Below are positions 1 to 64,000 of a DNA stretch of 64,000 bases, one piece after another. This stretch comes from Candidatus Berkelbacteria bacterium (GTDB taxonomy: Bacteria > Patescibacteriota > UBA1384 > XYA2-FULL-43-10 > CAINNR01). Under the pieces are notes generated by a model. The model made no database searches. It was not told where the DNA came from and saw nothing but the letters and a program-made list of their open reading frames with translations. The translations under genes were made by a program, and so were the position numbers. The DNA lies in the NCBI GenBank assembly GCA_037142675.1, contig JBAXAF010000003.1, forward strand, positions 3,717 to 67,716, read 5' to 3'. Position 1 is the first letter of the stretch; every line of letters starts with the position of its first letter.

Positions 1-253
1 GTGATTGGATTATGTATAAATTGCCCGAATATGAACCTGTCGCTGAAAAAGAATTACCATTTTGGTAAATAGATATTCCCCCGCCGCCAGTATTTGACGG
101 ATCAAGAGTAATTTCTACTCTTCCGTATAATGGGTCAGCCAACCCTTTGAGATTTATTACCCCAAATTTAGCTAGGCCAAAAATAGCACCAGAGAATAAT
201 ACGATGGCGCCAAGAATGATTCCCAATATTAGTTTAGTTCGTTTTCCGACCAT
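1..253 (-). CDS. Partial CDS (N-terminal 84 aa, truncated by window edge). It is a paralog of the downstream 1125-aa surface protein, with the same signal-anchor N-terminus (MVGKRTKLILGIILGAIVLFSGAIFGLAKFG...).
   Basis: Reverse-complement translation from the ATG at 253-251 gives a sequence near-identical to the first 84 aa of ORF 271..3648. The N-terminal TM/signal-anchor region is shared. Confidence 0.7.
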   Translation of the reverse strand, partial: MVGKRTKLILGIILGAIVLFSGAIFGLAKFGVINLKGLADPLYGRVEITLDPSNTGGGGISIYQNGNSFSATGSYSGNLYIIQS

Positions 254-270
254 TTTTTTATTTTACTAAA

Positions 271-3200
271 TTATTTAACCCAAATAATACTTGATAAATC
301 TTTTATAACTGATATTGCTTTCAAGTCTCCGTACAGAGCGGCATTTGTTACAGACATAGTTCGACCGTTTTTGTTTTTGATAATTAGTCTGTATCGGCCT
401 TCTTTGATTTTGAAACTAAATTTTCCACTGGCATCAAGATTGTAGCTTTGGCCACCATAAACTGTGATAGTTCCGTTTTTTAATGGAGCTTCGCCAGCCA
501 TAACTGTTCCGGATAATGTGTACTTTTGGCGGGTAAAATTAATGTCAACATTTTTTGTTTGGTTTGGGCTTAAGGTTGCTGTTTTTGGCATTAAGTTTTC
601 GTAAGATTTGTTAATTTTTGGGTTTGAAAGCGTGATTGGTAAAGTTCCAGATTTAGTTCTAGAAATACTATACCAACCGTCGGCGCCGGAAATATCAGAT
701 TTACCGCTAAAATTAATTTGCATGCCAGCAACGGCTCCGTCTTGATCTTTAACGTATCCAGAAATTTTAGTATTTGAAATGCTAAAGCCGAGACTAACTA
801 ACAATTTTTCGACTCTATTATTAATTGCAATCAATGAATTTCTAATTGACACTGTGGTTAATGAACCATACCGCCTGATTAGGTTCTCAGCTTGTTGGAC
901 TTGGATCGACAGAAGAATTCTGGATTTATTAGCTGCTGATAAATCATTATAATTTTCTTGGAGCCAGAGCCCTTTGGATATTTGATCCTTAGTAAGTGGA
1001 ACATTGTCAAGGGGAGATATTTTATTGTAAATGTGGTTTTGGCCTATTTTAAGGCCGAGCGATGACATTAGATTAACAAAAAAAGTAACATTTTCGTCGT
1101 CTGTGCTTGTTGCTCCCGCAACATGGTCATTGCTGTCAGATGAACTACGTCGGACAACTCGCTCGAATCTTTTCATTTTTGGAAATTTTTCTTGGAGAAG
1201 TTGATCTAGCATCATGATTGAATTTTTGCAGTGATTAAGATCCGGCGCATTAAGAGATGAGTCATTAATTAACCGATTTAATTCATCGGTGTTCTGCACC
1301 CACCATTGAAAAAATTCAGCAAAAAATTCACCCGCTTGAGATGCGCCATAGTATGAAAAACAGGTGTATCTTGGTGAAAGGGCTTGAACACAAGCTCCAG
1401 AATCATTCATTAATAAATCATATGCGCTATTAATTTTTGATAAAGCGTCGGAATCAAATTTGGGAGAATTGTAGAAAACATAATGTCCAAATTCATGAAT
1501 TAAAACCGAAACTGAATTATAGCCAATATTTTGCGAAAGAGCGGCTTCGGATAGAAATATGGGCATGTTTGGGAGTCCAAGAGTAAATCCCCTTAGGGGT
1601 GTTTCATAACCCGATGGCCACATAAATATGTATCTTGGCAAATCAACACCAACTAAACTGCTCATCGCTTTTACTATTTTTGCATAGCTGGTCATTTGAG
1701 TAATTTTTGCTGGAGTAAAAAGGGATCCACCATTTGCTTTGTAGGTGCAGAACTTGACTAGTTCGACTAGTCGACAATCGAAAAGTGCTTGGTCAATTTG
1801 CCCCATTGCTTCTTCTGCCGAAAGATCGTCTATAAAGTTTAGCGAAGTTATTGGTATCAGATATACCGTGGCTTCACCGGCGGTAATAAACATTGAATTT
1901 GACAGAGATGTATAATTTTTGGTTTCAATTTTTAATTGTAGGGTAGAGAAGAACATGCCTTGGTCAATTTGATATTTAATTGTGTTTAATAATATTTCTG
2001 GTTCGCCGCTAACACAATTCTCGTTATCTGCGTCGTAACAAAGAAGTATATTTTCTGTTATTTCTTCTTTTGACATATCGATATTTCCACCAGTCATTGC
2101 ATCTTTGAAATGAACAATTTCAATTAGATTTGTTGGTGCTAGCGATATTACTGGAGTTATAACTAATAACCTGTTGTATGTTGAGTTAAAGCTAATTCCT
2201 GAGCCACTAAATTCAGAACTCGCTGTATCTAAGTATGTTAATCTAGCATCTAGGCTTTTAACATGTATTTTGTAGTGGCAATTAGTGTTTAGCGGGATAT
2301 TTTCAATCGCATAATTTCCGATTTGAGATGCGGGTGAATATCCTAATGGCCAATTAATTGTATCACTAGTAAGAGCTGAGTTATTTACACTTTGATCCTC
2401 GTCGCACGACAGGTTTACACGGATGTTACCCGCCGGAGATAAACCACCTAGTGTTTTATAAATTTTCCCGGTAATAGTAAAATATTGTCTTGATCCAACC
2501 ACTGCGTTGCTGAAACTAAGGTATTTTTGTGTATTTGTATCAACCGAATAGTTACTAGTTGGTTTTTGTACAATTGTGATTGCATCGCCATCATTATCTA
2601 ATCCGTCACGATTCGAGTCGTAAAAATATCCGTTTTTAGTATATCGGACCTCTAATCTTGGCCAGACTGTATAATCTTTAAATGCATCAATATCTTTGAC
2701 TTCATAATTAAACTTCTTATCAGCAGGTAGGCCCGGGTAATAAGTTTGGTAGTCAGCTTTTGATGTAGCTGTCCATTTTGTAACACTCCCGCAGTCGACA
2801 CCAGGTGATTGATCTGCGTCATTGCAACTAACAGTAACGGTGACTCCGTCAACCAGTTTACCGTCTTTATCGGTGATAGCACCAAGTAGGGAAAACTTTG
2901 TTTGATCAAATACGGGAGTTGGCGGGGTGTCTCCGCTGCTAACTAGCGACAGATTATAGCTGTGTGGCGAAGTTAGGGCAAAAGCTTCAGCGGTTGTTAT
3001 TCCGGCAAAGATATCAATTAGTTTTTTGCTTGATGACAGGTAGCCTGTTTTAGAGACTGAAACAACTTGGTTCTTTAAGGTGTCAATATTGGCAGTACCT
3101 CCTGAAATTGGTATTGGAATCTGAGCGATAGTGTATTCCCCGGCATAATTGGTGGTAGTGTTTTTGTCAGATATTGATACCAAGGCACCAGACAGGGCGG

Positions 3201-3648
3201 TGCCTGTTGACGAGGTAACTTTGCCAGTTAACACCCAATATTGTTGTGTGTCAGCTCCGCCCCCGCCACCTTCACAAGTAAACCTGGTGTAGATAGTTCT
3301 AGTTGTGGTTGAATTGTGGCTTAAATTCGCTGTTGGCCCCAAACAAGGCTGCCCGTTTGGACCTGGCATGCCGAATTTGTATGTGTAGCTACCGTAAGCG
3401 AGTGAAGTGATTGTATAAACATTTCCGACAAATGATCCGGTTACAGATATTGGCGTTGTACCTTTATATAGCGATATCCCCCCACCAGTATTGCTGGCGT
3501 CAACTGTGATTTCGACTCTTCCGTAAAGTGGATCTGCAAAACCTTTTAGATCAATTATTCCATATTTAGCTAAGCCAAAAAGAGCACCAGAGAAAACAAT
3601 TATGGCGCCAAGAATGATTCCCAAAATTAGTTTAGTTCGTTTCCCCAC
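271..3648 (-). CDS. Large membrane-anchored surface protein, putative zinc metallopeptidase. It has a HEFGH zincin motif, CarboxypepD_reg-like beta-sandwich repeats and a DxDxDG calcium-binding-like motif.
   Basis: 1125-aa ORF with one N-terminal hydrophobic helix (ILGIILGAIIVFSGALFGLA). Motif SVLIHEFGHYVF is HEXXH. DSNRDGLDNDGD is thrombospondin-type-3-like. Repeated VTGKV...G..L.GA.V segments resemble carboxypeptidase-regulatory-domain folds. Confidence 0.6.
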   Translation of the reverse strand: MGKRTKLILGIILGAIIVFSGALFGLAKYGIIDLKGFADPLYGRVEITVDASNTGGGISLYKGTTPISVTGSFVGNVYTITSLAYGSYTYKFGMPGPNGQPCLGPTANLSHNSTTTRTIYTRFTCEGGGGGADTQQYWVLTGKVTSSTGTALSGALVSISDKNTTTNYAGEYTIAQIPIPISGGTANIDTLKNQVVSVSKTGYLSSSKKLIDIFAGITTAEAFALTSPHSYNLSLVSSGDTPPTPVFDQTKFSLLGAITDKDGKLVDGVTVTVSCNDADQSPGVDCGSVTKWTATSKADYQTYYPGLPADKKFNYEVKDIDAFKDYTVWPRLEVRYTKNGYFYDSNRDGLDNDGDAITIVQKPTSNYSVDTNTQKYLSFSNAVVGSRQYFTITGKIYKTLGGLSPAGNIRVNLSCDEDQSVNNSALTSDTINWPLGYSPASQIGNYAIENIPLNTNCHYKIHVKSLDARLTYLDTASSEFSGSGISFNSTYNRLLVITPVISLAPTNLIEIVHFKDAMTGGNIDMSKEEITENILLCYDADNENCVSGEPEILLNTIKYQIDQGMFFSTLQLKIETKNYTSLSNSMFITAGEATVYLIPITSLNFIDDLSAEEAMGQIDQALFDCRLVELVKFCTYKANGGSLFTPAKITQMTSYAKIVKAMSSLVGVDLPRYIFMWPSGYETPLRGFTLGLPNMPIFLSEAALSQNIGYNSVSVLIHEFGHYVFYNSPKFDSDALSKINSAYDLLMNDSGACVQALSPRYTCFSYYGASQAGEFFAEFFQWWVQNTDELNRLINDSSLNAPDLNHCKNSIMMLDQLLQEKFPKMKRFERVVRRSSSDSNDHVAGATSTDDENVTFFVNLMSSLGLKIGQNHIYNKISPLDNVPLTKDQISKGLWLQENYNDLSAANKSRILLSIQVQQAENLIRRYGSLTTVSIRNSLIAINNRVEKLLVSLGFSISNTKISGYVKDQDGAVAGMQINFSGKSDISGADGWYSISRTKSGTLPITLSNPKINKSYENLMPKTATLSPNQTKNVDINFTRQKYTLSGTVMAGEAPLKNGTITVYGGQSYNLDASGKFSFKIKEGRYRLIIKNKNGRTMSVTNAALYGDLKAISVIKDLSSIIWVK

Positions 3649-3690
3649 CTAGCTTTCCCCTGAAAAATATCTACATAAACATCATACCAA

Positions 3691-4986
3691 TCACTTTGAT
3701 AATATTGCAACCAGTTCGGTGTGATGAGTTTGTGGGAACATATCCACAGGTTGGATTTTTTTTGCTGATATTCCAACGATTTGAAAATATTTTAAGTCTC
3801 TGGCGAAAGTTGGCGGATTGCAAGAGACGTAAACTAAGTTCTTAAAGTTGCAAGTTGCAAGTTGCAAGATTAAATCCTTGGCCAGGCCTGCCCTTGGTGG
3901 GTCCAATATAATAATCTTATTGTTCAATTGTTCAATTGATATATTGCTAGAATCAGACTGGATAAATTCGCAGTTGGTTATTTTGTTAATTTTTGCATTG
4001 TCTTTGGCATCGCGAATTGCTTGTGGTACAACTTCAATTCCGGTAACTTTTTTGGCCAACGTAGACAAATAAATTCCAATAGACCCGGTACCACAATACA
4101 AATCAACGACCTCGTCGCCAATTTTAATATCAGCAAATTCTTTAATTTTGTCGTATAGCGTTTTAACGCCGGCGGAGTTAGTTTGAAAAAAACTTTCTGG
4201 GGAAATTTGGAATGTATAAGAACCGATTTTTTCCTGAATTACTGGTGAGCCAAAAATTAATCGTCGGCGCAAATTTAGCAGCGATTTTGCCGGCGCAATG
4301 GCGTGATAAATTGATTTAACACCATCAACGTTTTTTAAAACGTCGACAATTCCATCTTCTCCCGGTAAATCATCCGATGCAGTGATTATTTCAACCATGA
4401 TGTCGCTCGTTCGTTTCCCCTCTCGAATTTTTAATTGCCAAAATGAAGTTTTGTGATCAATATTTTCATTAATGTAGCAGCGTAATTTTTCCAATATTAA
4501 ATTAGACTTTTCTGATTGCAGCAAACATTCATCAACCACCACCAATTCTTTATCATTAGGATATCCGTGGCGGGCCAAAGCGATTTGATTCTTTTTATCT
4601 AGCGTAAATATAAAACGAATTGAATTGCGGTAATAAAGTTCCTTATCGGAACCCGCAATAATCGGCAGAACTTGAGCATCGATTTTTTGTCGTGATAACG
4701 ACTCTTTAACTAAATTTTCTTTGATTGATAATTGATTTTTGTAAGAAATATTTTGATGTTCGCATCCACCGCATTGATAAAAATATTTGCATGGCGGATC
4801 AATCCGCATTTCTGATGGTTTGATGATTTTTTTTACTGTGCCAAACGCAAAGTCCTTTTTCTGATCTGTTAATTCAATTTCAACAATGTCGCCTGGTACA
4901 ACTTTTTTAACAAAAACAACTCGGCCATCATCCAAATGTCCGATACCTGATCCTGCAAAGCCCATTTTTTCAATTTTAACTTGCAT
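3691..4986 (-). CDS. rlmD: 23S rRNA/tRNA (uracil-5)-methyltransferase, RumA/RlmD family (TRAM domain, Fe-S cysteines, SAM methyltransferase).
   Basis: N-terminal TRAM-like segment. Cys cluster CKYFYQCGGCEHQ. SAM motif DLYCGTGSIGIYLS and DPPRAGL motif, typical of the RumA/TrmA family. Confidence 0.7.
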   Translation of the reverse strand: MQVKIEKMGFAGSGIGHLDDGRVVFVKKVVPGDIVEIELTDQKKDFAFGTVKKIIKPSEMRIDPPCKYFYQCGGCEHQNISYKNQLSIKENLVKESLSRQKIDAQVLPIIAGSDKELYYRNSIRFIFTLDKKNQIALARHGYPNDKELVVVDECLLQSEKSNLILEKLRCYINENIDHKTSFWQLKIREGKRTSDIMVEIITASDDLPGEDGIVDVLKNVDGVKSIYHAIAPAKSLLNLRRRLIFGSPVIQEKIGSYTFQISPESFFQTNSAGVKTLYDKIKEFADIKIGDEVVDLYCGTGSIGIYLSTLAKKVTGIEVVPQAIRDAKDNAKINKITNCEFIQSDSSNISIEQLNNKIIILDPPRAGLAKDLILQLATCNFKNLVYVSCNPPTFARDLKYFQIVGISAKKIQPVDMFPQTHHTELVAILSK

Positions 4987-5010
4987 AGTTTATATTATAG
5001 CGCGAAATTG

Positions 5011-5526
5011 TTATCCGCAGAGATGATAGAGAATTATCCCAGCAGCGGTTGATACATTCAGCGAATTTGCGATCCCATACATCGGTATATCAACAATTCC
5101 GTCGCATAGCTGCAAAAGATCATCAGAAACACCGTCGACTTCATGACCAACTATAATGGCAACTGGTTTCTGAAAATCAAAGTTTTTATAATTAATTGAG
5201 TCATTTGTTTGTTCCAGTGCGATGACTTGAATTCCTTGCTTCTTTAACTCTTTTATCAGCTCTATTGTATTATCTCGCTTCTCCCAGGGAACAAAGTCCA
5301 CGGTTTTCAGCGCAGTTTTTTCAATTTCTTTACGCGGTGGAGTCGCAGTAATTCCGCAGAGATATAATTTTTCTACTAGGGCGGCGTCAGCGGTGCGAAA
5401 GATAGCACCAACATTATACATTGAACGAATATTGTCTAAAATTAAATAGACCTGATTCCTCAGCCCATTTTTTATTTGAAAAATATTTTTCTCTCCCACT
5501 AGCTCGTTAGTCGTTTTCTTGCGCAT
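5011..5526 (-). CDS. SpoU/TrmH-family RNA 2'-O-methyltransferase.
   Basis: 171 aa. Motifs NVGAIFRTADAA and the C-terminal IPM.G...SLNVSTAAGIILY are characteristic of SPOUT TrmH/SpoU methylases. Confidence 0.65.
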   Translation of the reverse strand: MRKKTTNELVGEKNIFQIKNGLRNQVYLILDNIRSMYNVGAIFRTADAALVEKLYLCGITATPPRKEIEKTALKTVDFVPWEKRDNTIELIKELKKQGIQVIALEQTNDSINYKNFDFQKPVAIIVGHEVDGVSDDLLQLCDGIVDIPMYGIANSLNVSTAAGIILYHLCG

Positions 5527-6802
5527 ATTTTTCTTTAATCATTTCAACTGCGCTGGCAACTGAAAGATCATCTTGAGTGCTGGTCCGTAAATCGCGAACG
5601 ATAACCGATCCGGTTAAAGCCTCCTGCTGGCCGACAATCAGTGCAAAGTCAGCTTTCAACTTAGAGGCAGATTTCATTTGTGACCGGAGTGAATCCTTGG
5701 AAGGAATATAGAAAACATTAATATCTTCTTTCTCAAAACTATCAAAAATTTGTCGGCAAACTTTTTTTGCAGTGTCGCCAATCTCTAAAATCACAACTTC
5801 AACGCCCCTAGGTTGCGGAATTTTGACTCCATTATCACTAAGCAGTTCAACAACGCGGTCAGCGCCCATGCCCCAGCCTACGGCAGGAGTTTTTGGCCCT
5901 CCCAGCACTGAAACTAAATTGTCATATCGGCCGCCGCCACAAAGGGTAGTTTTTCTTTCTTTGTCTGTGCCAGCAGAGACTTCAAAAACCGTTCGAGTAT
6001 AATAGTCTAAACCGCGAACCAAGGTGTTATCTAATTCAAATTTTATTCCAAAATCATCTAAATACTGTAGTGTGTCTTGAAAATGCTCCCGACATTCAGT
6101 GCAGAGTGAGTCAATCATTTGAGGTGCCTTAGTTTTGAACTTTTGACACTCTTCATTTTTGCAATCTAGCATTCGAAGTGGGTTTATGTCATATCGGCGT
6201 TTGCAATCTGGGCAAACCCCCGATAATTTGTCGGCGTAATAGTCTTTTAACTTCGCTAGATATTTTGGTCGACACTCCGGACAACCAATGGAGTTAATAG
6301 CAATGTTTAGTCCAGAGAACCCGAGTTTTTTTAGAATTTCGATTGCTGACATTATTGCCAAGTAGTCAGACTCAGCAGATTGGTCGCCAAAAATTTCAGC
6401 ACCGACTTGACGGTGTTCTCGGTAGCGACCCTTTTGTGGGCGTTCGTGGCGGTACATTGGACCAAAATAATATAATCTAACTGGCTGTGGTTGGGAACTC
6501 ATACCATTTTCAATGTAGGCTCTGGCGGCACCGGCTGTCCCTTCGGGACGAAGTGCAAGTTGTGATTCATCATCACCGGAAACAGATTCGATCAAGTATA
6601 TTTCTTTTTCAACAATATCGGTTCCAGCACCAACTCCGCGTTCAAAAATTCGCTTGTCTTCAAAAAGAGGTGTGTCAATTTTGCTAAAACTGAGGCCATT
6701 CAAAACTTTTTCTGCTGTCGTGCGAAAAAAGCTCCATGCAGGTTGATCTGCTGGCAATATGTCTTTTGTTCCCCTAGGTTTTTGTAATTGTTTGTCTGAC
6801 AT
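5507..6802 (-). CDS. hisS: Histidyl-tRNA synthetase (class II), with a cysteine-rich (4x CxxC) insertion.
   Basis: Motifs RPEGTAGAAR (motif 2 region), YYFGPMYRHERPQKGRYREHRQVG, the CKRRYDINPLRMLDCKNEEC segment conserved with bacterial HisRS, and a C-terminal anticodon-binding domain. Confidence 0.9.
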   Translation of the reverse strand: MSDKQLQKPRGTKDILPADQPAWSFFRTTAEKVLNGLSFSKIDTPLFEDKRIFERGVGAGTDIVEKEIYLIESVSGDDESQLALRPEGTAGAARAYIENGMSSQPQPVRLYYFGPMYRHERPQKGRYREHRQVGAEIFGDQSAESDYLAIMSAIEILKKLGFSGLNIAINSIGCPECRPKYLAKLKDYYADKLSGVCPDCKRRYDINPLRMLDCKNEECQKFKTKAPQMIDSLCTECREHFQDTLQYLDDFGIKFELDNTLVRGLDYYTRTVFEVSAGTDKERKTTLCGGGRYDNLVSVLGGPKTPAVGWGMGADRVVELLSDNGVKIPQPRGVEVVILEIGDTAKKVCRQIFDSFEKEDINVFYIPSKDSLRSQMKSASKLKADFALIVGQQEALTGSVIVRDLRTSTQDDLSVASAVEMIKEKYAQEND

Positions 6803-6846
6803 AACACTCCAAATTTATCAAAGTACGGAGAAAAATGCAAACAGTG

Positions 6847-8739
6847 CTATCGCCAACTGGCTTCCAAGATTCGCTCTTTATCAAAAGTTTTAGTACCTCG
6901 GCAATTTTTTTTATGAACAGTAATAATTTTCTGCAAAGTAATATAGCCGATTATTTCATCTTTTTCTGTTGGCTTGCAGCAGTTTGCGAGTCGGTGAGTA
7001 AAACCGTCGCCTATTTCGAAATGAACAGATTTTTTACCCGAAGCTCGTTTAATTATTTTCGCTTCAGCAAAATTGACACTTGGGTACATCGTTTTTATAA
7101 CGTCGTTTTTGGAAATGTCCTTTTTGCCGACAGAAACTAGTGCGGTTTCCAAATCATTGAACGGCAATCTAGAATCAGAAATTTTAGCTGACAGGGATTT
7201 AATATTTTTTTCAGTAATTATTGGCATGTCCAATTTAGATAGTTCCTGGTTAACAATATAAAGTCCACGGGCATAATTTTTTGGTCGGTCAAGATTTGTA
7301 AAATATTCATTTATCTTGCTTCTGGCAAAACTTGTTTTAACGAATGATAACCAATCTCGCGACGGCTTGGCCCGGTCGCTTTTTATGATTTCTGCAACAT
7401 CACCAGTTTTTAACCGCGATGAAATAGACATAATTTTGCTGTTAACCTTTGCACCAAAACACGATAATCCAATTTCAGTATGTATAAAGAAAGCGAAATC
7501 GAGCGGAGTGGCATTTTTCGGCAGTTCAATAATTTTTCCTTGCGGTGAAAAAACAAATATTTTGTTGGCAAAAAATTGCTTTTTTGAAGTTAAAACATTC
7601 CCGGCATCAATCTCAGAAATCCAACTACTGGCATCTTTTGCATTGCCCTTGGATAGCATTTTTTCTTTGTAGTGCCAATGTGCAGCAATTCCGAATTCGG
7701 CAATCTGATGCATTATCGGAGTACGAATTTGAATTTCAAAAATGACATTATTTGGCCCGATTACTGTGGTGTGGAGAGATTGATAACCACTTTCTCGCGG
7801 TCTGGCGATATAATCCGTTAGCCGATCTTCAATTGGATGGAATATCTCATGAACCCGGCTTTGAGTTTCGTAACAATCTTTGATGCTTGGAACGATAATT
7901 CTTACGGCAATTAGATCATAAATATTTTCAATTGATTCTTTTTCCGAAAGCTTATTGAATATTGAAAAATCATGTTTTGCCCTCCCGGTAATTTCAGCAT
8001 CCGGGAATTTTTTCGAGAGTATTTTAATAATTTTTTGAATATATTTTTCACGATCGGATTTAGCGATCGTAATACTTTTTATGAAGTCATCATACTTTTC
8101 TGGAAAAGCGTAGGGAAAGCAATTATCCTCCAACTCTGATTTTATGGCCGACATTCCAATCCTCTCAGCCAGAGGCGCAAATATTTCAATAGTTTCTAGG
8201 GCGTAAAATCTTCGACGACTTTCAGGTAACCACTCAAGAGTTTGTGAATTGTGCAGTCTGTCATAAAGCTTAATAATTAAAACTCTTGGATCCCCAGCCA
8301 TGGCGGTCAGGAGTTTTCGATATGAATCTATCTGTGAGGAAAAATTAGTTTTTGAGAATTCGATCCCTAGCGCTTTTTCCTTCATTTCAATGGAGGAAAT
8401 TTTTGTCACACCATCAACCAGAGCAGCTACTTCGGGGCCGAATTTATCGGATAATTCTTGAATTGAAACATTGCAATCCTCTGCAACGTCATGCAACAAT
8501 GTCGCAGCCACCGTCTCTTTGTCTGGCTGGTGCTTAAGAATGTTGGTTGCCATGGCTAGCGGGTGGGTGAAATATAATTCACCGCTAATTCTTTTTTGTT
8601 GACCATGTGATTTTTTTGCAAAATTAAAAACCTGCTCAATAAATTGAGTTTCGTTTTGATCAAAGTCGGATAAAAGCGGCAAGAATTTTTCAGAAAAACT
8701 TCCGACCGATCGGTCGAATTTATTATTATTCGAGTTCAT
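6847..8739 (-). CDS. rel: Bifunctional (p)ppGpp synthetase/hydrolase, RelA/SpoT (Rel) family.
   Basis: HD hydrolase motif (LLHDVAED), a RelA/SpoT synthetase domain (...YQSLHTTV...), then TGS and ACT-like C-terminal regions. 630 aa. Confidence 0.85.
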   Translation of the reverse strand: MNSNNNKFDRSVGSFSEKFLPLLSDFDQNETQFIEQVFNFAKKSHGQQKRISGELYFTHPLAMATNILKHQPDKETVAATLLHDVAEDCNVSIQELSDKFGPEVAALVDGVTKISSIEMKEKALGIEFSKTNFSSQIDSYRKLLTAMAGDPRVLIIKLYDRLHNSQTLEWLPESRRRFYALETIEIFAPLAERIGMSAIKSELEDNCFPYAFPEKYDDFIKSITIAKSDREKYIQKIIKILSKKFPDAEITGRAKHDFSIFNKLSEKESIENIYDLIAVRIIVPSIKDCYETQSRVHEIFHPIEDRLTDYIARPRESGYQSLHTTVIGPNNVIFEIQIRTPIMHQIAEFGIAAHWHYKEKMLSKGNAKDASSWISEIDAGNVLTSKKQFFANKIFVFSPQGKIIELPKNATPLDFAFFIHTEIGLSCFGAKVNSKIMSISSRLKTGDVAEIIKSDRAKPSRDWLSFVKTSFARSKINEYFTNLDRPKNYARGLYIVNQELSKLDMPIITEKNIKSLSAKISDSRLPFNDLETALVSVGKKDISKNDVIKTMYPSVNFAEAKIIKRASGKKSVHFEIGDGFTHRLANCCKPTEKDEIIGYITLQKIITVHKKNCRGTKTFDKERILEASWR

Positions 8740-8744
8740 CGGTA

Positions 8745-11258
8745 CTATTTCTTTAAGACGACTTTTTGATTGACTAAGTATGCTTTAATTTTATCACCAG
8801 AAACGAATTTACCACTAATAATTGCCTCGGAAATAGGATCTTCTAGTCTGTCTGTTATCACTCGGCGGATGGGACGTGCTCCAAATTCATCTGAGTATCC
8901 TGTTTCTGAGATTATTTTCTTAATATCGCTGCCAATTGTTAGCAGTATCCCCTGTTTCTTCATTCTCTTGGCAAGTTCCCCTAGATTCAATTCGACAATT
9001 TTTGTGATAGAAGATTTATCAAGTTGATGAAAAACAATAATTGAATCAAGTCGATTGACAAACTCAGGTTTGAGTTCTTTTTTTATGGTTTCCATAACCA
9101 TGTTTTTCATGGCTTCGTGTTGTGACTCGGAACTTGTATTTGAATGAAAGCCAATTTCTTCGGCACGTTTTAGCTCTGAGGTTCCCAAGTTCGAAGTCAT
9201 AATTATTACCGTATTTCTAAAGTTTACTTGGCGGCCCTTGGCGTCTGTTAAGTATCCATCTTCTAGAATTTGTAGCAGAATGTTGAAAACTTCTGGGTGG
9301 GCCTTCTCAATTTCGTCGAATAACACAATTGAATATGGCTTGCGGCGGACTGCCTCTGTTAGTTTACCACCGTCGTCATAACCAATGTAACCAGCCGGTG
9401 CGCCTACCAGCCGCGAAACATTATGTTTTTCCATAAATTCCGACATATCAATTTTAATTAAATTGTCTTCGGAGCCGAAAAGCTGTTTGGCCAAGGTTTT
9501 GGACAGGTGAGTTTTGCCGACACCAGTGGGTCCCAAGAACAAATACGATCCAATCGGGCGATCTGGGTCTGAGATCCCTGCTCGGTTGCGGCGGATGGAC
9601 TTGGAAATAATTGATACAGCTTCGTCTTGGCCAATAACAAACTTTTTCAATCTTTCCTCAAGATTCAAATAACGCTTTCTCTCATCGAGCGACAAATTCT
9701 CGACTTGAATACCAGTCCAGCGAGAAACTATTTTGGCAATATCACTGGCGTCGATAGTTTGTTTTTTTTGACTGGCACTAGTTTTTTCAAGTTCTGATAT
9801 TTTGTCTGACAATAATATTTCTTCTTCGCGAAAATGAGTTGCAGATTCGTAATTTTCAGTCATTACCGCTTCTTCTTTTTTGGATTGGACATCGGCTAAT
9901 TTTGATTGAAGTTTCGCCAGCTTGGTACTTTCGGGGGTGACTATGTTGGTGGCAGCTGCAGCTTCATCAATTAAATCAATCGCCTTGTCTGGTAAAAATC
10001 TATCTGTAATGTAGCGTTCGGAAAGTTCGGTGGCGGCAATTAAAGAGTCTGGAGTAAATTTAACACCGTGGTGCTGTTCGTATTTTTGTTTTAGTCCACG
10101 GAGAATTTTTATTGTGTCATTCACAGATGGTTCTGGAACCTGGACAATTTGGAATCTTCTTTCGTAAGCCGGATCCTTTTCAATATGCTTTTTGTATTCA
10201 TCAAAAGTAGTGGCGCCGATTACTTGAAACTCACTTTTAGTTAAAATTGGTTTGAGCATGTTGGCAGTATCGAGTGATCCTTCTGCTGAACCGGTACCAA
10301 CGGTTGTGTGGATTTCATCGATAAAGAGAATAATTTTGCCAATTTTTTTAATTTCGGCTAGCAATTTTTTCACTCTGCTCTCGAACTGTCCGCGGTACAT
10401 AGTCCCCGCCAGAAGAGATCCTAAATCAAGTGATAAAATAGTTTTTCCTATTAAGGTTTGAGGAACGCTACCGTCTACGATTTTTCTGGCCAAGCCCTCA
10501 ACAATAGCAGTTTTGCCTACGCCAGACTCACCCACAAGTAGCGGATTATTTTTTGTTCTTCTAGACAGTATTTGTGCTACACGTTCAATTTCCGGACCCC
10601 TGCCAATTAGGGGGTCAAGCTGGTTGCCCTTGGCTTGAAGCGTAAGGTTGGTTGTGTATTGCTCGAGGAAAGTTTTTTCAATCTCGGCAGTTTTGGTTTT
10701 TCCCGATGGATCATTCATGTCGCCAGCAAATTCATCTCCCGGCATATCTCCGATGTTTGGTATGTCAAAGCCCATTGATTGATCATTATTCAGCGAGCCA
10801 GAAGCTTTGGATATTTCATTAAAAATCGATGTGATTTGCTCGGCAATTCTTTCGGGCTTGATACCAATTCTCTCAATTATGCTGTAAGAATTTAGTTTTG
10901 AATCTGACAAAAGAGCCAGGAGTAAATGCTCCGCGTCAACAACCATATGGTTATAGCCGGCTGCTATTCTAACGGCGCCTTGCATTACATTTTTTGCATC
11001 AACGGAGATTGCCGGAGTATCTTGTTTTTCACTTTGATTACTGACAAGTTTGGCAATAATTGAAACCTTTTCCGGCAGAATTTCTAGTGAATTTAAAATA
11101 TCAGAAGCCAATGTTCCTTTGGTTAAAACTAGCGCCAAAAGCATATCTTCGGTATCGAGCGGCTTAGCGGAATCTTTAGCTATCCGCTCGGCCAACACCA
11201 AGATTTTGCGTAAGTTATCCGAGAATTTTCCAAAAATATTTGGGTCCATAATAATCAA
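8745..11258 (-). CDS. clpC: ATP-dependent Clp protease ATP-binding subunit, ClpC-type (two AAA+ modules, short M-domain, IGF-type ClpP-binding loop).
   Basis: Two Clp_N repeats. Walker A motifs [15 protein letters not shown] and [15 protein letters not shown]. Short linker between NBD1 and NBD2. The EEIGFH loop aligns with the ClpP-docking (V/I)GF loop. Confidence 0.8.
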
Positions 11259-11298
11259 CTAATAACTAATAGTGAATAACGAATGGCTATTGAAATGA

Positions 11299-12489
11299 CT
11301 ATTTTGAATCGGAGTCTATTGTTTCTTCAATCTTCTCGGCGTCTTTGTCTGTTGATTCTACTGATTCTTCCTTAATAATCTCCTCTTTTTCAACGGTGAC
11401 AGCTTTGTCGCTGGCGTCCGCATCTTTGGTAGTACTGCCTGATCCTTCGGCCTTTTCGATATCAATTCCCCAACCAGCCAATTTTGAGGCTAATCGAACA
11501 TTCTGTCCGTTCTTACCGATAGCAAGTGATAATGAATCTTCTGGGACATAAACAATGGCCTTATTGTCCTTTGAAGAAATAACTATTTTTTCGCATTTAG
11601 CGGGAGAAAGTGCATTCATAATAAATCTTTCAACGTCTTCGTCCCAAAGAATAATATCGATTTTCTCATCACCGATTTCGGCTAACACTGATTGAACTCT
11701 GGTTCCCCGCTGTCCAACGCATGATCCTATAGGGTCAATATTTTCATCGGTGGCAATAACTGCCATTTTGGTACGGGAGCCAGCTTCACGAGCTAGACTT
11801 TTAATCTCAACTGTTCCATTTGCGATTTCCGGCACTTCGAGCTCGAACAATCCTTTAATCAGTCCTTCGTCGGCACGCGAAACTAGAATTTGTGGGCCAC
11901 GGGATGTTTGCGCAACTTCCTTAATATAGACTTTCAGGCGCTGGCCAACATAATAACGTTCATCGCGAATCTGATCGCTTGGGAACATCACGGCATTCAC
12001 TTTTCCAAGAGAAACGATAACATTTTTGCCTTCAATTTGCTGGACTGAACCATTTCCGATTGTATGTTCGCGATCCTTAAATTCTGTGAAGATCATATCG
12101 CGTTCTGCTTCTCTGATCCGTTGAATTATAACCTGTTTGGCAGTTTGAGCTGCAATTCGTCCAAAAGTTTCTTCCTTTGGAAGTGGCTCAATAATTTCGT
12201 CGCCCAGGACGGCTTTTTTATTGTCTTTCTTTGCGTCGGTTAATGATATTTCTGCTTCTGGATTTTCTAATTCTTCATCATCAACAACTGTTGTAACTTG
12301 AAACATTTCGGCTTCGCCGGTTTTTGGATCCATTTTAGCTCGAATTACTTGTCGTGGTTTGCCGTAATCTTTTCTGTAAGCTGCAGCTAGAGCAGCCTCA
12401 ACGGTGGATATTACAGTTTCAATATCTAGACCTTTTTCTTCACAAAGCTCTTGAATTGCTTCCATGAAATTTACATTGTCTCCAGTCAT
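11299..12489 (-). CDS. nusA: Transcription termination/antitermination factor NusA.
   Basis: N-terminal NusA domain, S1 and tandem KH domains, and an acidic C-terminal tail. 396 aa. Confidence 0.85.
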   Translation of the reverse strand: MTGDNVNFMEAIQELCEEKGLDIETVISTVEAALAAAYRKDYGKPRQVIRAKMDPKTGEAEMFQVTTVVDDEELENPEAEISLTDAKKDNKKAVLGDEIIEPLPKEETFGRIAAQTAKQVIIQRIREAERDMIFTEFKDREHTIGNGSVQQIEGKNVIVSLGKVNAVMFPSDQIRDERYYVGQRLKVYIKEVAQTSRGPQILVSRADEGLIKGLFELEVPEIANGTVEIKSLAREAGSRTKMAVIATDENIDPIGSCVGQRGTRVQSVLAEIGDEKIDIILWDEDVERFIMNALSPAKCEKIVISSKDNKAIVYVPEDSLSLAIGKNGQNVRLASKLAGWGIDIEKAEGSGSTTKDADASDKAVTVEKEEIIKEESVESTDKDAEKIEETIDSDSK

Positions 12490-12520
12490 TTTTCTCCTTC
12501 TTCTTATTAAGTTGTAATTC

Positions 12521-12610
12521 TAACACGGATCAACTACACGGATTGACACGGAATAAAAATGTATTATCCGTGAAAGTCCGTGTGATAAATCCGTGAATGA
12601 ATTTCCGTTT
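12521..12610. promoter_or_regulatory. Array of at least 6 short repeats of CACGGAT/ATCCGTG in both orientations, in the 5' region of nusA.
   Basis: Seen directly: acacggat..acacggat..acacggaa..atccgtg..tccgtgtg..atccgtg..ttccgtt within 90 bp upstream of the nusA start (minus strand). Confidence 0.45.
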
Positions 12611-12722
12611 ATGTATATTTTTTAAAAAAAGTGGCCACCGCAGGGTCACCACAATCCACATTTATATGATAGCAAGTGAGAGAAATTTTGTCAATATGCG
12701 GGCTTATCAGCTTTTAAAGAGT

Positions 12723-13562
12723 TTAATTAGCTAGTTTGTATTTAAACACTCGCCAAACAAGTTTTGGGAGAGCAATTTGGCGGCGATAACGCTTGGGCTC
12801 CAGTATTAAGCGCCACAACCACTCGAGTCCGATTGCCCTAACGAATTTTGGTGCTCTTTTGCGACGGCCAGCGAGAAAATCAAAAGTTCCACCAACACCA
12901 ATGCCGATTTTGGCGCCGGTTTTAACCAAATTCCGTTCGAGCCAGAGTTCTTCTGCTGGAACACCATAAGCGACAAATAAAATATCCGGCTTGTCCTTTT
13001 TCATCAATTCTAAAATTTTTGCCTCATCTTGTGGTTTTGGCGAACCTTCGTATGTGCCGGCAACTTTAAGCTGATAGATGTCAGTTTGCAGCTTTATTGC
13101 CGCTTGTTCCGGCACGGTTGGGTCGCCGCCAAGTAAAAAAATTCGCAAATCATTTTTGGCAGCATAATTTGACAGATCCCAAATGAAATCGGAGCCGGAA
13201 ATTCGCTCAGGGATTGGTTTTTTCAAATATTTTGGATACAAAATTATTGCGGCTAAGCTGGCAAAAAGTTTGGAAAAACCAATAATGTAGCGCAAAAATT
13301 TGTCTTTTGGTAAATTTAGCGATAAGAACTTTGCCGCCCAGAGAACGCCGATGCCATCGGCAAAGTTTAGTGAGGAATTATTTAGCATATCAAATACTGC
13401 GCTATCATTTAACGCTCGAAAGAGAAATTCAACATTGACAGTAGTAATGAAGATTGGTTTTTTTGTCGAAATTTTTTGGTCAATAAAACGAATTGATTCT
13501 TCCCTGCCGAAGGAATCGATTGGCACACCGAGAATATTAACTTTCTTGCGTGATATTTTCAT
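12723..13562 (-). CDS. WecB/TagA/CpsF-family glycosyltransferase (GT26).
   Basis: 279 aa with the typical GT26 C-terminal motifs (GVGGTFDFLAG...RAP.....GLEWLWRL..EP.R). Confidence 0.75.
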   Translation of the reverse strand: MKISRKKVNILGVPIDSFGREESIRFIDQKISTKKPIFITTVNVEFLFRALNDSAVFDMLNNSSLNFADGIGVLWAAKFLSLNLPKDKFLRYIIGFSKLFASLAAIILYPKYLKKPIPERISGSDFIWDLSNYAAKNDLRIFLLGGDPTVPEQAAIKLQTDIYQLKVAGTYEGSPKPQDEAKILELMKKDKPDILFVAYGVPAEELWLERNLVKTGAKIGIGVGGTFDFLAGRRKRAPKFVRAIGLEWLWRLILEPKRYRRQIALPKLVWRVFKYKLAN

Positions 13563-13769
13563 TGGTTTTGGTTAGTTTGTTTAGGGACAAGGAACTTAAT
13601 TTGCGAAGGCAGTTCCCTATCCCTAAGACCCAACCCTCGCCACGCTATAAGCGGAATCTTTGCCGGGGCAGACACTCCAATATTTGGTCGCTTTGCTCCC
13701 GCCCCCAGGGTCACTTTGGAAGAGACAGTATCGGGCTCTACTCAGCGGCAAAGTTACTGTGAAATCAAT

Positions 13770-14894
13770 TTATAATTTTTTTTCTAATTCTTCATATTTA
13801 TCATTAACGAATTTTTTAAACCTCTCGGTGAAAACTTCCTCTGAAAACTTTTTAGCTTGATCCTTGCAATCAGTAGTTTTGTATTTGGAATACTCTTTTT
13901 CAAATCTGATGATAGTTTTTTTCAACGGTTCGGTTGTTGCAAAATCATCGAAAAATTCGCCAGTTTTGCCCTCCATTACGGTTTCAGTTGCTCCGCCTGC
14001 GCGGTATGCTATTACCGGTCGTCCCGCTGCCATCGCCTCAACTGGTGTCAGGCCAAAATCATCTTCACCCGGGAACAAGAATGCGCGACAACCGTAAATA
14101 TAATTATTTCTTTCGTTGTCACTTTGCCAGCCAAGAAATTTGACTGTCTCCCCTGCCAGCGATTGTAGTCTTTTTTTGTCTGCGCCCTCACCGATAATAT
14201 ACAGAGGCAGTTTAAGTTGGTTGAATACATTTATTGCTAAATCAATATTTTTATATTGAGTCAGGCGGGAAACGATTAGATAATATTCGCCGGGCTTGCG
14301 GTTATTCTTTAGAAGCTCATTGATATCAGTTGGCGGATAAATTACCGCGGCGTCTCGGCGGTAATATTTTTTAATTCTCTTAGCTACGGTTTTGGAAATC
14401 GCAACCCACTCATCGGTTCGCTGGCTAGCGTAATAATCCCATTCACGAAGTTTTGATATTAGGCTGCGAATGTACATACCCGCTAAACCAAAACCAATTT
14501 TATTTTCATCCATATATTTGTGGGTCCAGTCCCATGCGTAACGCATTGGGGAGTAGCAATAAGTAATGTGCAGAGTATTTGGTCGGGTAATAACACCGTG
14601 AGCAAACGAATTGCTTGAAGAAATCACAACATCAAATTCAGAAAAATCAAACTCTTCAATTGCTTGTGGGTATTTAGATAATAATAAACGAGATCTTTTT
14701 CGAATAAAATTTGGTAATTTCTGCAGCCTTGATGGCCGGATGTCATATCCAACCGAGAATTGTTTTTTTGTCCCGGCTTCATCATATAATAAAGTATATA
14801 TTGGCGCATCGGGGTAGATATTATGAAGAGTCATCAAAACGCGCTCAGCTCCACCGACTTTAGTAATGTAATCATGCACAATAGCGATTTTCAT
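13770..14894 (-). CDS. Glycosyltransferase family 4 (GT-B fold).
   Basis: 374 aa. Motif EDDFGLTPVEAMAAGRPVIA is the GT4/GT1 nucleotide-sugar-binding motif (E-x7-E). Confidence 0.75.
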   Translation of the reverse strand: MKIAIVHDYITKVGGAERVLMTLHNIYPDAPIYTLLYDEAGTKKQFSVGYDIRPSRLQKLPNFIRKRSRLLLSKYPQAIEEFDFSEFDVVISSSNSFAHGVITRPNTLHITYCYSPMRYAWDWTHKYMDENKIGFGLAGMYIRSLISKLREWDYYASQRTDEWVAISKTVAKRIKKYYRRDAAVIYPPTDINELLKNNRKPGEYYLIVSRLTQYKNIDLAINVFNQLKLPLYIIGEGADKKRLQSLAGETVKFLGWQSDNERNNYIYGCRAFLFPGEDDFGLTPVEAMAAGRPVIAYRAGGATETVMEGKTGEFFDDFATTEPLKKTIIRFEKEYSKYKTTDCKDQAKKFSEEVFTERFKKFVNDKYEELEKKL

Positions 14895-15009
14895 AATAAT
14901 TTCTAAATCCTAATATCTAATTTAAAATAAAATTCCTAATGATTAAATTTCTAACTTGAGATTTGGTTTTTGATATTTCATTTGACATTAGTAATTCGAG
15001 ATTAGTTAT

Positions 15010-16104
15010 TTAGTTTTGACTTCCGGTCAAAACTTTAAGCGTTGTTCTGGCGCAATTGTCCCAACTATATTTCAATAATTCTTTTTGGCCCGCCCGAACA
15101 AGTTTTCTGGACAGCTCGGGTTTATTTAATATTTGGCTCATGGCGGCGGCAATTTCAAAAGGTTTTTTCGGATTTACTAAAATAGCGCCACTTCCAGCCA
15201 CTTCCGGCATGGATGAGAAACGTGAAGTTACAACTGGAATTTCTGCGGCAAAAGCTTCCAAAATCGGAAATCCAAATCCTTCAAACAACGATGGAAAAGC
15301 GAAAAGCGTCGCACCCCCATACAATGCATTTCTGTCGGCGTCGGAAACGAATCCGGTCTCGATAATATCTTCTGCAAATTTTGAACCGCTGATCTCTTTT
15401 CTGATTTCTTCATAGCCAAAACCTGGGCTACCAACCAAGACTAGTTTTTCTTTGACCTCTCTCTCACTTCGCAGCATTGTGTAGGCTTTAATCAGATTGA
15501 TGATATTTTTTTTAGATTCTAGCCGTCCGACAAAAAGAATATATTTCTCACCAATTTTATTTTGTAACTCGATTGATAGTTTTGCCTCGGATTGCTCAAA
15601 GTTAAAACCCATTGGTACAAATTTAATTAACTTTGCCGACCTGGGATAGAACTTCTTTAAATCTGATTCGGTTGATTTTGAATACACTATAATACGAGCT
15701 TTTTTCGTGATTGCGCGACGGATTGAAAAATCTTGAGTTTTAATTTCATTTTTAGAATATACTTCTGGAAAATATCTCCAGGCCAAGTCGTGAATAGTAA
15801 TCACTGAAATCTTTCCGGAGATTGTTGGTAACATATGTGATGGAACAAATAAAACATCTGGTTTCTTCTTGACCATTTCCAGAGATAAGCCAACTTGGGT
15901 CCAATATTTTTTATTGGGAATAATTTTAACTGAAAAGTTTTTTGGGAAGTTGTCAAAACAACCGTTGTAATCAGATCCAACATACAGAGTATATTGATTT
16001 TTTCCATCAATCTGCGCCAATTCAAAAATCAAATTACGTGAATAATTTTCTGTTCCGGTTCGTTGTTTTTTTACCGCCCTTGAGGCGTCGATTCCAATTA
16101 TCAT
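15010..16104 (-). CDS. Glycosyltransferase family 4 (GT-B fold).
   Basis: 364 aa. Motif EGFGFPILEAFAAEIPVVTS is GT4-like. Its start overlaps the stop of the NUDIX gene. Confidence 0.75.
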   Translation of the reverse strand: MIIGIDASRAVKKQRTGTENYSRNLIFELAQIDGKNQYTLYVGSDYNGCFDNFPKNFSVKIIPNKKYWTQVGLSLEMVKKKPDVLFVPSHMLPTISGKISVITIHDLAWRYFPEVYSKNEIKTQDFSIRRAITKKARIIVYSKSTESDLKKFYPRSAKLIKFVPMGFNFEQSEAKLSIELQNKIGEKYILFVGRLESKKNIINLIKAYTMLRSEREVKEKLVLVGSPGFGYEEIRKEISGSKFAEDIIETGFVSDADRNALYGGATLFAFPSLFEGFGFPILEAFAAEIPVVTSRFSSMPEVAGSGAILVNPKKPFEIAAAMSQILNKPELSRKLVRAGQKELLKYSWDNCARTTLKVLTGSQN

Positions 16105-16628
16105 TTGAAGTAGTTTTTTGGTTTTTTACCCTGCAGAATATCATCAACCATGTAAATTTCTTCTTGGATACCAGCAATCAAGTCGTATTTTTTCAGTTCT
16201 TTTCGCTCGACCCAGGCAAAATCAACATCTTCGCCGCTTAACTTAACTTTTCCCTTTTTGAGCGGCGCATAAAAACTCAACGTGATGACCGGTGTATTGT
16301 CTGGCCGAATAAAGCAAAGATCTAGCAGAAAATCAATTTTCCCGACTTCCAAGCTAACTTCTTCTGAAATTTCACGTCGTAAGCTTTTTTCTAGTGAAAA
16401 ATACCAACAGCCATCTTCATTCGGTTTGTCATTTATGTAGTCATCAATTGCCAACCCACCACCGGGAACGGTCCATTTCCCGGGATAAACTTTTTTATTC
16501 ATCGAGCGCTTAGTAATCAAATATTTACCATTCCTGTGGATGATCGCGGTGGCAACAATTCGATGCAATTCTCGGTCTTTAATTTTTGAAAATTTCATAA
16601 TGGCTCCAAATATTATTCTCTGGCCCAA
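16101..16628 (-). CDS. NUDIX-family hydrolase. The Nudix box is degenerate. The start is probably the internal Met (MKFSKIK, near 16598).
   Basis: Nudix-like fold signature GGGLAIDDY...REISEEVSLEV with an insertion. The true start is uncertain because of overlap with the mreB stop. Confidence 0.5.
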   Translation of the reverse strand: MGQRIIFGAIMKFSKIKDRELHRIVATAIIHRNGKYLITKRSMNKKVYPGKWTVPGGGLAIDDYINDKPNEDGCWYFSLEKSLRREISEEVSLEVGKIDFLLDLCFIRPDNTPVITLSFYAPLKKGKVKLSGEDVDFAWVERKELKKYDLIAGIQEEIYMVDDILQGKKPKNYFK

Positions 16629-17620
16629 AGAACTGATTTTTTAAAAGCTTCCAAATGCTCAACGGCAATCCCGGCGCCTTTGACAACACAGGTTTCAGGA
16701 TCATCTGCAACTTGGCAAGGTACGCCCGTGACCTTGGTTAGGAGTGTGTCGATGTTTCGGAGTAATGCCCCGCCGCCGGAAATAATTATCCCCTTATCCA
16801 TAACGTCAGATGCAAGTTCGGGAGGAGTTTGTTGCAAAACACTCTTAACTGCGGCAATGATTTCCGCCAGAGGCGGCTTTATGGCTTTAACCAAGTCTTC
16901 GGCGGTAATAATAATGCTTTCAGGGAGTCCTGTGATGGCGTTAGAGCCGGAAACTTCCATTTTAGAATCTTTTTTTGGGTCAATGGCGTTGCCAATGCGT
17001 TTTTTAATTTCTTCTGCAGTTTGCTCGCCAACAACTAAATTATGCTTCTTGCGAATATATGCGGCAATTGCGGCATCTATTTTATTACCTCCAATGCGTG
17101 CAGAAGATGCGGCAACGACATCACCAAGTGCAATCACGGCCACTTCTGTAGTTCCGCCGCCAATATCTATAATCATATTACCGGAAGCAGTGGCAATTGG
17201 GATTCCGGCACCAAGAGCCGCGGCAATTGGTTGCTTTATTAAATATGCCTGCTTGGCACCAGCGGCTAGAGTTGCGTCAATAACGGCCCGTCGTTCAGTT
17301 GAGGTAATGCCAACTGGAACAGCAATCATGACTTCTGGTTTGCCGAGTCGGATACGACCAGAAACTTGATTTATAAAGTGCCGAAGCATGGTTTCTGAAA
17401 TATTATAATTTGCAATGACACCATCTTTTAAAGGATGGGCAGCAACAATACTATCTGGAGTGCGACCGATCATTTTTTTGGCTTCAGTCCCAATAGCGAC
17501 GATTTGATTGTTTTCGACTTGAAGCGCTACAACGGATGGCTCATTAACAACCACGCCCTTTTTGGGTATATAAACCAAAACATTTGTTGTGCCTAGGTCG
17601 ATGGCAATTCTTTTAGCCAT
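16613..17620 (-). CDS. mreB: Rod shape-determining actin homolog MreB.
   Basis: N-terminal IAIDLGTTN, and conserved phosphate-1/2 and adenosine motifs of MreB/actin-fold ATPases. 335 aa. Confidence 0.9.
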   Translation of the reverse strand: MAKRIAIDLGTTNVLVYIPKKGVVVNEPSVVALQVENNQIVAIGTEAKKMIGRTPDSIVAAHPLKDGVIANYNISETMLRHFINQVSGRIRLGKPEVMIAVPVGITSTERRAVIDATLAAGAKQAYLIKQPIAAALGAGIPIATASGNMIIDIGGGTTEVAVIALGDVVAASSARIGGNKIDAAIAAYIRKKHNLVVGEQTAEEIKKRIGNAIDPKKDSKMEVSGSNAITGLPESIIITAEDLVKAIKPPLAEIIAAVKSVLQQTPPELASDVMDKGIIISGGGALLRNIDTLLTKVTGVPCQVADDPETCVVKGAGIAVEHLEAFKKSVLWARE

Positions 17621-18912
17621 CAGTCTATCCTTTCAATCTCCGCCCCAAGAACTCGCAATCTAGTGTCCAAATTTTCGTAACCGCGATCAATATACTCGAT
17701 ATTACTGATAGTTGTAACTCCTCTGGCGCAAAGCGAAGCGATTACCAGCGCCGCGCCGCCGCGGATATCGGAAGATTCAATTTGCTGGCCGTGTAGTAGC
17801 ACTGGGCCATTTATTTCGATTAAATAAGGATTTAAAATATCAATTTTTGCGCCCATCTCAACTAACCATTTTGTGTAATCAAACCGTGAATTAAACAAGG
17901 TTTCGAATATGCGAGTTTTACCATTGGCCTGTGTGGCCAAAACTGCCAGAGGCGCTTGCAAATCGGTTGGCAGACCGGGGTACTGCCTAACATCGAGCTT
18001 GGAAGAATTTGGTGCGATGAGCTGACTGCGCTGGTTGATTACAATGTCGGCATGATCATTTTGCGTCGGAATAATATCAAAGTCGACTGACATCTCGGAA
18101 AACTTTGATAGTACTAAAGATAAATGGTCAGGAATGATATCTTTAATTTTTACTGTTCCACCGCAGACAGCGGCGGCGATCATGATTGTGCCGGCCTCTA
18201 TTCGGTCTGGCATTACTGTGTACTCCACGTCTGTTAATTTTTGGACGCCTTCAATTTTAATGGTATGAGTTCCAGCACCGGAAATTTTTGCTCCAGCTTT
18301 GTTCAAAAAATTTGCCAGGTCAACGATTTCCGGTTCGCAAGCCGCGACTTTAATAACAGTTTTCCCGCTACGTAAAACTGAAGCCATTATTATATTTTCA
18401 GTTGCTGTAACACTCATTTCAGAAAGAACAACTTCAATATCTCCTTTATGGAATTTCCCTTCTCCTTTAAGAAAAAATTTCTCTCCTTTGTCAGAAATCT
18501 CTACTGAAACGTCCATAGCCTCAAAAGCTTTTAAGTGAGTGTCTATTGGTCGTGACCCTATTAGGCAGCCTCCTGGTTCGGAGAAATGCGCACGTCCGAA
18601 TCGGGCCAACAGCGGGCCAATAATTACAACAGAACCACGAAGTTTTTTAATTGGGTTTTCATCAGGGGTGTATGATTTAACTTGGGCGGCGTCAATTATA
18701 AGGGTGTGGTCAGTATATTTAATTTGTGCTCCCAGACTCTTAATTACTTCCACCATTCTTTCGATATCAACAATTTTCGGTACATTGTGCAGAATTGTTT
18801 TACCAGGAATCATAACAGCAGCAGCCACCATTTTAAGGGCTGCGTTTTTGGCTCCGGAAACTTGAAAAGAGCCATTTAATTTGTTGCGACCTGTAATTCG
18901 AAATTTTGCCAT
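17620..18912 (-). CDS. murA: UDP-N-acetylglucosamine 1-carboxyvinyltransferase MurA.
   Basis: 430 aa EPT-fold enzyme, with the N-terminal FRITGRNKLNGSFQVSGAKNAALK motif typical of MurA. Confidence 0.88.
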   Translation of the reverse strand: MAKFRITGRNKLNGSFQVSGAKNAALKMVAAAVMIPGKTILHNVPKIVDIERMVEVIKSLGAQIKYTDHTLIIDAAQVKSYTPDENPIKKLRGSVVIIGPLLARFGRAHFSEPGGCLIGSRPIDTHLKAFEAMDVSVEISDKGEKFFLKGEGKFHKGDIEVVLSEMSVTATENIIMASVLRSGKTVIKVAACEPEIVDLANFLNKAGAKISGAGTHTIKIEGVQKLTDVEYTVMPDRIEAGTIMIAAAVCGGTVKIKDIIPDHLSLVLSKFSEMSVDFDIIPTQNDHADIVINQRSQLIAPNSSKLDVRQYPGLPTDLQAPLAVLATQANGKTRIFETLFNSRFDYTKWLVEMGAKIDILNPYLIEINGPVLLHGQQIESSDIRGGAALVIASLCARGVTTISNIEYIDRGYENLDTRLRVLGAEIERID

Positions 18913-19027
18913 AGTTTTATCCGCTTAGACCCCGAAACAAGTTCGGGATGACATAATAGTTTAGAAATCTATAATACAAATTATAGCGTCAATTTACAAT
19001 TTTATCAATACAAGCTAGAATAATTGT

Positions 19028-19756
19028 ATGAAAGAATATTTTCATAAACCACGCGACAAAAGACTAAGAGAAATTTTAATTGGTCAGGGCTCTGTTGGCA
19101 TAGTTATTATTTTAATATCAATATGCTTAGTTTTTTGGGGTTTAGGGTACAAGATCAATTGGCAAACGATGAAAATATCTCATACAGGTATTGTTTATAT
19201 ATCATTTGAACCGAATGACGCGACAGTTTTATTGTCCGGACAAGAGACAAAAGCAAAATCAACTTTTGATGCACAGTTATTGCCTGGATTTTACGATGTT
19301 GAGGTAAAAAAAGATGGATATAATACTTGGCGCCAGCATATAAAAATTACTGCTGACAAAGTTGACTGGTTCAAAAATATTACCTTATTTAAAGTTGACC
19401 CTGATATTTCTGTCATCACCGATCAAAATAGTATTAACTCAATTGACTCCCCATATGATTCCTTGGTAAAGAACCCTGAGGGCAATTTATCATTTAATGA
19501 CCATGAAATTTGGGTTGGTGACACTTTGGTCACGCGATTATCAAATCAGATTTCAGGAGTTATTTGGTACCCGGGAAATGAATATCTTGCTTACCAGCAA
19601 GGCGATGAAATTAGAATTATTGAGAAAAACGGCACTAACGATGTTTTGCTAGCAAAACTTTCAAATAGTGATAAATCCAACTTTATGTTTAGTTGGGATG
19701 GGTCATCGCTACTATATAAGGATGGCATAGTTTACCGAAGAGCAACTATTAGATAG
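19028..19756 (+). CDS. Membrane-anchored hypothetical protein with a PEGA-like domain.
   Basis: N-terminal TM helix (GIVIILISICLVFWGL). The LPGFYDVEVKKDGYNTWRQHIKI segment matches the PEGA-domain consensus. Confidence 0.5.
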   Translation: MKEYFHKPRDKRLREILIGQGSVGIVIILISICLVFWGLGYKINWQTMKISHTGIVYISFEPNDATVLLSGQETKAKSTFDAQLLPGFYDVEVKKDGYNTWRQHIKITADKVDWFKNITLFKVDPDISVITDQNSINSIDSPYDSLVKNPEGNLSFNDHEIWVGDTLVTRLSNQISGVIWYPGNEYLAYQQGDEIRIIEKNGTNDVLLAKLSNSDKSNFMFSWDGSSLLYKDGIVYRRATIR

Positions 19757-19786
19757 ATCATTGGCACTGATTGATGTGAGGGAAAA

Positions 19787-20554
19787 TTAATGGATTCCTG
19801 CTGGCAGCGCCTCGGCGTTGTTTTTTTGTGGTTGAGGATTTTGCGATACTGCAGGGATGATTTGATCAGCTTGGACTATTAAACGTTTTAAATTTGTTCC
19901 AACGGGGGTGCAAGTCATAAGGGTTAACGTTGCCTTGGTGTTATCTGACTTCATTACAGAGGTGTCAGAGGGGTCAACAACTGAGATTTTCTTAATTCTG
20001 TAAATAAAGCTCACGTTATGAAATTTAATTTGAACCAAATCACCAACAGCAACATTGCCAAGTAAAGCAAAAGCCGAATTGTATTGGCTGATTACCCAAG
20101 GATAGTTCGATGAGTGAGCAGTTACAAAGACGTTGCCCATCTCCCCGGGGAGGCTTGTGCCAGATAGCTGGATGGCGCCGTTTTTCAAATTTGAACTAAC
20201 CGTGGATTCAGTATTATCGACACCGAAAGTGATTGGCGCCTTAACGTTGATTGCTTCGATAAATATTGAATTATCGGAAATGCCAGGTAGCGACTCGTTT
20301 TTATTAGCCTCGGGCTTGTTTTGATAAGAGGACACTGCGTCGACTAAAGTATGAGGCGGAGTTTTGAATTCATCCTGATACCACCAGGCTATTTTTTTGT
20401 TGAAAGCCCCAAAGTTAAGGGAGTAGATTACGATGGAAAAAAACAAAACAAACAAGAGTAAAAAATATATTATAACCAAAAAAGGATTTCTTTTTTTAAA
20501 TCTTGAAGAAATAAATATCTGCTCTAAGTCTGCTTCTGTCAGCCGATGTTTCAT
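19787..20554 (-). CDS. Sortase-family transpeptidase.
   Basis: N-terminal TM anchor. Catalytic His context NVFVTAHS. TLxTC-type Cys motif (ATLTLMTCTP), with a downstream Arg. Confidence 0.75.
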   Translation of the reverse strand: MKHRLTEADLEQIFISSRFKKRNPFLVIIYFLLLFVLFFSIVIYSLNFGAFNKKIAWWYQDEFKTPPHTLVDAVSSYQNKPEANKNESLPGISDNSIFIEAINVKAPITFGVDNTESTVSSNLKNGAIQLSGTSLPGEMGNVFVTAHSSNYPWVISQYNSAFALLGNVAVGDLVQIKFHNVSFIYRIKKISVVDPSDTSVMKSDNTKATLTLMTCTPVGTNLKRLIVQADQIIPAVSQNPQPQKNNAEALPAGIH

Positions 20555-20574
20555 AATTTGTTTTAATATTTGGT

Positions 20575-20614
20575 GCGGCGCTTAGCGCCGCTTCCACCAC
20601 GCTAAGCGTGGTGG
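20575..20614 (-). terminator. Two tandem GC hairpins with the same loop, immediately 3' of tRNA-Leu. The second engages the encoded CCA end. No U-tract.
   Basis: Hairpins gcggcgc-tta-gcgccgc (20575-20591) and ccaccacgc-taa-gcgtggtgg (20594-20614). Confidence 0.35.
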
Positions 20615-20695
20615 GCAAGGTGGGAATCGAACCCACAAGACCTTACGGCCATAGGTTTTTGAGACCTACGCGTATACCAGTTCCGCCACTTGCCC
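20609..20695 (-). tRNA. tRNA-Leu(CAA): tRNA-Leu, anticodon CAA, with a long variable arm and an encoded CCA.
   Basis: Reverse complement folds as GGGCAAG..D-arm..TAGGT-CTCAAAA-ACCTA..long V-arm..GTGGGTTCGATTCCCAC..CTTGCCC-A-CCA. 87 nt. Confidence 0.85.
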
Positions 20696-20749
20696 AATAA
20701 TTACTCTCAAATTTTATCATTTATCACATGTTTTAGCAAGTCTAATTGG

Positions 20750-21343
20750 CTATTTCCGCAGAATTTTTAAGGAACTAATATCTGTTATATCAATTACTTC
20801 TGACGGAGGATTTTTTGGCAATTCGCCGGCATTGACTATTAGATCGGGTTTTTCTTGCTGGTCGGCAATTTGTAGTAAAAAATCATCAATCTTCCAGCAA
20901 TTTGGCATGTTTGAAACATTAGCGCTGGTGGCGGCAATCGGTTGGCCAAGTTCTTCAACAAGATTTAGAATGAATTCATAATTCGGAATTCGAATGCCGA
21001 TTTTTTCCAGTTTTTGGTAGTGCGAGGAAAACTTTGTTCGATCCCCTGCTGACCATGGCAATATAAAAGTATATGCGCCGGGAACCTTTTCAGTAATAAA
21101 TTTTTCTTGATCAGGTGAAATTGAGATATGTTTATTCAACATTTCAACGGATGAAAAAATCAGCGCAATCGGTTTGTCAAAATCCCGGCCTTTAATTTTG
21201 TAAATTTTCTCGATTGCCGCATCATCAAAAGGATTGGCCACTAAACCGTAAACTGTATCAAACGGCAAGACACTCACTTTGCCGGATTTTATTGCAGCGC
21301 TGATATCTTTTTGATCAATTTGTTTGCCTTTTATGGTTTCCAT
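20750..21343 (-). CDS. tsaC: L-threonylcarbamoyladenylate synthase, TsaC/YrdC family.
   Basis: 197 aa with the YrdC-domain motif VLPFDTVYGLVANP. Confidence 0.8.
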   Translation of the reverse strand: METIKGKQIDQKDISAAIKSGKVSVLPFDTVYGLVANPFDDAAIEKIYKIKGRDFDKPIALIFSSVEMLNKHISISPDQEKFITEKVPGAYTFILPWSAGDRTKFSSHYQKLEKIGIRIPNYEFILNLVEELGQPIAATSANVSNMPNCWKIDDFLLQIADQQEKPDLIVNAGELPKNPPSEVIDITDISSLKILRK

Positions 21344-21382
21344 GCTAATAGAGTAGCAAATAAATTCATCTTTTATAAGCTT

Positions 21383-21393
21383 TGCTATATAAT
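21383..21393 (+). promoter_or_regulatory. Candidate extended -10 promoter (TGcTATATAAT) for the gpmI-pduL-ackA-kor operon.
   Basis: tgctatataat lies about 100 bp upstream of the first gpmI gene, in the only sizeable spacer before a roughly 8-kb co-directional gene string. Confidence 0.3.
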
Positions 21394-21496
21394 AGTAGTG
21401 AAGAGATAAATCATAAATTGAGGGGTATCCGACAACACTTATTTTGCTCTGAAATTAACGGAGGGATTTATTATTAGAAAAGTAGCTCTAATTGTT

Positions 21497-23020
21497 TTGG
21501 ATGGTTGGGGAATTGGTCCGGCCTGGGGCGGTAACGCAATAATGGCGGCCAAAACTCGCAATATGGATATTTGGTGGCGGACATACACGCACACCAGTCT
21601 TTTGGCGTCCAGCGAAGCCGTTGGCTTGCCGACAAACACTGCTGGAAATTCGGAAACTGGTCACTTAAACATCGGTGCTGGCCGAATTGTTCCGCAGGAC
21701 CTGGTTTTTATAAACAATTTTATCAAAGATGGTAGTTTCTTTAAGAACCCTAATATTCTGGCGGCTTTTGAACACGCAAAAAAAAATAATTCGGCACTTC
21801 ATCTCATGGGTTTGGTTGGCACAGGTCATGTCCATTCTGATATAGATCACCTTTACCAACTTTTAAAAATGGCAAAAGATAACCAAGTACAAAAGGTTTA
21901 TCTCGACCTTTTCACCGACGGTCGCGACTCCGATCCTGAATCCGGTCTTGGAGTGGTTGAAAATATTGCACAGAAAATTAAGGAGATTGGCGTAGGTCAA
22001 ATTACGACAATATGTGGCCGCTACTTTGCCATGGACCGTGATAAAAACTGGGGCAGAACCTCAAGGGCTTACAATGCCATGGTTATGGGCGAGGCCAGAG
22101 AGAGCGCTAGTACCAGGGATGCCATTTCTCGGTCTTATTTGCGTAGCACGACTGATGAATTTATTGAACCACATCTTATAGCAGATAAACCGGGCGAAAA
22201 AATATTAATTTCTGATAATGACTCGGTTATATTTTTCAACTATCGACCAGACAGAGCAAGACAAATTTCCCTGGCTTTTACCGACCAAAAAATTCCGGCG
22301 ATGGCAGACAGGAAGATCCTTAAAAATTGCTATTTTGTCACTTTTGTCAATCGCGACCCTAGCCCTTTGGGAATTATGGCATTTGAGGCCGATGAAATTA
22401 AAAATACATTGGCAGAAACTATTAGCAAGGCTGGAATTACACAATTTCACATCGCAGAGACTGAAAAATATGCTCACGTGACTTATTTTATCGATGGCGG
22501 CCGCGAAAAACCATTTCCTGGTGAATATCGGATGGTTATCCCCTCTCCGAAAGTTGCTACTTATGACTTGTCTCCAGCAATGAGCGCCCAACTTCTAGCA
22601 GACTCGATTATAAAAAATGTCGATAAAAATTTTGGTTTAATAATTTGTAATTTTGCCAATGCTGATATGGTCGGCCATGCCGGTAATTTTTATGCCACGA
22701 CCCAAGCGATTGAATATGTTGATTTGATTCTTGAAAAATTAGTAAATACTCTACTGATTCACAACTATTCTATTGCTATAACCTCAGACCATGGAAATGC
22801 CGAAGAAAGCATAAATCCAAAAACAAACCAGCCAAACACAGAACATACCACTAACCCGGTCCCATTTGTTATAATCTCTAAAGAGATGGAGATTGCTAGG
22901 AAGAAAATGATTTCAACTGGAGGACTTTGTAATATTGCTCCAACCATTTTGGAAATAATGGGTATACCAAAGCCTGCAGAAATGACTTCAACCAGTTTAT
23001 TCGAAAGGTCAAATGGATAA
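21497..23020 (+). CDS. gpmI: 2,3-bisphosphoglycerate-independent phosphoglycerate mutase (iPGM), copy 1. The start codon is uncertain (TTG at 21497, or an upstream ATT just after a GGAGGG RBS).
   Basis: LDGWG N-terminal motif, catalytic Ser motif GNSETGH, metal-binding ADMVGH, and C-terminal SDHGNAE. Confidence 0.85.
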   Translation: MDGWGIGPAWGGNAIMAAKTRNMDIWWRTYTHTSLLASSEAVGLPTNTAGNSETGHLNIGAGRIVPQDLVFINNFIKDGSFFKNPNILAAFEHAKKNNSALHLMGLVGTGHVHSDIDHLYQLLKMAKDNQVQKVYLDLFTDGRDSDPESGLGVVENIAQKIKEIGVGQITTICGRYFAMDRDKNWGRTSRAYNAMVMGEARESASTRDAISRSYLRSTTDEFIEPHLIADKPGEKILISDNDSVIFFNYRPDRARQISLAFTDQKIPAMADRKILKNCYFVTFVNRDPSPLGIMAFEADEIKNTLAETISKAGITQFHIAETEKYAHVTYFIDGGREKPFPGEYRMVIPSPKVATYDLSPAMSAQLLADSIIKNVDKNFGLIICNFANADMVGHAGNFYATTQAIEYVDLILEKLVNTLLIHNYSIAITSDHGNAEESINPKTNQPNTEHTTNPVPFVIISKEMEIARKKMISTGGLCNIAPTILEIMGIPKPAEMTSTSLFERSNG

Positions 23021-24629
23021 TAATAATTTGCACACGCCAATAGTCCTTGCCATCCTAGACGGCTGGGGAATGTCAGCTGCTTGGGGCGGGAATGCAATCT
23101 CAATGTCGTCTCCAAAAACCATGAACTCACTGTGGCGCGATTATCCGCATGCAATTTTGCAGGCATTCCGCCAGGTAGCAGGAAATTACAAAATGGTTGG
23201 AAACTCGGAAATTGGGCATTCCTCTATTGGTGCTGGAAAAATTGTTTTTCAGGATTTGGAGCGAATTACTGATTCAATTCTAAATAAAACATTTTTTCAA
23301 AATGAATCACTGGTCGGTGCTTGCCGTAATGCGACCAATTATAATTCATCATTGCATCTCATCGGACTGGTCTCTGATGGCGGTATTCACAGCCACATTG
23401 ATCACCTGTATGCTCTTTTACGTTTGGCTAAATTTTACAATCTGCCCAAGGTATATATTCACGTTATCACCGACGGTTTAGACACCGACAGTACAAGCGC
23501 GCTTGATTTTATTGTTCATTTGCAAAAAGTTATGGCAGAAATTGGGATTGGAGAAATTGCCACCGTTACTGGTCGACATTTAGCCATGAATCGTGATAAT
23601 CATTGGGAAAATATCACAAAATCACTCCAGGCCATGATCCATGGTATTGGAATATCCGCTCCCTCAGCGGCGGCAGCTATCTCAAACTCATATAAAAACG
23701 GATTTACTGACCAATACATTCCACCTACGGTTATTAAAAATGACCGGGGGCCTGTGGCCAAAATTTTGAATAATGATAGTGTTATCTTCTTTAACTATCG
23801 CCCCGACCGAGCCAGACAACTAACTTTAGCGCTCTTGGGTATGCATAATATGGGAGCAAAATATCCGGCTCCGAATAATATATACTTTACCTCGTTTTCT
23901 TCTTACTACCTGCCAGCGTCAATTGAAGCAAAAACCCATATCGCATTTCCGCCCGAGTTGGTTGAGAACACTTTGGGCAAACTAGTTTCTGATTCGGGGT
24001 TAGCGCAATTTCGTATTGCCGAAAGCGAAAAGTACCCACACATTAGCTACTTTTTTAACTGTGGGGTTGAGGAACCATTTCCTGGTGAGGAAAGAGTGAT
24101 TATTCAATCAGACGAAATCAAAGGTTTTGACCAAAAGCCTCAGATGCAAGCTGCCGAAATCACAAAAAAATTAGTTGCTGCCGTTCGTTCACAAAAATTT
24201 CAATTTGCTTTAGTCAATTACGCCAATGTTGATAGTGTTGGCCATACTGGAGACCTAATTGCCACAACACAGGCCGTAACATTTGTTGATGATTCCCTCA
24301 AAGAGCTTGCCGAGGCGGTCCTAGCAGTTGATGGAACCTTAATTGTGACTGCTGATCATGGCAATGCGGAGCAAATGATTCAAGTTACCACTGGGCATGA
24401 TCGGGAAACTTTTCATAGCTTGAGCCCGGTGCCATTTGTCTTAGTTCGTTCTGATTTGAGAGGGAGAAATCAGGGGGCTAGTTCGTCTGGCGATATATTA
24501 TCCTCAATGATCTCATCAAAAAGATCATTGGCTGATATCGCTCCAACCATTCTAGAATTACTCGGTATTCCTAAACCGCAGTCAATGACTGGGTCTAGCC
24601 TTTTATCGGATATAATTGTTAATAAATAA
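23013..24629 (+). CDS. gpmI: 2,3-bisphosphoglycerate-independent phosphoglycerate mutase (iPGM), copy 2, a divergent tandem paralog.
   Basis: ILDGWG, GNSEIGH, VDSVGH and TADHGNAE motifs. It is roughly 45% identical to copy 1 by eye and overlaps copy 1 by 8 nt. Confidence 0.85.
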   Translation: MDNNNLHTPIVLAILDGWGMSAAWGGNAISMSSPKTMNSLWRDYPHAILQAFRQVAGNYKMVGNSEIGHSSIGAGKIVFQDLERITDSILNKTFFQNESLVGACRNATNYNSSLHLIGLVSDGGIHSHIDHLYALLRLAKFYNLPKVYIHVITDGLDTDSTSALDFIVHLQKVMAEIGIGEIATVTGRHLAMNRDNHWENITKSLQAMIHGIGISAPSAAAAISNSYKNGFTDQYIPPTVIKNDRGPVAKILNNDSVIFFNYRPDRARQLTLALLGMHNMGAKYPAPNNIYFTSFSSYYLPASIEAKTHIAFPPELVENTLGKLVSDSGLAQFRIAESEKYPHISYFFNCGVEEPFPGEERVIIQSDEIKGFDQKPQMQAAEITKKLVAAVRSQKFQFALVNYANVDSVGHTGDLIATTQAVTFVDDSLKELAEAVLAVDGTLIVTADHGNAEQMIQVTTGHDRETFHSLSPVPFVLVRSDLRGRNQGASSSGDILSSMISSKRSLADIAPTILELLGIPKPQSMTGSSLLSDIIVNK

Positions 24630-24645
24630 TCAAGAGAGACATTAA

Positions 24646-25221
24646 ATGAAAACAAAAGTGGAGATTGAGGTTTCGGCCCGTCATATTCATTTAACAAAAA
24701 ATGATTATGATTTTTTGTTCGGCGCCGATACGCCATTCATTGAAATTAAGGAGCTAAGTCAGCACGAAGAATTTGCCACTGATAAAGTTGTTACAATTGT
24801 TGGCCCTAAAGGCGAGCTTCCGGTTCGGTTTCTCTCCCCTTTCCGCACTGAAACTCAAACAGAAATTTCGCTCACCGATTGTTATCAAATAGGAGTAACT
24901 GCTCCGTATGAAACCCAAATTGCCAACGGCTGCGCAGATATTATATTAAAAACTAGCAGGGGCGAGGTCAGGCGCTGCGCTGTGATGGTTGCTAGACGAC
25001 ATTTGCACGCCAATCATTCAGAGGCTAAGGAGGCGGGGATAGAAGATGGACAGCAAATAAGGGTCTTGGTAGAGACCCCGCGCGGCAGAATTATTTTTGA
25101 TGACGTAAATGTTAAAATCGATAAAAATTTTCAACTTCGCGTTCATCTCGACACTGATGAGGGTAACGCTGCGGGGATAACCGATAAAACTTTCGGAGAA
25201 ATAATTGTGGATGAAAAATGA
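24646..25221 (+). CDS. pduL: Phosphate acyltransferase PduL (phosphotransacetylase-type).
   Basis: Two PduL-type repeats with VEIEVSARHIHL and MVARRHLHAN motifs. 191 aa. Confidence 0.8.
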   Translation: MKTKVEIEVSARHIHLTKNDYDFLFGADTPFIEIKELSQHEEFATDKVVTIVGPKGELPVRFLSPFRTETQTEISLTDCYQIGVTAPYETQIANGCADIILKTSRGEVRRCAVMVARRHLHANHSEAKEAGIEDGQQIRVLVETPRGRIIFDDVNVKIDKNFQLRVHLDTDEGNAAGITDKTFGEIIVDEK

Positions 25222-26216
25222 TATTAATAGTTAACACTGGTTCGTCATCAGTAAAATATAAGCTTTTTGATGATTCCCTGGAAGAAGTTAAATCTGGAAA
25301 GTTTGATTTTTCAGGTAATCAAATATCTGGCGCTATAGATAAAGTAGTTGCGGAAATTGGCAACCACAAGAATGAAATTAATAAAATCGGTTATCGCATT
25401 GTTCATGGCGGTGATGAAGTTGATGAAATTTTACCCGTGACCCTGCCGACGATGAAAATTATCGAGGAGTTTGCGCCGTTGGCCCCTCACCATAATCCGC
25501 CGGCAATAGCGGTAATTAAAACATTAATTGAAAAACTTCCACTGACGCAGCATTTTGTGGCATTCGACACCGCATTCTTTAAAGATCTTCCCGTGGTAGC
25601 CAAAACTTACCCGATTGATCAAGCAATCGCCCAGGAGTATGGAATTAGGCGTTTCGGTTTCCATGGAATCTCACATGGCGCCATGCTGGATGAAGTTGAC
25701 CCGGACCATGAAAAAAAGCTTATTACGATTCATTTGGGTGCAGGATCAAGCATTTGCGCCATTAATTGTGGGGTACCAATTGATACTTCTATGGGGTTCA
25801 CGCCAATAGAAGGACTTCCAATGCAAAAGCGGAGCGGTGACATTGATCCGGAAATTGTTTTGTTTTTATCTGAGAAGATTGGTGAAAAAAAGACCAGAGA
25901 TTTAATAGAAAATCATTCCGGTTTGGCAGGAATTTCTGGAAAATCAGGCGATATGCTAGAGCTCTTGGAGAGCGATGACGAAATGTCAAAACTTGCCATA
26001 GATGTTCTTTGTTACAGGACCAAAAAGTATATTGGTGCTTACGCTGCTGCGCTAGGCGGAGTCGATATGGTGGTCTTTTCTGGCGAGATAGGCTTTGGAT
26101 CATCTTTAATCAGAAAAAAAATTACTGCTGGACTGGAGTATCTCGGTTTTGAGACAAAAGCTATTAAGCCAAATGAGGAATTAGCAATTGCCAAGAAACT
26201 AATTCCAAAGGTATAA
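25218..26216 (+). CDS. ackA: Acetate kinase (short form).
   Basis: Motifs ILIVNTGSSSVKYKLF, IGYRIVHGG, FDTAFF, RFGFHGISH and HLGAGSSICAINCGVPIDTSMGFTPIEGL, with a C-terminal PNEELAIA. 332 aa. Confidence 0.85.
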   Translation: MILIVNTGSSSVKYKLFDDSLEEVKSGKFDFSGNQISGAIDKVVAEIGNHKNEINKIGYRIVHGGDEVDEILPVTLPTMKIIEEFAPLAPHHNPPAIAVIKTLIEKLPLTQHFVAFDTAFFKDLPVVAKTYPIDQAIAQEYGIRRFGFHGISHGAMLDEVDPDHEKKLITIHLGAGSSICAINCGVPIDTSMGFTPIEGLPMQKRSGDIDPEIVLFLSEKIGEKKTRDLIENHSGLAGISGKSGDMLELLESDDEMSKLAIDVLCYRTKKYIGAYAAALGGVDMVVFSGEIGFGSSLIRKKITAGLEYLGFETKAIKPNEELAIAKKLIPKV

Positions 26217-26248
26217 TACGTACATGTTCTGTAAATTGTAGGAGATAT

Positions 26249-27289
26249 TTGAGCGAAAAGAAATTTATTACTGGAAATGAAGCTGCAGTTCTTGGTGCAA
26301 TTGAAGGTGGTGCTGAGATGTTTTTTGGGTATCCAATTACACCAGCGACTGAAATTCTTGAGGGCTGGATAAATAAGGCATCAGAAGATAAAAATCTTCA
26401 ATATCTTCAGGCCGAAGATGAAATTGCATCCGGGTTTGCTACTATCGGCGCAATTTTGGCCGGAAAAAAAGCTTTTACCGCCACTGCTGGGGTTGGAAAT
26501 GTTTTAATGCAGGATCCAATTTCGATGGCCGAAAATGAAAGATTGCCGTTTGTTGGAATTATAGCCCAGCGCGGTGGCCCATCAACTGGGACTGTAATTT
26601 ATTCACAGCAAGAAGTTAATTTAACAGCTCTCGGAGGAAATGGCGATGGGCTCAGAATAGTATATTCTGCGTCGAACGTTGCTGAGTGTTATGAACTTTC
26701 GGCCAAGATATTCTCCACTGCCTGGAAGTATAATTTCCCGACTTTCATGTTGACCGATGGCTATCTCGGAAAACAAAAAATCACTACAGCGTTGAATAAG
26801 CCGCTTAGGCCATTTCCTGCTAGGAAAATTTTAAAAGAAGATTCGCTAAATCCAACTCATATTCGTAACTGCTTTGGGTCGGAGCCGGAGTTTGCAAAGG
26901 TTCTGCAGCGAAATATTTCTGATTATAAATTTTTAATTGACAAGGTTGCACAGTCCGAAAGTTATAAAGTCTCAGGTGCCACTGATATAATTTTGGCTCA
27001 TGGAAGCGTAGCGGCGGCAGCTAAGTCCGCAATTGACGATCTTCGTGCTGATGGCGTAAAGGCTGGGCTAATTCGGCCGATAACTCTGCGGCCATTGGAT
27101 ACCAAGGCGATTAGAAGCCAAATTAAAAATGCGCAGCGAGTTTATGTTATTGAGTCTGCTTTTGAACAGTTTGCCCGACTATTAGTATATATTGTTCCGG
27201 AATTGGCCAGCAAAATGATAAAAGTATTTAAGCCGGCTGTTGGTTTCACCCCGGAAGAAATTTATAAAATTGTCAAAGATAACAAATAA
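26249..27289 (+). CDS. 2-oxoacid (pyruvate/2-oxoglutarate):ferredoxin oxidoreductase, alpha subunit.
   Basis: N-terminal motif GNEAAVLGAIEGGAEMFFGYPITPATEI is typical of KorA/PorA. 346 aa. Confidence 0.8.
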   Translation: MSEKKFITGNEAAVLGAIEGGAEMFFGYPITPATEILEGWINKASEDKNLQYLQAEDEIASGFATIGAILAGKKAFTATAGVGNVLMQDPISMAENERLPFVGIIAQRGGPSTGTVIYSQQEVNLTALGGNGDGLRIVYSASNVAECYELSAKIFSTAWKYNFPTFMLTDGYLGKQKITTALNKPLRPFPARKILKEDSLNPTHIRNCFGSEPEFAKVLQRNISDYKFLIDKVAQSESYKVSGATDIILAHGSVAAAAKSAIDDLRADGVKAGLIRPITLRPLDTKAIRSQIKNAQRVYVIESAFEQFARLLVYIVPELASKMIKVFKPAVGFTPEEIYKIVKDNK

Positions 27290-28041
27290 TGAAAACACTG
27301 GACGAACAATTCGGTATGCCGGCATGCTTCAACGTTAAGTCGAAGCCGAGTTTGTTTTGCCCTGGTTGCGGCGAAAGCATGATACTAAAACATCTTGGTA
27401 ACGTTATAGATTCTGAAAAAATTGGGTCAAAAATCACACTGGCGATTGATATCGGCTGCACGCTTTTGTCCTGGAACTACTTTAGTTTTGATACCATCCA
27501 AACACATCATGGTCGCTCGGTCCCGGTTTCTGTTGGTTATAAAATGGCAAACGGCAAGAGAATTGTAATTGCGCTAATGGGCGATGGTGGCGCATACGCT
27601 ATTGGCCTTCAGTCTCTTCTGCACGCCGCGTTTCGCAATGATCCGATATTGGCGATTGTTATTAACAATACCGAGTATTCAATGACCGGCGGGCAAATGG
27701 CCCCAACCTCCTTGCCTGGCGAAATTACCGCCACTTCCCCACTCGGCAAAAATGCTAGTATTTTTGGCCCAGCATTTCATGGTCCAGAACTTGTGCGCCA
27801 AATTGCCGCTCCGGGAGCTTTTATCGCACGCGCCACAGTTTCCAACCCAACTATGGTGGAGACTGTTATAGCTAGGGCGATAAATAATCAAATTGAAAAT
27901 AAGAGTTTTTCAATGGTAGAGATCCTTTCAATTTGCCCGACAAATTGGAAGATGAATGCTGCTGAAAGCTTTGAATTCTTAGCCAAGCTGGAAAAAGTTT
28001 ATCCTGTCGGTGAAATTATCAAAAATAAAAATATTAAGTAA
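27289..28041 (+). CDS. 2-oxoacid:ferredoxin oxidoreductase, beta subunit (TPP-binding).
   Basis: FCPGCGES (CPGCG motif) and GDGGAYAIG TPP-binding motif. 250 aa. Confidence 0.8.
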   Translation: MKTLDEQFGMPACFNVKSKPSLFCPGCGESMILKHLGNVIDSEKIGSKITLAIDIGCTLLSWNYFSFDTIQTHHGRSVPVSVGYKMANGKRIVIALMGDGGAYAIGLQSLLHAAFRNDPILAIVINNTEYSMTGGQMAPTSLPGEITATSPLGKNASIFGPAFHGPELVRQIAAPGAFIARATVSNPTMVETVIARAINNQIENKSFSMVEILSICPTNWKMNAAESFEFLAKLEKVYPVGEIIKNKNIK

Positions 28042-28052
28042 ATTTGTTTGTC

Positions 28053-28104
28053 ATTCCGAATTCATCTCGGAATCTCAAAAAAGATCCTGAATCAAGTTCA
28101 GGAT
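28053..28104 (+). other. Two consecutive short hairpins in the korB to gamma-delta spacer.
   Basis: attccga-attcatc-tcggaat (28053-28073) and atcctgaa-tcaag-ttcaggat (28084-28104). Confidence 0.4.
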
Positions 28105-28122
28105 GACGAGAAGCATGACATT

Positions 28123-28947
28123 ATGAAAAATGAAATAACAAAAATTGTTCTTGCTGGTGAAGGTGGTCAGGGTATTCAAACAATTGCCAAGGTTTTGTCG
28201 ACCGCTCTTGTGTCCGCCGGCTACTTTGTCAGCTACATCCCCCAATTCGGTCCTGAGCAACGTGGCACCCCTTCGGTATCATTTATTCAATTCTCCAAGT
28301 CAGAAATTACCTACCCTAAATTCGATACCGCCGACATTGTAATGGTTTTGCGCCGCAGAGCAATTAAAACCATTGAATCCTATGTTGGCCCGAAGACTCA
28401 GTTACTTTTCGATTCATCTACAATTTCTAGACAAAAATTTTCACTTAATAACTCCAGGGTTTTTGCAATACCTGCTACTAAACTTGCCGAGGAGCAATTT
28501 GGCAATAAAAATCAAAATATTTTAGCCCTTGGAGTCTTGGCGAAGAACTTTCTTGATTACCCCAAAAACGCTATGTGGGAGATAATTTCTACTCAGCTCG
28601 GGAAAAAGTTTGCCAAAAATAAGGACTTGGCAGATAAATCAAAGTTAGCCTTTGATTTTGCATATGATTTTCAACTTGAAACTAAGAAATTTACAAAGCC
28701 AGAGTATGATACCTGCGAAGAAATTGTTATTAGAAAAAACTCAGAGCGAACGGCTGTCATTGTGCCGAAGTATTGCAAAGGTTGCGGAATTTGTGTCCTA
28801 AAGTGTCCGGTTAAAGCGCTATCTTTTAGCAAGACCCTGGGTGTGTACGGGACACCAATTCCCGACATTGATATCGAAAAATGTATAGCTTGTGGAAATT
28901 GTTTTCGTTTTTGCCCCGATTCGGCTATTAGAGTTATTAAAAAATAA
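28123..28947 (+). CDS. 2-oxoacid:ferredoxin oxidoreductase, gamma subunit fused to delta (2x[4Fe-4S] ferredoxin). The ORF is open from 28048, but MKNEIT at 28123 is the likely start.
   Basis: IVLAGEGGQGIQT gamma-subunit motif. C-terminal CKGCGICVLKCP and CIACGNCFRFCP ferredoxin motifs. Confidence 0.75.
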   Translation: MKNEITKIVLAGEGGQGIQTIAKVLSTALVSAGYFVSYIPQFGPEQRGTPSVSFIQFSKSEITYPKFDTADIVMVLRRRAIKTIESYVGPKTQLLFDSSTISRQKFSLNNSRVFAIPATKLAEEQFGNKNQNILALGVLAKNFLDYPKNAMWEIISTQLGKKFAKNKDLADKSKLAFDFAYDFQLETKKFTKPEYDTCEEIVIRKNSERTAVIVPKYCKGCGICVLKCPVKALSFSKTLGVYGTPIPDIDIEKCIACGNCFRFCPDSAIRVIKK

Positions 28948-28954
28948 TCTGCAA

Positions 28955-29476
28955 ATGGAAAAGTTTACAATTGCTGAAATTGATGATGTGCGAAATAGCG
29001 GTTTTCGGCCTCAAGTTGTCGGCTGCTTTATAAATGATCGAAAGATTTTATTTTTATATAAAAAAATTCACGATCTTTGGCAATTACCTCAGGGTGGAAT
29101 TGACAATGGCGAGGACATTGATGCCTCATTTACGCGGGAAATGGCAGAAGAACTTGGCGGAAAGTTTACAGCCTCGGTAACAAGCGATATTAGCTTGGTT
29201 GGAAGCGATGAAATTGATTTCCCAAAGCAAACGCAGAATTCACGGGAGCTAAAAAATGATAAAGGAGAAATCATTTTTATGAAAGGCAAGAAATACTTCT
29301 TTATTGCTGCAACTTCCGACACCTTAGAAATTGACATCGCAGAAACTGAGTTTGACGATTATAAATGGGTAACGCATGCTAAAGCATTGGTTCTGTGTAA
29401 TGAAATGTACCAGCAGGGCAAGAAACGAATAACCCTTAATGCACTTAGCCAGATAAAAAGTTTAGGATTAATTTAA
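28955..29476 (+). CDS. NUDIX hydrolase.
   Basis: Canonical Nudix box GGIDNGEDIDASFTREMAEELGG (GX5EX7REUXEEXGU). The start ATG at 28955 follows the kor delta stop. The longer ORF from 28892 is rejected as overlap. Confidence 0.75.
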   Translation: MEKFTIAEIDDVRNSGFRPQVVGCFINDRKILFLYKKIHDLWQLPQGGIDNGEDIDASFTREMAEELGGKFTASVTSDISLVGSDEIDFPKQTQNSRELKNDKGEIIFMKGKKYFFIAATSDTLEIDIAETEFDDYKWVTHAKALVLCNEMYQQGKKRITLNALSQIKSLGLI

Positions 29477-29939
29477 GTTAATCTAGGTGGAGGTCAACGT
29501 GGTTTGGTACTGGTGGCTGATTACTGCGATAATAATTGCTATTCTGCTTTGGTGGGCCTTTAATCAATCAAAGTAGTCGCAGTTGAACTTGAGCTCAATT
29601 TGTGCTAATATTTTAATGTCAAAACAAATCAGACTAGAGCGTCCCGAATCATCGGGAGGGTCGGCAGAACATTATGAAGTCAGAATTATACATTTTACTT
29701 CTGAATAATGATCAATATTATACGGGTTAAACCAATAATCTGCCAAGAAGACTCATAGAGCATCAAAGAAGGCAGACCACTAGTATCAGGCATAAACTTC
29801 CTTGCAAACTTGTTTTCCACCAATCATTTGATACCATTCTTCAGGCCAGAAGATTAGAGATATTTATCAAAAAACAAAAGAGCAGAGTATTTATAGAAAA
29901 GATAATAAGCGGCCAAGTCAAATTACAATCTATTCTTGG

Positions 29940-30016
29940 GGGCCGTTAGCTCAGTTGGCTAGAGCACTTCGCTGGCAGCGAAGGGGTCGCTGGTTCGAAT
30001 CCAGTACGGTCCACCA
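29940..30016 (+). tRNA. tRNA-Ala(GGC): tRNA-Ala, anticodon GGC, with the G3:U70 identity pair and an encoded CCA.
   Basis: GGGCCGT-TA-GCTC-AGTTGGCTA-GAGC-A-CTTCG-CTGGCAG-CGAAG-GGGTC-GCTGG-TTCGAAT-CCAGT-ACGGTCC-A-CCA. 77 nt. Confidence 0.85.
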
Positions 30017-31600
30017 CAATGACTTTGTGCCTTCAGATATAGTACTTTTATCGCTCCCAGAGTGGGAAAATGCTGGTTCTAACCTAGCATTTTTTTGTTG
30101 ATAAGATTTGGCAATTTCAGCAAACGGCTCTCGCCAAAAACGATCTCCCACACTGAGTATTCCGTTCTTCATAGTTAAGTTCTTACCTAAGGTTATCAAT
30201 ATCTCACGACGAGCCTGTTTGTCGCCATTTAGGAAGTTAATTTGAGCATAGGCAACGAACTCAACGGCTTTCTCCAATATTTCGGTACAGTTGTTAATTT
30301 TCTTCTCGGCAGTATTCAATCTCTCTATGGCCAAAGCTTTCTCTCTGTTAATTTCAACTTTTCTAGCAACATATTCATTACTATCAACAAAGCCTTCAAT
30401 TTTGGAGTCCAAAAGTCTTTTTAGTTTGTCATCACATTTTAAAACCTCGCCTTGGGCACTTTTTGTGATTAGTTCTTTCTCTCCAAATTCCTCTTCATTA
30501 GATCTTTTCAACTTATTCATGGCAAATTGCAAAAATTCGTCAGGCAGTTTTGTTTCTCCCAACCTTTCAATAATTTGTTTCTCCAACTCTGGCTCGAGTG
30601 TATTTTTCCTGTCTTGGCAATAGAAATCTCGTTTCTTGTGCGTGCAGTGGTAATAAGTATATTCTTTTGACTGCCCCGTGCTCTTAATGTCTTTAGTTTT
30701 AGTTTCGGCTGTAATGGCACAGCCACAAACTTCACACTGAACGGCACCAGTATAGGCAAAATCGCGAGTTTTGGCCCTAGTTTTTCCTCTATCGCCTAAA
30801 AACTTTTGAACGCAGTCAAACTCTTCGAGCGTAACCATTGGCTCATGAGTTGCTTTGTATTGGTTCCCTCGGTATTCTAGTCGGGCAGTATAAAAGATAT
30901 TGCTGAAAGTTTTGTAGATTAAGCTGTAACCCAGTGGCCTAGCCGAGTATTTACCTCGTGGCTTGGTTGTTAGCCCCCACTCCTTGTTGGCAATATCACA
31001 GATCTGCTGTGGATTGTAGTTGCCAGACAGCATCATTTCCCACATTTTCCTTACCAATTCAAAGCGGTCTGGATCTTTTTCAATATGAGCGCTCTTTTTG
31101 CTGTCTCTGACATTAATGTAGCCAATGGGGGCACGGCTTGGATATTCACCCTTTTCAAATTTGCTCAAAACACTGCGTGAAATGTTTGTGCTCAAATCCT
31201 TTACATACTGATTAGCCATTCCCATTTCGAGAGACATCATTACAACATTATCTTCAGGGGCGTATTCTTTTTCGAAAGTCACAATTCGCTTAATAATGCT
31301 TTCTTGTAGCAAATAGCTAATAGTGCCGGCATCAACAGGATTTCTGGCCAAACGATCTAGTTTCCAACAGATAATCCCACTAGCTTCGCCTTTTTGGATT
31401 CTTTGAATCATCTCGGCAAAGAGAGGGCGAACATATGGGTTTTTGGCTGATTTTGCCTCTTGGATAATATCAACAACCACCAAACCCTTTTCCTGGGCGA
31501 TTCGCTTCAAGAATTTGATTTGATCGGGCAACGATTCAATTTGATTGTCGCCACGATCTGTTGATTTTCGGGCATAAATGAAGAATTTTTCTTTAGTCAT
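29951..31600 (-). CDS. Large serine recombinase (resolvase-type catalytic domain, recombinase domain, zinc-ribbon/coiled-coil). The likely start is MTKEKFF at 31600; the ORF is open to 31657. Its last 66 nt read through the 3' half of tRNA-Ala.
   Basis: N-terminal IYARKSTDRGDNQ (catalytic Ser context), and C-terminal CEVCGC...YYHC zinc ribbon with coiled-coil. RBS aggaaaaataatATG. Confidence 0.8.
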   Translation of the reverse strand: MTKEKFFIYARKSTDRGDNQIESLPDQIKFLKRIAQEKGLVVVDIIQEAKSAKNPYVRPLFAEMIQRIQKGEASGIICWKLDRLARNPVDAGTISYLLQESIIKRIVTFEKEYAPEDNVVMMSLEMGMANQYVKDLSTNISRSVLSKFEKGEYPSRAPIGYINVRDSKKSAHIEKDPDRFELVRKMWEMMLSGNYNPQQICDIANKEWGLTTKPRGKYSARPLGYSLIYKTFSNIFYTARLEYRGNQYKATHEPMVTLEEFDCVQKFLGDRGKTRAKTRDFAYTGAVQCEVCGCAITAETKTKDIKSTGQSKEYTYYHCTHKKRDFYCQDRKNTLEPELEKQIIERLGETKLPDEFLQFAMNKLKRSNEEEFGEKELITKSAQGEVLKCDDKLKRLLDSKIEGFVDSNEYVARKVEINREKALAIERLNTAEKKINNCTEILEKAVEFVAYAQINFLNGDKQARREILITLGKNLTMKNGILSVGDRFWREPFAEIAKSYQQKNARLEPAFSHSGSDKSTISEGTKSLWWTVLDSNQRPLRCQRSALAN

Positions 31601-31647
31601 ATTATTTTTCCTATAAAAAAGAGAGGCAATAGCAAGAAGTTTCAAGT

Positions 31648-31714
31648 TACGACACAAGAAACGGCTACTGCCTCACTTTTACAAAAAACTTCTATTGCGT
31701 TGTCTTGTGTCGTG
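31648..31714. promoter_or_regulatory. Imperfect 16-nt inverted repeat (acgacacaagaaacgg / cgttgtcttgtgtcgtga) flanking a roughly 33-nt spacer, just upstream of the recombinase start.
   Basis: Seen directly in the recombinase 5' region, between the 69-aa ORF stop and the recombinase ATG. Confidence 0.35.
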
Positions 31715-31747
31715 ATTATATTGTATCAAATCTAGGTAATAAAGTCA

Positions 31748-31957
31748 TCATGAATTGGGCAGTTTACGAACTAAATCAACAAAGCGAATTAAACTCAAAG
31801 CGTCTTCCATTGCCTCAGCATCGGAGATGTCTTTGCCCCACTTGGCTTTGACCAAAGCTTTGTATTCAATTATGTCCGATTGAGTTAATTGCATTTTTCC
31901 TGAGCAAGGGCAGTCGGGGGAGACGGTACCCCTAGTTATTAATATGGATGAAGGCAT
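31748..31957 (-). CDS. Hypothetical small protein (69 aa), island cargo.
   Basis: ORF only. No recognisable motif. Confidence 0.3.
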   Translation of the reverse strand: MPSSILITRGTVSPDCPCSGKMQLTQSDIIEYKALVKAKWGKDISDAEAMEDALSLIRFVDLVRKLPNS

Positions 31958-31994
31958 TTGAAAAATAAAAAATGAACTGTGCCAAACCTACCCA

Positions 31995-32399
31995 TTATTT
32001 AAATCCCAGCCTTTTTTCTATTTCCTCCCTGGAAAGACCAGTTTCTCTTCGAAAAAAAGCATAAGCTTTAAGTTCTCCGACCTTGTTATACATAATGTTA
32101 TTTCTGAGTTTTTTGGTAATTCTGTAGAAATTATCTTTATTATTGGCAAATTCTGCATCAAAGGCCTCTGCGGTAGGAACTTTTTTCTTCTGAAGCTGTC
32201 CTGCTCGCCAAGCGAGTAGAAAATTATCATCAGTATCAAAATGTTTAATTGGAAACTTGCCATTGAAAGCAATTATTGAACATTCGATGTGTTTCAGGCT
32301 AGTTTTTGGATAGATCAATTTTTTCATTTTTCTCCTTTGTAATTTTTGGTTACATTGATATTTCAAAAAGTGTTGATTGACACCCCTCTTTCTCCCCAC
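31995..32399 (-). CDS. Hypothetical protein. The likely start is the internal MKKLIYPK near 32326.
   Basis: ORF only. Basic N-terminal region. Confidence 0.3.
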   Translation of the reverse strand: MGRKRGVNQHFLKYQCNQKLQRRKMKKLIYPKTSLKHIECSIIAFNGKFPIKHFDTDDNFLLAWRAGQLQKKKVPTAEAFDAEFANNKDNFYRITKKLRNNIMYNKVGELKAYAFFRRETGLSREEIEKRLGFK

Positions 32400-32626
32400 A
32401 ACAAATAATTAAATACAGATGGCTCTTTGTAGAATTGTTTTATCTCAACTCAGGAGCTTGCTTCGCTTAACATTGGGCGTCATTGTATTGACGGAGTCCA
32501 AGAGGTTCCATTCCCTGTCAGCCCGGGGATATGGTTTTAATTGATCAACATTTCAATTTAGATTTAGTGTTGACTCCCTCTGGCTATTGACGCATGCCAG
32601 ATCACTCTTGCGCTTGTTTCCAAGAA

Positions 32627-32647
32627 GTTGAACAAACAATGTTCAAC
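32627..32647 (-). terminator. Perfect 8-bp hairpin (gttgaaca-aacaa-tgttcaac) immediately 3' of the 107-aa ORF.
   Basis: Inverted repeat seen directly. Only a weak U-tract follows. Confidence 0.3.
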
Positions 32648-32670
32648 ATTCCTGTAAGCAAATAATAATG

Positions 32671-32994
32671 TTATTTTTTTCTTGCCCATCTTATTGCCAT
32701 AAAACCCTCATCAACCAGACAATCCCTAACAAAATTCTGAATTTGATTCCCTGAGCCAATTAATGAATTTTCATACCCACTATCCTTGTCGACCAACATC
32801 ACAAGATATCGATTTGTGAGCGGCTTTCCCTCACAATCCTTTGGCATATCAACGGCATTTGCCAGTCGAGCCAAGATCTTTAGCGGACTATGCTTTTTGG
32901 TGTTCAAACAGGGTCTTGGCATACCGGAAGTTTTGAACGGTCTGGAATACCCATTCGGGTCATCAACCCACTTGTCGTAAATGTTGATTTTCAT
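32671..32994 (-). CDS. Hypothetical protein (107 aa), island cargo.
   Basis: ORF only. Confidence 0.3.
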   Translation of the reverse strand: MKINIYDKWVDDPNGYSRPFKTSGMPRPCLNTKKHSPLKILARLANAVDMPKDCEGKPLTNRYLVMLVDKDSGYENSLIGSGNQIQNFVRDCLVDEGFMAIRWARKK

Positions 32995-33408
32995 TGCCGA
33001 GTCCTTTCTTTAAAGGGTTAAAAATCTTTAAGAAAATCCCATAGAACCGGGCAGAACTATGAGATTTTCTTAGCCCAGTTCCTAGTTTTTAGATGAGAAA
33101 TTGAAGAACTAATTCAGAGAACGCTGAGTACTAATCCATTAAAAAAAACCGAAAATTTACAATTTATGTAAATGCCCGGTTGTTCCGTCGACTTAATAAA
33201 TTACTAAAAGCTTACAGAAGTATGGTCTGAAAGTCAAACAACATTTAACAACAAAGAAATTTGCTATTCCTGAAGCAATCATTTGATATTTAATGTTTTT
33301 AGCTAGTATATTTCATTTTGCGAAAAAGACTTTCAATTGCTAGGACAAAGTGGTACAGTAAACACTAGAAAACATTCGGGCATGGACTAAAAATTCCCTC
33401 GGCCTATT

Positions 33409-36400
33409 TTGGTCGAGTATCTTGGCTTAATAATTTTAAAAAATATGGCTGACTATAGCCAAAAATTTGACGCAAAAGCATATTGGGCAACTAAACCGTT
33501 TTGTTCTGTTTGCAAAAATCACAAGGTGAAAAACGGAACAATTTGTTATAAATGCAAGGGAAATATGGAAAAAAACAAAATAGCTAACACAATTGAAGAG
33601 AGCTTTGATACTGAGGATGAAAAAGCTACATCATCTACTACTACCAAAATTCCTGAGAAATTCTCTCAAATAAAATTTGATAAAAGTTTTATTAAAAAAC
33701 TATTGGACAAACTAAAGGTTGGCAATGCCAGATCGATTCACCTCAACGCGGTTCCTGGTCGATCTGCTACACGATTAGACCTGCACCAGTTATCAGAAAT
33801 TGATCCTGAAATGCCACTCGATTTTATCAAAACTATATTGAACAAAGAAAGCTTCTCATTCTCTATTTCATTTGACAAAATTGATCTAGGAGAGCTGGAA
33901 GATAGTGAGAAGAAAAAACTTGTGCTTATTTCTAAAAGACTAAATGCACTTGTAATAGAAAAAGAAGATAATTTTTTGGAATTTGGTCTCAAGAATTTTG
34001 GTTTTGGTTATCCAATATTAATAAAACGTGACCAAAATGACCCAACAAAAATTATTAAAGCGCCTCTTTTCATCTGGCACTTAGACATCGAAAGATCATA
34101 TCAGAATAAAAATAACTGGACCATTAAAAAAGATGAAGATTCGCCGATCAAGATTAATGAAATACTGATCTCTCACCTCTCAAAAGATGAGTCAGTCAAA
34201 ATAGAAAAAATCTCCCAAGAAATTCTCGAAGATGGAATACTAGATGAGACCGAACTTCTAGAGATGAGTAGCAATATATTGTCGCAACTAAATTCTAAAG
34301 TTGATAATTTATCGATTAGAATAGATAAGTGTCCTGATTCGAAAGAGATTGAAGCAATCGCAAATTCTAAACCATGGATTCAATGGAGTGGAATTTTTGG
34401 GATTTATCGTTCGCAAAATGAAACAATCATCCACTCGACAGAAGAACTGCTTGAGAGATTCGATGAATTTGAAAGTGAAAAGTTGGTATTAGAGCAATTT
34501 CAAACATCCAGCATATCTGCGGTTGAAACTGACCCTAGCAAAGAAGAGATTGTTAACACATTAACGAAAGATGAAATTAAGTTAATCCAGGGGCCACCAG
34601 GAACTGGTAAAAGTCAAAGTATTACAGCTATTGTGTCTAATGCACTTGCAAACAACGCTAAATGTCTTATTGTCTGCGAAAAGAAAACGGCGCTTGATGT
34701 AATAAATGAAAATTTGAAAAAGATTGGGTTGGACAGCTACTCAATCCTTATCGACGATGTTAACAAAGACAGGAAAAAAGTCATCCAAAAAGCACGTGAT
34801 ATTAAAGAATCGCCATATTACCCGTCATTCGCGAGAAAAGATTTTGAAATTAAATATGAAAAATTTTGTGAGCTAAAAAATGATATTAATCTAAAGAGCG
34901 CTGAGACACTTCAAAAAGTTTTAGGAGATATTTCCTGGAAGCAGCTAGTCGGTTTATATTTGAAATTTTCTAAGTCGGGAGATATAGATAAAATTGCTTC
35001 AGAAATTAACTACAGCCAACTAAAATTTGACCACCAAGAATACTCTGACTACCTTGCCATGGTAGAAGAATCCGTTTTTCTTTTTGATGATTTGGAAAAA
35101 AATTCAGAGGAAGTCTTTTCCTTATTGCGCGACACATCGTTTTTAACTCCTTACCGTTCCACTGACAAAGAAAATTTAAAGGATGAAATTGAAATTATTT
35201 CTCAAATTGCAAAATCCTCTGAACAATTTCTGATCAAAAATGCACAGTCTGGTTTCGAAGAAAAAGGAATTTCGTTGTTTAAGCCGAAATCGATCGTAAA
35301 ATGCAAATTGCAATTATCTGAATTGAAACAAGCACTAAAAGAAATTATTGACTTGTATGAGGCCGGGATTAAATTAGTTGGTGATGAGTTTAACAAAAAG
35401 GGCTTGGTCCAAAATGTTAGGTACCAAGTCTCAGCTTTATTTGGCACCAAACATAAAAAAATATATGCTATCAGAAGAAAAATTCCCACATTACTAAAAA
35501 ATGCCACTCAGATTATCTCGGAATTAGAAAAGTTTGGTTTTGGAAACTTAAGCCTAAAAAAATTTGAAGCACACGAGTCGTGCAAAAGCTTAAAAAATAA
35601 TTCTATAGATACTTTAGGGGAAGTCAAAAAAATTGAATCAAAGATAGATCAAATCAAGAAAAATGAAGACGAATTAATAAGCATCTACAAAAAGTTAATG
35701 GAATCTGCAGAAAAAAAGATTTTTGACCTTGATATCAAAAGTTATATTTCCTTAGGAAATCGTGCTCAGCTAGTTAAATTCTTCAAGGACATGGGTGATG
35801 TCATCGAAAATGTTCGTTGCCATTTGGATGCTTACGAGAGTTATCATAACTGGAAATATTTTTGCAGTAATAAGAATAGTCTCGAATTACAGATTCTATC
35901 TGCACTTAAAGATTCTCCGCCAGAAAACTGGAGAAACATTTTTATTGCTTGGTATTATCGTGGAACATTACAAAATTATGAAAATACAACAAAAGTCGGA
36001 TTTCACAAGTCAAATTCTAAATTACAACAGCTATCTGGAGTCTATAATGAGCTCTGTGATTCCCAGATTCAACAAATTAAATCAAATTGGGGAAATAGCA
36101 GAAGCTACCAAATATCCAAAATTGATTATAACTTCAATACCCTATTTAGCTTGAGAAAAAACAACGCGGGGCCAAAAAGTTCGCTTAGAAAAATTATTGA
36201 CAAAGATTTTGATTTATTCACCACTTTGTTTCCAGTTATTTTAACTAACCCTGCAGCTGCAAATGCTATTTTTCCTCTCACCCAGGGATTGTTTAATATT
36301 GTCATCTTTGATGAGGCTAGCCAGTTGAGAATCTCTGACACTTTTACAAGTCTAATCCGCGGACAATATAAAATCATCGCTGGAGATGAACATCAGATGC

Positions 36401-37608
36401 CTCCTTCAAGCTATTTTCAAAGTACTGCTGAGTTGCTAGATAACCCTGAAGGAGAAGAGATTGAGTCAACTGCAGACGAAGATGAGCAAGCGGTTTTAGC
36501 TGAAAGTGAATCCTTGCTTCAATATGCCAGTGATTTAAAGAATGTGAACAAGTCGTACTTGGATTTTCACTACCGCTCAAATCATCCTGCTCTAATCGAC
36601 TTTTCAAACTGCGCTTTTTATGGAGGAAATCTGGTCCCTTTTCCACCGCAAGAAATTTACACCCCAATAGAATTCAGAGCTATCAATGGTCGTTACGAAA
36701 CTAGGACCAACCCATCAGAAGTTATCGAAATAATAAAAATCATCAAGAATGAAATTCATGCTGATCAAAAAGGTAAATACCCATCAGTTGGGATAGCCAC
36801 TTTTAACATAAACCAAAGGAATCTGATTACCGAGGCATTAAATGAATGGGCGGAAAAGGATCCATCTTTTGGCAGAAAACTTCTGGAGTTAAGGGAGTGT
36901 GGTTTGTTCGTAAAGAATTTGGAAAATATTCAAGGTGACGAAAAAGACATTATCATTATCTCAACTACTTATGGGATTCAAGAAGACGGAAGTTTTTCGC
37001 AGAATTTTGCGAGACTAAATAGAATTGAAGGCTATAAATTGCTGAATGTTCTAATTACCAGAGCTAAGCACAAACTTTATGTTTGCACTTCAATTCCAAA
37101 AGAAAAATATCTTTCTTATGCTGACATTATACAAAACGAGGGAAATAACAAAAAGGGCATTCTGTACGCCTATCTTGCATATGCCGAAGCAGTCTCAAGC
37201 CATAATACCGAATCAGCAGAAGGAATTTTAAGAACATTAAAAGAATACAGTTATGAAAAACCTAGAATTATTTCGAACTCAGATGGTCTTTCCGAGTCCC
37301 CATTTGAAGAAGAAGTCTACGAGATGCTTTGTGACCAATTCAAGGCTGAAAATGTAATCCAGCAACATAAGATTGGTGGTTTTCGCCTAGATTTTGTCAT
37401 TAAAGCAAAATCAACAGATATTGTCCTGGAATGTGACGGGAAAGCATATCATCAGTCCGAAGAAGCGTACGCTCATGACATGTACCGACAAAAGGAGCTC
37501 GAGAAACTAGGTTTTGTGGTTTACAGAATCTGGTCAACAAACTGGTTTCAAGACAAGGAAATTGAAATGCAAAAACTAGTCAGATTTGTCGAATCTAAAA
37601 GCCAGTGA
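33409..37608 (+). CDS. SF1 (DNA2/Upf1-like) helicase with an N-terminal Cys-rich region, a DUF4011-like domain and a C-terminal DUF559/Vsr-like (PD-(D/E)xK) endonuclease domain. It is a helicase-nuclease and a candidate defence protein (Hhe-like architecture). The likely start is MADYSQ at 33445.
   Basis: Walker A LIQGPPGTGKSQSITAIV, Walker B-like IVIFDEASQL, motif VI-like LNVLITRAKHKL. The C-terminal GGFRLDFVIKAKSTDIVLECDGKAYHQS...YRIWSTNWFQDKE matches the DUF559/Vsr-like endonuclease consensus. N-terminal CSVC...CYKC. Confidence 0.7.
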   Translation: MVEYLGLIILKNMADYSQKFDAKAYWATKPFCSVCKNHKVKNGTICYKCKGNMEKNKIANTIEESFDTEDEKATSSTTTKIPEKFSQIKFDKSFIKKLLDKLKVGNARSIHLNAVPGRSATRLDLHQLSEIDPEMPLDFIKTILNKESFSFSISFDKIDLGELEDSEKKKLVLISKRLNALVIEKEDNFLEFGLKNFGFGYPILIKRDQNDPTKIIKAPLFIWHLDIERSYQNKNNWTIKKDEDSPIKINEILISHLSKDESVKIEKISQEILEDGILDETELLEMSSNILSQLNSKVDNLSIRIDKCPDSKEIEAIANSKPWIQWSGIFGIYRSQNETIIHSTEELLERFDEFESEKLVLEQFQTSSISAVETDPSKEEIVNTLTKDEIKLIQGPPGTGKSQSITAIVSNALANNAKCLIVCEKKTALDVINENLKKIGLDSYSILIDDVNKDRKKVIQKARDIKESPYYPSFARKDFEIKYEKFCELKNDINLKSAETLQKVLGDISWKQLVGLYLKFSKSGDIDKIASEINYSQLKFDHQEYSDYLAMVEESVFLFDDLEKNSEEVFSLLRDTSFLTPYRSTDKENLKDEIEIISQIAKSSEQFLIKNAQSGFEEKGISLFKPKSIVKCKLQLSELKQALKEIIDLYEAGIKLVGDEFNKKGLVQNVRYQVSALFGTKHKKIYAIRRKIPTLLKNATQIISELEKFGFGNLSLKKFEAHESCKSLKNNSIDTLGEVKKIESKIDQIKKNEDELISIYKKLMESAEKKIFDLDIKSYISLGNRAQLVKFFKDMGDVIENVRCHLDAYESYHNWKYFCSNKNSLELQILSALKDSPPENWRNIFIAWYYRGTLQNYENTTKVGFHKSNSKLQQLSGVYNELCDSQIQQIKSNWGNSRSYQISKIDYNFNTLFSLRKNNAGPKSSLRKIIDKDFDLFTTLFPVILTNPAAANAIFPLTQGLFNIVIFDEASQLRISDTFTSLIRGQYKIIAGDEHQMPPSSYFQSTAELLDNPEGEEIESTADEDEQAVLAESESLLQYASDLKNVNKSYLDFHYRSNHPALIDFSNCAFYGGNLVPFPPQEIYTPIEFRAINGRYETRTNPSEVIEIIKIIKNEIHADQKGKYPSVGIATFNINQRNLITEALNEWAEKDPSFGRKLLELRECGLFVKNLENIQGDEKDIIIISTTYGIQEDGSFSQNFARLNRIEGYKLLNVLITRAKHKLYVCTSIPKEKYLSYADIIQNEGNNKKGILYAYLAYAEAVSSHNTESAEGILRTLKEYSYEKPRIISNSDGLSESPFEEEVYEMLCDQFKAENVIQQHKIGGFRLDFVIKAKSTDIVLECDGKAYHQSEEAYAHDMYRQKELEKLGFVVYRIWSTNWFQDKEIEMQKLVRFVESKSQ

Positions 37609-37621
37609 ATAGTGCAAGATT

Positions 37622-39157
37622 ATGATAAATATTTACGTTACTGCCTCAAAACTTTATGATTATATTCAGTGTCCGCATAAAGTATGGCGGGATATTTACG
37701 GTCCGCAGAATGAAAAAATTGTCGAATCCAATCCTTTCATTGAGCTACTCTGGAAAAAGGGAATCCAACATGAAAAAAGGGTTGTCTCTGGCATAGGCAG
37801 CTTTTTAGATTTGAGCCAAGGGGATCTTGATGAAAGATTTAAAAAAACCCTAGAAGCTCTCAAAAATCATACGCCGCTGATTTACCAGGGTGTGATAAAA
37901 TATGGCAACTTATTCGGCATTCCAGATTTGCTGGAGCTAATGCCGGATGGCACTTATGTACCCATTGATATAAAATCTGGGTCTGCTTATGAAGGTGAAG
38001 ATGAAGAGCAAGATGCTGAAGGTAAACCAAAGTTGCATTACGCTGTCCAGCTGTGCCTTTATAACGACGTTTTGAAAAAGCTTGGGTTTGCCAATCATAA
38101 CAATGGCCAAGTTATTGATATTCGCCTTGATAAAGATGAATACAATCTTGTTGCACCTAAAGGGACAAGAGACAAAACAACTTGGTGGGATAATTACGAG
38201 AAGATTAAAAATGATGTCTGGCTGCTACTTAATGATGAAATAAGAAACAAACCGTCATATTCAGGTAAATGTAAATTATGCCCCTGGTACAAAAGTTGTA
38301 AAAACTGGTGTCAGGAAACGAACGATTTAACCAATATCTTTAATCTTGGAAGAGCCAACCGCGATAGAATCAACGAAGATCTTGGTATAGATAATCTGAC
38401 AGATTTGATGTCGGTTGATATTCCGTCCGTGATGGAAAAAAAAGAGTTGGAAAAAAAATCGGGCGATAAGAATTTTCTATTCAGAATTTCCGATAATACC
38501 CTGGAAAAGGCAGTTGAAAGGGCTAGAGTCTCACTAATTACAAAAAAACCAGTAATCTATCAACCAGAGGTATTCCCTGATGTCAGTTATGAATTATTCT
38601 TTGATATTGAAGACGATCCAACTCAAGAATTTGTCTATCTACACGGTGTATACGAAAGGCACAATCAAGAGGAACGGTTTCTGGATTTTACTGCTAGAGA
38701 AATAAGTTCTGCAGCTGAAAAAGCTGCTTGGTCAGATTTTTGGCAATATATTGAATCACTTCCCCAAGATGACTATTCTGTATACTATTATTCACATCAC
38801 GAAAAGACAACTTACAAAAGGATGCAGAAACTGTACCCGGATGTAATTTCCGCGAAAAAACTAGAAGAGTTTTTTGACAATCCAAATGTTATCGATCTAT
38901 ATAGCGTCATTCGCTCTAAAACTAATTGGCCGCTTCCAAGTTATTCCCTAAAGGAAATCGCTGTTTACCTCGGTTTTAAATGGAGAGATGAAACGCCATC
39001 TGGCGCGCTCTCAATCCAGTGGTTCAATAATTATATTGAACAGAAAGATCCTGAAATTCTTAAGAGGATTCTGCTTTACAACGAAGACGATTGCAAAGCG
39101 ACAATGGTTATCAAGGATGCGATCGTTAATCTAGAAATAACAGAAAGGATTATATGA
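37622..39157 (+). CDS. RecB/Cas4-like PD-(D/E)xK nuclease with C-terminal Cys cluster, fused to a predicted PolB-like 3'-5' exonuclease (RNase H-like) domain. TM0106-type architecture.
   Basis: N-terminal YDYIQCPHKVW, GIPDLLE...PIDIKSG (D..E.K), CKLCPWYKSCKNWC cysteines. The C-terminal ELFFDIEDDP...VYLHGV motif is typical of RNase_H_2-like exonuclease domains. Confidence 0.6.
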   Translation: MINIYVTASKLYDYIQCPHKVWRDIYGPQNEKIVESNPFIELLWKKGIQHEKRVVSGIGSFLDLSQGDLDERFKKTLEALKNHTPLIYQGVIKYGNLFGIPDLLELMPDGTYVPIDIKSGSAYEGEDEEQDAEGKPKLHYAVQLCLYNDVLKKLGFANHNNGQVIDIRLDKDEYNLVAPKGTRDKTTWWDNYEKIKNDVWLLLNDEIRNKPSYSGKCKLCPWYKSCKNWCQETNDLTNIFNLGRANRDRINEDLGIDNLTDLMSVDIPSVMEKKELEKKSGDKNFLFRISDNTLEKAVERARVSLITKKPVIYQPEVFPDVSYELFFDIEDDPTQEFVYLHGVYERHNQEERFLDFTAREISSAAEKAAWSDFWQYIESLPQDDYSVYYYSHHEKTTYKRMQKLYPDVISAKKLEEFFDNPNVIDLYSVIRSKTNWPLPSYSLKEIAVYLGFKWRDETPSGALSIQWFNNYIEQKDPEILKRILLYNEDDCKATMVIKDAIVNLEITERII

Positions 39158-39738
39158 CTTCAATTTGCCCATATTGCAACAATGACACCGGCAAGGTAAT
39201 AACAATGAAAAAGAAATGCCCAGTTTGTACAAAAGTAATATTTGTTCGAAATGGAAAAGTTGTGACCGATGAAGAAAAATTTATTATTGATTGGCAAAAA
39301 TATATGGATTTTATGGTGCCAGATATTGAAGCTCTGAGATTTGACGTCGAAAAAACACTTAAGGCTAGATTTGGGAAAGAACCTGGCGCACCTGACTTGA
39401 TATGGGGGATGTTCAACCAAATATTATTGAAACTAAGTGACCCGTGGGACCTTTCAATTATTTATAGGAATATGGCTAAGTTTCGCCAGTCGGAAGGCAA
39501 TAAAGACGCGTATATAAAGCTGATGAAGACAGCAATGTGCTTAGAGGTAAGAGATAGTGCAGAAAAAGGGTGGGCTAATAATATTGTAATAAAAAATATA
39601 GATGATGGACTAGTTTGCGATGAGTGCAAAATTATCAATGGCAAGATCTACCCAGTCAAAGAAGCCTTAGCCAATTTCCCTTTGCCACATAATAAATGCA
39701 CTAGCGACGCGTGCAGATGCACATATTTAACCAAATAA
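39154..39738 (+). CDS. Zinc-ribbon protein (N- and C-terminal CxxC pairs), translationally coupled to the upstream nuclease (ATGA overlap).
   Basis: CPYC...CPVC at the N-terminus and CDEC...C.SDACRC at the C-terminus. 4-nt start/stop overlap. Confidence 0.45.
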   Translation: MTSICPYCNNDTGKVITMKKKCPVCTKVIFVRNGKVVTDEEKFIIDWQKYMDFMVPDIEALRFDVEKTLKARFGKEPGAPDLIWGMFNQILLKLSDPWDLSIIYRNMAKFRQSEGNKDAYIKLMKTAMCLEVRDSAEKGWANNIVIKNIDDGLVCDECKIINGKIYPVKEALANFPLPHNKCTSDACRCTYLTK

Positions 39739-39748
39739 TTTCAACTCA

Positions 39749-40996
39749 TTGAAGCAACTAAAAATTTCGGAATTAAATAAATTAATTTCTAACCAGGTTA
39801 ACAATCTGGTCAATTTGGAAGTAGAAGGTGAAATATCTGAGTGGAAGATGTTTGGTGGTAAAACATTTTACTTCAAGTTGAAAGACGAAAAATCATCCGT
39901 CTCAGCGATGACAAATATCTTTCAGTTATCTAATTGGAGGGATTTCGAAGAAGGAATGCTTGTTAGGACGACAATTTCTGTTAAGTTTAACCAATCAAAG
40001 GGCAATCTCTATGCTTGGGTTGAAGAGATGGCCCCATCAGGAGAAGGCGCTCTTAAAATCGCAATTGAAAAATTAAAAAAGCGGCTCCTTGCAGAGGGAT
40101 TATTTTCGCAAGAAAGAAAAAGATCTTTGGTCCGGTACCCCCATAAAATTGGATTAATTACTTCTCGTGATGGAGATGCCATCAAAGACTTTAAAAAGAT
40201 TATTAATGCCAGAGCAGGAGGATTGGAAATATTTTTTTACCCAGTAAGGGTTGAGGGGAAAGATTCGGTCAGGGAAATAACTGAAGCATTTACTTTTTTC
40301 AATAATTTCAAGGAATCCTTGGATGCGATTGTGATAATTCGAGGAGGTGGAAGTATCGAGAACCTCCATGCTTTCAATGATGAAAAGACGGCAAGATGTA
40401 TTGCTGGCTCGAGATTCCCTGTTGTCTGCGGGGTAGGACACGAGAATGACATTAGCTTGTGTGACTTATGTGCTGATGTAAGAGCCTCAACTCCTTCAAA
40501 TGCTGCGGAGCTTCTAGTAGAGGACCAAGTTTATACTGTTTCGATAATTAATACATCAATATCTAATATTGGTAAAAACATTAAAATCAAAATTGCTGGG
40601 GATATTCAATATCTGAGCACAATCAATATTCCGATCTCTTCAGCTCTAAAATCAGCGATTGGAAACAAAATGTCACTAATAAGAGAAATTAGTTCCACAC
40701 TCCAATATTTCAAATCAAAGTTTAAAAATATCGAGCAACAAATTAATCAATTCGTCGATTCGATAAAAAGAATAATTTCTTATAAGTTTGACTTGTCTAA
40801 CCAAAGTCTCCGCCAAACATCAGCTTTTCTAAACTCAGTAAGTCCGAAAAATATTATGTCGATGGGTTATTCAGTTGTAAAAGATGAAAAGAGACAGATA
40901 ATTAAGAGTTCCGGCCAATTAAAATTGAATTCAATTATTAATACTTATTTCTACGAAGGCTCTATCCAGGCCAAAGTTGAAAAGAAAGAGGTGTAA
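39749..40996 (+). CDS. xseA: Exodeoxyribonuclease VII large subunit.
   Basis: OB-fold N-terminus. Core motifs GLITSRDGDAIKD, IIRGGGSIENLHAFNDEKTARCIAGSRFPVVCGVGHENDISLCDLCADVRASTPSNAAE. Confidence 0.85.
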   Translation: MKQLKISELNKLISNQVNNLVNLEVEGEISEWKMFGGKTFYFKLKDEKSSVSAMTNIFQLSNWRDFEEGMLVRTTISVKFNQSKGNLYAWVEEMAPSGEGALKIAIEKLKKRLLAEGLFSQERKRSLVRYPHKIGLITSRDGDAIKDFKKIINARAGGLEIFFYPVRVEGKDSVREITEAFTFFNNFKESLDAIVIIRGGGSIENLHAFNDEKTARCIAGSRFPVVCGVGHENDISLCDLCADVRASTPSNAAELLVEDQVYTVSIINTSISNIGKNIKIKIAGDIQYLSTINIPISSALKSAIGNKMSLIREISSTLQYFKSKFKNIEQQINQFVDSIKRIISYKFDLSNQSLRQTSAFLNSVSPKNIMSMGYSVVKDEKRQIIKSSGQLKLNSIINTYFYEGSIQAKVEKKEV

Positions 40997-41203
40997 ATGC
41001 CAGAAGAAAATAGTTTTGCTAGCAAAATGGAGGAATTAGAAAAAATTAAGGCGAAGTTTGAATCAGGAAACTTCGATCTCGAGAAAGATTTGCCCTTATA
41101 CAAAAAAGCTGTCGCATTAGCAAAGGAGCTCAAAGGTCACCTTAAGAAAATTGAAAATGAAATTATTGAAATTGAGCAAAAAGATTCTGACTTGGTAGAG
41201 TAA
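40997..41203 (+). CDS. xseB: Exodeoxyribonuclease VII small subunit.
   Basis: 68-aa helical protein (FEESMEELEKI-type) immediately after xseA. Confidence 0.75.
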   Translation: MPEENSFASKMEELEKIKAKFESGNFDLEKDLPLYKKAVALAKELKGHLKKIENEIIEIEQKDSDLVE

Positions 41204-41581
41204 GTTGAAAAAAGACTCATTTTTTGAGATAATTAGCTCGTTAATTATACAATTTGTTACGCCTAAACTTTAATGAAAATTAAGGCATGGCGTTAAAACC
41301 ACATGAATAGAGATGGTCTTATGACTTGCATCATTCATGTGGTGTACGCCGGAAACGGTGTATGGAGCCCCGAAAGGGATACTTCGCTAGCTCATAAGGC
41401 CTTTTTTGTATCTTTGGGGGCAACCACCGACAAAAGTTTAGTTCTGTCTGCAAAAACACTTAAAAATGTATCAATTTGTCTCTTGATTGTTCAATTTTGT
41501 CTAACAATCTTAAAATTAGTTAATGCTGGAATGAATAAAAATATTCAATAATGCCAATAAAATGGTAGACAAGGTCAAATC

Positions 41582-41743
41582 ATGAAGAAAAATTATTGGG
41601 TTGTCGGGATTGCTACTCTAGTTCTAATTGCTGGTTGGTTTTACTGGTTTCAATTGAGACCAAGTAACGTCAGAAAAGACTGCAGTATGTGGAAAATAGA
41701 CAGAGAGTATCAGCAATGCCTGAGGGAACGAGGCATAAAGTGA
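41582..41743 (+). CDS. Small membrane/secreted peptide (53 aa). Not in the ORF track because it is under 60 aa.
   Basis: ATG with an upstream AAGG. Hydrophobic core WVVGIATLVLIAGWFYWF. Its stop overlaps a GTG start of the next ORF. Confidence 0.3.
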   Translation: MKKNYWVVGIATLVLIAGWFYWFQLRPSNVRKDCSMWKIDREYQQCLRERGIK

Positions 41744-42225
41744 AAAAACTGAGCTTAAAAAATATATATAGCAATTACAATTTCAGAGTAGTTTTTATAT
41801 TACTAACAGTCACTTTGACCATATATTTGCTGGCGAGTGCTTATGTAAAATATTTTGAGGTTGAAGAGATAGGTCATCAACATGAAAAAAATAGTTATTC
41901 AGTTCACTACTTGATTAATATTTTTCCAGAGGTTTCAGATCAACCACTGGTTGTTGACGAGATGCCCATAGTGTCTGATACAGAAAAACAGAGAGCAATA
42001 GGCTTCATTGTTAGAGATTGCGAAGAAAGTGTCTGTCCGCTTTATAGACTGATAACTGCGGAGCTGCCGTCTGGTGAAGTTATAAATTTCCAAGGAAAAA
42101 CAGGTAGTGGTGCTGTTGAATGTTACCTGAATGAATCACTAGATTTCCAATCAAAAGATGTATGTCTCGATACTAATGGCAAGGGCTGGGGGGTTCAATT
42201 AATTGAAAAGTCGACAATTAAATGA
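41689..42225 (+). CDS. Membrane-anchored hypothetical protein. The start is uncertain (ATG at 41716 or GTG at 41740).
   Basis: TM helix VVFILLTVTLTIYLLASAYV followed by a Cys-containing extracytoplasmic domain. Confidence 0.4.
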   Translation: MENRQRVSAMPEGTRHKVKKLSLKNIYSNYNFRVVFILLTVTLTIYLLASAYVKYFEVEEIGHQHEKNSYSVHYLINIFPEVSDQPLVVDEMPIVSDTEKQRAIGFIVRDCEESVCPLYRLITAELPSGEVINFQGKTGSGAVECYLNESLDFQSKDVCLDTNGKGWGVQLIEKSTIK

Positions 42226-43028
42226 GCAAACTCCAAGAGAGTAATTTTATAAAAATGTTTGGCGGCAGAACTTTTTCTTCCGAGGAAGAAATGGAAGCTT
42301 TTGTTGTTGCTAAATTGCCAAGTATTTTAGAGGTTGGAGATGGTTTTGTTGTACAACAAGATTACGCGACTGGCACCAGCGGACTACATAGCAAAAGAGC
42401 TGATATTGTCATCAAAAATTCCAGGGGAGATATTCTAGTTGTTTTTGAACTGAAAAGGAGTTACTGGCTCCGATTTGGAGATCAACGGAATAATGCGAAA
42501 CAGCAACTAATGGACTACTGCCAAAGGTTCGGTGCTCCTTATGGGGTGATACTATCTGAAAAGTATTGCTACATAATGGCCATCCACCCTGACGGTGCTT
42601 GCAAGCAAGTGTCAGCCTTACCGCCAATTCAAGAGATACAACCACGCCAGGCTATCAATTTTGGGCCTGAGATTAACAAAGCCCAAAGACAAATTTCTGT
42701 TTCGGCTGAGGCTGCCAGTCGGGAGATCCATCAGGGAATTGATGATCAAGCCAGGAAGGCCCTGAAAAAATACACGATTATTGGGATTACTCTTGTGATT
42801 CTGTTCTTCGCTGGTCTGGCTGTTTGGACTTATCAAACCAAAATGTTCACCTGTGAAAATATCAAAGGTAATATGTCCATGACTAACGGCCAGACGTCAA
42901 AGATCTACCATACAAGGGAGAGCAATTTTTATGACAAGGTAAAGATTGATACTGCTCAGGGAGATAAGGTCTTCTGCAGTGAAGCTGATGCCTTGAATGC
43001 TGGGTTTCGAAAGGCTATCAACAAGTAG
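42222..43028 (+). CDS. Restriction-endonuclease-like (PD-(D/E)xK, HsdR-N-like) domain protein with a central TM helix and a conserved C-terminal module (YHTRESNFY...FCSEADALNAGFRKA).
   Basis: RADIVIKNSRGDILVVFELKRS matches the D...(E/D)xK nuclease-fold core. TM IIGITLVILFFAGLAVW. C-terminal module of unknown function. Confidence 0.45.
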   Translation: MSKLQESNFIKMFGGRTFSSEEEMEAFVVAKLPSILEVGDGFVVQQDYATGTSGLHSKRADIVIKNSRGDILVVFELKRSYWLRFGDQRNNAKQQLMDYCQRFGAPYGVILSEKYCYIMAIHPDGACKQVSALPPIQEIQPRQAINFGPEINKAQRQISVSAEAASREIHQGIDDQARKALKKYTIIGITLVILFFAGLAVWTYQTKMFTCENIKGNMSMTNGQTSKIYHTRESNFYDKVKIDTAQGDKVFCSEADALNAGFRKAINK

Positions 43029-43152
43029 ATCAAATAATTCTAGCATTTATAGCTATAGCTTAAAATTACAGAGCTTTGCCGGTGATCTCGCAGAAGACTG
43101 GAAAAATTGGCGAAGAATAAATTTAACAGCATTAAATTGGTAGGAGTTCAAA

Positions 43153-43311
43153 ATGGTTTTCTTTATTATCTGGGTTGTAGCACTAGCTTTCATTTTGCCT
43201 GATAGCTGGGGTTGGGTGAATTATTTGTTAGGACCAATTTTGGCAATACCACTCGCTTATTTAACAGGTCTAACAATAGGATCATTATTTGCTAAATTTG
43301 ATAAAAAATGA
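43153..43311 (+). CDS. Small hydrophobic membrane protein (52 aa). Not in the ORF track.
   Basis: RBS aggag, then ATG. Two predicted TM segments. Its stop overlaps the next gene's start (ATGA). Confidence 0.35.
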   Translation: MVFFIIWVVALAFILPDSWGWVNYLLGPILAIPLAYLTGLTIGSLFAKFDKK

Positions 43312-43775
43312 CAATACACCTAGGGAAACCTGATTACAAATGCTCAAAATGCGGTGAGATTTTTTTCCCGTATAAGATTGATATTGAATGTCCTAATTGC
43401 GGAATAACTATTCCAAGCAGTGAAGCTAAAAATTATTTTGATTCAATCAAGGAAATAGCCAAGTCAATGAAGATACATAAATGCCTATACGGTAGGTTCG
43501 TTCCATGGTCTTGGTCTTATGCCAACACGGGAGACCATATTCAGGATTTACTCTTCCAACTTTTTGATTTACTTGAAGCTAAAAAACCAAAGAATGAAGA
43601 GAAATTTATAACTGAGACACTTGAAAACGATTTTGACTGGGGCGACAAGGAATATTTAAAAAAACATATTGGAAATATAGCCGTAGACCTTTTGCCTATT
43701 TATAATGGAATGATAAAAAACATCTCAGCCAAAGAAAAATTAAAAATAAATGATTCATACGGCATTCCATTTTAG
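43308..43775 (+). CDS. Hypothetical zinc-ribbon protein.
   Basis: CSKCGEIFF...CPNCG at the N-terminus. Otherwise no recognised motif. Confidence 0.35.
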   Translation: MTIHLGKPDYKCSKCGEIFFPYKIDIECPNCGITIPSSEAKNYFDSIKEIAKSMKIHKCLYGRFVPWSWSYANTGDHIQDLLFQLFDLLEAKKPKNEEKFITETLENDFDWGDKEYLKKHIGNIAVDLLPIYNGMIKNISAKEKLKINDSYGIPF

Positions 43776-43947
43776 TTCCAAGAAGAATCATCACACAGCA
43801 AAACTTTTAATTCGCATCTCTGGGATATAGACAAGTTCTTTTGATTCCATTATAATAGTTCTGACACGCAATACTGCGTTCCACCAAGAATGGGTTGTAA
43901 AGGCTAAGACGTCCCAATGGGTCGGGATCCCGTTGGTGTGGGACAAG

Positions 43948-43964
43948 TCCAGTACGGCCCACCA
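43948..43964 (+). repeat. att-like direct repeat of the tRNA-Ala 3' end (17 of 18 nt), putative island right boundary.
   Basis: tccagtacggcccacca versus tccagtacggtccacca at 29999-30016. Confidence 0.55.
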
Positions 43965-44208
43965 TGAAAAGTTCGTCATTTATGATGAGCTTTTTTGGTG
44001 GATAGGTCTGATAGAAAAAGATTTATTAATTTTAACGCCTCAATGGATTAAGCCGTAAAAAGACTTTATCGCTAAACTCGTACCTAGTTGGGGAGTGTCT
44101 CTGGAGGGATTTAGGCGGACGATTTGCATACCAACTTGGGCGAGACAAATTTAAGTGCATTACTACAAGTAAGGTATAATTAATATAAATCAAGAAAAAA
44201 CTAATTTT

Positions 44209-44754
44209 ATGAAGCGGCAAATAAATTTACATAAGAGGTTTTTGTTAATTCTCGCGATTGCATGCACATGTATTGCAATATCTATTTTCTATGGTAAAAA
44301 TGAGGCAAGTAAAACCTTAAACCAAGAAACTGTTAACCGTGTCGATTTTTCGCTGGAAATTCCCAAGCTCAGTATTGTCGTCCCAGTAATAACTGGAATT
44401 GATCCAGCCAAGAAGGATATTTACAACGAAGCCTTAACAAGCGGAGTCGCACACATGAATGGTATGTCCTTTCCAGGGCAGGGAGGTAATGTTTTTATCT
44501 ACGGGCATTCCTCGGCAGAAAAAGCAAGTAAGTATCAAAAGGTTTTTGCTAATCTCTCAAATTTGGATAATGGTGATCTGTTAATTTTAAACTACAGAGG
44601 AATAGGATATAATTACACTGTAAAGGAAAAGAAGATCGTCGAAAAGGATGATTTTTCAGTATTGGACAAAACAGATCATGAACAGCTGTCATTGATGACT
44701 TGCTGGCCAATTGGTACAAACGAAAAGCGTCTAATTGTCGTGGCTGACTTGTAA
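44209..44754 (+). CDS. Sortase-family transpeptidase (second copy).
   Basis: TM anchor. NVFIYGHS (catalytic His) and QLSLMTCWP (TLxTC) motifs. Confidence 0.75.
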   Translation: MKRQINLHKRFLLILAIACTCIAISIFYGKNEASKTLNQETVNRVDFSLEIPKLSIVVPVITGIDPAKKDIYNEALTSGVAHMNGMSFPGQGGNVFIYGHSSAEKASKYQKVFANLSNLDNGDLLILNYRGIGYNYTVKEKKIVEKDDFSVLDKTDHEQLSLMTCWPIGTNEKRLIVVADL

Positions 44755-44769
44755 AAACAGGAGGAAATT

Positions 44770-46455
44770 TTGAAGAAGGTAATATTGTATTTAGTTGCGA
44801 CATTTTTATGTTTCGGTATTTATCTGATTTCGGCAAAAGCATCGGTTAGTTTCAGTGCTACATTCGATAGCGGATTTGACGCAGACTCAGGAGCTGACAA
44901 GACAGCTTTTACTGACGGATCACTTCCTTCTCTTGTGACTGGGTATGGCGGGACTGGCCAGGCGATTAAAAATACCTTTGGAACGACCCTTAAGTACAAG
45001 ACCAGCAATCTAAACAGCCAAAAAGATTCTATCTCTTTTAAATTTCAACTCCCATTTGATCTAAAAACAGACAAGGACATCGGAAGAATCGGTGGTAGTA
45101 GCTCACACATAGATGTGAGCGAGACTTCGGGCTACACGTATATTGCTGATTTTGTCGCCGAACAGATAATCAGAACTAAAATTGATGGAACTGGCTGGAA
45201 GAGGCTCGGCGATTATGGCACAAGCGGTGATGGAAAATTTAACTTTTGCTGGCGTGGGGATGTTAGCGTGGACTCAAGAGACGAAACCTTATATATTACC
45301 GACTCATGTAACAAGAGAATTATTAAAACAAAAATGGATGGCTCCGATTGGCAAGCATATCCTATTGGTGCTTACAGTCCGGCACAAATTTTTTATGATA
45401 AGGTCTCTGATGAAATATATTTTTATGATGAAGGTGGGGATCAGGTAGTAAGCACAAAATTTGGTTCTGACGTTTTTAACGCAGTATCTCTAAGCGGAGT
45501 CTCTGCGTATATGACAGATTTTATATATGATAGCGCCGGAGGATTCATTTACCTTCTGGATGGAGGCGCTTCAAATCTCTCCCGAATCAAAATGGATGGG
45601 AGTGGCCTGGCGGCATTTGGTTCTTCTGGTAGCGGTATTGATGAGTTTGATTCACCTTATGCTCTCGATTACGACGGAACATACTTTTATATTATGGATG
45701 AGTATAATTCTCGCATCGTAAAGACTCAATTTGATGGCACTGGTTGGCAGACCTATGGCAGTCAGGGCCTAGGAGAGGGTAAATTCAATGACGCTACCAG
45801 CATGGCGTATGATGAAAATAGTGGAGATATCTTCGTATTGGATAACCAGGACAGATATACAAACAATTCTCTTTTGATAAAAACCAAAATCGATGGAAGC
45901 AGTTGGCAATCATTTGCTACTCAGGGAGTGGGAAGTATTAATGACCTTGACTCAATGATTTATGACAACAATACCGGCTACTATTATTTTGCAGGTGGGT
46001 ACAATTCAGTAATTAGAACAAAGAAGGACGGAACCGACTGGTCAATAGTTGGTACTCATGGCGACGGGCAAGACCCATTTAGCTTTGGTTACGTCACAGG
46101 TATTGATGTTGATAAGTCTAATTCAGACGTCTACACAATAGATCACTATGCCGATCAGATTTCCAAGTTTAAGATGAACGAAAGTGAGTGGTCTACTTGG
46201 GCGGGACCAATCCCGGGTGGAGGTAGCGATTTTTCAGTACCAAGAGGTATTAGTTTGGATCAGGCAAATAAAATTTTATACGTTGGCGACATGGATCATC
46301 ATAGAATCGTAAAAACTAAAATGGATGGTAGCCTCTGGGAAACATACGGGACCCTTGGAAGCGGTGTCGGGCAATTCAACTACCCGATGAACGTGTACTA
46401 CGACCCAATTACTGAGTATGTTTATGTTTCGGATGACGGTAATCCACGTATCTAA
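44770..46455 (+). CDS. Secreted NHL-repeat beta-propeller protein. It is the N-terminal part of a larger gene interrupted by an in-frame TAA at 46453-46455.
   Basis: Signal peptide MKKVILYLVATFLCFGIYLISAKA. At least 8 repeats of the form N.RI.KTKMDGS.W..YG..G.G.G.F..P. The ORF ends ...GNPRI*. Confidence 0.65.
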   Translation: MKKVILYLVATFLCFGIYLISAKASVSFSATFDSGFDADSGADKTAFTDGSLPSLVTGYGGTGQAIKNTFGTTLKYKTSNLNSQKDSISFKFQLPFDLKTDKDIGRIGGSSSHIDVSETSGYTYIADFVAEQIIRTKIDGTGWKRLGDYGTSGDGKFNFCWRGDVSVDSRDETLYITDSCNKRIIKTKMDGSDWQAYPIGAYSPAQIFYDKVSDEIYFYDEGGDQVVSTKFGSDVFNAVSLSGVSAYMTDFIYDSAGGFIYLLDGGASNLSRIKMDGSGLAAFGSSGSGIDEFDSPYALDYDGTYFYIMDEYNSRIVKTQFDGTGWQTYGSQGLGEGKFNDATSMAYDENSGDIFVLDNQDRYTNNSLLIKTKIDGSSWQSFATQGVGSINDLDSMIYDNNTGYYYFAGGYNSVIRTKKDGTDWSIVGTHGDGQDPFSFGYVTGIDVDKSNSDVYTIDHYADQISKFKMNESEWSTWAGPIPGGGSDFSVPRGISLDQANKILYVGDMDHHRIVKTKMDGSLWETYGTLGSGVGQFNYPMNVYYDPITEYVYVSDDGNPRI

Positions 46456-46464
46456 AGGTTCAAA

Positions 46465-47253
46465 ATGGATGGAGGTCCAGTAGGCTGGGAAACACTTAAC
46501 ACATCTGCATATAGTAGCTGGGGGCTAGACTTTGTTGTATTGAAAGGCACCGATTACGTATTAGTTGGTGATTACGCTAATAATAGAATTGTTAAGCAAA
46601 AAATGAATGGCACGGACGTAACCTATATCGATTATTCTCTCTGGGGAAGTGACCTGGGCAATGGTATGACTCCGACTTATTTTGATAGTGATTCTGACAC
46701 TTTATTTTTCTCTGATGCAAGGAACATATACAGAACCACGATAGCTGGAGAGTTGATCGAAACGGTTAGCGGGACTCCAAGTAAAGTCTTGTTTAAAACA
46801 AGTGGATCCAAGCCATTCGAAATAGGTGTTTCTGCTTATTCTGGACAGTTTAGCCTAAGTTTAAACAGTTACAAATTACCAATTTCATATTCACAAGCGA
46901 AATCACTGGCCGCTGGTAGCTGGCATGATATGCATATTAATTACGATCGCTCAACAGGTACTGTCGAGGCGTATTTGGACAGCGAGACGATACCTTTTAT
47001 CACTCAAACTGGGTTAGGTACAGGGTCGGAAATTGGTGACTATTTTTACCTAGGATCTGACCCAACTGACCCCAATAGAACTTTTTCTGGGGCCATAGAC
47101 AATATTCAGTTCGGACTGCCTGATCCAGATAACACTGCCGCTGATCCGGCCGCAAACACAGCTCCTTCAATGTCGATTTTGCCAGAGACCGGACGCGCCA
47201 AAAGGCCAGCTGGTTTACTAAAAAAATTCGTCTTAATGTTCCGAAGTCCATGA
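46465..47253 (+). CDS. C-terminal continuation of the NHL-repeat protein: further NHL repeats, a LamG/ConA-like lectin-fold domain, and an LPETG sortase sorting motif.
   Basis: Same frame as 44770..46455, separated by TAA and 9 nt. RFKMDGGPVGWE continues the repeat. The GSWHDMHINYDRSTG...FSGAIDNIQF segment is LamG-like. C-terminal SILPETGRAKRPAGLLKKFVLMF. Confidence 0.6.
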   Translation: MDGGPVGWETLNTSAYSSWGLDFVVLKGTDYVLVGDYANNRIVKQKMNGTDVTYIDYSLWGSDLGNGMTPTYFDSDSDTLFFSDARNIYRTTIAGELIETVSGTPSKVLFKTSGSKPFEIGVSAYSGQFSLSLNSYKLPISYSQAKSLAAGSWHDMHINYDRSTGTVEAYLDSETIPFITQTGLGTGSEIGDYFYLGSDPTDPNRTFSGAIDNIQFGLPDPDNTAADPAANTAPSMSILPETGRAKRPAGLLKKFVLMFRSP

Positions 47254-47501
47254 TCTATACAGGCAAAACTTGCCAAATGCTACTGGCAATTTCACGATAA
47301 ATATAATTTTGGTAAGCCGTAGTTGGTAATAAACTCGTTAAACTGCCATCGTATAATTAGTCTTGCAAAGATTATTAAAAACTAAAACTTCTCAAGCAAA
47401 AGTTGGAAATCCAGGTCATTTTCTGCTAGAATACACTCATTAGAACGTCAATCCAGATAAGCGAGTGTTCAAATGAAAGTGCTCAAGTCCACCAAAATAT
47501 T

Positions 47502-50306
47502 ATGAAAGATGCTGATAAAAAGAACTTTTACTGCCTAGATATGTTCCCGTATCCATCGGGAAGTGGTTTGCATGTTGGCCACCCTCGTGGTTATACAGCT
47601 ACCGATGTTTACTCGCGGTTCAAAAAACTCCAGGGTTTTAATGTTATCCACCCCATGGGTTGGGATGCTTTCGGACTTCCTGCGGAAAATTACGCTATTA
47701 AAAACAAAACTCACCCATCTAAGGTTGTCGAAGAAAATGTTGCTCACTTTAAATCTCAACTAGAAAAGTTTGATCTTTCATATGATTGGGAAAAAGAAGT
47801 AAATACCACTGACCCAAAATATTATCGTTGGACGCAATTCATTTTTCTTAAATTGTTTGAACGCGGTTTGGCCTATGAAGCTGAAGTGCCAATCAACTAC
47901 TGCCCATCTTGTAAAACCGGCTTAGCCAATGAGGAAGTTGTTGGCGGAAAATGCGAGCGTTGTGGAACTGCAGTCGAGAGAAAAAATATTCGCCAGTGGA
48001 TTTTGAAAATCACTGAATATGCAGATCGCCTATTGGAAGATTTGGATGGCCTGGATTGGCCAGAACCAATTAAAGAAATGCAAAAAAATTGGATTGGGCG
48101 AAGCGAAGGGAGCAATATTCGCTTCGAGCTTAAAGCGAAAAGCGAAAAGCGAAAAGCTGTGGAGTCGCTAAGCGATGACTATTTTATTGAAGTTTATACC
48201 ACCAGGGCTGATACTTTATACGGTTGCACCTGGGTGGTTTTGGCACCTGAACACATATTAGTTGACAAGTTAAAAGTTGAAAGTGAAAATCAAGAAGAAA
48301 TTAATGAGTATATTCAGAAATCCAAAAACAAATCAGATCTCGAACGAACGGAATTACAAAAAGAAAAAACTGGCGTCGAGCTAAAAGGCATCAAGGCAAT
48401 TAATCCTATAAATGGCAAGGAAGTTGCTGTTTGGGTTGCCGATTATGTCTTGGGCCATTATGGAACTGGTGCGGTAATGGCCGTCCCTGCTCACGATGAA
48501 CGTGACTTCGAATTTGCTAAAAAATATGACATTGATATTATCCAAACGATTGCGCCGCAAGTTACATATTATAAAACTCCACCAAAGGATGGTTTGCCAT
48601 ACGTTGAGAGAAACAGCATCGAAGTCATAGTCCGCGACCCAAAAACTGATAAATACCTTTGTCTAGAGTGGAAGAACCAGCCTTGGACAACATTTGTCAC
48701 CGGTGGTGTTGACGACGGTGAAGATTATCTAAGTGCTGCAAAACGCGAATTTCTAGAAGAAACCGGTTACAAGAACATTAAACTCATAAAATCTCTTGGC
48801 AGAACTCGGGCGGTTTTTCACGCTGCACACAAAAATGAAAATCGAGTTGGTAATATGGAAGGTTTTCTTTTTGAGCTAGTTGATGATGAGCGAAATGATA
48901 TGTCAAGTGACGAAAAAGCCATCCATGAAGTTATTTGGCTTTCGCGTGACGAATTAAAAATTGAGCGCATTGTTTGCGCTAGCTTTGAATACTGGATGCG
49001 CGGAATTGATGACAAGAGAAAAGCAATTGAAGACTACGGATATTTGGTAAATTCTGAGGAATTTAATGGCCTTTCATCTGCTGATGCCAAAAAGAAAATT
49101 ACTGAAAAACTAAAAGAATCTGGTCACGGGGATTTTACCGTTAACTACAAACTTCGTGATTGGGTTTTTTCTCGCCAGCGATATTGGGGCGAGCCAATTC
49201 CTATTGTTCATTGCGAAAAGTGTGGTATTGTTGCTGTTCCCGAAACAGATTTGCCGGTGCTTTTGCCTCATGTTGAAAAGTATGAGCCGACCGGCGATGG
49301 CACATCTCCCCTGTCTAACGAGTCTGATCCTGCAATTGCGGCTTGGCTCAATACCACATGCCCAGAGTGCGGTGGAAAAGCAAAACGTGAAACTAATACA
49401 ATGCCGCAGTGGGCCGGAAGTTGCTGGTACTATATCGCCTACCTGATGAAAACTGGTGATGAATATGTTTGGGATCGCGACAAAATTGACCCCTGGTTGC
49501 CAGTGAATTTATACGTCGGCGGCGCAGAACACGCAGTTCTGCATTTACTTTACTCCAGATTCTGGCACAAGGTTTTGTATGATGAAAAACTAGTTGGTAG
49601 CATTGAGCCATTCCAAAAGTTAATATCAGTCGGAACTATTTTGGGAATTGATGGTGTTAAAATGTCCAAATCGCGAGGTAATGTTATTGACCCTGATCCA
49701 CTGATTGAGAAATTTGGTTCCGACGCTTTAAAAATGTATGAACTCTATATTGGCCCGTTTTCACAACCAGCAAAATGGAGTCAAAATGGAATTGTTGGTA
49801 TGCACCGGTTTCTACAAAAAGTTGAAAAAATTTCAGATGCCGAAATCTCCGAATCAAATTCGAAAAATCTAGTGCCGATTAACAAAGCAATTAAGAAAGT
49901 TGCTGGGGATATTGAAAGTTTTAGCTTCAACACTGCGATTAGCACCTTAATCGAAACATTTGATCTTATTTCGACCAACAGTTGGGATAAACCATCAGCT
50001 GAAATATTTTTAACGCTCCTGTCCCCCTTCGCGCCGAAAATGGCCGAGCAAGTATCGCAAAAAATTGGAATTCAAATACCAATTTGGCCGGAATTCGATC
50101 CGAAGTACATCGCTGATGATAAAGTTACTATTGCTATCCAAATCAATGGAAAAGTTCGCGATCAAATTGAGATCGCAATTGATGAACCAGAGGAAAAAGT
50201 TAAGGAGTTAGTTTTAGAGAGAGAAAAGATAAAAAGCTGGATTTTAGAAGCTAAAATAAAGAAATTTATCTATGTTCCAGGCAAAATCATTAGTATTGTG
50301 GTCTAG
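47502..50306 (+). CDS. leuS: Leucyl-tRNA synthetase, with a roughly 150-aa insertion containing a complete NUDIX domain.
   Basis: HIGH region (HVGHPRGY). Editing domain (...AVPAHDERDFEFAKKYDIDI). Then an inserted segment with a perfect Nudix box GGVDDGEDYLSAAKREFLEETGY. Then canonical NYKLRDWVFSRQRYWGEPIPIVHCEKCG, a KMSKS-type VKMSKSRGN, and the anticodon-binding domain. Confidence 0.9.
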   Translation: MKDADKKNFYCLDMFPYPSGSGLHVGHPRGYTATDVYSRFKKLQGFNVIHPMGWDAFGLPAENYAIKNKTHPSKVVEENVAHFKSQLEKFDLSYDWEKEVNTTDPKYYRWTQFIFLKLFERGLAYEAEVPINYCPSCKTGLANEEVVGGKCERCGTAVERKNIRQWILKITEYADRLLEDLDGLDWPEPIKEMQKNWIGRSEGSNIRFELKAKSEKRKAVESLSDDYFIEVYTTRADTLYGCTWVVLAPEHILVDKLKVESENQEEINEYIQKSKNKSDLERTELQKEKTGVELKGIKAINPINGKEVAVWVADYVLGHYGTGAVMAVPAHDERDFEFAKKYDIDIIQTIAPQVTYYKTPPKDGLPYVERNSIEVIVRDPKTDKYLCLEWKNQPWTTFVTGGVDDGEDYLSAAKREFLEETGYKNIKLIKSLGRTRAVFHAAHKNENRVGNMEGFLFELVDDERNDMSSDEKAIHEVIWLSRDELKIERIVCASFEYWMRGIDDKRKAIEDYGYLVNSEEFNGLSSADAKKKITEKLKESGHGDFTVNYKLRDWVFSRQRYWGEPIPIVHCEKCGIVAVPETDLPVLLPHVEKYEPTGDGTSPLSNESDPAIAAWLNTTCPECGGKAKRETNTMPQWAGSCWYYIAYLMKTGDEYVWDRDKIDPWLPVNLYVGGAEHAVLHLLYSRFWHKVLYDEKLVGSIEPFQKLISVGTILGIDGVKMSKSRGNVIDPDPLIEKFGSDALKMYELYIGPFSQPAKWSQNGIVGMHRFLQKVEKISDAEISESNSKNLVPINKAIKKVAGDIESFSFNTAISTLIETFDLISTNSWDKPSAEIFLTLLSPFAPKMAEQVSQKIGIQIPIWPEFDPKYIADDKVTIAIQINGKVRDQIEIAIDEPEEKVKELVLEREKIKSWILEAKIKKFIYVPGKIISIVV

Positions 50307-50402
50307 CGCTTGATTTTTTCGTCATTTTTTGTCATACTGCAATAGTAAATTCAATCATTTTAAATTTTGATTTTTAAATTATAAATTGGAGCTTAAGCGA
50401 TC

Positions 50403-50612
50403 ATGGCCGAACCAAAAAAGAAATTATCAAAAACAAGAACTCGCAGTCGTCGACACCAAATTAAACATAATGAAGTTGGTATTGTTTATTGTGACCAATG
50501 TCATGCGCCTATGCAGCGACACCACATCTGCAAGAATTGTGGAACCTATCGCGGCAAAAAAGTAGTTGACTCAGAAGAAAAAGTTGAAGCTGCACCAGCC
50601 AGTAAAGAATAA
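50403..50612 (+). CDS. rpmF: 50S ribosomal protein bL32.
   Basis: N-terminal PKKKLSKTRTRSRRHQ and the CDQC...CKNCGTYRGKKV zinc ribbon. Confidence 0.75.
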   Translation: MAEPKKKLSKTRTRSRRHQIKHNEVGIVYCDQCHAPMQRHHICKNCGTYRGKKVVDSEEKVEAAPASKE

Positions 50613-50632
50613 TTTGTAAGGAGTGGGATACT

Positions 50633-51067
50633 ATGAATAGACATCTTTCTCGCATGGTTGCGATGCAGGCTATATATGAGTGGAACTTTCGTCCGGATGC
50701 TGATCTAAATGAAATTCTCGAGCGTTCAATCGCTGAGTTTGCTGATGATATTGACAAAGATTTTGTTAAGTCAGAAATTATTGGTGTCAGTAAAAACAGA
50801 GAAGAGCTGGACAAAGAAATAGCTATTAGCGCTCCCGAGTGGCCTATTGAACAAATCTCGATGATTGATAAATCGATTTTAGAAATTGCGATTTTTGAAC
50901 TTTTATATTCTAGCGATGTGCCACCAAAAGTATCAATTAATGAAGCCATTGAATTGGCAAAACAGTTTGGAAATAACAACTCTGGTAAGTTCATCAACGG
51001 AGTACTTGGTACAATTTACGACAAGCATATTGAGACAATAAAGAAAAAGGAACTTGGTAATGAATGA
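50633..51067 (+). CDS. nusB: Transcription antitermination factor NusB.
   Basis: 144 aa all-helical. N-terminal SRMVAMQAIYEW, typical of NusB. Confidence 0.75.
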   Translation: MNRHLSRMVAMQAIYEWNFRPDADLNEILERSIAEFADDIDKDFVKSEIIGVSKNREELDKEIAISAPEWPIEQISMIDKSILEIAIFELLYSSDVPPKVSINEAIELAKQFGNNNSGKFINGVLGTIYDKHIETIKKKELGNE

Positions 51068-51752
51068 CACAAACGAACTAGCCGAAAAACTTGGACTAAA
51101 ATTTAATGATCCTGAAATATTACAGCAAGCATTTATTCACAGATCATACATTAACGAACATCGCAGCTCTGGTCTTTCGCACAACGAGCGCCTGGAGTTC
51201 CTTGGAGACGCTGTTTTGGAACTGGCTGTCACCGAACACTTATTCAACAAATATGACCGCCCAGAGGGCGAAATGACCGCCTGGCGCAGTGCCTTAGTAA
51301 AGGGGGAATCACTATCCGCTGAAGCAAAAATAATTGGTCTTGAGTCCTGTCTAAAAGTTTCTCGCGGTGAATCTAAGAATACCGGCAAAGCCAGGGACTT
51401 AATCTTGGCCAACGCTTTTGAGGCACTTTTGGGAGCAATTTATTTGGATCAGGGATATGACGTTGTTAAAAAATTCGTCGAGGATCATATTATTTATAAA
51501 CTAGACGATATTCTAGCCGGAGATCATTTCATAGATGCAAAATCCCGTTTGCAAGAGTTGTCACAAGAAAAATTCTCGATTACTCCGACATATGAAACTG
51601 TCGTTGAAACCGGCCCGGATCATAATAAAAAATTCGTTGTGGCTGTACTAATTGGCAAGAAAAAAATCGGCGAAGGTGATGGCAATTCAAAACAAAAAGC
51701 CCAAATCGCTGCCGCCGCAAACGCCCTCGAGAATAAAGAACTATTTATCTAG
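51054..51752 (+). CDS. rnc: Ribonuclease III.
   Basis: Signature NERLEFLGDAVLELAV, plus a C-terminal dsRBD. 232 aa. Confidence 0.88.
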   Translation: MVMNDTNELAEKLGLKFNDPEILQQAFIHRSYINEHRSSGLSHNERLEFLGDAVLELAVTEHLFNKYDRPEGEMTAWRSALVKGESLSAEAKIIGLESCLKVSRGESKNTGKARDLILANAFEALLGAIYLDQGYDVVKKFVEDHIIYKLDDILAGDHFIDAKSRLQELSQEKFSITPTYETVVETGPDHNKKFVVAVLIGKKKIGEGDGNSKQKAQIAAAANALENKELFI

Positions 51753-52403
51753 AATTTTTTTGATACTATCAATTGATTTCTGCACATTCCTTTGACCGTG
51801 TCCAACTGGATAGTGTACAGGAACTACAGAATAACATTTGTTTTTAATATTAATTGTTTTTCCGGAGTTGTCTGCGGATATTTTTATGTTCTCGCCGAGA
51901 ATAATCGAGCTAACTTGCGTTCCAAAGGTCACAATGGTATTTGGTTCTAGTAAATCAATTTCCTGAAAGAGCAACTCCAGATATTCAAAAAATATATTGT
52001 TATCTAGGTGTTTGGCGTCTGACTGAGTGCATTTCGCTAAATTCGTGATAAAAACATCTTTGTCAGCTATATTTTCGTATAGTTTAGTAGAAAAAGACTC
52101 GTTCCATTGAACAGGCTTCATCTCCATAACTTGACTAAATAGCGGCTCGTCTAAAAGTTGTAATTGGTAAAACATTTTCCAGATATTTTTGATCCCCAAC
52201 CAAGGCGCCCTGATCCCTGTCCATGATCTTTGTGCAGCAACATTCCTGGCAGTTGGATTCATAAAAATAAACATAATTCTAGGGCTATTTGTACAACCGG
52301 CGCCATAAATAGAATTCAATGTTGCGTCACCGTATTTCAATTGATGTAAATCAAAATAAGGGTGAAGGGACGTTAACTGCAACTTTGACATTACTGAGGC
52401 CAA
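51741..52403 (-). CDS. Uracil-DNA glycosylase superfamily protein (family-4-like fold with non-canonical motif A).
   Basis: Layout matches family 4 UDG (IMFIFMNPT.....W.G..APWLG ... VFITNLAKC ... VVPVHYPVG). Motif A is FMNPT rather than GEGPG. Confidence 0.5.
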   Translation of the reverse strand: MASVMSKLQLTSLHPYFDLHQLKYGDATLNSIYGAGCTNSPRIMFIFMNPTARNVAAQRSWTGIRAPWLGIKNIWKMFYQLQLLDEPLFSQVMEMKPVQWNESFSTKLYENIADKDVFITNLAKCTQSDAKHLDNNIFFEYLELLFQEIDLLEPNTIVTFGTQVSSIILGENIKISADNSGKTINIKNKCYSVVPVHYPVGHGQRNVQKSIDSIKKILDK

Positions 52404-53356
52404 ACTACGTTAGTGAAGCCCCAATCTAGGAGTTTGCGGGCTTCGTCAGCAGAGGCTGGCGCTGTATTAGCGAATGTTCCTAGTATGACTGCAATTAGTG
52501 TGTGGTTATTCCGTGTGGCAGCACCAACAAGACAGTGGCTAGCGGCATCAGTAAAGCCGGTTTTGACACCAATTGCGCCCGGGTATTGGTAGGAAGTAAC
52601 TAATCTATTTGAATTTTCTATTGGGTGGAAAATTGTTTTTGTTGTGTTGGTGGCAACATAATTTTGAGTATCAACAATTTCCCTAAATGTTGGATTTTTC
52701 AAAGCATATCTTGTTATCGTTGCAAGATCAGCAGCGGAAGAGTAGCCATCATCAGAGAGTCCTGCTGGATCCATATAATGTGTATCATTCATACCGAGCT
52801 CTTTGGCCTTAGCATTCATTTTGTCGACAAATATTTGGTAACCCTCATTGTCTCCAGTTTTGTTCATAAATGCGCCAAGCGCATATGCGGAATCATTGCC
52901 AGATTTTATCAATAAGCAATGCAGCAATTCCGAAACGCTGATTTTTTCCCCTGATCTTAAGTTAACAACAGTGGGAATTTGCTGAGTTGCCTTTAGGGGA
53001 ACTGTGACCACATCATCTAATTTATAATTCTCCAAAGCAACAACTGCAGCCATAATTTTTGTAGTGGAAGCAATTGGAACGTGAGTATTTGGGTTTTTTG
53101 ACAAAAGCACGGCACCTGTTTCTCCGTCAACCAAGGAGTAATTTTTTGTCAAAATGTTTGCTTTAGGACTGTTAATTTTAGTATCAGGAAGATCTAGAAT
53201 TTTAGGTAATACTAATTGTTGATCAGAGGCCTCTGCGGAAGTAAAAGATTCGCGCGAATAGCTGTCAGCAATTTTTTGGTCAAATTTACCGGACGATAAA
53301 TTAAAACCAACAAGATTGCAAATTATCGATATAGCTATTAAAGGCTTAGAAATCAT
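52391..53356 (-). CDS. D-alanyl-D-alanine carboxypeptidase (peptidase S11, PBP5-like), with an N-terminal signal/anchor.
   Basis: SxxK (ASTTKIMA), SGN (LIKSGNDSA) and KTG (GVKTGFT) motifs. Confidence 0.8.
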   Translation of the reverse strand: MISKPLIAISIICNLVGFNLSSGKFDQKIADSYSRESFTSAEASDQQLVLPKILDLPDTKINSPKANILTKNYSLVDGETGAVLLSKNPNTHVPIASTTKIMAAVVALENYKLDDVVTVPLKATQQIPTVVNLRSGEKISVSELLHCLLIKSGNDSAYALGAFMNKTGDNEGYQIFVDKMNAKAKELGMNDTHYMDPAGLSDDGYSSAADLATITRYALKNPTFREIVDTQNYVATNTTKTIFHPIENSNRLVTSYQYPGAIGVKTGFTDAASHCLVGAATRNNHTLIAVILGTFANTAPASADEARKLLDWGFTNVVWPQ

Positions 53357-54135
53357 AGAATATCTTCCTTAAGTACTTTGACCATTTGCCCCGGTTTTAA
53401 GCCGAGTTTTGAAAGTTTCAGTTTGCCGACTTGGACTCTTTTTAAGTTAAGAACTTCAAGCCCAATTTTACCGGCCATTATACGCAGCTGTCGGCTTCTT
53501 CCTTGATGGAGTGTAACTTCTAGCTTGTTATCAGCAACAAATCTTGCCTTATCGACATAATATCGCTTACTGTTGTGCATTATACCTTTAAGAAACTGAC
53601 GGATTATCCCCTCTTTGCCCAGTGTGGTAGGTTTGCCGCCGTATTCCAGGTGATATACCTTTTCTTTGGTGAACGAAGGATGAGCCAACTCATTCGCAAA
53701 GTCACCGTCGTTGGTCAAAATCAGCAGTCCTTCAGTTTCTTTATCTAGTCTACCTACTGAAAAAAGCCGGTTTTCTTTTGGCAGGAATTTCTTGATTGAT
53801 TCACCTTGTTCATCTGACGAAGAAGTAATGTATCCGACTGGTTTGTAAAAAGCAAAATACTGAAAATCGCTCACAGGCTTGACTTCTTTTCCGCCAACGA
53901 CAACTTTGTCTATCTCTGGATTTATTTGAATGCCAGTTTTGGCTTTCTCGTTATTAACTAAAACTTTTCCGGATTTAATTAATTGATCCACGCCTCTACG
54001 CGAGGCAATCCCGGCCTGGGCTATAAATTTATTGATTCTAACTGGTTTATTAGCTCCGTTTTGCCCTGCTTCGCGGGATTTCGCAAGACTATTTGTGTTG
54101 TTATTGTGCTCAATCATTTGTCTGGGTTTCTGCAC
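53353..54135 (-). CDS. Pseudouridine synthase, RsuA/RluB family, with an S4 RNA-binding domain.
   Basis: S4 domain (RINKFIAQAGIASRRGVDQLIKSGKVLVNN) and the catalytic motif GRLDKETEGLLILTNDG. Confidence 0.8.
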   Translation of the reverse strand: MQKPRQMIEHNNNTNSLAKSREAGQNGANKPVRINKFIAQAGIASRRGVDQLIKSGKVLVNNEKAKTGIQINPEIDKVVVGGKEVKPVSDFQYFAFYKPVGYITSSSDEQGESIKKFLPKENRLFSVGRLDKETEGLLILTNDGDFANELAHPSFTKEKVYHLEYGGKPTTLGKEGIIRQFLKGIMHNSKRYYVDKARFVADNKLEVTLHQGRSRQLRIMAGKIGLEVLNLKRVQVGKLKLSKLGLKPGQMVKVLKEDIL

Positions 54136-55543
54136 GCTCTAGCGCTTTGCCCTTGGCTTCATCAGCCAATTTAATATGAACATCCTTGAGTTGTTGTTCT
54201 GAAACATTTGATGGCGCACCCATCATTGGGTCCCTAGCGTCACCGGTTTTTGGAAAGGCTATAACTTCGCGGATGACCTCTTCGCCTGCTAAAACTGCGA
54301 CGATTCTGTCTATCCCAGGGGCAATGCCACCATGCGGCGGCGCACCGTATTCGAATGCTTCAAGCATATGGCCAAAACGTCTGGCTTTTTCATCCTCAGA
54401 AACTCCCAGCATGTCGAATATTTTATTTTGAATGGCCCTATCATGAATTCTAATTGATCCACTTGCCATTTCGAAGCCATTTAATACTAAATCGTAACAA
54501 TAAGCTCGGACGCTGGTCGGATCGGAATCAATTTTATCAATGTCTTCTTTGTATGGCATGGTAAAGGGATGATGGGTGGATACGAGTTTCTTGTCAGCTT
54601 TTGAATATTTGAAAAGTGGGGCATCGACAATCCAGGCGAAAGCAAGCTCGTTTTTGTCGGTTTTATCCTTGCGCAAATCAGGCTTGTCATTACCGTATTT
54701 TTCCATTGACTCCGCATAAGTTATTCGAGGAAACGGTTTTGAAGATAATCCTTTATTTGGTGCTAATTTTTCGACCAATTCAATCATCATCTTCTCAACC
54801 AGGCTCAAAATGTCCTCTTGATCAACAAAGCTCATTTCCATATCAAGCTGCGTAAATTCAGGTTGTCTGTCCCCTCTTTGATCTTCATCGCGGAAACAGC
54901 GGGCAATCTGAAAATATCGTTCAATTCCACCGACCATCAACAGCTGCTTAAATTGCTGCGGACTTTGTGGTAAAACATAAAACTCACCAGGGTACAATCT
55001 AGCTGGGACAATATATTCTCTAGCACCTTCAGGCGTTGATTTAGTTAAATACGGGGTTTCAATTTCTCGGAAATCTTCTTTGTATAAATATTCGCGGAAG
55101 AATTTAATAACGTCATGGCGAAGGGTGATATTTTTTGCCATTCGCTCGCTGCGAAGATCCAGATATCGATATTTTAACCGAAGCTCTTCGTCAACGCGCG
55201 AAGTATCTTTGTCAACTTCAAACGGTGGAGTTTTTGCAGGATTTAAGATTTCGATATCAATTGCTTCCATTTCAACTGTTCCAGTAACTAAGTCTTTATT
55301 GATCATTTTTTCTGGTCTGGCATTGATCTTCCCCGTAACAGATATAACCCACTCTGGTCGGACATCAGTAATTTTTTCGTAGGCCTTTGAGCCGGGGACA
55401 AAAACAATTTGAATCAATCCGCTCATATCCCGAAGATCAACGAAAACAATTTTCCCGTGATCACGCCTTGTATTAACCCAGCCGGAAATTAGAACTTCTT
55501 CGCCGATTTTTGATACTGTTTCCTTAATAAATATTCTTTTCAT
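54110..55543 (-). CDS. aspS: Aspartyl-tRNA synthetase, compact form lacking the bacterial GAD insertion domain.
   Basis: OB anticodon-binding N-terminus. Class II motifs FREIETPYLTKSTPEGAREYIVPAR, FYVLPQSPQQFKQLLMVGG, QIARCFRDEDQRGDRQPEFTQLDMEMSF. 477 aa. Confidence 0.88.
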   Translation of the reverse strand: MKRIFIKETVSKIGEEVLISGWVNTRRDHGKIVFVDLRDMSGLIQIVFVPGSKAYEKITDVRPEWVISVTGKINARPEKMINKDLVTGTVEMEAIDIEILNPAKTPPFEVDKDTSRVDEELRLKYRYLDLRSERMAKNITLRHDVIKFFREYLYKEDFREIETPYLTKSTPEGAREYIVPARLYPGEFYVLPQSPQQFKQLLMVGGIERYFQIARCFRDEDQRGDRQPEFTQLDMEMSFVDQEDILSLVEKMMIELVEKLAPNKGLSSKPFPRITYAESMEKYGNDKPDLRKDKTDKNELAFAWIVDAPLFKYSKADKKLVSTHHPFTMPYKEDIDKIDSDPTSVRAYCYDLVLNGFEMASGSIRIHDRAIQNKIFDMLGVSEDEKARRFGHMLEAFEYGAPPHGGIAPGIDRIVAVLAGEEVIREVIAFPKTGDARDPMMGAPSNVSEQQLKDVHIKLADEAKGKALERAETQTND

Positions 55544-55580
55544 ATTTGTCCTTACGTATTATTTTGATTTAGTGAATTTT

Positions 55581-55612
55581 TCTGTGATATTCCGTGTGAA
55601 AAATCCGTGTGG
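55581..55612. promoter_or_regulatory. tctgtgatattccgtgtgaaaaatccgtgtgg: two copies of the ATCCGTGTG element in the aspS 5' spacer.
   Basis: Seen directly between the pheT stop and the aspS start. Confidence 0.4.
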
Positions 55613-57868
55613 TTAATTTCTTAACTTAGCCAAAAAACTTGACTCAATATTTTTGACAATCTTCTTGATAACTTCTTCAGCCTCCTGGTCGTTTAATGTT
55701 CTGTCTTTGGACTGAAGTGATATGTGATAAGCAATATTTTTTTTGCCCACACCGAATTTATCTGACGCAAATTCGTCGAACAATTCAACTCGATTAATCA
55801 TTTCGGAGATCGTATAAATTGTCTCCGATACTTTAGCTGCATCAATTTTTTTGTCAACAATAAAGGCAAGGTCGCGAGTTACTGCCGGATATTTTGAAAC
55901 TCCGCGGTAAACGACAGCATTTTTGTTAATTTTTAATGCTAGGCCTTGATCGATCTTGGCCCCAGCTGAAATTTTAGATAAATTAATCTCGGAAATCCAA
56001 ACTACAGGTTTCTTGATTTTATATTGATGTAAATCATCACGCAAGAACTCAGACATTTTAACCGATTCCTTACCGCCGAGTTCAGCAATAATTCTATCGA
56101 CTGCTTTCAAGTGGTCATCTGATGTTTTGCCGGCAGTAGCAACAGCAATGTTGGTTGATTCAGCCGTTTTAGAGAAAACATGTCCGACTTCAAAAATTTG
56201 CACAGGATCAAATGATGGGTTCTTTGCAATATTTTTCAAAAGTCCAGGGATTAATGAATTTCGAAGATATTTATTTTCGCTCTGCATCGGGTTTGCCACT
56301 TCAAGTAAATTCTCTGGCTTCAATCTGGCAGCAATAACGTCTGCGTCTGATAAAAATGGATAGTTCATTGTTTCACTGTATCCGGCTGATACCAGCGAGT
56401 CTTTAATATTCTCAACAAAATAATAGAATGTTTTTTCGGCCGAATTAGTTTTTGTCAGTGCGAGTGGCTTGATTTTGTCGTAGCCAACTATCCTGCCAAC
56501 CTCTTCAGCTAAGTCTTGCCAGATAGAGACATCGTGTCGCCAGAGTGGTACGGTTACCGCGTTGCCGTTGACAACAAAGCCCAGGTGCCGCAATATATGA
56601 TTTATTTGTTCGGAATCAATTTCTTCGCCCAAAAGTCTACAGATTTTTTCATGTTCAATTTGTAGTTCAATTTTGCTTGGTTTTTCCCCTGATTGAACTA
56701 TTCCTTGTAGAACTTTTCCGCCAGCCGTTTGGACAATTAAATCCGCCGCTTTGTTTATAGCGTATTCAATTGCGCCAGAATCAACTCCCCTTTCAAAGCG
56801 ATAACTGGCTTCGGTTGAAAGATTTAATGATTTGGCAGTGCTGCGAATAGATTTGCGATCGAACTGGGCAGCTTCCATAACAATTATTTCCGTTGACTCA
56901 TCAACCTCAGAATTTTTCCCACCCATAATTCCAGCAACTGCCAAGGATTTTTCGCTATCAGCAATTACCAGCATGTCAGGATTGAGTCTTCGCAGTTCTC
57001 CGTCCAAAGTGACAATATCTTCGTTCTTTTTTGCTCTGCGAATAATAATTTTTGAGTCTTTAATTTTTTTCCAGTCAAAAGCGTGCATAGGGTGCCCTAA
57101 GTCAAGCAAAATATAATTTGTGACATCAACTACGTTGTTAATTGGTTTTGCACCACAAGCGATTAGTCTGTCTTGCATCCATTTTGGTGACGGACCAATT
57201 TTTACGCCGGTAATTACGCGTGATAAATATTGGAGACAAAGATCAGGGCTGGTAATTTCTACCGATATTTTGGTTGAGGAATGTGCGGTTTCTGTTTTAG
57301 ACAACGCAATCGGTTCCCTTTTGGTGCTTATATTTTCGAAAGCGGCAATTTCGCGTGCAACACCAAGATGAGAAAGGCAATCGCCTCTATTGGCGGTGAT
57401 ATCTAATTCAATCACTGTGTCTGAACCAAGATATCCGGAAAGAGATTTACCAATTTCATAATCCTCTGGCAATATATATATTCCGGTATGATCGTTGCCA
57501 AGCCCAAGTTCATCTTGCGCACAAAGCATGCCAAATGATTCTTCGCCACGAATTTTTGTTGCCTTAATTTCCCCACCAGGCAGTTTGCTACCAACCAAGG
57601 CCAACGGAACTTTCTGCCCAACTTCTATATTGGGTGCGCCGCAAACTATCTGTAATTGTTCTGATCCGCTATCGACAATGGCAATTTTGAGCTTATCGGC
57701 GTTGGAATGCTTTTTAATTTCCTTAATTTCGGCCACAACAATCAGAGGGTCAATTCCGGAGACAATTTCCTCAACCTCAAGGCCAGCAGACGTTAAAATA
57801 TCTACCAGTTTTTCGTCTGATATTTCGCAATTTATGTAATCTTTTAACCAACTTTTTAGTACCTTCAT
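55613..57868 (-). CDS. pheT: Phenylalanyl-tRNA synthetase beta subunit.
   Basis: N-terminal tRNA-binding domain (MKVLKSWLKDYI), plus B3/4, B5 and the C-terminal FDX-ACB-like region. 751 aa. Confidence 0.88.
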   Translation of the reverse strand: MKVLKSWLKDYINCEISDEKLVDILTSAGLEVEEIVSGIDPLIVVAEIKEIKKHSNADKLKIAIVDSGSEQLQIVCGAPNIEVGQKVPLALVGSKLPGGEIKATKIRGEESFGMLCAQDELGLGNDHTGIYILPEDYEIGKSLSGYLGSDTVIELDITANRGDCLSHLGVAREIAAFENISTKREPIALSKTETAHSSTKISVEITSPDLCLQYLSRVITGVKIGPSPKWMQDRLIACGAKPINNVVDVTNYILLDLGHPMHAFDWKKIKDSKIIIRRAKKNEDIVTLDGELRRLNPDMLVIADSEKSLAVAGIMGGKNSEVDESTEIIVMEAAQFDRKSIRSTAKSLNLSTEASYRFERGVDSGAIEYAINKAADLIVQTAGGKVLQGIVQSGEKPSKIELQIEHEKICRLLGEEIDSEQINHILRHLGFVVNGNAVTVPLWRHDVSIWQDLAEEVGRIVGYDKIKPLALTKTNSAEKTFYYFVENIKDSLVSAGYSETMNYPFLSDADVIAARLKPENLLEVANPMQSENKYLRNSLIPGLLKNIAKNPSFDPVQIFEVGHVFSKTAESTNIAVATAGKTSDDHLKAVDRIIAELGGKESVKMSEFLRDDLHQYKIKKPVVWISEINLSKISAGAKIDQGLALKINKNAVVYRGVSKYPAVTRDLAFIVDKKIDAAKVSETIYTISEMINRVELFDEFASDKFGVGKKNIAYHISLQSKDRTLNDQEAEEVIKKIVKNIESSFLAKLRN

Positions 57869-57900
57869 TTTTTTGTTATATTTATGATTTTTCTGCGCCT

Positions 57901-57923
57901 ATCTGTGTATAAAATCCGTGTAG
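57901..57923. promoter_or_regulatory. atctgtgtataaaatccgtgtag: the same element in the pheT 5' spacer.
   Basis: Seen directly between the pheS stop and the pheT start. Confidence 0.4.
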
Positions 57924-58601
57924 TTAGAATTGTTTAAGAAATCTTAAATCTCCAGAGCGTAGCAATCGGATATCCTCGATGCCATATTTCAACATGACCA
58001 ACCTATCTACTCCCATGCCAAAGGCAAAACCGGAATATTTTTCTGGATCCAGACCCATGTTTTTAATAACTTTTGGATGAACCATGCCCGCGCCCAAAAG
58101 CTCTAGCCACTTACCATTGTATTTGGCTGAAACTTCGAATCCAGGTTCTACGAAAGGGAAAAAACTTGGGGTAAATTTGACTTCAGTGTCTTCGCCATAG
58201 ATTTTTTTGAAGAAGTGTTCCAAAGTGTAGAACAAATTACTAACCTTAACATCTTTGTCGACATATAAGCCTTCAAGCTGGAAGATTGCCGCCTCGTGCT
58301 TAAAATCTGTTGCCTCGTTGCGATAGACTTGTCCGGGAGAAAGAATTCTAAATGGTGGTTTGTGATCTTTGCCAAAGTGAATTTGGCCATTGGAAGTTTG
58401 AGTTCGAAGAACTCGACCATCTGATAGCCAAAAAGTGTCTTGCATATCACGAGCAGGATGGTCTGATGGCATATTTAGAGCATCGAAGTTATACCACTCA
58501 GAGTCTACCTCTGGACCATCAAATACTTCAAAACCCAAACCTTCAAATATTTTGATGGTTTGACGCAAGAGTTGAGTGATTGGATGTAAATTACCCTTCA
58601 T
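57924..58601 (-). CDS. pheS: Phenylalanyl-tRNA synthetase alpha subunit, N-terminally truncated (catalytic core only, 225 aa).
   Basis: Class II motifs FRILSPGQVYRNEATDFKHEAAIFQLEG, FPFVEPGFEV, GAGMVHP, GFAFGMGVDRL. No room for the usual N-terminal coiled-coil, because the start overlaps the stop of the upstream membrane-protein gene. Confidence 0.85.
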   Translation of the reverse strand: MKGNLHPITQLLRQTIKIFEGLGFEVFDGPEVDSEWYNFDALNMPSDHPARDMQDTFWLSDGRVLRTQTSNGQIHFGKDHKPPFRILSPGQVYRNEATDFKHEAAIFQLEGLYVDKDVKVSNLFYTLEHFFKKIYGEDTEVKFTPSFFPFVEPGFEVSAKYNGKWLELLGAGMVHPKVIKNMGLDPEKYSGFAFGMGVDRLVMLKYGIEDIRLLRSGDLRFLKQF

Positions 58602-58990
58602 TTTGCTGATTTTTTAAATTTATTACCGCGGAAAAATAATTCAAGCATAATAATTGCAATTGTTAAGGGTGCGCCTACCCACAGATCTAATATTTTCAGG
58701 CCAGCTAAAATCAACAGTACGGTTGCCGCCAGTGAGATAATGGCCGAGATACGGAGTGTTGACCAAAATACATCCGACATTATTTTTTCTGATAGCCTTG
58801 ACCTGACAAAAAGCAGCGTAACAGTGATGAGTCCGGTAAAAGTAGCCCAAAATGAGACGTAGAGTAAGATAAAGACGGAAATGTCGGCTTTATACGGGCT
58901 ATAGTTGGTTAGAGTCAAAATTAAAGCCGCTAACGCAAAAACGCTAACTGACACGAGAAAGAACAGTTTGGCTTTCAAATTTGTCGTCAC
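58598..58990 (-). CDS. Hypothetical integral membrane protein (4 predicted TM helices).
   Basis: 130 aa, strongly hydrophobic segments. ATGA overlap with pheS. Confidence 0.5.
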   Translation of the reverse strand: MTTNLKAKLFFLVSVSVFALAALILTLTNYSPYKADISVFILLYVSFWATFTGLITVTLLFVRSRLSEKIMSDVFWSTLRISAIISLAATVLLILAGLKILDLWVGAPLTIAIIMLELFFRGNKFKKSAK

Positions 58991-59071
58991 AACTACATTT
59001 TAGCACAAACCAGCACTATTGTGAACAAAAATTGACATAATCAGTGTGCAGATATATTTTAGGTATGCAGG

Positions 59072-59512
59072 TTGTTTTTTTTGGAGGTGATCACCACGTC
59101 ACAAACAGCGAATGTGTATCTCAATTATGCGGACAGGCGTTGGTGGCGCGGTAAGAAACCACAATTGATAATCGTGCCAGAATACCATCGAGATGACCAG
59201 TACTGGGTAGTTCAGCAGTTGTGTAAGCGGCTGGGTAAGTCCTACAACCAGACGTTGGTTGGAAAATTCACTATAGTGTTCGAGGAGCGAAAACCCGCAG
59301 ACTTCAACCCCAGGAAGTTGGTCGCTTCCGGCACTGGGCTTCCTAGCGCTGTGTGCTGCATCTGTTCGTCAGCAATAGTGGATATTAACAAAAGTTGTCC
59401 GTCGTGTGGTAACGATCCAGCTACTGGAGCGGCACCTGCCTTTGCCATGACATCCGAAAGTCACAGATCGCTGCAAGAGGAAGAAAAGTCTCAAATCTTC
59501 GATGGCGATTAG
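59072..59512 (+). CDS. Hypothetical protein in a locally GC-rich segment. The start is uncertain (TTG at 59072 or GTG at 59087).
   Basis: ORF with no recognisable motif apart from a CCIC...CPSC cysteine cluster. GC is visibly higher than the flanks. Confidence 0.35.
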   Translation: MFFLEVITTSQTANVYLNYADRRWWRGKKPQLIIVPEYHRDDQYWVVQQLCKRLGKSYNQTLVGKFTIVFEERKPADFNPRKLVASGTGLPSAVCCICSSAIVDINKSCPSCGNDPATGAAPAFAMTSESHRSLQEEEKSQIFDGD

Positions 59513-59542
59513 TTGTCGCATACCCATCAAAGCGCCTGCCGA

Positions 59543-59872
59543 TCAGCCGGCGCTATTTTTTTCTATTAGTTCTTCAATATGCTCTATTTCAGATTGCATT
59601 TGGTCTTTTGCGATCTCAATTTTTGGAATTTTGTGAATGAATAGTCTGTCGGCCAAAAGCTTTCTATATTCACCGGTTTTTTTCTTCAGTGCGTCGTAAA
59701 CAGACTGATGACCGGATGTCACAGAGACGAATATTTTTGTATTGGATAAATCTGGTGCGGTATGGATGAAATTTATGGTAATAAATTCACCAGGAAAATC
59801 AAAAACAAAAGCCATGGAAAGCTCTTGTTTTATGAGTTCATTAACTTTTTCAATACGTTGCGACATATTCAA
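59543..59872 (-). CDS. rbfA: Ribosome-binding factor A.
   Basis: 109 aa with the KH-like RbfA pattern (RIEKVNELIKQELSMAF...ITINFIHTAPDLSNTKIFVS). Confidence 0.7.
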   Translation of the reverse strand: MNMSQRIEKVNELIKQELSMAFVFDFPGEFITINFIHTAPDLSNTKIFVSVTSGHQSVYDALKKKTGEYRKLLADRLFIHKIPKIEIAKDQMQSEIEHIEELIEKNSAG

Positions 59873-60010
59873 TAATAAATTCTAAGCGCTAAATCCTAAA
59901 CTCTAAGCAATTTTCAAAATCCAAAATACAAATGTTTTAAATATTTGAGAATTTGGAATTAGTATTTGTTTAGAGTTTAGATATTAGAATTTAGAGTTTG
60001 ATTTTTCGTG

Positions 60011-60388
60011 TTATCGTTTTGACCACTGAGGTGCGCGGCGGGCTTTTTTCAAACCAGGTTTTTTTCGCTCGACTTCTCTTTGGTCACGTGTCAAAAAGCC
60101 AGCTTTTTTCAAAGTTGGTCGAAATTCAGAATTGAGCTCAATTAAAGCGCGAGAAATCCCATGACGAATAGCGCCTTCCTGACCGTTTTTACCACCACCG
60201 TTAACTTTAACTGATACATCACACGAATCAAACTTGCCGACTAATTTTAGTGGCTCGACTACATTTTCGGAAAGGATAATTTCTTTATCGTTGACTACTG
60301 CTTTACCACTACCAGCAAAAATTCGAACTCGCGCAGTTGCAGTTTTTCTTCGTCCTGTTCCGTAATAATATTGTGAGTTATCAGCCAT
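60011..60388 (-). CDS. rpsI: 30S ribosomal protein uS9.
   Basis: [14 protein letters not shown]...[19 protein letters not shown]...[27 protein letters not shown]. Confidence 0.92.
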
Positions 60389-60783
60389 TATTTTACCTCT
60401 TCTAGCTTAACTTTTGGATATGAGTGTTCGCTGCCTTTATAAATTTTAAGATGCTTAAGTAGCTCTGATTCCAAGCGATTATGGGGAATCATTCCTCTAA
60501 CAGCTTTTTTGATGATCTCAGTTGAGTCAGATTTTTTCAAATCAGCAAAATCGGTTTCTTTAATGCCTCCAGGATATCCTGAGTGACGATAATATTTTTT
60601 TGAAAGTTCTTTAGTTCCAGTTAGAAATAGTTTGTCACTGTTTACAATGAGAACAATATGGCTGGCAACGATGTTCGGAGCGTAGTTTGGATCATTTTTG
60701 CCCATCAACAAAACTGCAGCTTGGGTGGCAATTCTTCCAAGCGGCGCGGTGCTGGCATCAATTAGGTAATACTTCATGTCCAT
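60388..60783 (-). CDS. rplM: 50S ribosomal protein uL13.
   Basis: [26 protein letters not shown]...[10 protein letters not shown] are typical L13 motifs. Confidence 0.9.
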
Positions 60784-61310
60784 TATTTTTCTCCAGTTTT
60801 TCTAGTTGCTTTTGATCTGACCGAGGTAATTACCCCGCCTTTTTGTGAAGTTGATGTTAGCTTTTCCAATTTCTTTTCGTTCTTGCGGATTTTCTTCTCA
60901 TCAACCATATCTTCGCCGTCTTTGACGTCAGCTGTTTTGTCAACGACTTTCTTTGGCGCAGCAAAAACCTTGCGGTCAACCAACTCAAGTCTCATCATCT
61001 TTGAATTGTCGCCTAGACGATTCCCAATGTGGTATGAGCGAACAAAACCTGATGTTCTATCGGCATATCTTTTAGAAAGCTCAACATAAACCTTTTTGGC
61101 GGCATTTTTATCATAAAAATAAGCCAATAAGCGACGATAAGCGTTTAAATCACCAGCTTTAGATATAGTAATTAGGTGATCTACGTATGATTTAACATCT
61201 TTGGCCTTAGCCTCGGTGGTTTCAATTTTTTCATATAAAACAAGAGAAGCAGCTAGATTGCGCATCAATGATTTTCTGTGTCCAATTTTTCGTCCTAGTT
61301 TTCGTGGCAT
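60783..61310 (-). CDS. rplQ: 50S ribosomal protein bL17 with a Lys-rich C-terminal extension.
   Basis: MPRKLGRKIGHRKSLMRNLAASL...ETTEAKAK is the L17 N-terminal signature. Confidence 0.9.
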   Translation of the reverse strand: MPRKLGRKIGHRKSLMRNLAASLVLYEKIETTEAKAKDVKSYVDHLITISKAGDLNAYRRLLAYFYDKNAAKKVYVELSKRYADRTSGFVRSYHIGNRLGDNSKMMRLELVDRKVFAAPKKVVDKTADVKDGEDMVDEKKIRKNEKKLEKLTSTSQKGGVITSVRSKATRKTGEK

Positions 61311-61312
61311 AA

Positions 61313-62293
61313 TTAGTTGGCTAGTAATTCTTTAACTTCGTCGAAACCCTTTTTGCCCAATCCCTTAACTTCGGAAAGCTTAAGGTCTGAGAGTCGTTTT
61401 AATCCAGCTACTGTTTTAATTCCGGAGTTAACTAGAGCATTAACAGTTCTTGCAGAAAGATTTAAGTCAGCAACCTTAGTTTTCGGATCTGTATCGGCCA
61501 ATGATGTAAGGCCACCAACAGCTTCTGATCCAACGACTTCTTCGTCTTCAGCAATTTCTTCTTCGCTGGTATAAGGTTTGCCTTCAGCAATGTAATTGAA
61601 ATGTTGAACAAGGATTTTTCCAGCTTGAGTTAAGGCGTCACGTGGTGAAATTGCGCCGTTGGTAGTAATTTCGAGCTCGATTTTATCAAAGTTGGTCATT
61701 TGTCCGACCCTTGTGCTTTCGGTTTTGAAATTAATCAATTTCACAGGAGAGAAAACACTATCAATGGAAATCCTGCCAATATCGCTTTTTTCAACGTCTT
61801 TTTCTTCGGTTGGACGAAAACCACGACCGGTTTCAAGAACAACTTCCATATCGAAGACAGCACTTTTATCTAGGGTAGCAATATATTGGTCTGGGTTTAG
61901 AATCTCAACGTCTGAGGTCAACTTGAAGTCATTTGCAGTTATTACTTTTGGCCCTTTGGCAGTCAAACTAACAGTAACTGGCTCGTCAGAGTATGATTTA
62001 AAGTTAATTTTTCGTAGGTTCATGATGATTTCGATCATATCTTCTTTAACATGAGTAATTGCGGAGAATTCATGAGCAACACCATCAATTTTAATTGAAG
62101 AGATTGCAGTTCCCGGCAAAGAAGAAAGCAGGACTCTGCGCAAAGCATTTCCCATTGTGGCGCCGTAACCAGGTAAAAGCGGCTCTATTGTAAAAACAGA
62201 TTTAGTTTCGTCGACAACCAGCTCTTTAATTCTTGGAATTTCGTTTTCAGGAATCATAGTCTCTCCTTTTTTATTACCTAGAGTAATATTCAA
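61313..62293 (-). CDS. rpoA: DNA-directed RNA polymerase subunit alpha.
   Basis: LLPGYGATMGNALRRVLLSSLPGTAI N-terminal domain, plus the C-terminal alpha-CTD helix-hairpin-helix. Confidence 0.92.
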   Translation of the reverse strand: MNITLGNKKGETMIPENEIPRIKELVVDETKSVFTIEPLLPGYGATMGNALRRVLLSSLPGTAISSIKIDGVAHEFSAITHVKEDMIEIIMNLRKINFKSYSDEPVTVSLTAKGPKVITANDFKLTSDVEILNPDQYIATLDKSAVFDMEVVLETGRGFRPTEEKDVEKSDIGRISIDSVFSPVKLINFKTESTRVGQMTNFDKIELEITTNGAISPRDALTQAGKILVQHFNYIAEGKPYTSEEEIAEDEEVVGSEAVGGLTSLADTDPKTKVADLNLSARTVNALVNSGIKTVAGLKRLSDLKLSEVKGLGKKGFDEVKELLAN

Positions 62294-62867
62294 TGACTAA
62301 ATTAATATCAAACGGAAGCTCAATTTCATCTTTGTTTGGCAAATTTTTTAACTTGATAATGCCAGATTTGCCATCAAAAGCGATCCATGATGGCAGATTG
62401 ACTTTATCATCAAACACAACAGTCTTTTTATCATTAACGGAAATTTCGCTTTTTGAATTGATAATGTGGGAAGGAATGTTAACAATGCGATCATTAACCT
62501 TAAAAAAGCGGTGAGAAACCATTTGGCGGGCAGTAGACTTTGAAGGGGCAACTCCCATTCGATAGATTATTGAATCGAGGCGGCTTTCAAGCAGTTGAAT
62601 TAGGTTTTCGCTGGTGTCCCCTGGTTTGCTGGAAGCTTTGGCGTAATAATTTTTAAGTTGAGTTTCGTTTATGCCATATATTTTTCTGACTTTTTGCTTT
62701 TCTCGAAGCTGCTTACCGTATTCAGAAAGTTTGGTATAAGAGGATGGGCCATGCTGTCCTGGAGGAAAAGGACGAGTGGCGACTGCGCATTTAGGCGAAA
62801 AACACCTTTCACCTTTTAGGAAAAGTTTCACTGTTTCTCTTCGACATTTTCTGCAACCATGGTTCAT
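62274..62867 (-). CDS. rpsD: 30S ribosomal protein uS4 (zinc-ribbon form).
   Basis: CRKCRRE...CFSPKC N-terminus, then the S4 domain. Confidence 0.9.
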   Translation of the reverse strand: MNHGCRKCRRETVKLFLKGERCFSPKCAVATRPFPPGQHGPSSYTKLSEYGKQLREKQKVRKIYGINETQLKNYYAKASSKPGDTSENLIQLLESRLDSIIYRMGVAPSKSTARQMVSHRFFKVNDRIVNIPSHIINSKSEISVNDKKTVVFDDKVNLPSWIAFDGKSGIIKLKNLPNKDEIELPFDINLVIEYYSR

Positions 62868-62892
62868 AATATGTTTTTCTTTCTTGTAATTT

Positions 62893-62927
62893 ATCTGTGG
62901 TCAATATCCGTGCGATAAATCTGTGTA
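62893..62927. promoter_or_regulatory. atctgtggtcaatatccgtgcgataaatctgtgtaa: three copies of the ATC(C/T)GTG element in the rpsD 5' spacer.
   Basis: Seen directly between the rpsK stop and the rpsD start. Confidence 0.4.
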
Positions 62928-62928
62928 A

Positions 62929-63324
62929 TTAGACTCTTCTGACTTTTTTACGGCGACAACCGTTGTGAGCCATAGGCGTTACATCTTGTATTTTATCGAC
63001 TTCTATACTCGCAGAATGAAACGCTCGAATTGCGCTATCGCGGCCTGATCCGACGCCAGAAATAAAGATATCGGCTTTGCGCAGTCCTCGAAGTTTAGCT
63101 TTTTCAATTGCGGCCGAAGCGGCCAAAGAAGCGGCGTAAGGTGTGGATTTTTTTGCTCCCTTGAAGCCAATTGATCCGGCGGACGCCCAGGCGATTACTC
63201 CGCCCTTTTCGTCTGTAACCGTAACAATAGTGTTATTGAATGAAGACTGTATGTAAACACTGCCAGACGCTACTGGTAGTAATACTTTTTTCTTTTTAAC
63301 TGTTTTTGATGTTTTGGTTGCCAT
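62929..63324 (-). CDS. rpsK: 30S ribosomal protein uS11.
   Basis: GVIAWASAGSIGFKGAKKSTPYAA...ISGVGSGRDSAIRA. Confidence 0.92.
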   Translation of the reverse strand: MATKTSKTVKKKKVLLPVASGSVYIQSSFNNTIVTVTDEKGGVIAWASAGSIGFKGAKKSTPYAASLAASAAIEKAKLRGLRKADIFISGVGSGRDSAIRAFHSASIEVDKIQDVTPMAHNGCRRKKVRRV

Positions 63325-63370
63325 AATTCCTTAAGCTAATAGCTATTAGCTGACAGCTGCCAGCTTATTT

Positions 63371-63757
63371 TTAAGTTTTTTCTGCGGCTTTTTTGCGACC
63401 TGATCCAACGGTCATTTTTTTACCGCGCTTGGTTCTAGCGTTGGTTTGTGTTTGTTGGCCACGAACTGGCAAACCTCTGGTGTGTCTATAACCGCGATAT
63501 GTTCCGATTTCTTTAAGACGTTTGATGTTTTGGCTAACTTCTGTCCGCAAGTCACCTTCAATTTTGTAATCTTTGTTTAGGATTTGGCGGATTCTTTCAA
63601 GTTCGTCGCTCCCAAGTTTATTGGCCCGAATATTTGGATCTATTTTCGCTGCTGCAAGGATTTTCTTACTTGAAGTTAAACCAATACCAAAAATATATGT
63701 TAGTGAGACTTCTATTCTTTTATCGTTTGGAATTTCATTTCCAGCGAGTCGGACCAT
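63371..63757 (-). CDS. rpsM: 30S ribosomal protein uS13.
   Basis: [26 protein letters not shown]...[24 protein letters not shown]. Confidence 0.92.
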
Positions 63758-63760
63758 AAA

Positions 63761-63907
63761 TTATCCTTGTCTTTGCTTATGTTTTGGATTGGAGCAAATG
63801 CAAAACAGTGTTCGGTGCAGTGTGGCGGAAGTCGAACTGTTTTTCTTTTTTCTGGTAACAATTTTGCATTTGCTACAGATCTTTTTTACTGATGCTTGAA
63901 CTTTCAT
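63761..63907 (-). CDS. rpmJ: 50S ribosomal protein bL36, with a roughly 10-aa insertion between the two Cys pairs. The ORF is open further upstream, but [11 protein letters not shown] is the canonical start.
   Basis: [17 protein letters not shown]...[14 protein letters not shown] matches the L36 N- and C-terminal consensus. Confidence 0.75.
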
Positions 63908-64000
63908 ATATGCACTGTTTTTTAGACTGGTCAAAGACTGACAAATAAACATACCTTTGTAGATTCGCCAAGGTTTTTGCGACGCGAAAACTAAAAGGCG

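Follow-up and report, generated by a model that had tools for sequence, protein, structure and literature searches.

The nusA gene occupies positions 11299..12489 on the minus strand of the window, i.e. of the whole 64-kb stretch of DNA that was analysed, which has a G+C content of 39%. Its product, in which the Pfam domains NusA_N, S1 and two KH domains were recognised, is 100% identical to the NusA protein of a Candidatus Berkelbacteria MAG, which identifies the window as CPR/Patescibacteria DNA. Upstream of nusA lies a WecG/TagA glycosyltransferase gene (12723..13562), and the gene found downstream encodes a ClpB/ClpC-type ATPase and is not infB. The 5′ spacer of nusA measures 233 nt and contains, in the sense of the gene, a promoter, an imperfect hairpin with a run of seven T residues, a repeat array, the motif GGAG and the ATG start codon.

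The array is made up of six CACGGA(T) words within 72 bp of the leader, arranged as two inverted three-word modules; the coordinates and strand of nusA place it 35–106 nt upstream of the ATG. Module A (12566..12595, minus strand, nusA sense) consists of CACGGAT (12595-12589), CACGGAC (12582-12576) and CACGGAT (12572-12566), and module B (12524..12553, plus strand) of CACGGAT (12524-12530), CACGGAT (12537-12543) and CACGGAA (12547-12553). Both modules follow the scheme word-N6-word-N3-word, corresponding to a spacing of 13 and then 10 nt, and they converge on an AT-rich centre of 12 nt (12554..12565), which would form the loop of a predicted hairpin. The outer flanks on the minus strand, GGAAATTC (12599..12606) and GAATT (12516..12520), are predicted to pair with each other, GAATT opposing positions 12599-12603. 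GGAAWTTC-like flanks were also found to bound arrays in other CPR genomes. The first-pass annotation of this DNA had placed all six words, in both orientations, correctly.

Over the whole window, CACGGA is not over-represented, with 16 copies found and 16.2 expected; 10 of these 16 copies are confined to four short spacers. Tandem CACRGA pairs, in turn, occur nine times, compared with 0.05 expected from 300 dinucleotide-preserving shuffles, and the six words found within 90 bp compare with a maximum of three in 300 shuffles of the same kind. The clustering of the words in front of nusA is not explained by chance.

The promoter upstream of the array is a strong one of the sigma-70 type (TTGACA-17-TATCAT with a TG extension; 12666..12694, minus strand) and matches the consensus in 11 of 12 positions. 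The first-pass annotation was right in that no such promoter lies inside the array; the match is situated just upstream (12694..12666). It is followed by a conserved 5′ element, TGTGGATTGTGGTGACCCTGCGGTG (12624..12660, minus strand), comprising a hairpin (12652-12631) and the seven-T run (12630-12624), which resembles a terminator or attenuator placed at the 5′ end of the nusA mRNA. The promoter is kept in relatives. Promoter and 5′ element form the context of the repeat element and are not part of it; as a feature separate from the array, promoter, hairpin and T-run are the likelier regulatory element of nusA. In Bacillus subtilis, NusA regulates its own synthesis by way of a terminator that depends on NusA and is located in the nusA operon leader. 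The Berkelbacteria leader is similar in that an imperfect hairpin with a T-run comes directly after the promoter, an arrangement kept in all relatives examined, but this likeness concerns positions 12624-12694 and not the CACGGAT array, which lies downstream of them and is unconserved.

Three further arrays were found in the window, all of them solo modules on the coding strand, which is the minus strand in each case, and all beginning 3 nt past a stop codon. CACGGAT-N6-CACGGAA-N3-CACAGAA (55580..55609) follows the stop codon of pheT and lies upstream of a class II (Asp/Asn/Lys-type) aminoacyl-tRNA synthetase gene. CACGGAT-N6-CACAGAT-N3-CGCAGAA (57891..57920) follows that of pheS, lies upstream of pheT and is kept in two other Berkelbacteria loci (L072 and L075). 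CACAGAT-N6-CACGGAT-N6-CACAGAT (62893..62925) follows the stop codon of rpsK, encoding S11, and lies upstream of rpsD, encoding S4; a related module is present in the same rpsK-rpsD spacer of L075. The four arrays of the 64-kb window thus have a common 13/10 (or 13/13) architecture. The spacers of the window and of CPR relatives are also rich in arrays of other short words, often palindromic, such as ACTAAT/ATTAG, CTAAA/TTTAG, AGCT and GACTAAT/ATTCGTC.

Comparison of nusA leaders in relatives

Four relatives were fetched via NusA homologues of 81–90% identity. They retain the gene order, the nusA promoter and the hairpin with its T-run, and after the T-run they have unrelated inverted-repeat inserts or nothing in place of the array. 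A conserved 25-mer of the hairpin region, used as a probe of metagenomes, yielded 12 more nusA loci; CACGGAT words were absent from all 12, and the segment between T-run and ribosome-binding site spanned from about 20 to about 190 nt across them. In the relatives L001, L002 and L004 and the metagenome loci L145-L156, promoter, hairpin and T-run are retained and the slot of the array has unrelated inserts or nothing. In L157, a MAG whose NusA is 98% identical, the leader is near-identical through the T-run, wholly different across the array segment and matching again at the ATG.

The array was thus missing from every other nusA leader examined (about ten relatives sharing promoter and hairpin), including that of the 98%-identity MAG; this marks it as a recent arrival, specific to the lineage, in a slot that is hypervariable. 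In contrast, the pheS-pheT and S11-S4 modules are common to relatives. No target-site duplication was recognised at the nusA site upon comparison with L157, L004 and L149, and neither a target-site duplication nor a clean pair of empty and filled sites was recovered.

From the sequence of the window, the region had initially been taken for a multi-site operator or a structured leader of nusA. Part of this description stands, since there is a genuine multi-site array of one word and a leader hairpin is predicted; what found no support is that the array belongs to nusA. It is absent in about ten relatives, and its module recurs just downstream of pheS, pheT and rpsK and next to unrelated genes. 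A nusA-specific operator or leader was rejected on the comparison of about ten orthologous leaders.

Dispersal and composition of the arrays

One genome per GTDB species was scanned, amounting to 1.2e12 positions, with a three-word pattern of 16 fixed and 4 two-fold positions. At least 117 loci were revealed, compared with about 17 expected by chance. Among the matches listed were Berkelbacteria, Saccharibacteria, Nomurabacteria, Omnitrophota, Bacteroidota (including Algoriphagus isolates), Ignavibacteria and Chlorobiota, as well as Acidobacteriota, Planctomycetota, Verrucomicrobiota, Elusimicrobiota, WOR-3, Abditibacteriota, Nitrospirota and others. Several genomes had multiple matches among those listed, and several arrays per 8 kb were found in relatives. 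Viral contigs accounted for two matches, which are one and the same element, and arrays are nearly absent there. REP elements, too, are rare in phages.

Evaluation of 175 arrays among the matches listed gave the consensus word aCRCNGAT, with aCAC[A/G]GAT as its core, position 2 being A or G and position 4 any base. Position 7 is T in 82–93% of the words inside arrays, and position -1 is A in 70–85% of the second words of sampled pairs. Position 4 is A in 44–60% of the words, and the variants CACTGAT and CGCTGAT are common. Among the matches listed, words on the same strand are most often 10 nt (291 cases) or 13 nt (174 cases) apart, with a 23-nt period in long arrays. Where an array contains both orientations, the sense run comes first, with 36 convergent and 3 divergent cases among the matches listed. 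In Saccharibacteria L066, an array was found inserted into the centre of another copy.

The arms of the arrays conserve the word more than they conserve base pairing. Arm-to-arm complementarity at position 4 was observed in 75 of 112 pairs, as compared with 69 ± 2.5 after shuffling of the partners; one arm deviates from the other at position 4 of the word in L098 and at positions 2 and 4 in L066. The leader RNA of nusA is predicted to fold into a long hairpin of -49.6 kcal/mol (z = -4.4). No match of the arrays to any Rfam family was obtained, either in the window at the gathering threshold or in nine array-rich loci at E ≤ 1; hits were limited to tRNAs, a weak match to tmRNA, spurious hairpins resembling microRNAs and, at another place in the window, LOOT. 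A known RNA family was rejected on these results. A structured, cis-regulatory RNA leader was likewise rejected, given that no Rfam match exists, the arm complementarity is barely above that of shuffled partners and the structure is unconserved in relatives. Pairing of the words to a conserved RNA had been considered while positions 2 and 4 seemed to be restricted to purines, and was dropped in view of the variants CACTGAT and CGCTGAT. Resemblances to the elemental-pause sequence, Rho rut sites, DnaA boxes and IHF sites were also inspected, and none of them fits the conserved positions.

Position of the arrays relative to genes

The arrays are intergenic and lie beside unrelated genes in many phyla. 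Spacers between convergent genes are slightly over-represented (23 of 91 arrays) and those between divergent genes under-represented (9 of 91). An array end was found within 20 nt of a stop codon in 54 cases, and in 49 of these the word reads in the sense of the gene concerned; among the solo arrays, 28 are in sense and 13 in antisense orientation. Arrays were found within operons and in the stretch from a stop codon to the terminator, and some also past an intrinsic terminator or between divergent genes. A-rich flanks surround the array strand in the MAG STD1_36, and in one Saccharibacteria genome a TTGACA-N17-TAGAAT promoter lies about 20 nt downstream of a module.

These positions also bear on the first-pass annotation, which had staked its reading on an enrichment of the word in intergenic 5′ regions across the genome. 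Strong enrichment in intergenic DNA was indeed found, but it concerns gene 3′ ends and the interior of operons and not specifically 5′ regions. A co-occurring transcription factor, which had also been envisaged, did not emerge, with no transcription-factor gene recurring beside the arrays.

Association with the GxxExxY nuclease gene

An all-against-all BLAST comparison of 239 ORFs flanking the arrays revealed one array-embedded family that is common to several phyla, namely PDDEXK_3. All other recurrent neighbours among the 239 ORFs formed lineage-local clusters, i.e. secreted Kelch/LVIVD proteins of STD1_36, pheS and translation GTPases, and no DDE transposase was associated with the arrays. 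The partner is a PD-(D/E)XK protein of about 125 amino acids, classified as PF13366 / TIGR04256, 'GxxExxY protein'. Its assignment is based on Pfam scores of 112–127 bits (cut-off 22) and NCBIfam scores of 114–136 bits (cut-off 35). The residues D, ExK and QxxxY are invariant in 44 GxxExxY sequences, as would be expected of an active enzyme. The structure model, of high confidence (pLDDT 94.6), has as its nearest folds Cas4 SSO0001 and nucleases of the lambda-exonuclease/RecB type; a sequence search of the PDB found nothing.

In the array-selected loci, which are a biased sample with crude ORF calls as gene models, tblastn revealed nine copies of the gene; eight of them touch an array, and five lie exactly between one array in sense and one in antisense orientation. 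As an independent test, eight gene families were fetched by protein alone. The automated count showed arrays on both sides of the gene in L124, L126, L135 and L140, and inspection by eye added L134 and L141; L127 has an array on one side only, and L131 has none and no CRCNGAT words. The association with the nuclease gene thus held in seven of the eight families fetched by protein. Altogether, 14 array runs lie within 130 nt of the eight genes, where about 0.7 would be expected from the array density elsewhere in the same loci.

The arrays can adjoin the gene precisely. In L124, the sense run of four words reaches up to the ATG, and the antisense run sets in at the stop codon. A Bacteroidales locus (L109) has another word in the same layout, CGCAAAGA upstream and TCTTTGCG downstream of the gene; therefore, gene copies can have different words in an unchanged layout. 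Cassettes of this kind split operons in the strand of their neighbours, as was observed between ruvA and ruvB, between the cysteine desulfurase gene and nifU, and between the E and F genes of type II secretion.

In about 150 kb of Berkelbacteria DNA (the window plus about 90 kb from the relatives L001-L005, L017, L037, L048, L072 and L075), no GxxExxY gene was detected by tblastn. The family is common in other CPR lineages. It is also very large, with 7,988 of 8,000 candidates having E ≤ 1e-10 in the first search. In a published survey, the function of the GxxExxY family is listed as unknown and multiple transfers between divisions are noted (PMC3424549). The searchable literature contained no other survey naming the family and no paper linking the present repeats to GxxExxY, PF13366 or TIGR04256.

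Discussion

The array in front of nusA is probably a gene-less copy of a REP/RAYT-like repeat system that is tied to the GxxExxY nuclease. In its full form, this system would consist of a sense and an antisense run bracketing the gene of the nuclease of about 125 amino acids, and its abundant derivatives would be gene-less palindromes, with 3+3 words as at nusA, and solo half-arrays such as the three others in the window. The words may serve as recognition sites for the nuclease, with one unit per helical turn. The nuclease would bind the arrays and probably cut at or beside them, and we propose that arrays would therefore be gained, lost and replaced in intergenic spacers. The element at nusA would have been acquired recently, in the slot between the conserved promoter, hairpin and T-run on one side and the ribosome-binding site on the other. 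It would be co-transcribed with nusA and able to fold into the long hairpin, and any effect on nusA expression would then be a side effect and not the cause of its presence. The anatomy of the arrays, their dispersal, the turnover at nusA and the link to the nuclease gene are directly supported by the sequences; binding and mobilisation by the nuclease are inferred.

Several known systems share features with the one described here. REP/BIME (REPIN) elements and their RAYTs are likewise short extragenic repeats in many copies, located mostly at gene 3′ ends or inside operons and commonly forming inverted pairs with one preferred arrangement. In both systems, copy number and positions vary between close relatives, the repeats are rare in phages, and one small nuclease-type gene is flanked by its own repeats. 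The differences are that the flanked gene here encodes a PD-(D/E)XK protein (Cas4/RecB-like) and not an HUH Y1 transposase, and that a REP element is an imperfect 20–40-nt palindrome with a conserved 5′ GTAG, whereas the arrays are built from 7–8-nt words at 10/13 nt and have no GTAG. Furthermore, the same word is here common to several phyla, and mobilisation is here an inference. We know of no PD-(D/E)XK protein that acts alone as a transposase.

MITEs, non-autonomous derivatives of insertion sequences that carry terminal inverted repeats and a target-site duplication, are comparable in having inverted ends with several copies of a presumed protein-binding word, gene-containing as well as gene-less forms and solo ends, and the nested insertion into another copy's centre in Saccharibacteria L066 has its parallel there. 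They differ from the present arrays, for which no DDE transposase and no target-site duplication were seen and whose limits coincide with the start and stop codon of the gene they enclose. The repeat system is not a member of the REP/RAYT family and is probably not one of the MITEs.

Arrays of a 7-nt word are also known from the omega heptads, and similar arrays from ribbon-helix-helix operators and ParR centromeres. The omega repressor of plasmid pSM19035 binds cooperatively to 7-nt heptads and accepts direct and converging arrangements, diverging ones only poorly; this orientation preference matches the 36:3 bias found here. The omega heptads (WATCACW) are, however, contiguous and plasmid-borne, whereas the words of the present arrays have helical-turn spacing, are chromosomal and dispersed, and are associated with a protein of nuclease fold. 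MIRUs, finally, are mycobacterial tandem units of 40–100 bp with small overlapping ORFs, for which no nuclease partner is known to us. They are similar in being intercistronic, in having one orientation relative to transcription and in abutting neighbouring stop and start codons; they differ from the short words described here by the length of their tandem units (40–100 bp) and their restriction to mycobacteria.

Other explanations of the arrays were weighed against the nuclease-linked system. In the main one of these, the words could act at the level of RNA, where they would bind an RNA-binding protein in the transcript, or where the hairpin would stabilise, process or insulate cistrons, the flanks of the nuclease gene being one use among others. 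The polarity of the arrays (49 of 54 ends beside stop codons and 28 versus 13 solo arrays in sense orientation) could indicate such a role, and so could their location inside operons and between stop codons and terminators, the A-rich flanks of the array strand in STD1_36, the z value of -4.4 for the predicted fold of the nusA leader and the RNase III gene that is present in the window. Yet it is the word and not the pairing that is kept, as seen from the 75 of 112 complementary pairs against 69 ± 2.5 and from the arm differences in L098 and L066, and a hairpin alone provides no explanation for the convergent excess of 36:3. Some arrays, moreover, were found past intrinsic terminators or between divergent genes, and no Rfam family was matched. 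CACGGA also fits CANGGA, the core of CsrA/RsmA sites. These sites have an invariant GGA (A(N)GGA) and are usually located in a hairpin loop and overlap the Shine-Dalgarno sequence. CsrA requires this GGA, which is missing from the frequent variants CACAGAT and CACTGAT, and CsrA/RsmA sites were rejected, with GGA being unconserved (position 4 is A in 44–60% of the words) and words occurring on both strands. On balance, an element acting primarily in the RNA is considered unlikely. The DNA-level and RNA-level readings could be compatible, with a DNA element being tolerated because its transcript is harmless or useful.

We consider it very unlikely that the arrays are operators of a transcription factor controlling nusA together with other transcription and translation genes (pheST, the aminoacyl-tRNA synthetase gene and rpsD). 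All four arrays of the window do precede genes of transcription or translation, direct repeats one helical turn apart are typical of response-regulator or ribbon-helix-helix operators, and the Saccharibacteria module with a TTGACA-N17-TAGAAT promoter about 20 nt downstream would suit such a role. At nusA itself, however, the array is unconserved in about ten relatives and lies downstream of both the promoter and the terminator-like hairpin. Elsewhere, arrays flank every kind of gene, with 23 of 91 in convergent and 9 of 91 in divergent spacers, and no transcription-factor gene adjoins them recurrently. That the repeats have no trans-acting partner and are cryptic simple sequence, arisen by slippage or inverted duplication and kept as spacer DNA, would agree with the abundance of other short-word arrays in the window and in CPR spacers and with the rapid turnover at the nusA slot. 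It appears highly improbable, given that the same word, the 10/13 spacing and the polarity rule recur in unrelated phyla far above chance and that the arrays abut one gene family precisely. As to a replication origin, oriC regions contain arrays of oppositely oriented 7–9-mers beside AT-rich DNA, so that the layout is superficially alike. The word differs from the DnaA box TTATCCACA, which is of the 9-mer type; the arrays number four in 64 kb, and other genomes have many, as opposed to a single locus per chromosome; the genes on both sides of the array run in the same direction, and the array is missing at the same site in close relatives. A cluster of DnaA boxes is refuted in practice by the copy number and by the presence/absence differences between relatives, and its probability is negligible.

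Returning to the nuclease-linked system, a broader claim may be put forward tentatively, at somewhat less than even confidence: that GxxExxY (PF13366) and the CRCNGAT-type arrays together constitute an undescribed, phylum-spanning repeat system, a PD-(D/E)XK counterpart of RAYT/REP, in which the word co-varies with the nuclease. A minimal Cas4/RecB-like nuclease would then recognise the short word, set once per helical turn, and would spread or maintain arrays in intergenic spacers, with or without its own gene, even in essential operons of the reduced CPR genomes. One possible mechanism would be that the gene homes into gene-less palindromic arrays, at their centre.

For nusA, the conserved feature that is worth studying is the promoter with its hairpin and T-run rather than the array. 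For annotation, caution is advised in that arrays of this kind should not be taken for gene-specific operators or riboswitch-like leaders. If the proposed system is real, the short DNA word found in arrays to either side of the gene would provide the first functional handle on PF13366 / TIGR04256, and the system would account for intergenic repeats that fill spacers of CPR, Omnitrophota, Bacteroidota, Acidobacteriota and further phyla that have been little studied.

A promoter-proximal element conserved in nusA leaders

A promoter, TTGACA-17-TATCAT, and the element TGTGGATTGTGGTGACCCTGCGGTG lying directly 3' of it were located from the sequence at 12624-12694 on the minus strand of the window, where the element folds as an imperfect hairpin followed by a T-run. 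The element was found to be kept in all nusA leaders examined, representing about ten lineages, with an altered stem in the Berkelbacteria relative L004, whereas the leader sequence 3' of the hairpin and T-run was variable throughout. The hairpin/T-run is a candidate attenuator for autoregulation by NusA or, alternatively, a candidate short 5' RNA.

Word arrays bracketing GxxExxY nuclease genes

Outside the window, convergent arrays of the CRCNGAT word were found to bracket genes for the small PD-(D/E)XK protein GxxExxY (PF13366 / TIGR04256) at loci L038, L054, L091, L102, L124, L126, L134, L135, L140 and L141. Operons interrupted by such a gene with its CRCNGAT arrays comprised ruvA|ruvB, nifS-like|nifU and type II secretion E|F. 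At locus L109, the layout of the cassette was unchanged, but the word was CGCAAAGA.

Inspection by eye of genes encoding the four-helix-bundle protein 23S_rRNA_IVP (PF05635) on two CPR contigs revealed short-word runs apparently on either side, the words being ACAGAA/ACGGAT in L134:2400-2960, and CGCAAAG and AACTAAA in L004:20960-21170. Because of these runs, there are hints that the cassette layout is common to further small multi-copy genes besides GxxExxY.

Array-rich loci in Saccharibacteria and STD1_36

In ribosomal-protein operons of Saccharibacteria (L066, L077, L080), almost all intergene spacers carried the 3+3 array, consisting of two inverted three-word modules, with GGAAATTCCAA flanks. 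Nested centrally in several of these arrays was a second palindromic element of ~150 nt, which contains the promoter-like site TTGACA-N17-TAGAAT. In the large genome of MAG STD1_36 (L008, L018, L021, L025, L030 and others), the array strand of intergenic DNA was markedly A/G-rich and the related words CACGAAA, ACAGAAA and CGCAGAGA were abundant; a 35-nt sequence, TTAGC-CACGGATAACRGACACGGATTTNCACGGATAA, was near-identical among the modules.

Further features of the window

A large serine recombinase gene (Resolvase + Zn_ribbon_recom; 29951-31657, -) overlaps the tRNA-Ala(GGC) gene at 29940-30016, with long non-coding stretches beyond; this site (29940-31657) probably marks the border of an integrated element. 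Adjoining the recombinase, the region 33409-39157 (+) encodes a 1399-aa helicase (AAA_11/AAA_12) whose C-terminus carries a restriction-endonuclease-like domain (MTES_1575/DUF559), followed by a protein with PDDEXK_1 and RNase_H_2 domains, together a possible defence or repair module. A full-length LOOT RNA (Rfam RF03000; 69.7 bits, gathering score 46.4) was located at 41260-41382 (+) in a 692-nt spacer.

The leucyl-tRNA synthetase (47502-50306, +) contains a NUDIX domain at residues 372-487, immediately after the editing domain. At 57924-58990 (-), PheS comprises only 225 aa, corresponding to the catalytic core alone, and a separate 130-aa ORF, for which no Pfam match was obtained, overlaps the pheS start by 4 nt. 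In the Berkelbacteria relative L075, pheS and the counterpart of this ORF are separated by a 119-nt spacer with CACTGAC word arrays.

Four window spacers (11259-11298, 14895-15009, 59873-60010 and 63325-63370) were composed of other short words, frequently as inverted sets, namely ATTCGTTAT/TATTAG, ACTAAT/ATTAG, CTCTAAA/TTTAGAG and AGCT. Arrays of words appear to characterise the intergenic DNA of Berkelbacteria in general.

Follow-up and report, generated by a model that had tools for sequence, protein, structure and literature searches.

Large serine integrases of the phage type (A118/LI, Bxb1, phiC31, SPbeta) combine Resolvase, Recombinase and zinc-ribbon domains, contain a predicted coiled-coil-like helical hairpin, are encoded at one end of the element and leave the same short core, set around a central dinucleotide, in attL and attR. 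They catalyse attP x attB integration and depend on a directionality factor for excision. In addition, their zinc-ribbon domain (ZD) binds a motif that in attB is 5 bp nearer to the centre than in attP (PMC3783163). The locus described here resembles these systems in its domain composition, in the position of the recombinase gene, in a core of 7-8 bp, possibly in a similarly displaced motif, seen in one arm, and, as judged from the AlphaFold model of a related protein (P0052), in the presence of a helical hairpin. In contrast to the phage-type integrases, the target here is the 3' end of a tRNA gene, the attP site very probably lies within the integrase reading frame so that integration changes the protein, and the family is almost absent from viral contigs. 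Serine integrases are stated, in the literature searched, as not known to target tRNA genes.

Integrases that split their own genes are described in the same literature only among archaeal tyrosine recombinases. In the 'suicidal' integrases of the SSV1 type (SSV1, pTN3, pT26-2), attP lies inside the integrase gene, integration at a tRNA gene leaves the gene parts at opposite ends of the element, and the integrase gene and the att site form one compact module (PMC8371274), as is found here. However, the SSV1-type enzymes are archaeal tyrosine recombinases (SSV / Phage_integr_3), in contrast to the bacterial serine recombinase of this locus, and in them the catalytic C-terminal part is split off, which is expected to inactivate the enzyme, whereas here a tRNA-antisense tail replaces no more than the final 29 of 559 residues, and the Resolvase, Recombinase and Zn_ribbon_recom domains of Pfam are all retained within one integrated ORF of 549 aa.

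Two further types of tRNA-associated element invite comparison. Classical tRNA islands and prophages (P4-like; Islander-type) also place an integrase gene beside an intact tRNA gene, with foreign cargo and tRNA fragments at the locus, but their integrase is a tyrosine and not a serine recombinase, and they replace 15-50 nt of the tRNA 3' end, flanked by a repeat, where only TCCACCA is shared here. The tycheposons of Prochlorococcus, according to the available portion of their description, are cargo elements at specific tRNA genes, as here, most of them with tyrosine recombinases and many with replication genes; in 27 of 937 a large serine recombinase takes the place of the tyrosine enzyme (10.1101/2020.12.28.424599). 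That portion of the text makes no mention of gene splitting, of a crossover at the CCA end or of an attP site within the gene for the recombinase, and the hosts of tycheposons are marine cyanobacteria (10.1101/2020.12.28.424599). The splitting of its own gene by a bacterial serine recombinase at a tRNA, as seen in the stretch of 64,000 nucleotides analysed here (the window), differs from the systems described in the literature searched. The initial annotation had considered a serine recombinase at a tRNA unusual, which is correct, and the actual arrangement is even more unusual than was proposed.

Conserved anatomy of the split recombinase gene

The tRNA-Ala(GGC) gene (29940-30016, plus strand) is the integration target and forms the B arm of attB and attL. 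It is intact, has G3:U70 and A73, encodes its CCA end and is detected both by ARAGORN and by the Rfam tRNA model (64.1 bits). The recombinase gene in its integrated form (29951-31600, minus strand) encodes 549 aa from the ATG used by a 100% identical database copy (P0001), while the mechanical call spans 29951-31657 (minus strand) and gives 568 aa counted from the first TTG. From the position of the stop codon (29951-29953), 66 nt of the tRNA gene are overlapped in antisense, in agreement with the initial annotation of a minus-strand frame reading through the 3' half of the tRNA. Residues 1-530 constitute the recombinase proper, and the final 19 residues and the stop codon are tRNA antisense; the C-terminal residues WWTVLDSNQRPLRCQRSALAN correspond to the antisense translation of tRNA-Ala, and the integrated tail reads TVLDSNQRP... 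By domain architecture, the protein is a large serine recombinase (LSR), with a Resolvase domain at residues 26-162 (Pfam, 5.6e-18), a Zn_ribbon_recom domain at 26.8 bits (cut-off 25.3) and a Recombinase domain at 20.4 bits, slightly below the cut-off of 21.1 and recorded in most homologues. The catalytic motif Y-A-R-K-S is invariant in 24 aligned homologues.

Directly 3' of the tRNA, a hairpin followed by a run of seven T (30069-30096, plus strand), read from the sequence and also present in the related element L001, is antisense to the recombinase codons KNARLEPAF. It is likely to be a replacement terminator for tRNA-Ala supplied by the element; a consensus terminator scan did not call it.

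The last seven nucleotides of the tRNA, TCCACCA (30010-30016, plus strand), form the attL core, and their antisense TGGTGGA encodes two Trp residues of the recombinase. The identical 7-mer (7/7) at 43880-43886 (plus strand) is the attR core and the true far boundary of the element, which accordingly occupies 30017-43886 (13,870 bp). Directly inside the attR core, and in frame with ...KSLWW at attL, lies a displaced C-terminal exon of the recombinase (43791-43886, minus strand) that reads WW-NAVLRVRTIIMESKELVYIPEMRIKSFAV and ends in a stop codon. Homologous exons are found at the far ends of L001 (6.4 kb, tRNA-Ala TGC), L089 (9.4 kb) and L093 (11.0 kb), and far-end exons starting at the tRNA-end core are also seen in L007 (tRNA-Leu, 7.2 kb, core TGGTACCG) and L020 (tRNA-Trp, core TGGCAGG, two exon copies). 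The core shared by attL and attR is 8 bp in L007 and 7 bp in the other five elements. A search of the control strand for far-end exons gave 0 matches.

Sequence comparison of the window element with L001, L089 and L093 indicates that the exon evolves like coding sequence, with conservation running from the core to the stop codon: identity is 78% within the exon, 35% outside the core and 28% past the exon stop. Differences fall predominantly at the third codon position (61, versus 25 at the first and 27 at the second), a pattern of purifying selection across the four elements. A promoter-like site on the opposite strand of the exon (TAGACA-17-TATAAT, 43828-43856, plus strand; 11/12 match) points outward from the element; it is weak alone, with 1 such site found in the region versus 1.8 expected by chance.

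The exon-equivalent tail is carried contiguously by the intact proteins P0052, P0055, P0079 and P0035, in which it shows the motif W-x6-[VI]R[TN]-x8-[IV]YIP[ED][LM]. The two contigs that encode P0052 are circular permutations of each other at 100% identity and hence represent a closed circle of 13,969 bp. These intact forms are about 40% identical to the window recombinase, and no intact relative closer than 60% identity was found in the protein database. In the AlphaFold model of P0052, the Trp residue is placed midway along a C-terminal helix (517-544; pLDDT 65-83 as block means, about 83 near Trp), so that the split would cut a structured element. The model also contains long helices at 355-402 and 408-459, which form a hairpin compatible with a coiled coil, and after these come two strands at 473-479 and 482-487.

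Boundary repeats, composition and cargo of the element

An integrated element mobilised by a large serine recombinase at tRNA-Ala had been proposed in the initial annotation, and this part stands; its far boundary, placed at a copy of the tRNA end outside the attR core, does not. This copy is real: TCCAGTACGGTCCACCA (30000-30016) recurs on the same strand as TCCAGTACGGCCCACCA at 43948-43964, with no such match in 100 shuffles, which bears out the earlier view that chance is an improbable origin. The match is 16/17 and not the 17/18 first reported, as the preceding base differs too, and the single mismatch within it is at tRNA position 70, the U of G3:U70. However, in the window, L001, L089 and L093 the conserved far end starts exactly at TGGTGG|AACGCA (recombinase strand), at the 7-bp core, which in the window lies 62 nt inside the copy. 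The true direct repeat is the 7-bp TCCACCA, in keeping with the short cores of serine integrases.

The longer copy constitutes the final 17 nt of a tRNA-like remnant of 73 nt outside the element (43892-43964, plus strand), which folds with an acceptor-like stem (GGGUUGU/ACGGCCC plus ACCA), matches no Rfam family even at E<=10 and is not called by ARAGORN. In the empty site this remnant would come 5 nt after tRNA-Ala, and its 17-nt fragment may be a relic of a classical tRNA-integrating element with a tyrosine integrase. Beyond it, a second hairpin with a T-run (43967-43996, plus strand), recognised from its fold and not called by the consensus terminator scan, probably served the tRNA locus as its original terminator in the chromosome.

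The impression that the interval is AT-richer than its flanks is borne out by calculation, and the interval is compositionally foreign: the GC content of 30017-43886 is 0.366, compared with 0.393-0.409 across all 46 equally sized windows of the flanks, and its tetranucleotide distance is 0.17, compared with 0.067-0.093. The cargo is likewise of the accessory type described earlier. Upstream of the recombinase and on the same strand lie three small ORFs of 69, 134 and 107 aa (31748-32994, minus strand), supported by gene calls in L004, the 134-aa product having a weak HTH match. On the plus strand, a 1399-aa Upf1-like helicase (DUF4011, AAA_11, AAA_12) fused to an MTES_1575/DUF559 nuclease (33409-37608; Pfam) is a candidate anti-phage defence gene, with PADLOC matches to PDC-S37 (3.7e-128) and Hhe (1.5e-68). 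It is followed by genes for a 511-aa PD-(D/E)XK (Cas4-like) and RNase_H_2 protein and a 194-aa protein (37622-39738; Pfam, and PADLOC Cas4 models at about 1e-8), and by xseA and xseB (39749-41203; 415 and 68 aa; Pfam Exonuc_VII_L 1.7e-67 and Exonuc_VII_S 2e-10). A LOOT RNA motif (41260-41382, plus strand; Rfam RF03000, 69.7 bits versus a gathering score of 46.4) overlaps the start of an 82-aa ORF (41303-41551) inside the element, and ORFs of 178, 268, 52 and 155 aa (41689-43775, plus strand), the second with a weak HSDR_N-like match, complete the set. Since xseAB is normally a housekeeping operon, its presence is odd for element cargo and counts against the explanation favoured below; its GC content (0.355) is like that of the remainder of the element. 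A Pfam scan of the interval's ten largest ORFs found no Phage_integrase domain, the only recombinase being the serine recombinase, and the small ORFs yielded no candidate for a recombination directionality factor.

tRNA association across the recombinase family

The association with tRNA genes is family-wide. A clear tRNA-antisense C-terminal peptide (e.g. W...DSN.RP) is present in 69 of 120 homologues, and an antisense tRNA is found at the 3' end of the recombinase gene in 58 of 80 species-representative loci. These 58 loci cover 13 amino-acid specificities, and the ORF terminates inside the tRNA in 52 of them. Trp529, the TGG codon of which is the antisense of CCA, is kept in 24/24 aligned homologues, and of 40 loci in which the frame could be scored, 36 have an in-frame TGG. 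The great majority of the related loci come from bacterial Patescibacteria MAGs, with only four weak matches in viral contig collections. In most of the 58 tRNA-associated loci no far-end exon was found within the 10 kb of available flank, and the generality of exon displacement consequently rests on 6-7 resolved elements (6 with L020 counted once) and on the C-terminal statistics.

A T-loop-like TNNGAAC box occurs both in the tRNA arm of attB and in the exon arm of attP, 5 bp farther from the core in the latter: GAAC lies 21-24 nt from TGG in the tRNA arms and 26-29 nt in all nine exon/attP arms. At the level of sequence, this shift matches, for one arm, the published spacing of the ZD-bound motif; no mirror-image GAAC box was obvious by eye in the other attP arm, the coding sequence before Trp.

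Probable mechanism of integration and alternative explanations

The in-frame exon at the far end, together with the contiguous tail of the unsplit relatives, places attP within the reading frame of the recombinase, at the codon for the invariant Trp. We are confident that the element was inserted at the CCA end of tRNA-Ala by its own LSR and that integration splits the gene. Crossover would take place within the 7-bp TGGTGGA (codons Trp-Trp), the antisense of the tRNA sequence TCCACCA; the exact dinucleotide, like the current activity of the element, is a point on which we infer. Integration would leave the tRNA intact, fuse the 530-aa body beside it to the tRNA-antisense tail and move the genuine final 29 codons 13.9 kb, to the opposite end of the element, and excision would rejoin body and exon to give a 559-aa protein.

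Classical integration with tRNA replacement, in which the element would span 30000-43964 and crossover would fall inside the bounding 17-nt repeat, could draw on the reality of that repeat and on L001, where the end of the element's own tRNA is repeated perfectly over 18 nt on the same side. It is nevertheless very improbable, as in L089 and L093, where recombinase and far end are both homologous, nothing beyond the 7-bp core is in common with the tRNA end; in these two elements the core directly adjoins a hairpin with a T-run, and the 10 kb upstream of the recombinase gene yielded no tRNA fragment of greater length. Moreover, conservation begins well inside the long repeat in L001 also (by about 150 nt), recombination at the 17-mer would not restore the conserved recombinase C-terminus, and the far-end copy has C70, so that an original tRNA ending in it would have been without the identity pair G3:U70. 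That the overlap merely reflects gene calling or chance adjacency, with the recombinase serving another role such as inversion or resolution, deserves practically no credence: extension of ORFs through an opposite-strand tRNA is a common annotation artefact, but the same arrangement in a fixed reading frame at so many independent species-level loci (58 of 80), the in-frame TGG counts, the matching far-end exons and the intact circular relatives already contradict it.

A realistic, if clearly less probable, alternative is that the element arrived by the route just outlined and is now a fixed, immobile island, its relic recombinase forming a decaying pair of pseudogenes of no regulatory meaning. 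In line with this, no empty attB was found, all six contigs with the neighbouring sortase (from five samples) also carrying the element; an exact junction search of JGI metagenome contigs and viral contigs found no circular attP junction of the window element; and xseAB is among the cargo. The missing empty site and circular junction, like the lack of a closer intact relative and of a mirror-image GAAC box, also count against the favoured explanation. Against immobility, each part of the gene is still an intact ORF, the cores match at 7/7 positions, the catalytic-domain motifs are preserved and purifying selection acts on the exon in four elements, while the variation among related elements in size, cargo and tRNA target argues for recent mobility of the family.

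Beyond the preferred reading, of insertion at the CCA end by an LSR that splits its own gene, it is a matter of speculation that the exchange of tails alters what the recombinase does. The combined proposal that this exchange is a built-in switch, and that the family reads the T-loop box and CCA end and is thereby retargetable, we regard as doubtful. As a switch, the 559-aa form, which the circle alone would encode, would be responsible for attP x attB integration, and the tRNA-tailed 549-aa form would have altered directionality or activity, being perhaps locked, or else competent for excision without a separate directionality factor. As for retargeting, the DNA-binding domains would recognise the near-universal T-loop box of tRNAs plus the CCA end. 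If this were true, small changes beside the core would retarget the family to any CCA-encoding tRNA gene, and the enzyme would constitute a naturally retargetable serine integrase.

Antisense overlap of recombinase and tRNA genes

The tRNA-Ala(GGC) gene beside the element is intact (29940-30016, plus strand; ARAGORN and Rfam), and the large serine recombinase ORF on the minus strand (29951-31657), in which Pfam recognises Resolvase, Recombinase and Zn_ribbon_recom domains, overlaps it as the initial annotation had claimed: the stop codon lies at 29951-29953, and 66 nt of the tRNA, translated in antisense, supply its last residues, WWTVLDSNQRPLRCQRSALAN. The interval had also been described as AT-richer than the flanks, and in fact both its GC content (0.366 versus 0.393-0.409 across all 46 equal-sized flank windows) and its tetranucleotide distance (0.17 versus 0.067-0.093) fall outside the flank ranges.

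A protein search returned 2,347 homologues of the recombinase, and among species-representative genome stretches, of which the first 600 pattern matches were examined, 582 were confirmed as relatives; the named homologues and nearly all of the genome loci found come from Patescibacteria MAGs. The C-termini of most homologues are peptides of the kind WLRGLDSNQRP or WWTRQESNLRP. Such tails are the antisense of tRNA 3' ends, the W being the antisense of CCA and D-S-N that of the T-loop GTTCGAATC. This C-terminal pattern is clear in 69 of 120 homologues, most of the others stopping two or three residues past the W and not being classifiable, and Trp529 is invariant in an alignment of 24 sequences. 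On one-genome-per-species contigs, an opposite-strand tRNA lies exactly at the 3' end of the recombinase gene in 58 of 80 loci, with 13 amino-acid specificities represented (His and Asn the commonest); the ORF ends within the tRNA in 52 of these 58, and TGG is in the recombinase frame at 36 of the 40 scorable loci. So fixed an arrangement over many loci makes the overlap a systematic property of the family rather than an accident of the window. A recurrent annotation oddity is thereby explained, recombinases ending W..DSN.RP being tRNA-antisense fusions. Two long Bacteroidota-labelled contigs (L036 and L056, 148 kb and 698 kb) carry family members with an intact, unsplit tail and no adjacent tRNA; these may have inserted in some other way, or this branch may have a different att site.

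Directly after the tRNA, a hairpin and T7 run (30069-30096, plus strand) is antisense to the recombinase codons KNARLEPAF, and the same hairpin and T-run is found in the related locus L001 (about 11505-11540). This element-borne structure probably replaces the tRNA terminator that integration shifted away. In both the window and L001, the hairpin DNA apparently doubles as conserved recombinase coding sequence and as terminator for the convergent tRNA.

The far boundary and the displaced exon

The far end of the element had been placed at a copy of the tRNA 3' end at 43948-43964. This repeat is real, with 0 matches in 100 shuffles, although it is a 16/17 and not a 17/18 match; it is not the boundary, however, as it lies 62 nt outside the element, and the conservation shared by four elements starts at a 7-bp core. 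The initial observation therefore stands and its interpretation was right in part, whereas the boundary and the mechanism needed correction. The closest relative of the recombinase (P0002, at locus L001, 87% identical, from a different genome in the same sample) abuts tRNA-Ala(TGC), with a perfect 18-nt copy of that tRNA end 6.6 kb away, which at first favoured the initial boundary, but at two other tRNA-Ala(TGC) loci, L089 and L093, no long tRNA-end copy was found within 10 kb upstream of the recombinase gene. The window, L001, L089 and L093 share a conserved stretch that starts, on the recombinase strand, with TGGTGG followed by AACGCA (43886 down to 43791 on the minus strand of the window, and from 5160, 2179 and 561 in L001, L089 and L093, respectively). 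In L089 and L093 a hairpin and T-run stands directly before this stretch, where the tRNA's own terminator would be expected. Because the shared stretch starts at TGGTGGA, the antisense of the tRNA-terminal TCCACCA, the true repeat is taken to be TCCACCA, at 30010-30016 and 43880-43886, and the predicted element is 13,870 bp long (30017-43886). Very large elements had been suggested when long tRNA direct repeats were sought in the 58 tRNA-associated loci; almost no recombinase-side 3' fragments were found, and the idea was dropped for the short-core model.

This stretch continues the reading frame of the recombinase body, which ends ...KSLWW, and it encodes WW-NA[VIL]L[RQ]VR[TN]IIM.S.E[LY]VYIP.M[RK][IL]K... 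before reaching a stop codon. Differences among the four elements number 25, 27 and 61 at codon positions 1, 2 and 3, respectively, and mean pairwise identity is 78% within the stretch, 28% just past its stop codon and 35% just outside the core. This codon-position bias, together with the drop in identity at both edges, points to a coding exon bounded by the core. A search combining motif and core located further far-end exons at a tRNA-Leu (L007, 7.2 kb, core TGGTACCG) and at a tRNA-Trp (L020, core TGGCAGG, two copies), and found none on the control strand. The two L020 copies (at 488 and 3080, a distance of 2.6 kb) are both upstream of a single split recombinase, each with a hairpin and T-run before it, and may reflect a tandem array or the remnant of an earlier element.

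The tail motif W-x6-[VI]R[TN]-x8-[IV]YIP[ED][LM] is contiguous with the gene in P0052, P0055, P0079, P0035 and a few more, a minority of the homologues. P0052 is found on two contigs of separate projects (L102 and L103, from a JGI sample and an ENA sample) that are 100% identical circular permutations of one another, closing a 13,969-bp circle that encodes a Toprim-domain protein, a DEAD/ResIII helicase, an N6/N4 methyltransferase, a DUF5659 protein, a SocA_Panacea protein and the intact family recombinase. The simplest reading is that attP, the circle site, would lie inside the ORF at the invariant Trp codon. The free circle would then encode the full-length enzyme, and integration at the tRNA CCA end would carry the final 29 codons off to the element's opposite end, leaving the body fused to tRNA antisense. 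We consider this split-gene model of CCA-end integration highly probable. In the AlphaFold prediction for intact P0052 (mean pLDDT 83.6), the Trp sits midway along a C-terminal helix (residues 517-544; block-mean pLDDT 65-83, about 83 near the Trp), which suggests that the split cuts a structured element and not a disordered tail. The family would offer a testable example of an integrase that changes in protein sequence between the free and the integrated state of its element. For the delimitation of such elements in metagenome-assembled genomes, a practical rule is to look for an orphan exon whose first bases are the tRNA-end core.

Site recognition, mobility and tRNA debris

In the junction alignment, the T-loop GAAC occupies nt 21-24, counted from the T of TGG, in every tRNA arm, whereas all nine exon or attP arms, drawn from five sub-lineages, carry T[TC][AG]GAAC with GAAC at nt 26-29, the bases of this motif in the exon arm being those of conserved V/I-R-T codons. 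Rutherford et al. showed that the distance from the crossover to the motif bound by the zinc-ribbon domain is 5 bp shorter in attB than in attP (PMC3783163). The geometry of GAAC on this arm fits such a 5-bp shift, with a crossover that would fall within the 7-bp core. No mirror-image GAAC box was seen by eye in the second attP arm of the junction alignment, and for this reason recognition by the zinc-ribbon domain is proposed tentatively.

Exact-protein look-up of the flanking sortase, as a route to an empty site, yielded 6 contigs from 5 samples, all occupied by the element. The predicted attB junction, ...TCCAGTACGG-TCCACCA-AGAATGGGTTGTAAAGG..., had 0 exact matches in JGI metagenome contigs; the predicted attP junction, ...GGCACAAAGTCATTG-TGGTGGA-ACGCAGTATTGCGTGTCAGAAC..., also had 0 exact matches. 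In viral contigs, a degenerate exon pattern gave 0 matches and a family-alignment scan 4 weak loci only, which provide no evidence that the elements are recognised phages. From the intact ORFs, the identical cores and the diversity of relatives, we infer that the window copy is mobile.

The 17-nt repeat is the 3' end of a 73-nt sequence (43892-43964, plus strand) that folds with an acceptor-like stem (GGGUUGU/ACGGCCC), ends in ACCA and has a G3-C70 pair, compared with G3:U70 in tRNA-Ala; in the reconstructed empty site it would lie 5 nt after tRNA-Ala and be followed by a hairpin and T-run. The stem, a promoter-like site upstream and the hairpin downstream had first suggested a structured RNA or unusual tRNA gene, a reading rejected because there is no Rfam match (E<=10), no ARAGORN call and no canonical cloverleaf. 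The sequence is treated here as a remnant outside the element and may be a relic or a small RNA. A promoter-like site in the exon (43828-43856; 11/12 consensus match) points outward and lies upstream of the 73-nt sequence, but it is not built on here because chance matches are expected in the region and it overlaps conserved codons. L001 has an 18-nt tRNA-end fragment about 150 nt outside its element, as well as an inverted 10-nt T-arm fragment (by eye), and these 3' fragments in the window and L001 look like debris of earlier events at a recombination hot spot.

Fragments of the tRNA's 5' part are displaced to its 5' side in L041, L018, L078, L061, L005 and L035, spanning positions 1-45, 1-60, 1-34, 1-19, 1-16 and 1-20. 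A model in which the recombinase element brings a whole tRNA with it and breaks up the resident copy was considered and, for L041, rejected, since the 7.4 kb between the tRNA and the 5' fragment (within 11599-19142) encodes a tyrosine integrase with HTH_17 beside the tRNA, plus a PIN-domain protein. L041 instead has a second kind of element, of tyrosine-integrase type, on the other side of the tRNA, which has apparently displaced the 5' fragment. Should this element be the cause of the duplication, the tRNA portion that it replaces is the 5' one, itself an unusual geometry. In L078, tRNA-His fragments 34-55 and 56-72, with a 46-nt insert between them (2635-2719), lie 8.9 kb upstream of the recombinase, and fragment 1-34 (11731-11764) is found 75 nt past the full tRNA; position 34 is where the two sets join, suggesting a host tRNA split at the anticodon, which the CCA-end model leaves unexplained.

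Cargo and relation to known systems

Within the element, a 1399-aa helicase-nuclease has matches to PDC-S37 (3.7e-128) and Hhe (1.5e-68), both candidate defence families, in a 511-aa protein a Cas4-like PD-(D/E)XK nuclease is joined to an RNase-H-like domain, and xseA and xseB have a GC content as low as the rest. A LOOT RNA motif (41260-41382, plus strand; Rfam RF03000, 69.7 bits) sits after xseB, ahead of the ORFs that follow, and overlaps the start of an 82-aa ORF (41303-41551); its mobile-element context may be informative. Downstream of the element, the leucyl-tRNA synthetase gene (about 47502-50306, plus strand; 13294-16098 in L096) has a NUDIX match between its tRNA-synt_1 matches (Pfam).

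Serine integrases are widely used genome-engineering tools, and one that recognises conserved features of tRNAs could find use, since every genome contains such sites. The window system resembles serine integrases mechanistically in its domains and short core, and on one arm the attP/attB motif shift would fit as well, but it departs from those described in its tRNA-gene target and in having an att site in its own gene. Serine integrases have been described as not targeting tRNA genes (PMC7192596), and the only recombinases reported to split their own gene are archaeal tyrosine recombinases (PMC8371274). With the latter the window system shares an att site in its own gene, although only a 29-residue tail is removed. 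In the part of the tycheposon study available, 27 of 937 tRNA-associated elements have a large serine recombinase and no such mechanism is given (10.1101/2020.12.28.424599). No description of the family's arrangement was found in the literature searched, and papers outside that library could describe it. The finding unites tRNA targeting and own-gene splitting in one large family, mostly of Patescibacteria, and shows that in their small genomes the 3' ends of tRNA genes are a hot spot for integration.

Follow-up and report, generated by a model that had tools for sequence, protein, structure and literature searches.

A five-gene helicase-nuclease operon with exonuclease VII as candidate defence-type cargo of a probable tRNA-integrated element in Candidatus Berkelbacteria

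Hhe, which joins a helicase to a Vsr-like endonuclease, was reportedly presented by Gao et al. in 2020 as a single-gene defence system. Exonuclease VII is a bidirectional nuclease specific for ssDNA. Published work handles Hhe as consisting of one gene (PMC11232893, PMC12278908), and a division of labour between two proteins is described for Druantia type III, in which an accessory 3'-5' exonuclease processes DNA ends and so licenses the helicase-nuclease effector (bioRxiv 10.64898/2026.05.13.724313). In mitomycin repair, MrfB, a PolB-exonuclease-like DEDD 3'-5' exonuclease, acts together with a helicase (PMC11194089; bioRxiv 2025.09.15.676423). Here we compare with these systems a locus of Candidatus Berkelbacteria, contained in a stretch of 64,000 nucleotides (the window), in which five genes, namely g1, g2, g3, xseA and xseB, are packed on the + strand with intergenic spacings, read from the sequence, of 13, -4, 10 and 0 nt. 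The leading three had been singled out in a sequence-only reading as a co-directional trio with a 13-nt gap and an ATGA overlap, and this arrangement was confirmed directly in the sequence (ORFs as called: 33409-37608, 1399 aa from TTG; 37622-39157, 511 aa; 39154-39738, 194 aa; all + strand). As a unit the trio did not withstand the neighbourhood comparison, in which g3 was not conserved with g1 or g2, while XseA and XseB, omitted from that reading, emerged as conserved partners. The best reading is that the functional unit would consist of g1, g2, a variable slot (here g3), XseA and XseB, i.e. five genes. A promoter and terminator scan of the locus gave counts indistinguishable from those of shuffled sequence, and we therefore claim no operon boundaries from it.

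The first gene, g1 (33445..37608, + strand), encodes an SF1B helicase of the Upf1/DNA2-like kind, carries a Vsr/MTES_1575 PD-(D/E)xK endonuclease at its C-terminus and is PDC-S37/Hhe-like. The ORF does extend over 1399 aa from TTG 33409, as originally read, but the probable start is rather ATG 33445, which yields 1387 aa and is favoured by gene callers and homologue alignments. The SF1 helicase core and the C-terminal DUF559/Vsr-like endonuclease, both proposed from the sequence alone, are borne out by Pfam matches (MTES_1575 4e-24, AAA_12 3e-16, AAA_11 3e-10, DUF559 4e-7) and by the alignment of 21 relatives, in which no substitution occurs in any SF1 motif or at the nuclease D/E/K positions (Walker A K389, motif II D956/E957, nuclease D1316/E1329/K1333; 1387-aa numbering). 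The Cys-rich N-terminus, also pointed out before, is not conserved across these relatives. A match to the proposed DUF4011-like domain was seen, but at 16.7 bits versus a cut-off of 22.2 (PF13195); the g1 relative in L085 (L-numbers label the comparison loci) scores 20.4, and precomputed PF13195 matches exist for relatives at greater distance.

Among PADLOC profiles, g1 matches best PDC-S37 (3.7e-128, 427 bits), a profile without a curated cut-off of which the best stretch covers positions 708-1341 of 1550, followed by Hhe (1.5e-68). Against its best NCBIfam matches, both equivalogs, it scores 297.8 bits for Hhe (NF042953, cut-off 2000), in an alignment limited to residues 863-1394 versus profile positions 1189-1680, and 426.9 bits for ProA (NF058533, cut-off 1500). 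Because both values fall far below the cut-offs, g1 is not Hhe itself, although the suggested architecture of a helicase plus a Vsr-like nuclease is present. Like Hhe, PDC-S37 and ProA, g1 is large and joins an SF1 helicase to an endonuclease of the Vsr/DUF559/MTES_1575 type at the C-terminus; it is, however, about 1390 aa long compared with profiles of about 1800-1900 positions, only its C-terminal ~650 residues align, and it shares its operon with TM0106 and XseAB, which are absent from the one-gene Hhe, PDC-S37 and ProA systems. A literature search found no paper for PDC-S37 or ProA.

The second gene, g2 (37622..39157, + strand), encodes a TM0106-family nuclease with a Cas4-like Fe-S PD-(D/E)xK N-terminal half and a PolB-like DEDD 3'-5' exonuclease C-terminal half. 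Profile searches, residues and fold all agree with the initial view of a TM0106-type protein in which a Cas4/RecB-like nuclease is fused to an RNase_H_2-type exonuclease. The score against TIGR03491 (TM0106) is 243 bits (cut-off 97.45), with residues 6-499 covering profile positions 1-460 of 462, and the Pfam matches are RNase_H_2 (2e-27) and PDDEXK_1 (6e-10). Residues C17/C217/C220/C226, D102/D116/K118 and D328/E330/D490 show no variation across 31 relatives, and Y486-x3-D490 in the alignment corresponds to a DEDDy spacing. The AF2 model (pLDDT 88) matches the Cas4 structures 4r5q and 4ic1 (probability 1.0), ACE1, AdnAB and EXO5, as well as PolB/DnaQ exonuclease domains; a PDB sequence search with g2 and a profile search with its family gave no match. 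The D/E/K residues and a Cys pattern of one plus three are common to the N-terminal half, Cas4 and the AddB/AdnAB/EXO5 family. Unlike Cas4, g2 is fused to a DEDD exonuclease domain, scores 31.8 bits against the Cas4 equivalog TIGR00372 (cut-off 65) and has no cas genes among its annotated neighbours. A literature search on TM0106 returned nothing informative, and to our knowledge this type of architecture has not been assigned to any system.

The MrfA/MrfB pair (YprA/YprB) of Bacillus subtilis resembles the module in that a helicase is paired with a PolB-exonuclease-like DEDD 3'-5' DNA exonuclease. MrfB/YprB probably belongs to the same Pfam family (RNase_H_2) as the C-terminal half of g2, and one g2 relative carries the UniRef label 'YprB ribonuclease H-like'. 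MrfA, however, is an SF2 DUF1998 helicase whereas g1 is SF1B, and MrfB has a TPR tail, lacks a Cas4-like domain and is of the DEDDh type, in contrast to the DEDDy spacing of g2. Druantia type III, through DruE-DruH, provides a mechanistic precedent for combining an exonuclease with a helicase-nuclease in immunity, but its proteins have no homology with those of the module: DruH, an Ig-domain protein, is related to neither TM0106 nor XseA, and DruE is a YprA-family SF2 helicase.

The variable slot of the module is occupied by g3 (39154..39738, + strand), a rare protein built from a zinc ribbon at the N-terminus, a core of four helices and a Cys cluster at the C-terminus. Its description as a double zinc-ribbon protein is in line with two invariant Cys clusters, C5/C8/C22/C25 and C155/C158/C182/C187/C189. 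The C-terminus shows weak similarity to MuF/SPP1-gp7, below the cut-off; PDB sequence and profile searches with g3 gave no match, and a fold search gave none at E<1. Only 5 relatives were found in 5.8 billion proteins, and none of those whose surroundings were retrieved adjoins a helicase or TM0106 gene. Likewise, beyond the lineage of the window itself g3 does not neighbour any relative of g1 or g2, and at other loci its slot holds either WYL regulators or, in L099, an unrelated 363-aa protein. By analogy with the WYL proteins in the same slot, g3 would be a replaceable regulator or adaptor.

Directly after g3 lie xseA (39749..40996, + strand), for the exonuclease VII large subunit (TIGR00237 322.7 bits versus a cut-off of 180; Exonuc_VII_L 1.7e-67), and xseB (40997..41203, + strand), for the small subunit (Exonuc_VII_S, PF02609, 2e-10, 40.9 bits versus 24). 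Both subunits thus score above their cut-offs for exonuclease VII, and the TIGR00237 model passed by XseA is a housekeeping equivalog. In the literature on defence, exonuclease VII was found only as a host enzyme trimming retron msDNA or as a laboratory reagent. Our analysis revealed that XseA adjoins g2 relatives exclusively at loci that also have an SF1 helicase (4/6 loci versus 0/75, p=9e-6), and the link holds among loci flanked on each side by 5 kb or more (4/5 versus 0/18, p=6e-4). The sample of g2 loci consists of the 80 closest metagenomic relatives, many of which lie on short contigs, with genes predicted by a crude caller; a single-sequence g2 scan of genome contigs yielded one locus only, its patterns being too specific. 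With an SF1 helicase in only 6 of 81 g2 loci, the helicase-TM0106 combination is a minority state.

Helicase, TM0106, XseA and XseB are found as a set in three further diverged loci, where three gene orders occur. L099 has the gene order of the window apart from its different middle gene, L014 has the order helicase, WYL/REC, XseA, XseB, TM0106, TerB_N, and L095 the order helicase, WYL, TM0106, HRDC-XseA, XseB. Identity between L014 and the window is as low as 24% for the helicase, compared with g1, but reaches 76%, 66% and 75% for TM0106, XseA and XseB; in L099 identity is 68% for g1 and 69% for g2 but 30% for XseA, which groups with the XseA of L095 and, like it, is fused to HRDC. The components of the module are reassorted among loci. 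The helicases of L014 and L095 (the other composite loci tested) and of L070 also have PDC-S37 as their best PADLOC match. Relatives of g1 and g2 at 60-79% identity span CPR phyla, Nitrospirota, Proteobacteria and one Asgard MAG, and such identity over distant phyla indicates horizontal spread.

In addition, a single protein encoded on the conjugative plasmid pNIN3 of Sphingobium combines TM0106 with a Upf1/DNA2-like helicase of the SF1B class, and a protein of equal size on a conjugative plasmid of Aminobacter is probably the same fusion. The pNIN3 fusion is flanked by WYL regulators and directly followed by SbcD- and SbcC-like genes, while on pAA03 an SbcD/SbcC-like pair is annotated nearby on the opposite strand. 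These alphaproteobacterial loci share with the module a TM0106 nuclease and an SF1B helicase, accompanied by a repair-type exonuclease of two subunits and, on pNIN3, by WYL regulators; they differ in that nuclease and helicase form one polypeptide and an SbcCD-like pair replaces XseAB. The TM0106 part of the fusion is only ~24% identical to g2, and the loci are known from annotation alone. This Rosetta-stone fusion and the recurrent adjacency of the two genes (L085, L099) support a functional link between g1 and g2.

The operon is, on balance, probably cargo of an integrative element of about 14 kb at a tRNA-Ala of the Candidatus Berkelbacteria (CPR) chromosome. That the genes lie within an integrated element adjoining a serine recombinase had been recognised from the sequence, and candidate att sites can now be added. 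The tRNA-Ala(GGC) gene (29940..30016, + strand; ARAGORN; Rfam tRNA 64 bits) overlaps the 3' end of a large serine recombinase gene (29951..31657, - strand; ORF of 568 aa, or 549 aa from the start at 31600 given by gene callers; Resolvase 5.6e-18, Zn_ribbon_recom, Recombinase), and its last 26 nt (29991-30016) form the candidate attL core. The candidate attR (43939..43964, + strand), a remnant of the tRNA-Ala 3' end with 21/26 nt in the same orientation, is the sole other site in the 64 kb with at most 5 mismatches to that end, and a site of this kind appeared in 0/40 shuffles. The GC content is 0.367 for 30017-43938 versus 0.399 on each flank, and xseAB lie within the candidate attL-attR interval with element-like GC content. 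The stretch has the marks of a tRNA-integrated serine-recombinase island, with an intact tRNA adjoining a recombinase, a repeat of the tRNA end at the far side, here imperfect (21/26), and an atypical composition. In five other recombinase loci searched, tRNA-end remnants were absent, the spans being perhaps too short.

Between recombinase and operon, three small ORFs (31748..32994, - strand; 69, 134 and 107 aa, from the ORF lists) gave an empty family search save for a sub-threshold HTH_68 match; they may encode regulators or a directionality factor. A LOOT RNA (RF03000) was detected downstream of the operon (41260..41382, + strand; 69.7 bits, gathering threshold 46.4; all 121 model positions covered), overlapping an ORF of 82 aa at 41303-41551 that is probably spurious. 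It is followed by three element genes (41689..43775, + strand; 178 aa, 268 aa and 155 aa), which gave no match in defence and phage family searches; the 268-aa gene has a weak HSDR_N-like match and a 'sunset' domain. A prophage origin was rejected, as a PHROGs search of the element gave zero structural matches and tblastn of g2 against phage genomes gave none. LOOT was also found in L014, L099, L095, L100, L223/L224, L140 and L150. A part in the nuclease module was rejected for this RNA, since the same recombinase backbone carries different cargo in L150, L140 and L223, and LOOT is instead a backbone marker of this element family; a literature search on it returned nothing informative. The alternative cargo comprises a g1 relative followed by RmuC in L223 and RT + AAA_5 + VWA in L150, and because these sister elements differ in this way, the operon is swappable cargo rather than backbone.

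As regards the wider context, a restriction-modification family is present in 32 of the 80 g2-relative loci and a serine recombinase in 12/80, recombinases near g2 or g1 relatives in these being 30-37% identical to that of the element. Restriction-modification enzymes of Types IIG, I and III precede g2 relatives, which also adjoin Gabija, Shedu and GmrSD; LexA lies upstream of g2 relatives in 2-3 loci, and elsewhere their neighbours include RuvB or enolase.

From this context, the explanation we lean towards is that the five-gene operon is variable defence-type cargo that would unwind and degrade foreign DNA. The SF1B helicase g1 would load on ends, nicks or replication intermediates of invader DNA and unwind it, its Vsr-like domain would nick the DNA, and the Cas4-like 5' nuclease and DEDD 3'-5' exonuclease of g2, together with exonuclease VII, would degrade the displaced strands. 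The whole would then operate as a self-contained unwind-and-shred machine against phages or rival mobile elements. Such a module may be functionally comparable to RecBCD, AddAB or AdnAB, which also combine SF1 helicase and PD-(D/E)xK (Fe-S) nuclease domains in end-wise unwinding and degradation, and the nuclease domain of AdnAB can be aligned with the model of g2. It differs from them in subunit architecture, in the addition of exonuclease VII, in being mobile cargo instead of core genes and in that no Chi-type regulation is known for it.

An alternative that we regard as unlikely is that g1 is a self-sufficient Hhe/PDC-S37-type defence protein, with g2, g3 and xseAB being separate cargo or optional enhancers. 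Close g1 relatives (62-79% identical) do occur as solo helicases amid ordinary genes in three of the eight g1-relative contexts sampled (L098, L101, L102), others precede AAA_13 (L100) or RmuC (L223), publications handle Hhe as a single-gene system (PMC11232893, PMC12278908) and g2 relatives are mostly without an SF1 helicase. However, the operon-like spacing of the five genes, the specific tie of XseAB to helicase-positive g2 loci, the TM0106-SF1B helicase fusion on plasmids and the presence of the same four functions in three gene orders with reassorted components all speak for joint action. It is quite improbable, too, that the operon works in DNA repair or recombination, as a MrfAB-like pair plus exonuclease VII serving the host or the element and not immunity. 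Against this stand its nature as variable mobile cargo, replaced by RT/AAA/VWA or RmuC in sister elements, the strong enrichment of g2 relatives beside restriction-modification and known defence genes, the match of the helicases to defence-candidate profiles, the WYL regulators and TerB_N/SngA-like gene (defence-locus types) within the L014 and L095 modules, and the horizontal transfer indicated by 60-79% identity over distant phyla; a repair role would nevertheless agree with the precedent of MrfB and its helicase in mitomycin repair (PMC11194089; bioRxiv 2025.09.15.676423), with the housekeeping model met by XseA, with the SbcCD-like repair-type genes of the plasmid versions and with LexA, RuvB or enolase beside a few g2 relatives.

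Finally, xseA and xseB could be ordinary housekeeping genes upstream of which g1-g3 were inserted, making the five-gene run accidental. Both proteins are canonical by HMM, attR rests on a single imperfect repeat, and tight spacing is common in CPR because their genomes are compact. Nevertheless, XseA and XseB recur within helicase-TM0106 modules of three diverged loci in different orders, lying between helicase and TM0106 in L014 and with an HRDC-fused XseA in L095 and L099, whereas XseA is beside none of the 75 helicase-negative g2 loci, and in the window the pair sits between the candidate att sites with element-like GC. A chance housekeeping neighbourhood is in our view largely rejected, and the reading is very improbable.

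Going beyond the defence-type cargo that we favour, it is possible, although as a whole tentative, that helicase-nuclease, TM0106 and exonuclease VII form a distinct, undescribed multi-component immune system, by which a mobile element would supply complete machinery of its own for resecting and shredding DNA ends and which has recruited a housekeeping-type exonuclease (XseAB, or SbcCD on plasmids), that TM0106 is a general accessory effector finishing DNA cleaved by many restriction-modification types, and that LOOT is a cis-acting or regulatory RNA controlling cargo expression. If the operon is one unit, exonuclease VII, a classic housekeeping enzyme, would join the components recruited by mobile immune systems, and the widespread, unstudied TM0106 family would receive its first functional context. 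The orphan LOOT RNA gains a genomic home in tRNA-targeting serine-recombinase elements of CPR with swappable defence-type cargo, and the locus illustrates how the poorly known CPR bacteria, whose genomes are reduced, may acquire DNA-degrading machinery.

The three co-directional reading frames described in the sequence-only reading were confirmed on the forward strand with their coordinates unchanged. The same holds for the 13-nt gap between g1, the helicase-nuclease gene (end 37608), and g2, the TM0106 nuclease gene (start 37622), and for the ATGA overlap at 39154-39157 formed by the stop of g2 and the start of g3, the zinc-ribbon gene (both on the + strand). The run had been taken to end at g3, but it is continued by the genes of the large and small subunits of exonuclease VII: xseA starts ten nt past g3 (TIGR00237, 322.7 vs. 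180 bits) and xseB abuts xseA with a gap of 0 (Exonuc_VII_S, 2e-10). The proposed 1399 aa of g1 hold for the open reading frame from TTG 33409, whereas both gene callers and alignments of homologues place the start at ATG 33445 (33445-37608, + strand; 1387 aa). Its SF1 helicase and C-terminal endonuclease domains were recovered with Pfam (MTES_1575, 4e-24; AAA_12; AAA_11; DUF559), while the suggested DUF4011-like domain gives a match that stays below threshold (16.7 vs. 22.2 bits). No variation occurs in any SF1 motif or in the D/E/K residues of the nuclease among 21 relatives (41-79% identity), across which the Cys-rich N-terminus noticed earlier is not conserved. The closest solved structures by sequence are the SF1B helicases IGHMBP2 and Sen1. 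According to NCBIfam cut-offs g1 is neither Hhe nor ProA, and the best PADLOC match of the helicases of the window and of three loci fetched around relatives (L014, L095 and L070) is the defence candidate PDC-S37; the Hhe/PDC-S37-like group gains g1 as a new member.

The TM0106-type assignment of g2 was upheld (243 bits vs. a cut-off of 97), with both PDDEXK_1 and RNase_H_2 domains found. The Cas4-type cysteines C17, C217, C220 and C226, the residues D102/D116/K118 and the DEDD residues D328, E330, D425, Y486 and D490 are invariant in 31 relatives. In a confident AF2 model (pLDDT 88), the predicted N-terminal half matches Cas4 structures, ACE1, AdnAB and EXO5, and the predicted C-terminal half DnaQ-type and family-B-polymerase exonuclease domains. 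In line with the proposed double zinc ribbon, two invariant Cys clusters flank a helical core in g3; family, structure and fold searches returned no family, solved relative or fold match. The trio g1-g3 does not hold as a conserved unit: just five g3 relatives were found in 5.8 billion proteins, those looked up or fetched are on short contigs and have neither a helicase nor TM0106 as a neighbour, and outside the window's own lineage a g3 relative occurs in 0/84 g2-relative loci and in no g1-relative locus. Two g3 relatives have a C-terminal transmembrane tail (L006 2206-3045, proteins P0003 and P0004). The g3 relatives of L006 and L007 have a serine recombinase gene at a distance of about 0.4 kb and three tRNA genes close by, and thus the g3 family may itself be associated with mobile elements.

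The sample comprised 80 metagenome loci around g2 relatives (57-76% identity) plus others, as well as the contexts of six g1 relatives. Four loci, the window included, have helicase, TM0106, XseA and XseB in common. The gene order is helicase, TM0106, g3, XseA, XseB in the window; helicase, TM0106, a 363-aa protein, HRDC-XseA, XseB in L099; helicase, WYL/REC, XseA, XseB, TM0106, TerB_N in L014; and helicase, WYL, TM0106, HRDC-XseA, XseB in L095. Relative to the window, L014 shows 76% identity in TM0106, 66% in XseA and 75% in XseB but merely 24% in the helicase, while L099 shows 68% in g1, 69% in g2 and 30% in XseA, the latter being 42% identical to that of L095; the parts of the module are reassorted among loci. 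Only helicase and TM0106 are present in L070 and in L085, where an ISL3 transposase adjoins. XseA is adjacent in 4/6 g2 loci with an SF1 helicase vs. 0/75 without one (p=9e-6), and in 4/5 vs. 0/18 when each flank is required to span 5 kb or more (p=6e-4). The 363-aa gene of L099 (13634-14725), in the slot of g3, has no Pfam or PADLOC match; by eye, the C-terminus of its product resembles a Vsr/DUF559-type endonuclease motif (ELDIF...IEYQGQQH). The helicase, TM0106 and XseAB combination was not found described in PADLOC v2 or the searchable literature, and XseA and g3 had zero PADLOC v2 matches.

The proposed integrated element beside a serine recombinase was also borne out. The recombinase gene runs at its 3' end into a tRNA-Ala(GGC) at 29940-30016, a candidate attL; a candidate attR at 43939-43964 matches the 3'-terminal 26 nt of this tRNA at 21/26 positions in the same orientation, with no second such site in 64 kb and 0 in 40 shuffles. 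The enclosed 13.9 kb have a GC content of 0.367 vs. 0.399 on each side (xseA 0.358, xseB 0.338), and no phage structural genes were found in the element. Core metabolic functions are encoded in both flanks, in one of them iPGM, acetate kinase, PFOR and NUDIX and in the other sortase and LeuRS. On these grounds the element is a small integrative island with xseAB inside; the window derives from a Candidatus Berkelbacteria MAG, and the locus was also present in several freshwater metagenomes. The same kind of overlap between a tRNA and the recombinase gene was seen in L027 and L060, and in L045, L058 and L223 the two are close together. The element also carries a 268-aa gene (42222-43028) with a sub-threshold HSDR_N-like (PD-(D/E)xK) N-terminus and a C-terminal 'sunset' domain (NF051437), the latter matched at 53% in L075 next to a g2 relative. 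In the flanks, LeuRS (47502-50306) has an unusual NUDIX insertion at residues ~372-487, and cofactor-independent phosphoglycerate mutase paralogues of 507 and 538 aa stand in tandem (21497-24629).

A LOOT RNA (RF03000; 69.7 vs. 46.4 bits) lies at 41260-41382, 56 nt past xseB. The publicly annotated 82-aa ORF at 41303-41551 overlaps it, has no family match and is therefore probably spurious. An Rfam scan revealed LOOT in L014 (1641-1763), L099 (6619-6742), L095 (191-309) and L100 (16562-16692), and scanning 1.08 Mb of loci with a model based on them added none. A reverse search starting from the RNA yielded two copies in viral or mobile contigs, L140 (1287-1423), beside a recombinase 55% identical to that of L014, and L150 (5520-5654), beside homologues of four genes of L014, namely its post-LOOT gene, its 532-aa and 166-aa genes and its ParB-methylase. 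The cargo of L150 (5791-13265) is a reverse transcriptase, an AAA_5 (MoxR-like) ATPase and a VWA/CobT_C protein, and may be another defence-type module. LOOT was also predicted in the recombinase-to-cargo gap of L223 and L224 and was found there, next to tRNA-Lys (L223 4535-4667). The copies in L140, L150, L223 and L224, with the backbone and differing cargo, rule LOOT out as a component of the nuclease module; accompanying sister backbones with other cargo, it is therefore a backbone marker, and this orphan 'metagenomic' RNA marks a tRNA-targeting serine-recombinase element family with variable cargo. A co-directional gene always follows it, at a distance of 17-114 nt (~300 nt in the window); such genes include DUF4352 and Ltp-like lipoproteins, and the constant position suggests a leader or regulatory RNA.

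Regarding function, the g1 helicase-endonuclease would unwind and nick DNA, the 5' Cas4-like and 3'-5' DEDD activities of g2, together with ssDNA-specific ExoVII, would degrade both strands, and the slot protein (g3 or WYL) would regulate or adapt the system. Precedents are RecBCD/AddAB/AdnAB, as well as the Druantia III pair, whose helicase-nuclease is licensed by an exonuclease. The main functional rival, a repair module in the manner of MrfAB, ExoVII and SbcCD, is disfavoured by the cargo status of the operon, its defence-rich context and the horizontal spread of its families. Most g2 relatives have no helicase beside them and stand at the 3' end of runs with restriction-modification enzymes of Type IIG (Eco57I/MmeI-like), Type I or Type III, SNF2 proteins or N6_N4 methylases; others adjoin Gabija, Shedu, GmrSD, SIR2 or PIN genes, and housekeeping genes or LexA account for a small number of neighbours. 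Restriction-modification families occur in 32/80 g2-relative loci and serine recombinases in 12/80, and the genes upstream (n=104) include N6_Mtase (13), Eco57I (11) and ResIII (5). In L045, L056, L060, L058, L043 and others, g2 relatives within serine-recombinase elements directly follow Type IIG (Eco57I/MmeI-like) restriction-modification fusion enzymes, and upstream there is often a conserved 71-aa gene. TM0106 may be an accessory that serves restriction-modification systems in general.

Relatives of g1 stand alone in L098, L101 and L102, while in L100 one is followed by AAA_13, with a Bub-type system and a recombinase close by. This ubiquitin-like system (BubE, ThiF, Multi_ubiq; L100 1776-3610) lies, with LexA, a few kb from the g1 relative and recombinase. 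In L223 (6781-12127), on the same element backbone as the window's, a 70%-identical g1 relative precedes a nuclease with an RmuC domain in place of TM0106; the Shield defence system is described as having co-opted this domain (PMC10270631). Both families remain 60-79% identical across distant phyla, g1 including an Asgard MAG. The protein in question, P0130 (69% identity over the full length), is labelled Promethearchaeota, which implies either transfer between domains or an error in binning. Overall, the earlier interpretation is partly supported: the identities of g1 and g2 and the element stand, while the trio as a unit does not.

Finally, an annotated TM0106 protein of ~1100 aa was found on conjugative plasmids of Sphingobium (pNIN3) and Aminobacter (pAA03). 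The extra C-terminal half of the pNIN3 protein is an SF1B helicase (Walker A IQGPPGTGKT) matching IGHMBP2, DNA2 and Upf1, and this fusion supports the helicase-TM0106 link independently. On pNIN3, WYL regulators flank the fusion gene and SbcD/Mre11-like and SbcC/Rad50-like genes follow; on pAA03 a similarly annotated SbcD/SbcC-like pair lies nearby on the opposite strand. HEPN is also present at both loci (L225 and L226), and DUF3883 on pNIN3. Based on this gene content, the theme is the same as in the window module: a TM0106 nuclease and an SF1B helicase are joined by an exonuclease of repair type with two subunits and, often, by a WYL regulator. The hosts of pNIN3 and pAA03 are cultured Alphaproteobacteria, and this relative of the module is experimentally tractable.

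Follow-up and report, generated by a model that had tools for sequence, protein, structure and literature searches.

Sortase-mediated anchoring in Staphylococcus aureus, exemplified by SrtA and its substrate protein A, depends on a canonical sorting signal composed of an LPXTG motif, a hydrophobic segment and a charged tail. Premature-stop alleles of genes encoding LPXTG surface proteins are also familiar, as in the case of inlA in Listeria monocytogenes. The sortase and its substrate gene may lie next to each other, as they do in the class C and class D sortase operons of Firmicutes and Actinobacteria (pilin-polymerising SrtC, Bacillus class D). Deletion of the hydrophobic and charged part of the signal in S. 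aureus was reportedly found, by Schneewind et al. in 1992-93, to result in secretion instead of anchoring.

The locus that we describe here is a cassette in an uncultured, ultrasmall Patescibacteria (CPR) bacterium, located in a stretch of 64,000 nucleotides that was analysed as a whole (hereafter the window), and consists of a gene for a membrane-anchored sortase followed by a substrate gene that starts 15 nt past the sortase stop (Table 1). The cassette shares with the SrtA/protein A system the His, Cys and Arg residues of the sortase, the N-terminal sortase anchor, the signal peptide of the substrate and a C-terminal LPXTG that follows a variable linker, but the substrates lack the hydrophobic segment after LPXTG. 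The class C and D operons provide the best HMM and PDB matches and have the same arrangement, with the sortase abutting its substrate gene; in contrast to these operons, however, the class scores fall far under the cut-offs, there is no C-terminal anchor, and the substrates are not pilins. As in the inlA alleles, a single putative nonsense mutation 5' of the LPXTG removes the anchor signal and is fixed in a natural population, but the truncation in this case would also destroy two domains.

Table 1. Features of the sortase-substrate cassette, in window coordinates
Feature	Position	Strand	Details and basis
Sortase ORF	44209-44754	+	181 aa
AGGAGG ribosome-binding site of the substrate gene	44759-44764	+	5 nt before the TTG start; read from the sequence
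ORF A (substrate, 5' part)	44770-46455	+	TTG start, 561 aa
Signal peptide of the substrate, MKKVILYLVATFLCFGIYLISAKA	44770-44841	+	Sequence and alignment A1
N-terminal third of the predicted discontinuous LamG/ConA-like jelly roll	44842-45087	+	Residues 25-106; chimera model
NHL-type beta-propeller repeats 1-9 and the start of repeat 10	45097-46452	+	Repeat table, HMM, AF2 model
Premature in-frame TAA	46453-46455	+	Codon 562, within the repeat 10 motif (PRI*RFKMDG); six contigs
Remainder of repeat 10 and repeats 11-12	46456-46764	+	3' of the stop; alignment A1, repeat table
ORF B	46465-47253	+	Same frame as ORF A, 9 nt past the TAA, 262 aa
Polymorphic site G>T (Gly>Trp)	46522	+	L033 and L034 versus the window
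C-terminal two thirds of the predicted LamG jelly roll	46765-47139	+	Residues 666-790 of the merged protein; Laminin_G_3, Laminin_G_2, chimera model
Pro/Ala/Thr-rich linker	47140-47178	+	Variable: length and sequence not conserved in A1
LPETG sortase motif	47179-47193	+	L, P, T and G invariant in all orthologues
Tail RAKRPAGLLKKFVLMFRSP and TGA	47194-47253	+	19 aa, without a membrane-spanning segment

The sortase and the architecture of its substrate

In HMM searches the sortase ORF matches Sortase PF04203 (E 1e-27, 96.7 bits, cut-off 26.6) and TIGR01076 (73.4 bits, cut-off 39.35). An N-terminal membrane anchor is present, and the catalytic residues His100, Cys165 (LMTCWP) and Arg174 are invariant among the 5 aligned sortases (alignment A3). 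The models for classes C, D, E and F all scored under their cut-offs, including NF033745 for class C (71.6 bits against 160) and NF033746 and NF058671 for class D (77.6 bits against 165 and 84 against 140), and the closest solved structures are class C sortases at only E ~1e-10. The NCBI name of this protein, 'class D sortase', is given no backing by the cut-offs of the two class D models. The orthologous substrate gene is directly adjoined by a sortase at six of the eight loci with a readable neighbourhood, and the pairing is kept across loci while the wider gene neighbourhood differs; this supports the sortase-substrate pair that the initial annotation had proposed. We infer that the sortase acts on this LPETG, in which case it would cut between the T and the G, and the threonine would become linked to the envelope of the cell or to a second protein. 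Although it lies in the same reading frame as the sortase, ORF A is a separate gene. A promoter and terminator scan of positions 43700-47600 returned counts equal to the shuffle expectation.

The A-K-A cleavage motif of the substrate signal peptide, where the cleavage site was placed by inspection, appears in the orthologues as AKA, ANA or TKA and is thus conserved or nearly so. Both domain families that had been suspected in the substrate exceed their cut-offs in HMM searches, with ORF A matching NHL PF01436 (E 5e-11, 42.4 bits, cut-off 20) and ORF B matching Laminin_G_3 PF13385 (E 1e-7, 32.7 bits, cut-off 27.6) as well as Laminin_G_2 (E 4e-5). The presence of NHL-type repeats was correctly recognized, but their number had been underestimated as at least 8: the repeat table contains 12 units, spaced 42-53 aa apart, nine of which lie before the stop.

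Structure prediction assigns the propeller region a pLDDT of 80-93 (AF2 model), and the top Foldseek matches of the full-length model are tandem six-bladed YWTD/NHL propellers (LRP4, LRP6 E1E2); LamG/LNS jelly rolls, namely neurexin, the thrombospondin-1 N-domain and AbnA domain 4, are likewise top structural matches of the substrate models. A chimera that joins residues 24-106 to residues 666-790 is predicted to fold as a single domain (pLDDT 82, pTM 0.81) and matches single-domain ConA-like/LamG structures over 190-215 of 208 columns, with TM values of 0.5-0.62. At the sequence level, the Laminin_G_3 match to this chimera stops short of the N-terminal piece, weak Polysacc_lyase and Lectin_L-type matches span the junction, and a PDB profile search based on the idea of a split LamG domain yielded a weak laminin LG match only. 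The twelve blades apparently form two six-bladed propellers nested within a discontinuous LamG jelly roll, according to AlphaFold predictions that were made from full-length homologues in shallow alignments of 7 and 12 sequences. Compared with the LRP and LamG/LNS structures, the propeller pair of the substrate is apparently inserted inside the jelly roll, and with such nesting domain searches would detect only pieces of this family. We treat these resemblances as likeness of fold, from which no function is deduced, because the sequence identity is just 9-17%. The ancestral substrate would have been one secreted protein of ~827 aa, in which a signal peptide preceded a jelly roll interrupted by the propellers, and a variable linker led to the C-terminal LPETG.

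A premature stop in the substrate gene

The split in the substrate gene, reported in the initial annotation, is real: the distance between sortase and substrate, the single TAA and the resumption of the same frame after 9 nt are all confirmed, and the repeat consensus runs without interruption over the break (...GNPRI*RFKMDGGPVGWE, where the asterisk denotes the stop). The stop falls inside the motif of the tenth repeat, and the frame remains open to the LPETG. The TAA is identical in all six separately assembled contigs inspected (L001 and L033-L037; JGI 3300021473, ENA ERZ27300140/176/181 and Logan SRR7053514/SRR7053539), which represent three pipelines (JGI, ENA and Logan) and at least two runs, with the qualification that some of the ENA assemblies may share runs with the Logan ones. 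The G>T change in codons downstream of the stop is the sole polymorphism seen in the gene and affects a position that is Gly in four of six orthologues; both contigs that carry it also have the TAA. ORF B is found as a stand-alone 262-aa gene on 9 contigs. One cluster member (P0033) was rejected as a strain variant, as it differs only by how the TTG start is translated.

Nine further orthologues of the substrate are known, with 43-60% identity. Seven of them cover the aligned stop position, and all seven have the sense codon that the proposed nonsense mutation called for (GCT, ACC, GTC, GTT or ACT), followed by an invariant RFK. Each reads through this position in one frame, indicating that ORF A and ORF B are one gene; the possibility considered beforehand, that orthologues are uniformly two genes, does not agree with this pattern. 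Six of the seven are intact single genes and the seventh (P0007) has a TAA of its own near the 5' end. P0002-P0006, L004 and L030 encode 803-831 aa without interruption and have 43-50% identity to the substrate. The 265 codons 3' of the stop remain open and align to the orthologues with no second lesion, and the two parts of the gene are about equally similar to the orthologues (42-51% identity 5' of the stop, 44-51% 3' of it). We compared identities on the two sides in place of dN/dS because the nearest orthologue is only ~50% identical and synonymous sites are saturated. An open frame of this length, as similar to the orthologues as the 5' part, is not a product of chance.

To account for these observations, we propose that a recent nonsense mutation, now fixed in the population, has disrupted the substrate gene and made it a young pseudogene; we give this explanation, which is the best available and fits both the reproducible TAA and the sense codons of the orthologues, a probability of about three in four. 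A point mutation would have turned codon 562 into TAA, the allele would have become fixed in the sampled population, and translation would end in blade 10. The similar identity on both sides of the stop and the intact downstream codons suggest that the mutation is young. About 1.5 propellers and the first third of the jelly roll would remain in the resulting 561-aa product, from which three blades, the other two thirds of the jelly roll and the LPETG would be missing. Judging from the predicted architecture, this product is most likely unable to fold or to be anchored, and the domain layout suggests that it is probably non-functional. On this view the gene has only recently become a pseudogene, and the sortase no longer has a functional substrate encoded next to it. 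Ribosomes that restart at the ATG 9 nt past the stop would make a product without a signal peptide, which would stay in the cytoplasm. As a counterpoint to decay, the undamaged downstream part and the intact sortase are equally compatible with a gene that remains under selection, as leaky readthrough would allow. Some readthrough at a low level, or an intact allele at low frequency, may exist alongside the TAA.

The same gene has acquired an independent in-frame TAA in the second lineage, represented by P0007, at codon 94, with the remainder intact and the stop fixed in 6 contigs. The positions of the two stops are unrelated, and neither stop is kept in the other orthologues. If a few percent of genes are pseudogenes in general, as we assumed, stops in one gene in two lineages are more than would be expected.

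Alternative explanations for the split

Programmed or leaky readthrough, in which most ribosomes release the 561-aa fragment and some make the full-length anchored protein, so that the gene is used at a reduced or regulated level, is unlikely, although the conserved downstream codons, the intact sortase and the single fixed TAA with an intact remainder in the second lineage all count in its favour. We found no positive support for this mechanism. The stops at codons 562 and 94 share neither position nor conservation, the short product in the second lineage would be a meaningless 93-aa fragment, and no RNA structure was found after the stop, where the RNA has less structure than its shuffled counterparts (z = +2.2). 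Of the three stop codons, UAA leaks least in bacteria. The source genome uses the standard genetic code; the 53 long ORFs in the window end in TAA (30), TGA (12) and TAG (11), making TAA the commonest ordinary stop, and no second split gene was found among the long ORFs of the 64-kb window. The sole other same-frame adjacency outside the cassette (27289-28041 / 28048-28947) corresponds to ordinary 2-oxoacid:ferredoxin oxidoreductase subunits. The only tRNAs encoded in the window, tRNA-Leu(CAA) and tRNA-Ala(GGC), likewise speak against readthrough.

A further explanation, which we consider slightly less likely still, is that the 561-aa product has been selected, the loss of the anchor causing a protein once bound to the wall to be released, as in the premature-stop alleles of inlA. 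Every sampled contig carries the allele, the signal peptide of ORF A is still in place behind a strong ribosome-binding site, and the fact that inactivation recurs in the second lineage hints that selection acts against the surface protein in its full-length form. However, stable folding of the product is doubtful because it would contain an incomplete second propeller and no more of the jelly roll than the N-terminal third, and the stop after residue 93 in the second lineage leaves no possibility of a functional secreted protein there.

It is very improbable that the two ORFs are genuine genes, one for a secreted propeller protein and the other for a LamG-LPETG protein translated by termination-reinitiation at ATG 46465. 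An AAGG lies 7 nt upstream of this ATG, which itself follows the stop closely, and the NCBI annotation has two separate proteins; but no orthologue is divided at this point, and the ATG is no dedicated start codon, its Met being the one conserved in the RFKM repeat motif (invariant R-F-K, then M or F, in alignment A1). Furthermore, ORF B has no signal peptide, so that its LPETG would stay out of reach of a sortase outside the cell, and the stop interrupts a propeller blade and parts the two halves of one jelly-roll domain. Least credible of all is a sequencing or assembly error that conceals a sense codon, which has nothing in its favour beyond the general expectation that attaches to any single-base lesion in a metagenome-assembled genome and is excluded at the assembly level because all six contigs inspected, the variant haplotype among them, share the TAA, and because the separate ORF B recurs on its 9 contigs.

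Under the preferred reading of a recent nonsense mutation, the TAA alone is ordinary gene decay and matters mainly for annotation. NCBI lists two separate proteins for the split substrate gene, MEI8060907.1 and MEI8060908.1; these would together represent a single gene that has been disrupted, rather than a 'hypothetical protein' and a separate 'LamG protein'.

A sorting signal with a short tail

The sorting signal had been described as atypical, with no long hydrophobic stretch after the LPETG, and this feature is real and does not reflect decay in this genome, as it is conserved across the family and beyond. The longest uncharged run in the tail is 5 residues; across 13 related substrates it is at most 9, versus 21 in the canonical homologue P0010. 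LPXTG tails without a hydrophobic segment are 1-19 aa long in ten orthologues and 1-12 aa in three unrelated proteins, each of which adjoins a sortase homologous to the one described here. The ectodomains that bear the short-tail LPXTG include NHL/LamG, Big_7 and a NosD beta-helix. Within the orthologues, the L, P, T and G of the motif are invariant despite the variability of the adjoining linker. Arg or Lys occurs in the first three tail residues of 7 of the 13 tails (RAKR, SAR, TRN, RF.., KSTH, R, RK), and the others have just L or TD. C-terminal ends of this kind are, for example, ...SILPETGRAKRP, ...LPETGL and ...LPATGTD. No hydrophobic segment that might be reached through frameshifting or readthrough lies past the tail in the window or in L002, L003 or L004, whichever frame is read, and the NCBIfam anchor models give no match to ORF B. 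A literature search on LPXTG without a hydrophobic domain, or on sortase signals of Saccharibacteria or Patescibacteria, found nothing specific; the papers note only the sortase genes of CPR bacteria.

With the odds in our estimate somewhat short of even, we tentatively suggest that these proteins and their sortases represent a Patescibacteria-specific sortase subfamily that uses a minimal signal, LPXTG plus 1-19 residues with no membrane-spanning segment, on unrelated ectodomains. Given the effect of the deletion in S. aureus, retention of the precursor in these bacteria must work differently, or the reaction itself differs. If the proteins are true substrates, then the rule that a hydrophobic segment and a charged tail hold the precursor would not be valid in these ultrasmall cells, and the substrate would be captured in another way, for example at the translocon, via an uncleaved N-terminus, or through ligation to a protein partner and not to lipid II. 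On that reading, the TAA alleles of the two lineages would represent repeated inactivation of one such substrate.

In all, 13 sortase-linked proteins of uncultured Patescibacteria share an invariant LPXTG that is not followed by a membrane anchor, and standard predictors of sortase substrates miss them because these require the tripartite signal. Surface proteins are prime candidates for the attachment of episymbionts to their hosts, and a set of wall-anchored proteins, one of which would have been repeatedly knocked out in nature, may offer concrete targets for work in the few cultivable relatives.

The sortase-substrate cassette and its surroundings

Re-reading of the sequence confirmed the coordinates and the description in the initial annotation, namely a sortase gene followed by a substrate gene that is split by a single TAA. 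We call the parts before and after the stop ORF A and ORF B, and their read-through product of about 827 aa the merged protein; NCBI lists the three cassette products separately (MEI8060906.1 to MEI8060908.1), under a metagenome-assembled genome (MAG) that it labels Candidatus Berkelbacteria, and the organism belongs to the Patescibacteria/CPR. Pfam profiles matched Sortase (E 1e-27) as well as the two domains expected in the substrate, NHL (E 5e-11) and Laminin_G_3 (E 1e-7). The sortase retains its catalytic residues His100, Cys165 (LMTCWP) and Arg174, NCBIfam places it in the general sortase family with a score under every class cut-off, and the nearest solved structures are class C sortases (E about 1e-10). 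In its manner of working the cassette would resemble the dedicated sortase operons of class C/D, although its sortase scores too low for those classes. Among eight loci with an orthologous substrate gene, a sortase gene adjoins it in six (on the opposite side in one) and lies 2.3 kb away in the seventh, and none was found within 4 kb in the eighth; the wider gene neighbourhoods are completely different.

Features of the cassette and of related loci (window coordinates unless a contig is named)
Feature	Position	Remarks
Sortase gene	44209-44754	181 aa
ORF A	44770 to TAA at 46453-46455	TTG start, AGGAGG upstream, 15 nt past sortase gene
ORF B	ATG 9 nt after TAA, to 47253	In the frame of ORF A
Discontinuous LamG/ConA-like jelly roll (modelled)	44842-45087 + 46765-47139	All twelve blades appear inserted after the first third
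Second-lineage TAA	L031 3582-3584	In-frame, same in L038, L039 and L040
Big_7 protein	L043 5146-7041	Ends LPETGR, no membrane segment
Big_7 protein	L045 5163-6623	Ends LPATGRK, no membrane segment
NosD beta-helix protein	L044 5727-8399	Ends ...LPETGVDKYLFWAMGLV, short-tail LPXTG, no membrane segment

Elsewhere in the window, residues 372-487 of the 934-aa leucyl-tRNA synthetase (47502-50306, +) form a NUDIX hydrolase domain (E 3e-13); immediately before it, the LeuRS editing domain is matched in part (profile positions 1-145 of 185). All contigs of this organism have this arrangement in their annotation, and the best-ranked matches of a literature search on LeuRS and Nudix made no mention of Nudix. 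The two genes at 33409-39157 (+) resemble a pair for defence or repair: a 1399-aa AAA_11/AAA_12 helicase whose C-terminus carries an MTES_1575/DUF559 endonuclease domain and, after it, a 511-aa PD-(D/E)XK plus RNase_H_2 protein.

Origin of the stop codon

A search with the merged protein returned five uninterrupted proteins of 803-831 aa (43-50% identity, 96-98% query coverage), and genome and metagenome scans added two further intact genes (L004 and L030); the nearest orthologues among species-representative genomes are labelled Candidatus Saccharibacteria. At the position of the stop the orthologues have sense codons for Asp, Thr, Ala, Ile or Val, followed by an invariant Arg-Phe-Lys. The intact orthologues are continuous across this column and are not uniformly two separate genes, and by this comparison ORF A and ORF B are one gene. 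ATG 46465 falls on the Met that is conserved in the RFKM repeat and, judged from the alignment, is not a purpose-built start. Identity to the orthologues is 42-51% upstream of the stop and 44-51% downstream, values equal to those between the orthologues themselves, and no second lesion was found in the gene. These results favor the recent nonsense mutation that had been proposed among other options, recent on the scale that these data can resolve. It is most likely an ordinary lesion of a young pseudogene, to which the inlA alleles with premature stops in Listeria offer a close parallel.

Programmed readthrough had been suggested as well, and no sign of TAA recoding was found in the window. 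The stop codons of its 53 long ORFs are TAA (30), TGA (12) and TAG (11); outside the cassette, the sole pair of long ORFs in the same frame across one stop encodes ordinary oxidoreductase subunits; the RNA 3' of the stop folds more weakly than shuffled controls; and the two tRNAs are Leu(CAA) and Ala(GGC). In a second lineage, the orthologue P0007 carries its own TAA after residue 93 (...KDSV-TAA-FKFQLPF); relatives have Ser, Phe, Asn or Glu at this codon, and the stop parts the signal peptide from the remainder of the protein. All four loci that were read at the DNA level, from three samples, have this stop, out of six contigs recorded with the same split gene. Because the two TAA positions differ, they speak for repeated knock-out and against a recoding signal common to both lineages. 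TAA is the nonsense codon expected in an AT-rich genome; a single in-frame TAA in two of nine near-full-length orthologues is nevertheless higher than we expected by chance.

The premature stop is real, and a sequencing or assembly error can be dismissed at the assembly level, since all six contigs inspected at the site carry the TAA: an 8.7-kb JGI contig, 100% identical to window positions 42008-50678, and five that were assembled by ENA or Logan. Together they represent three pipelines and at least two sequencing runs, and their read sets may overlap. Two of the contigs also carry G>T at 46522 (Gly>Trp), downstream of the stop, which places the stop on at least two haplotypes. This is the sole polymorphism seen across the gene among the contigs of this organism; the position is Gly in four of six aligned orthologues, and one SNP cannot show relaxed selection. 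ORF B is recorded as a separate 262-aa gene on nine contigs.

Predicted architecture and effect of truncation

The merged sequence contains twelve xRIVKTKxDGxxW-type repeats spaced 42-53 residues apart, extending the initial count of at least eight, and it is the motif of repeat 10 that the stop interrupts. An AlphaFold model (pLDDT 80-93 over the repeats) has its best PDB matches in tandem six-bladed propellers such as LRP4 and LRP6 E1E2, and the repeats may be read as two six-bladed propellers. All homologues, 1400-aa paralogues among them, have next to the repeats a conserved N-terminal stretch of 80 residues that suggested itself as the absent first part of the LamG domain. When residues 24-106 were joined to 666-790 and modelled with an alignment of full-length homologues, the chimera gave a single folded domain (pLDDT 82, pTM 0.81) that resembles ConA-like and LamG structures of one domain along almost its full length; the jelly roll thus appears to enclose the propellers. 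In paralogues of 1100-1440 aa the same N- and C-terminal pieces surround variable numbers of blades. One of these, the 1440-aa P0012 (WCG99_04985; 30% identity), is encoded in the same MAG outside the window and has NHL repeats, split LamG pieces, fibronectin-type domains and a hydrophobic C-terminal helix (...LNNLFGWLGKVM) without LPXTG.

According to the model, one whole propeller, half of the other and a third of the jelly roll would remain in the 561-aa product, which would have no LPETG. That function is lost is a strong inference.

A putative short-tail LPXTG sorting signal

The atypical tail noticed after LPETG is shared by all orthologues: in 10 of 10, LP[EKA]TG is followed by 1-19 residues to the end of the protein, without a hydrophobic stretch, and no hidden hydrophobic segment is present downstream in any frame. 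The cassette substrate lacks in this a hallmark of canonical sorting signals. The 30%-identical homologue P0010 has the textbook form, LPESG followed by 21 uncharged residues and then KYRKRRGS. On other Patescibacteria contigs, the genes after homologous sortases (47-56% identity) encode unrelated proteins with signal peptides, of which two are Big_7 proteins and one is a NosD beta-helix protein; two of the three directly adjoin the sortase, and the NosD protein lies one small gene beyond.

From its signal peptide, the substrate would be exported via the Sec pathway; adjacency and motif conservation suggest that the membrane-anchored sortase next to it recognises the LPXTG, and by analogy the enzyme would cleave it and join the threonine to an acceptor in the envelope. 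At the DNA level, the TAA is shown to break this pathway at the substrate in this genome. A literature search found no paper on LPXTG signals with such short, non-hydrophobic tails. The LPXTG is invariant while the preceding linker is unconserved, which points to selection on the motif. The interest of this cassette lies in its sorting signal more than in its stop.
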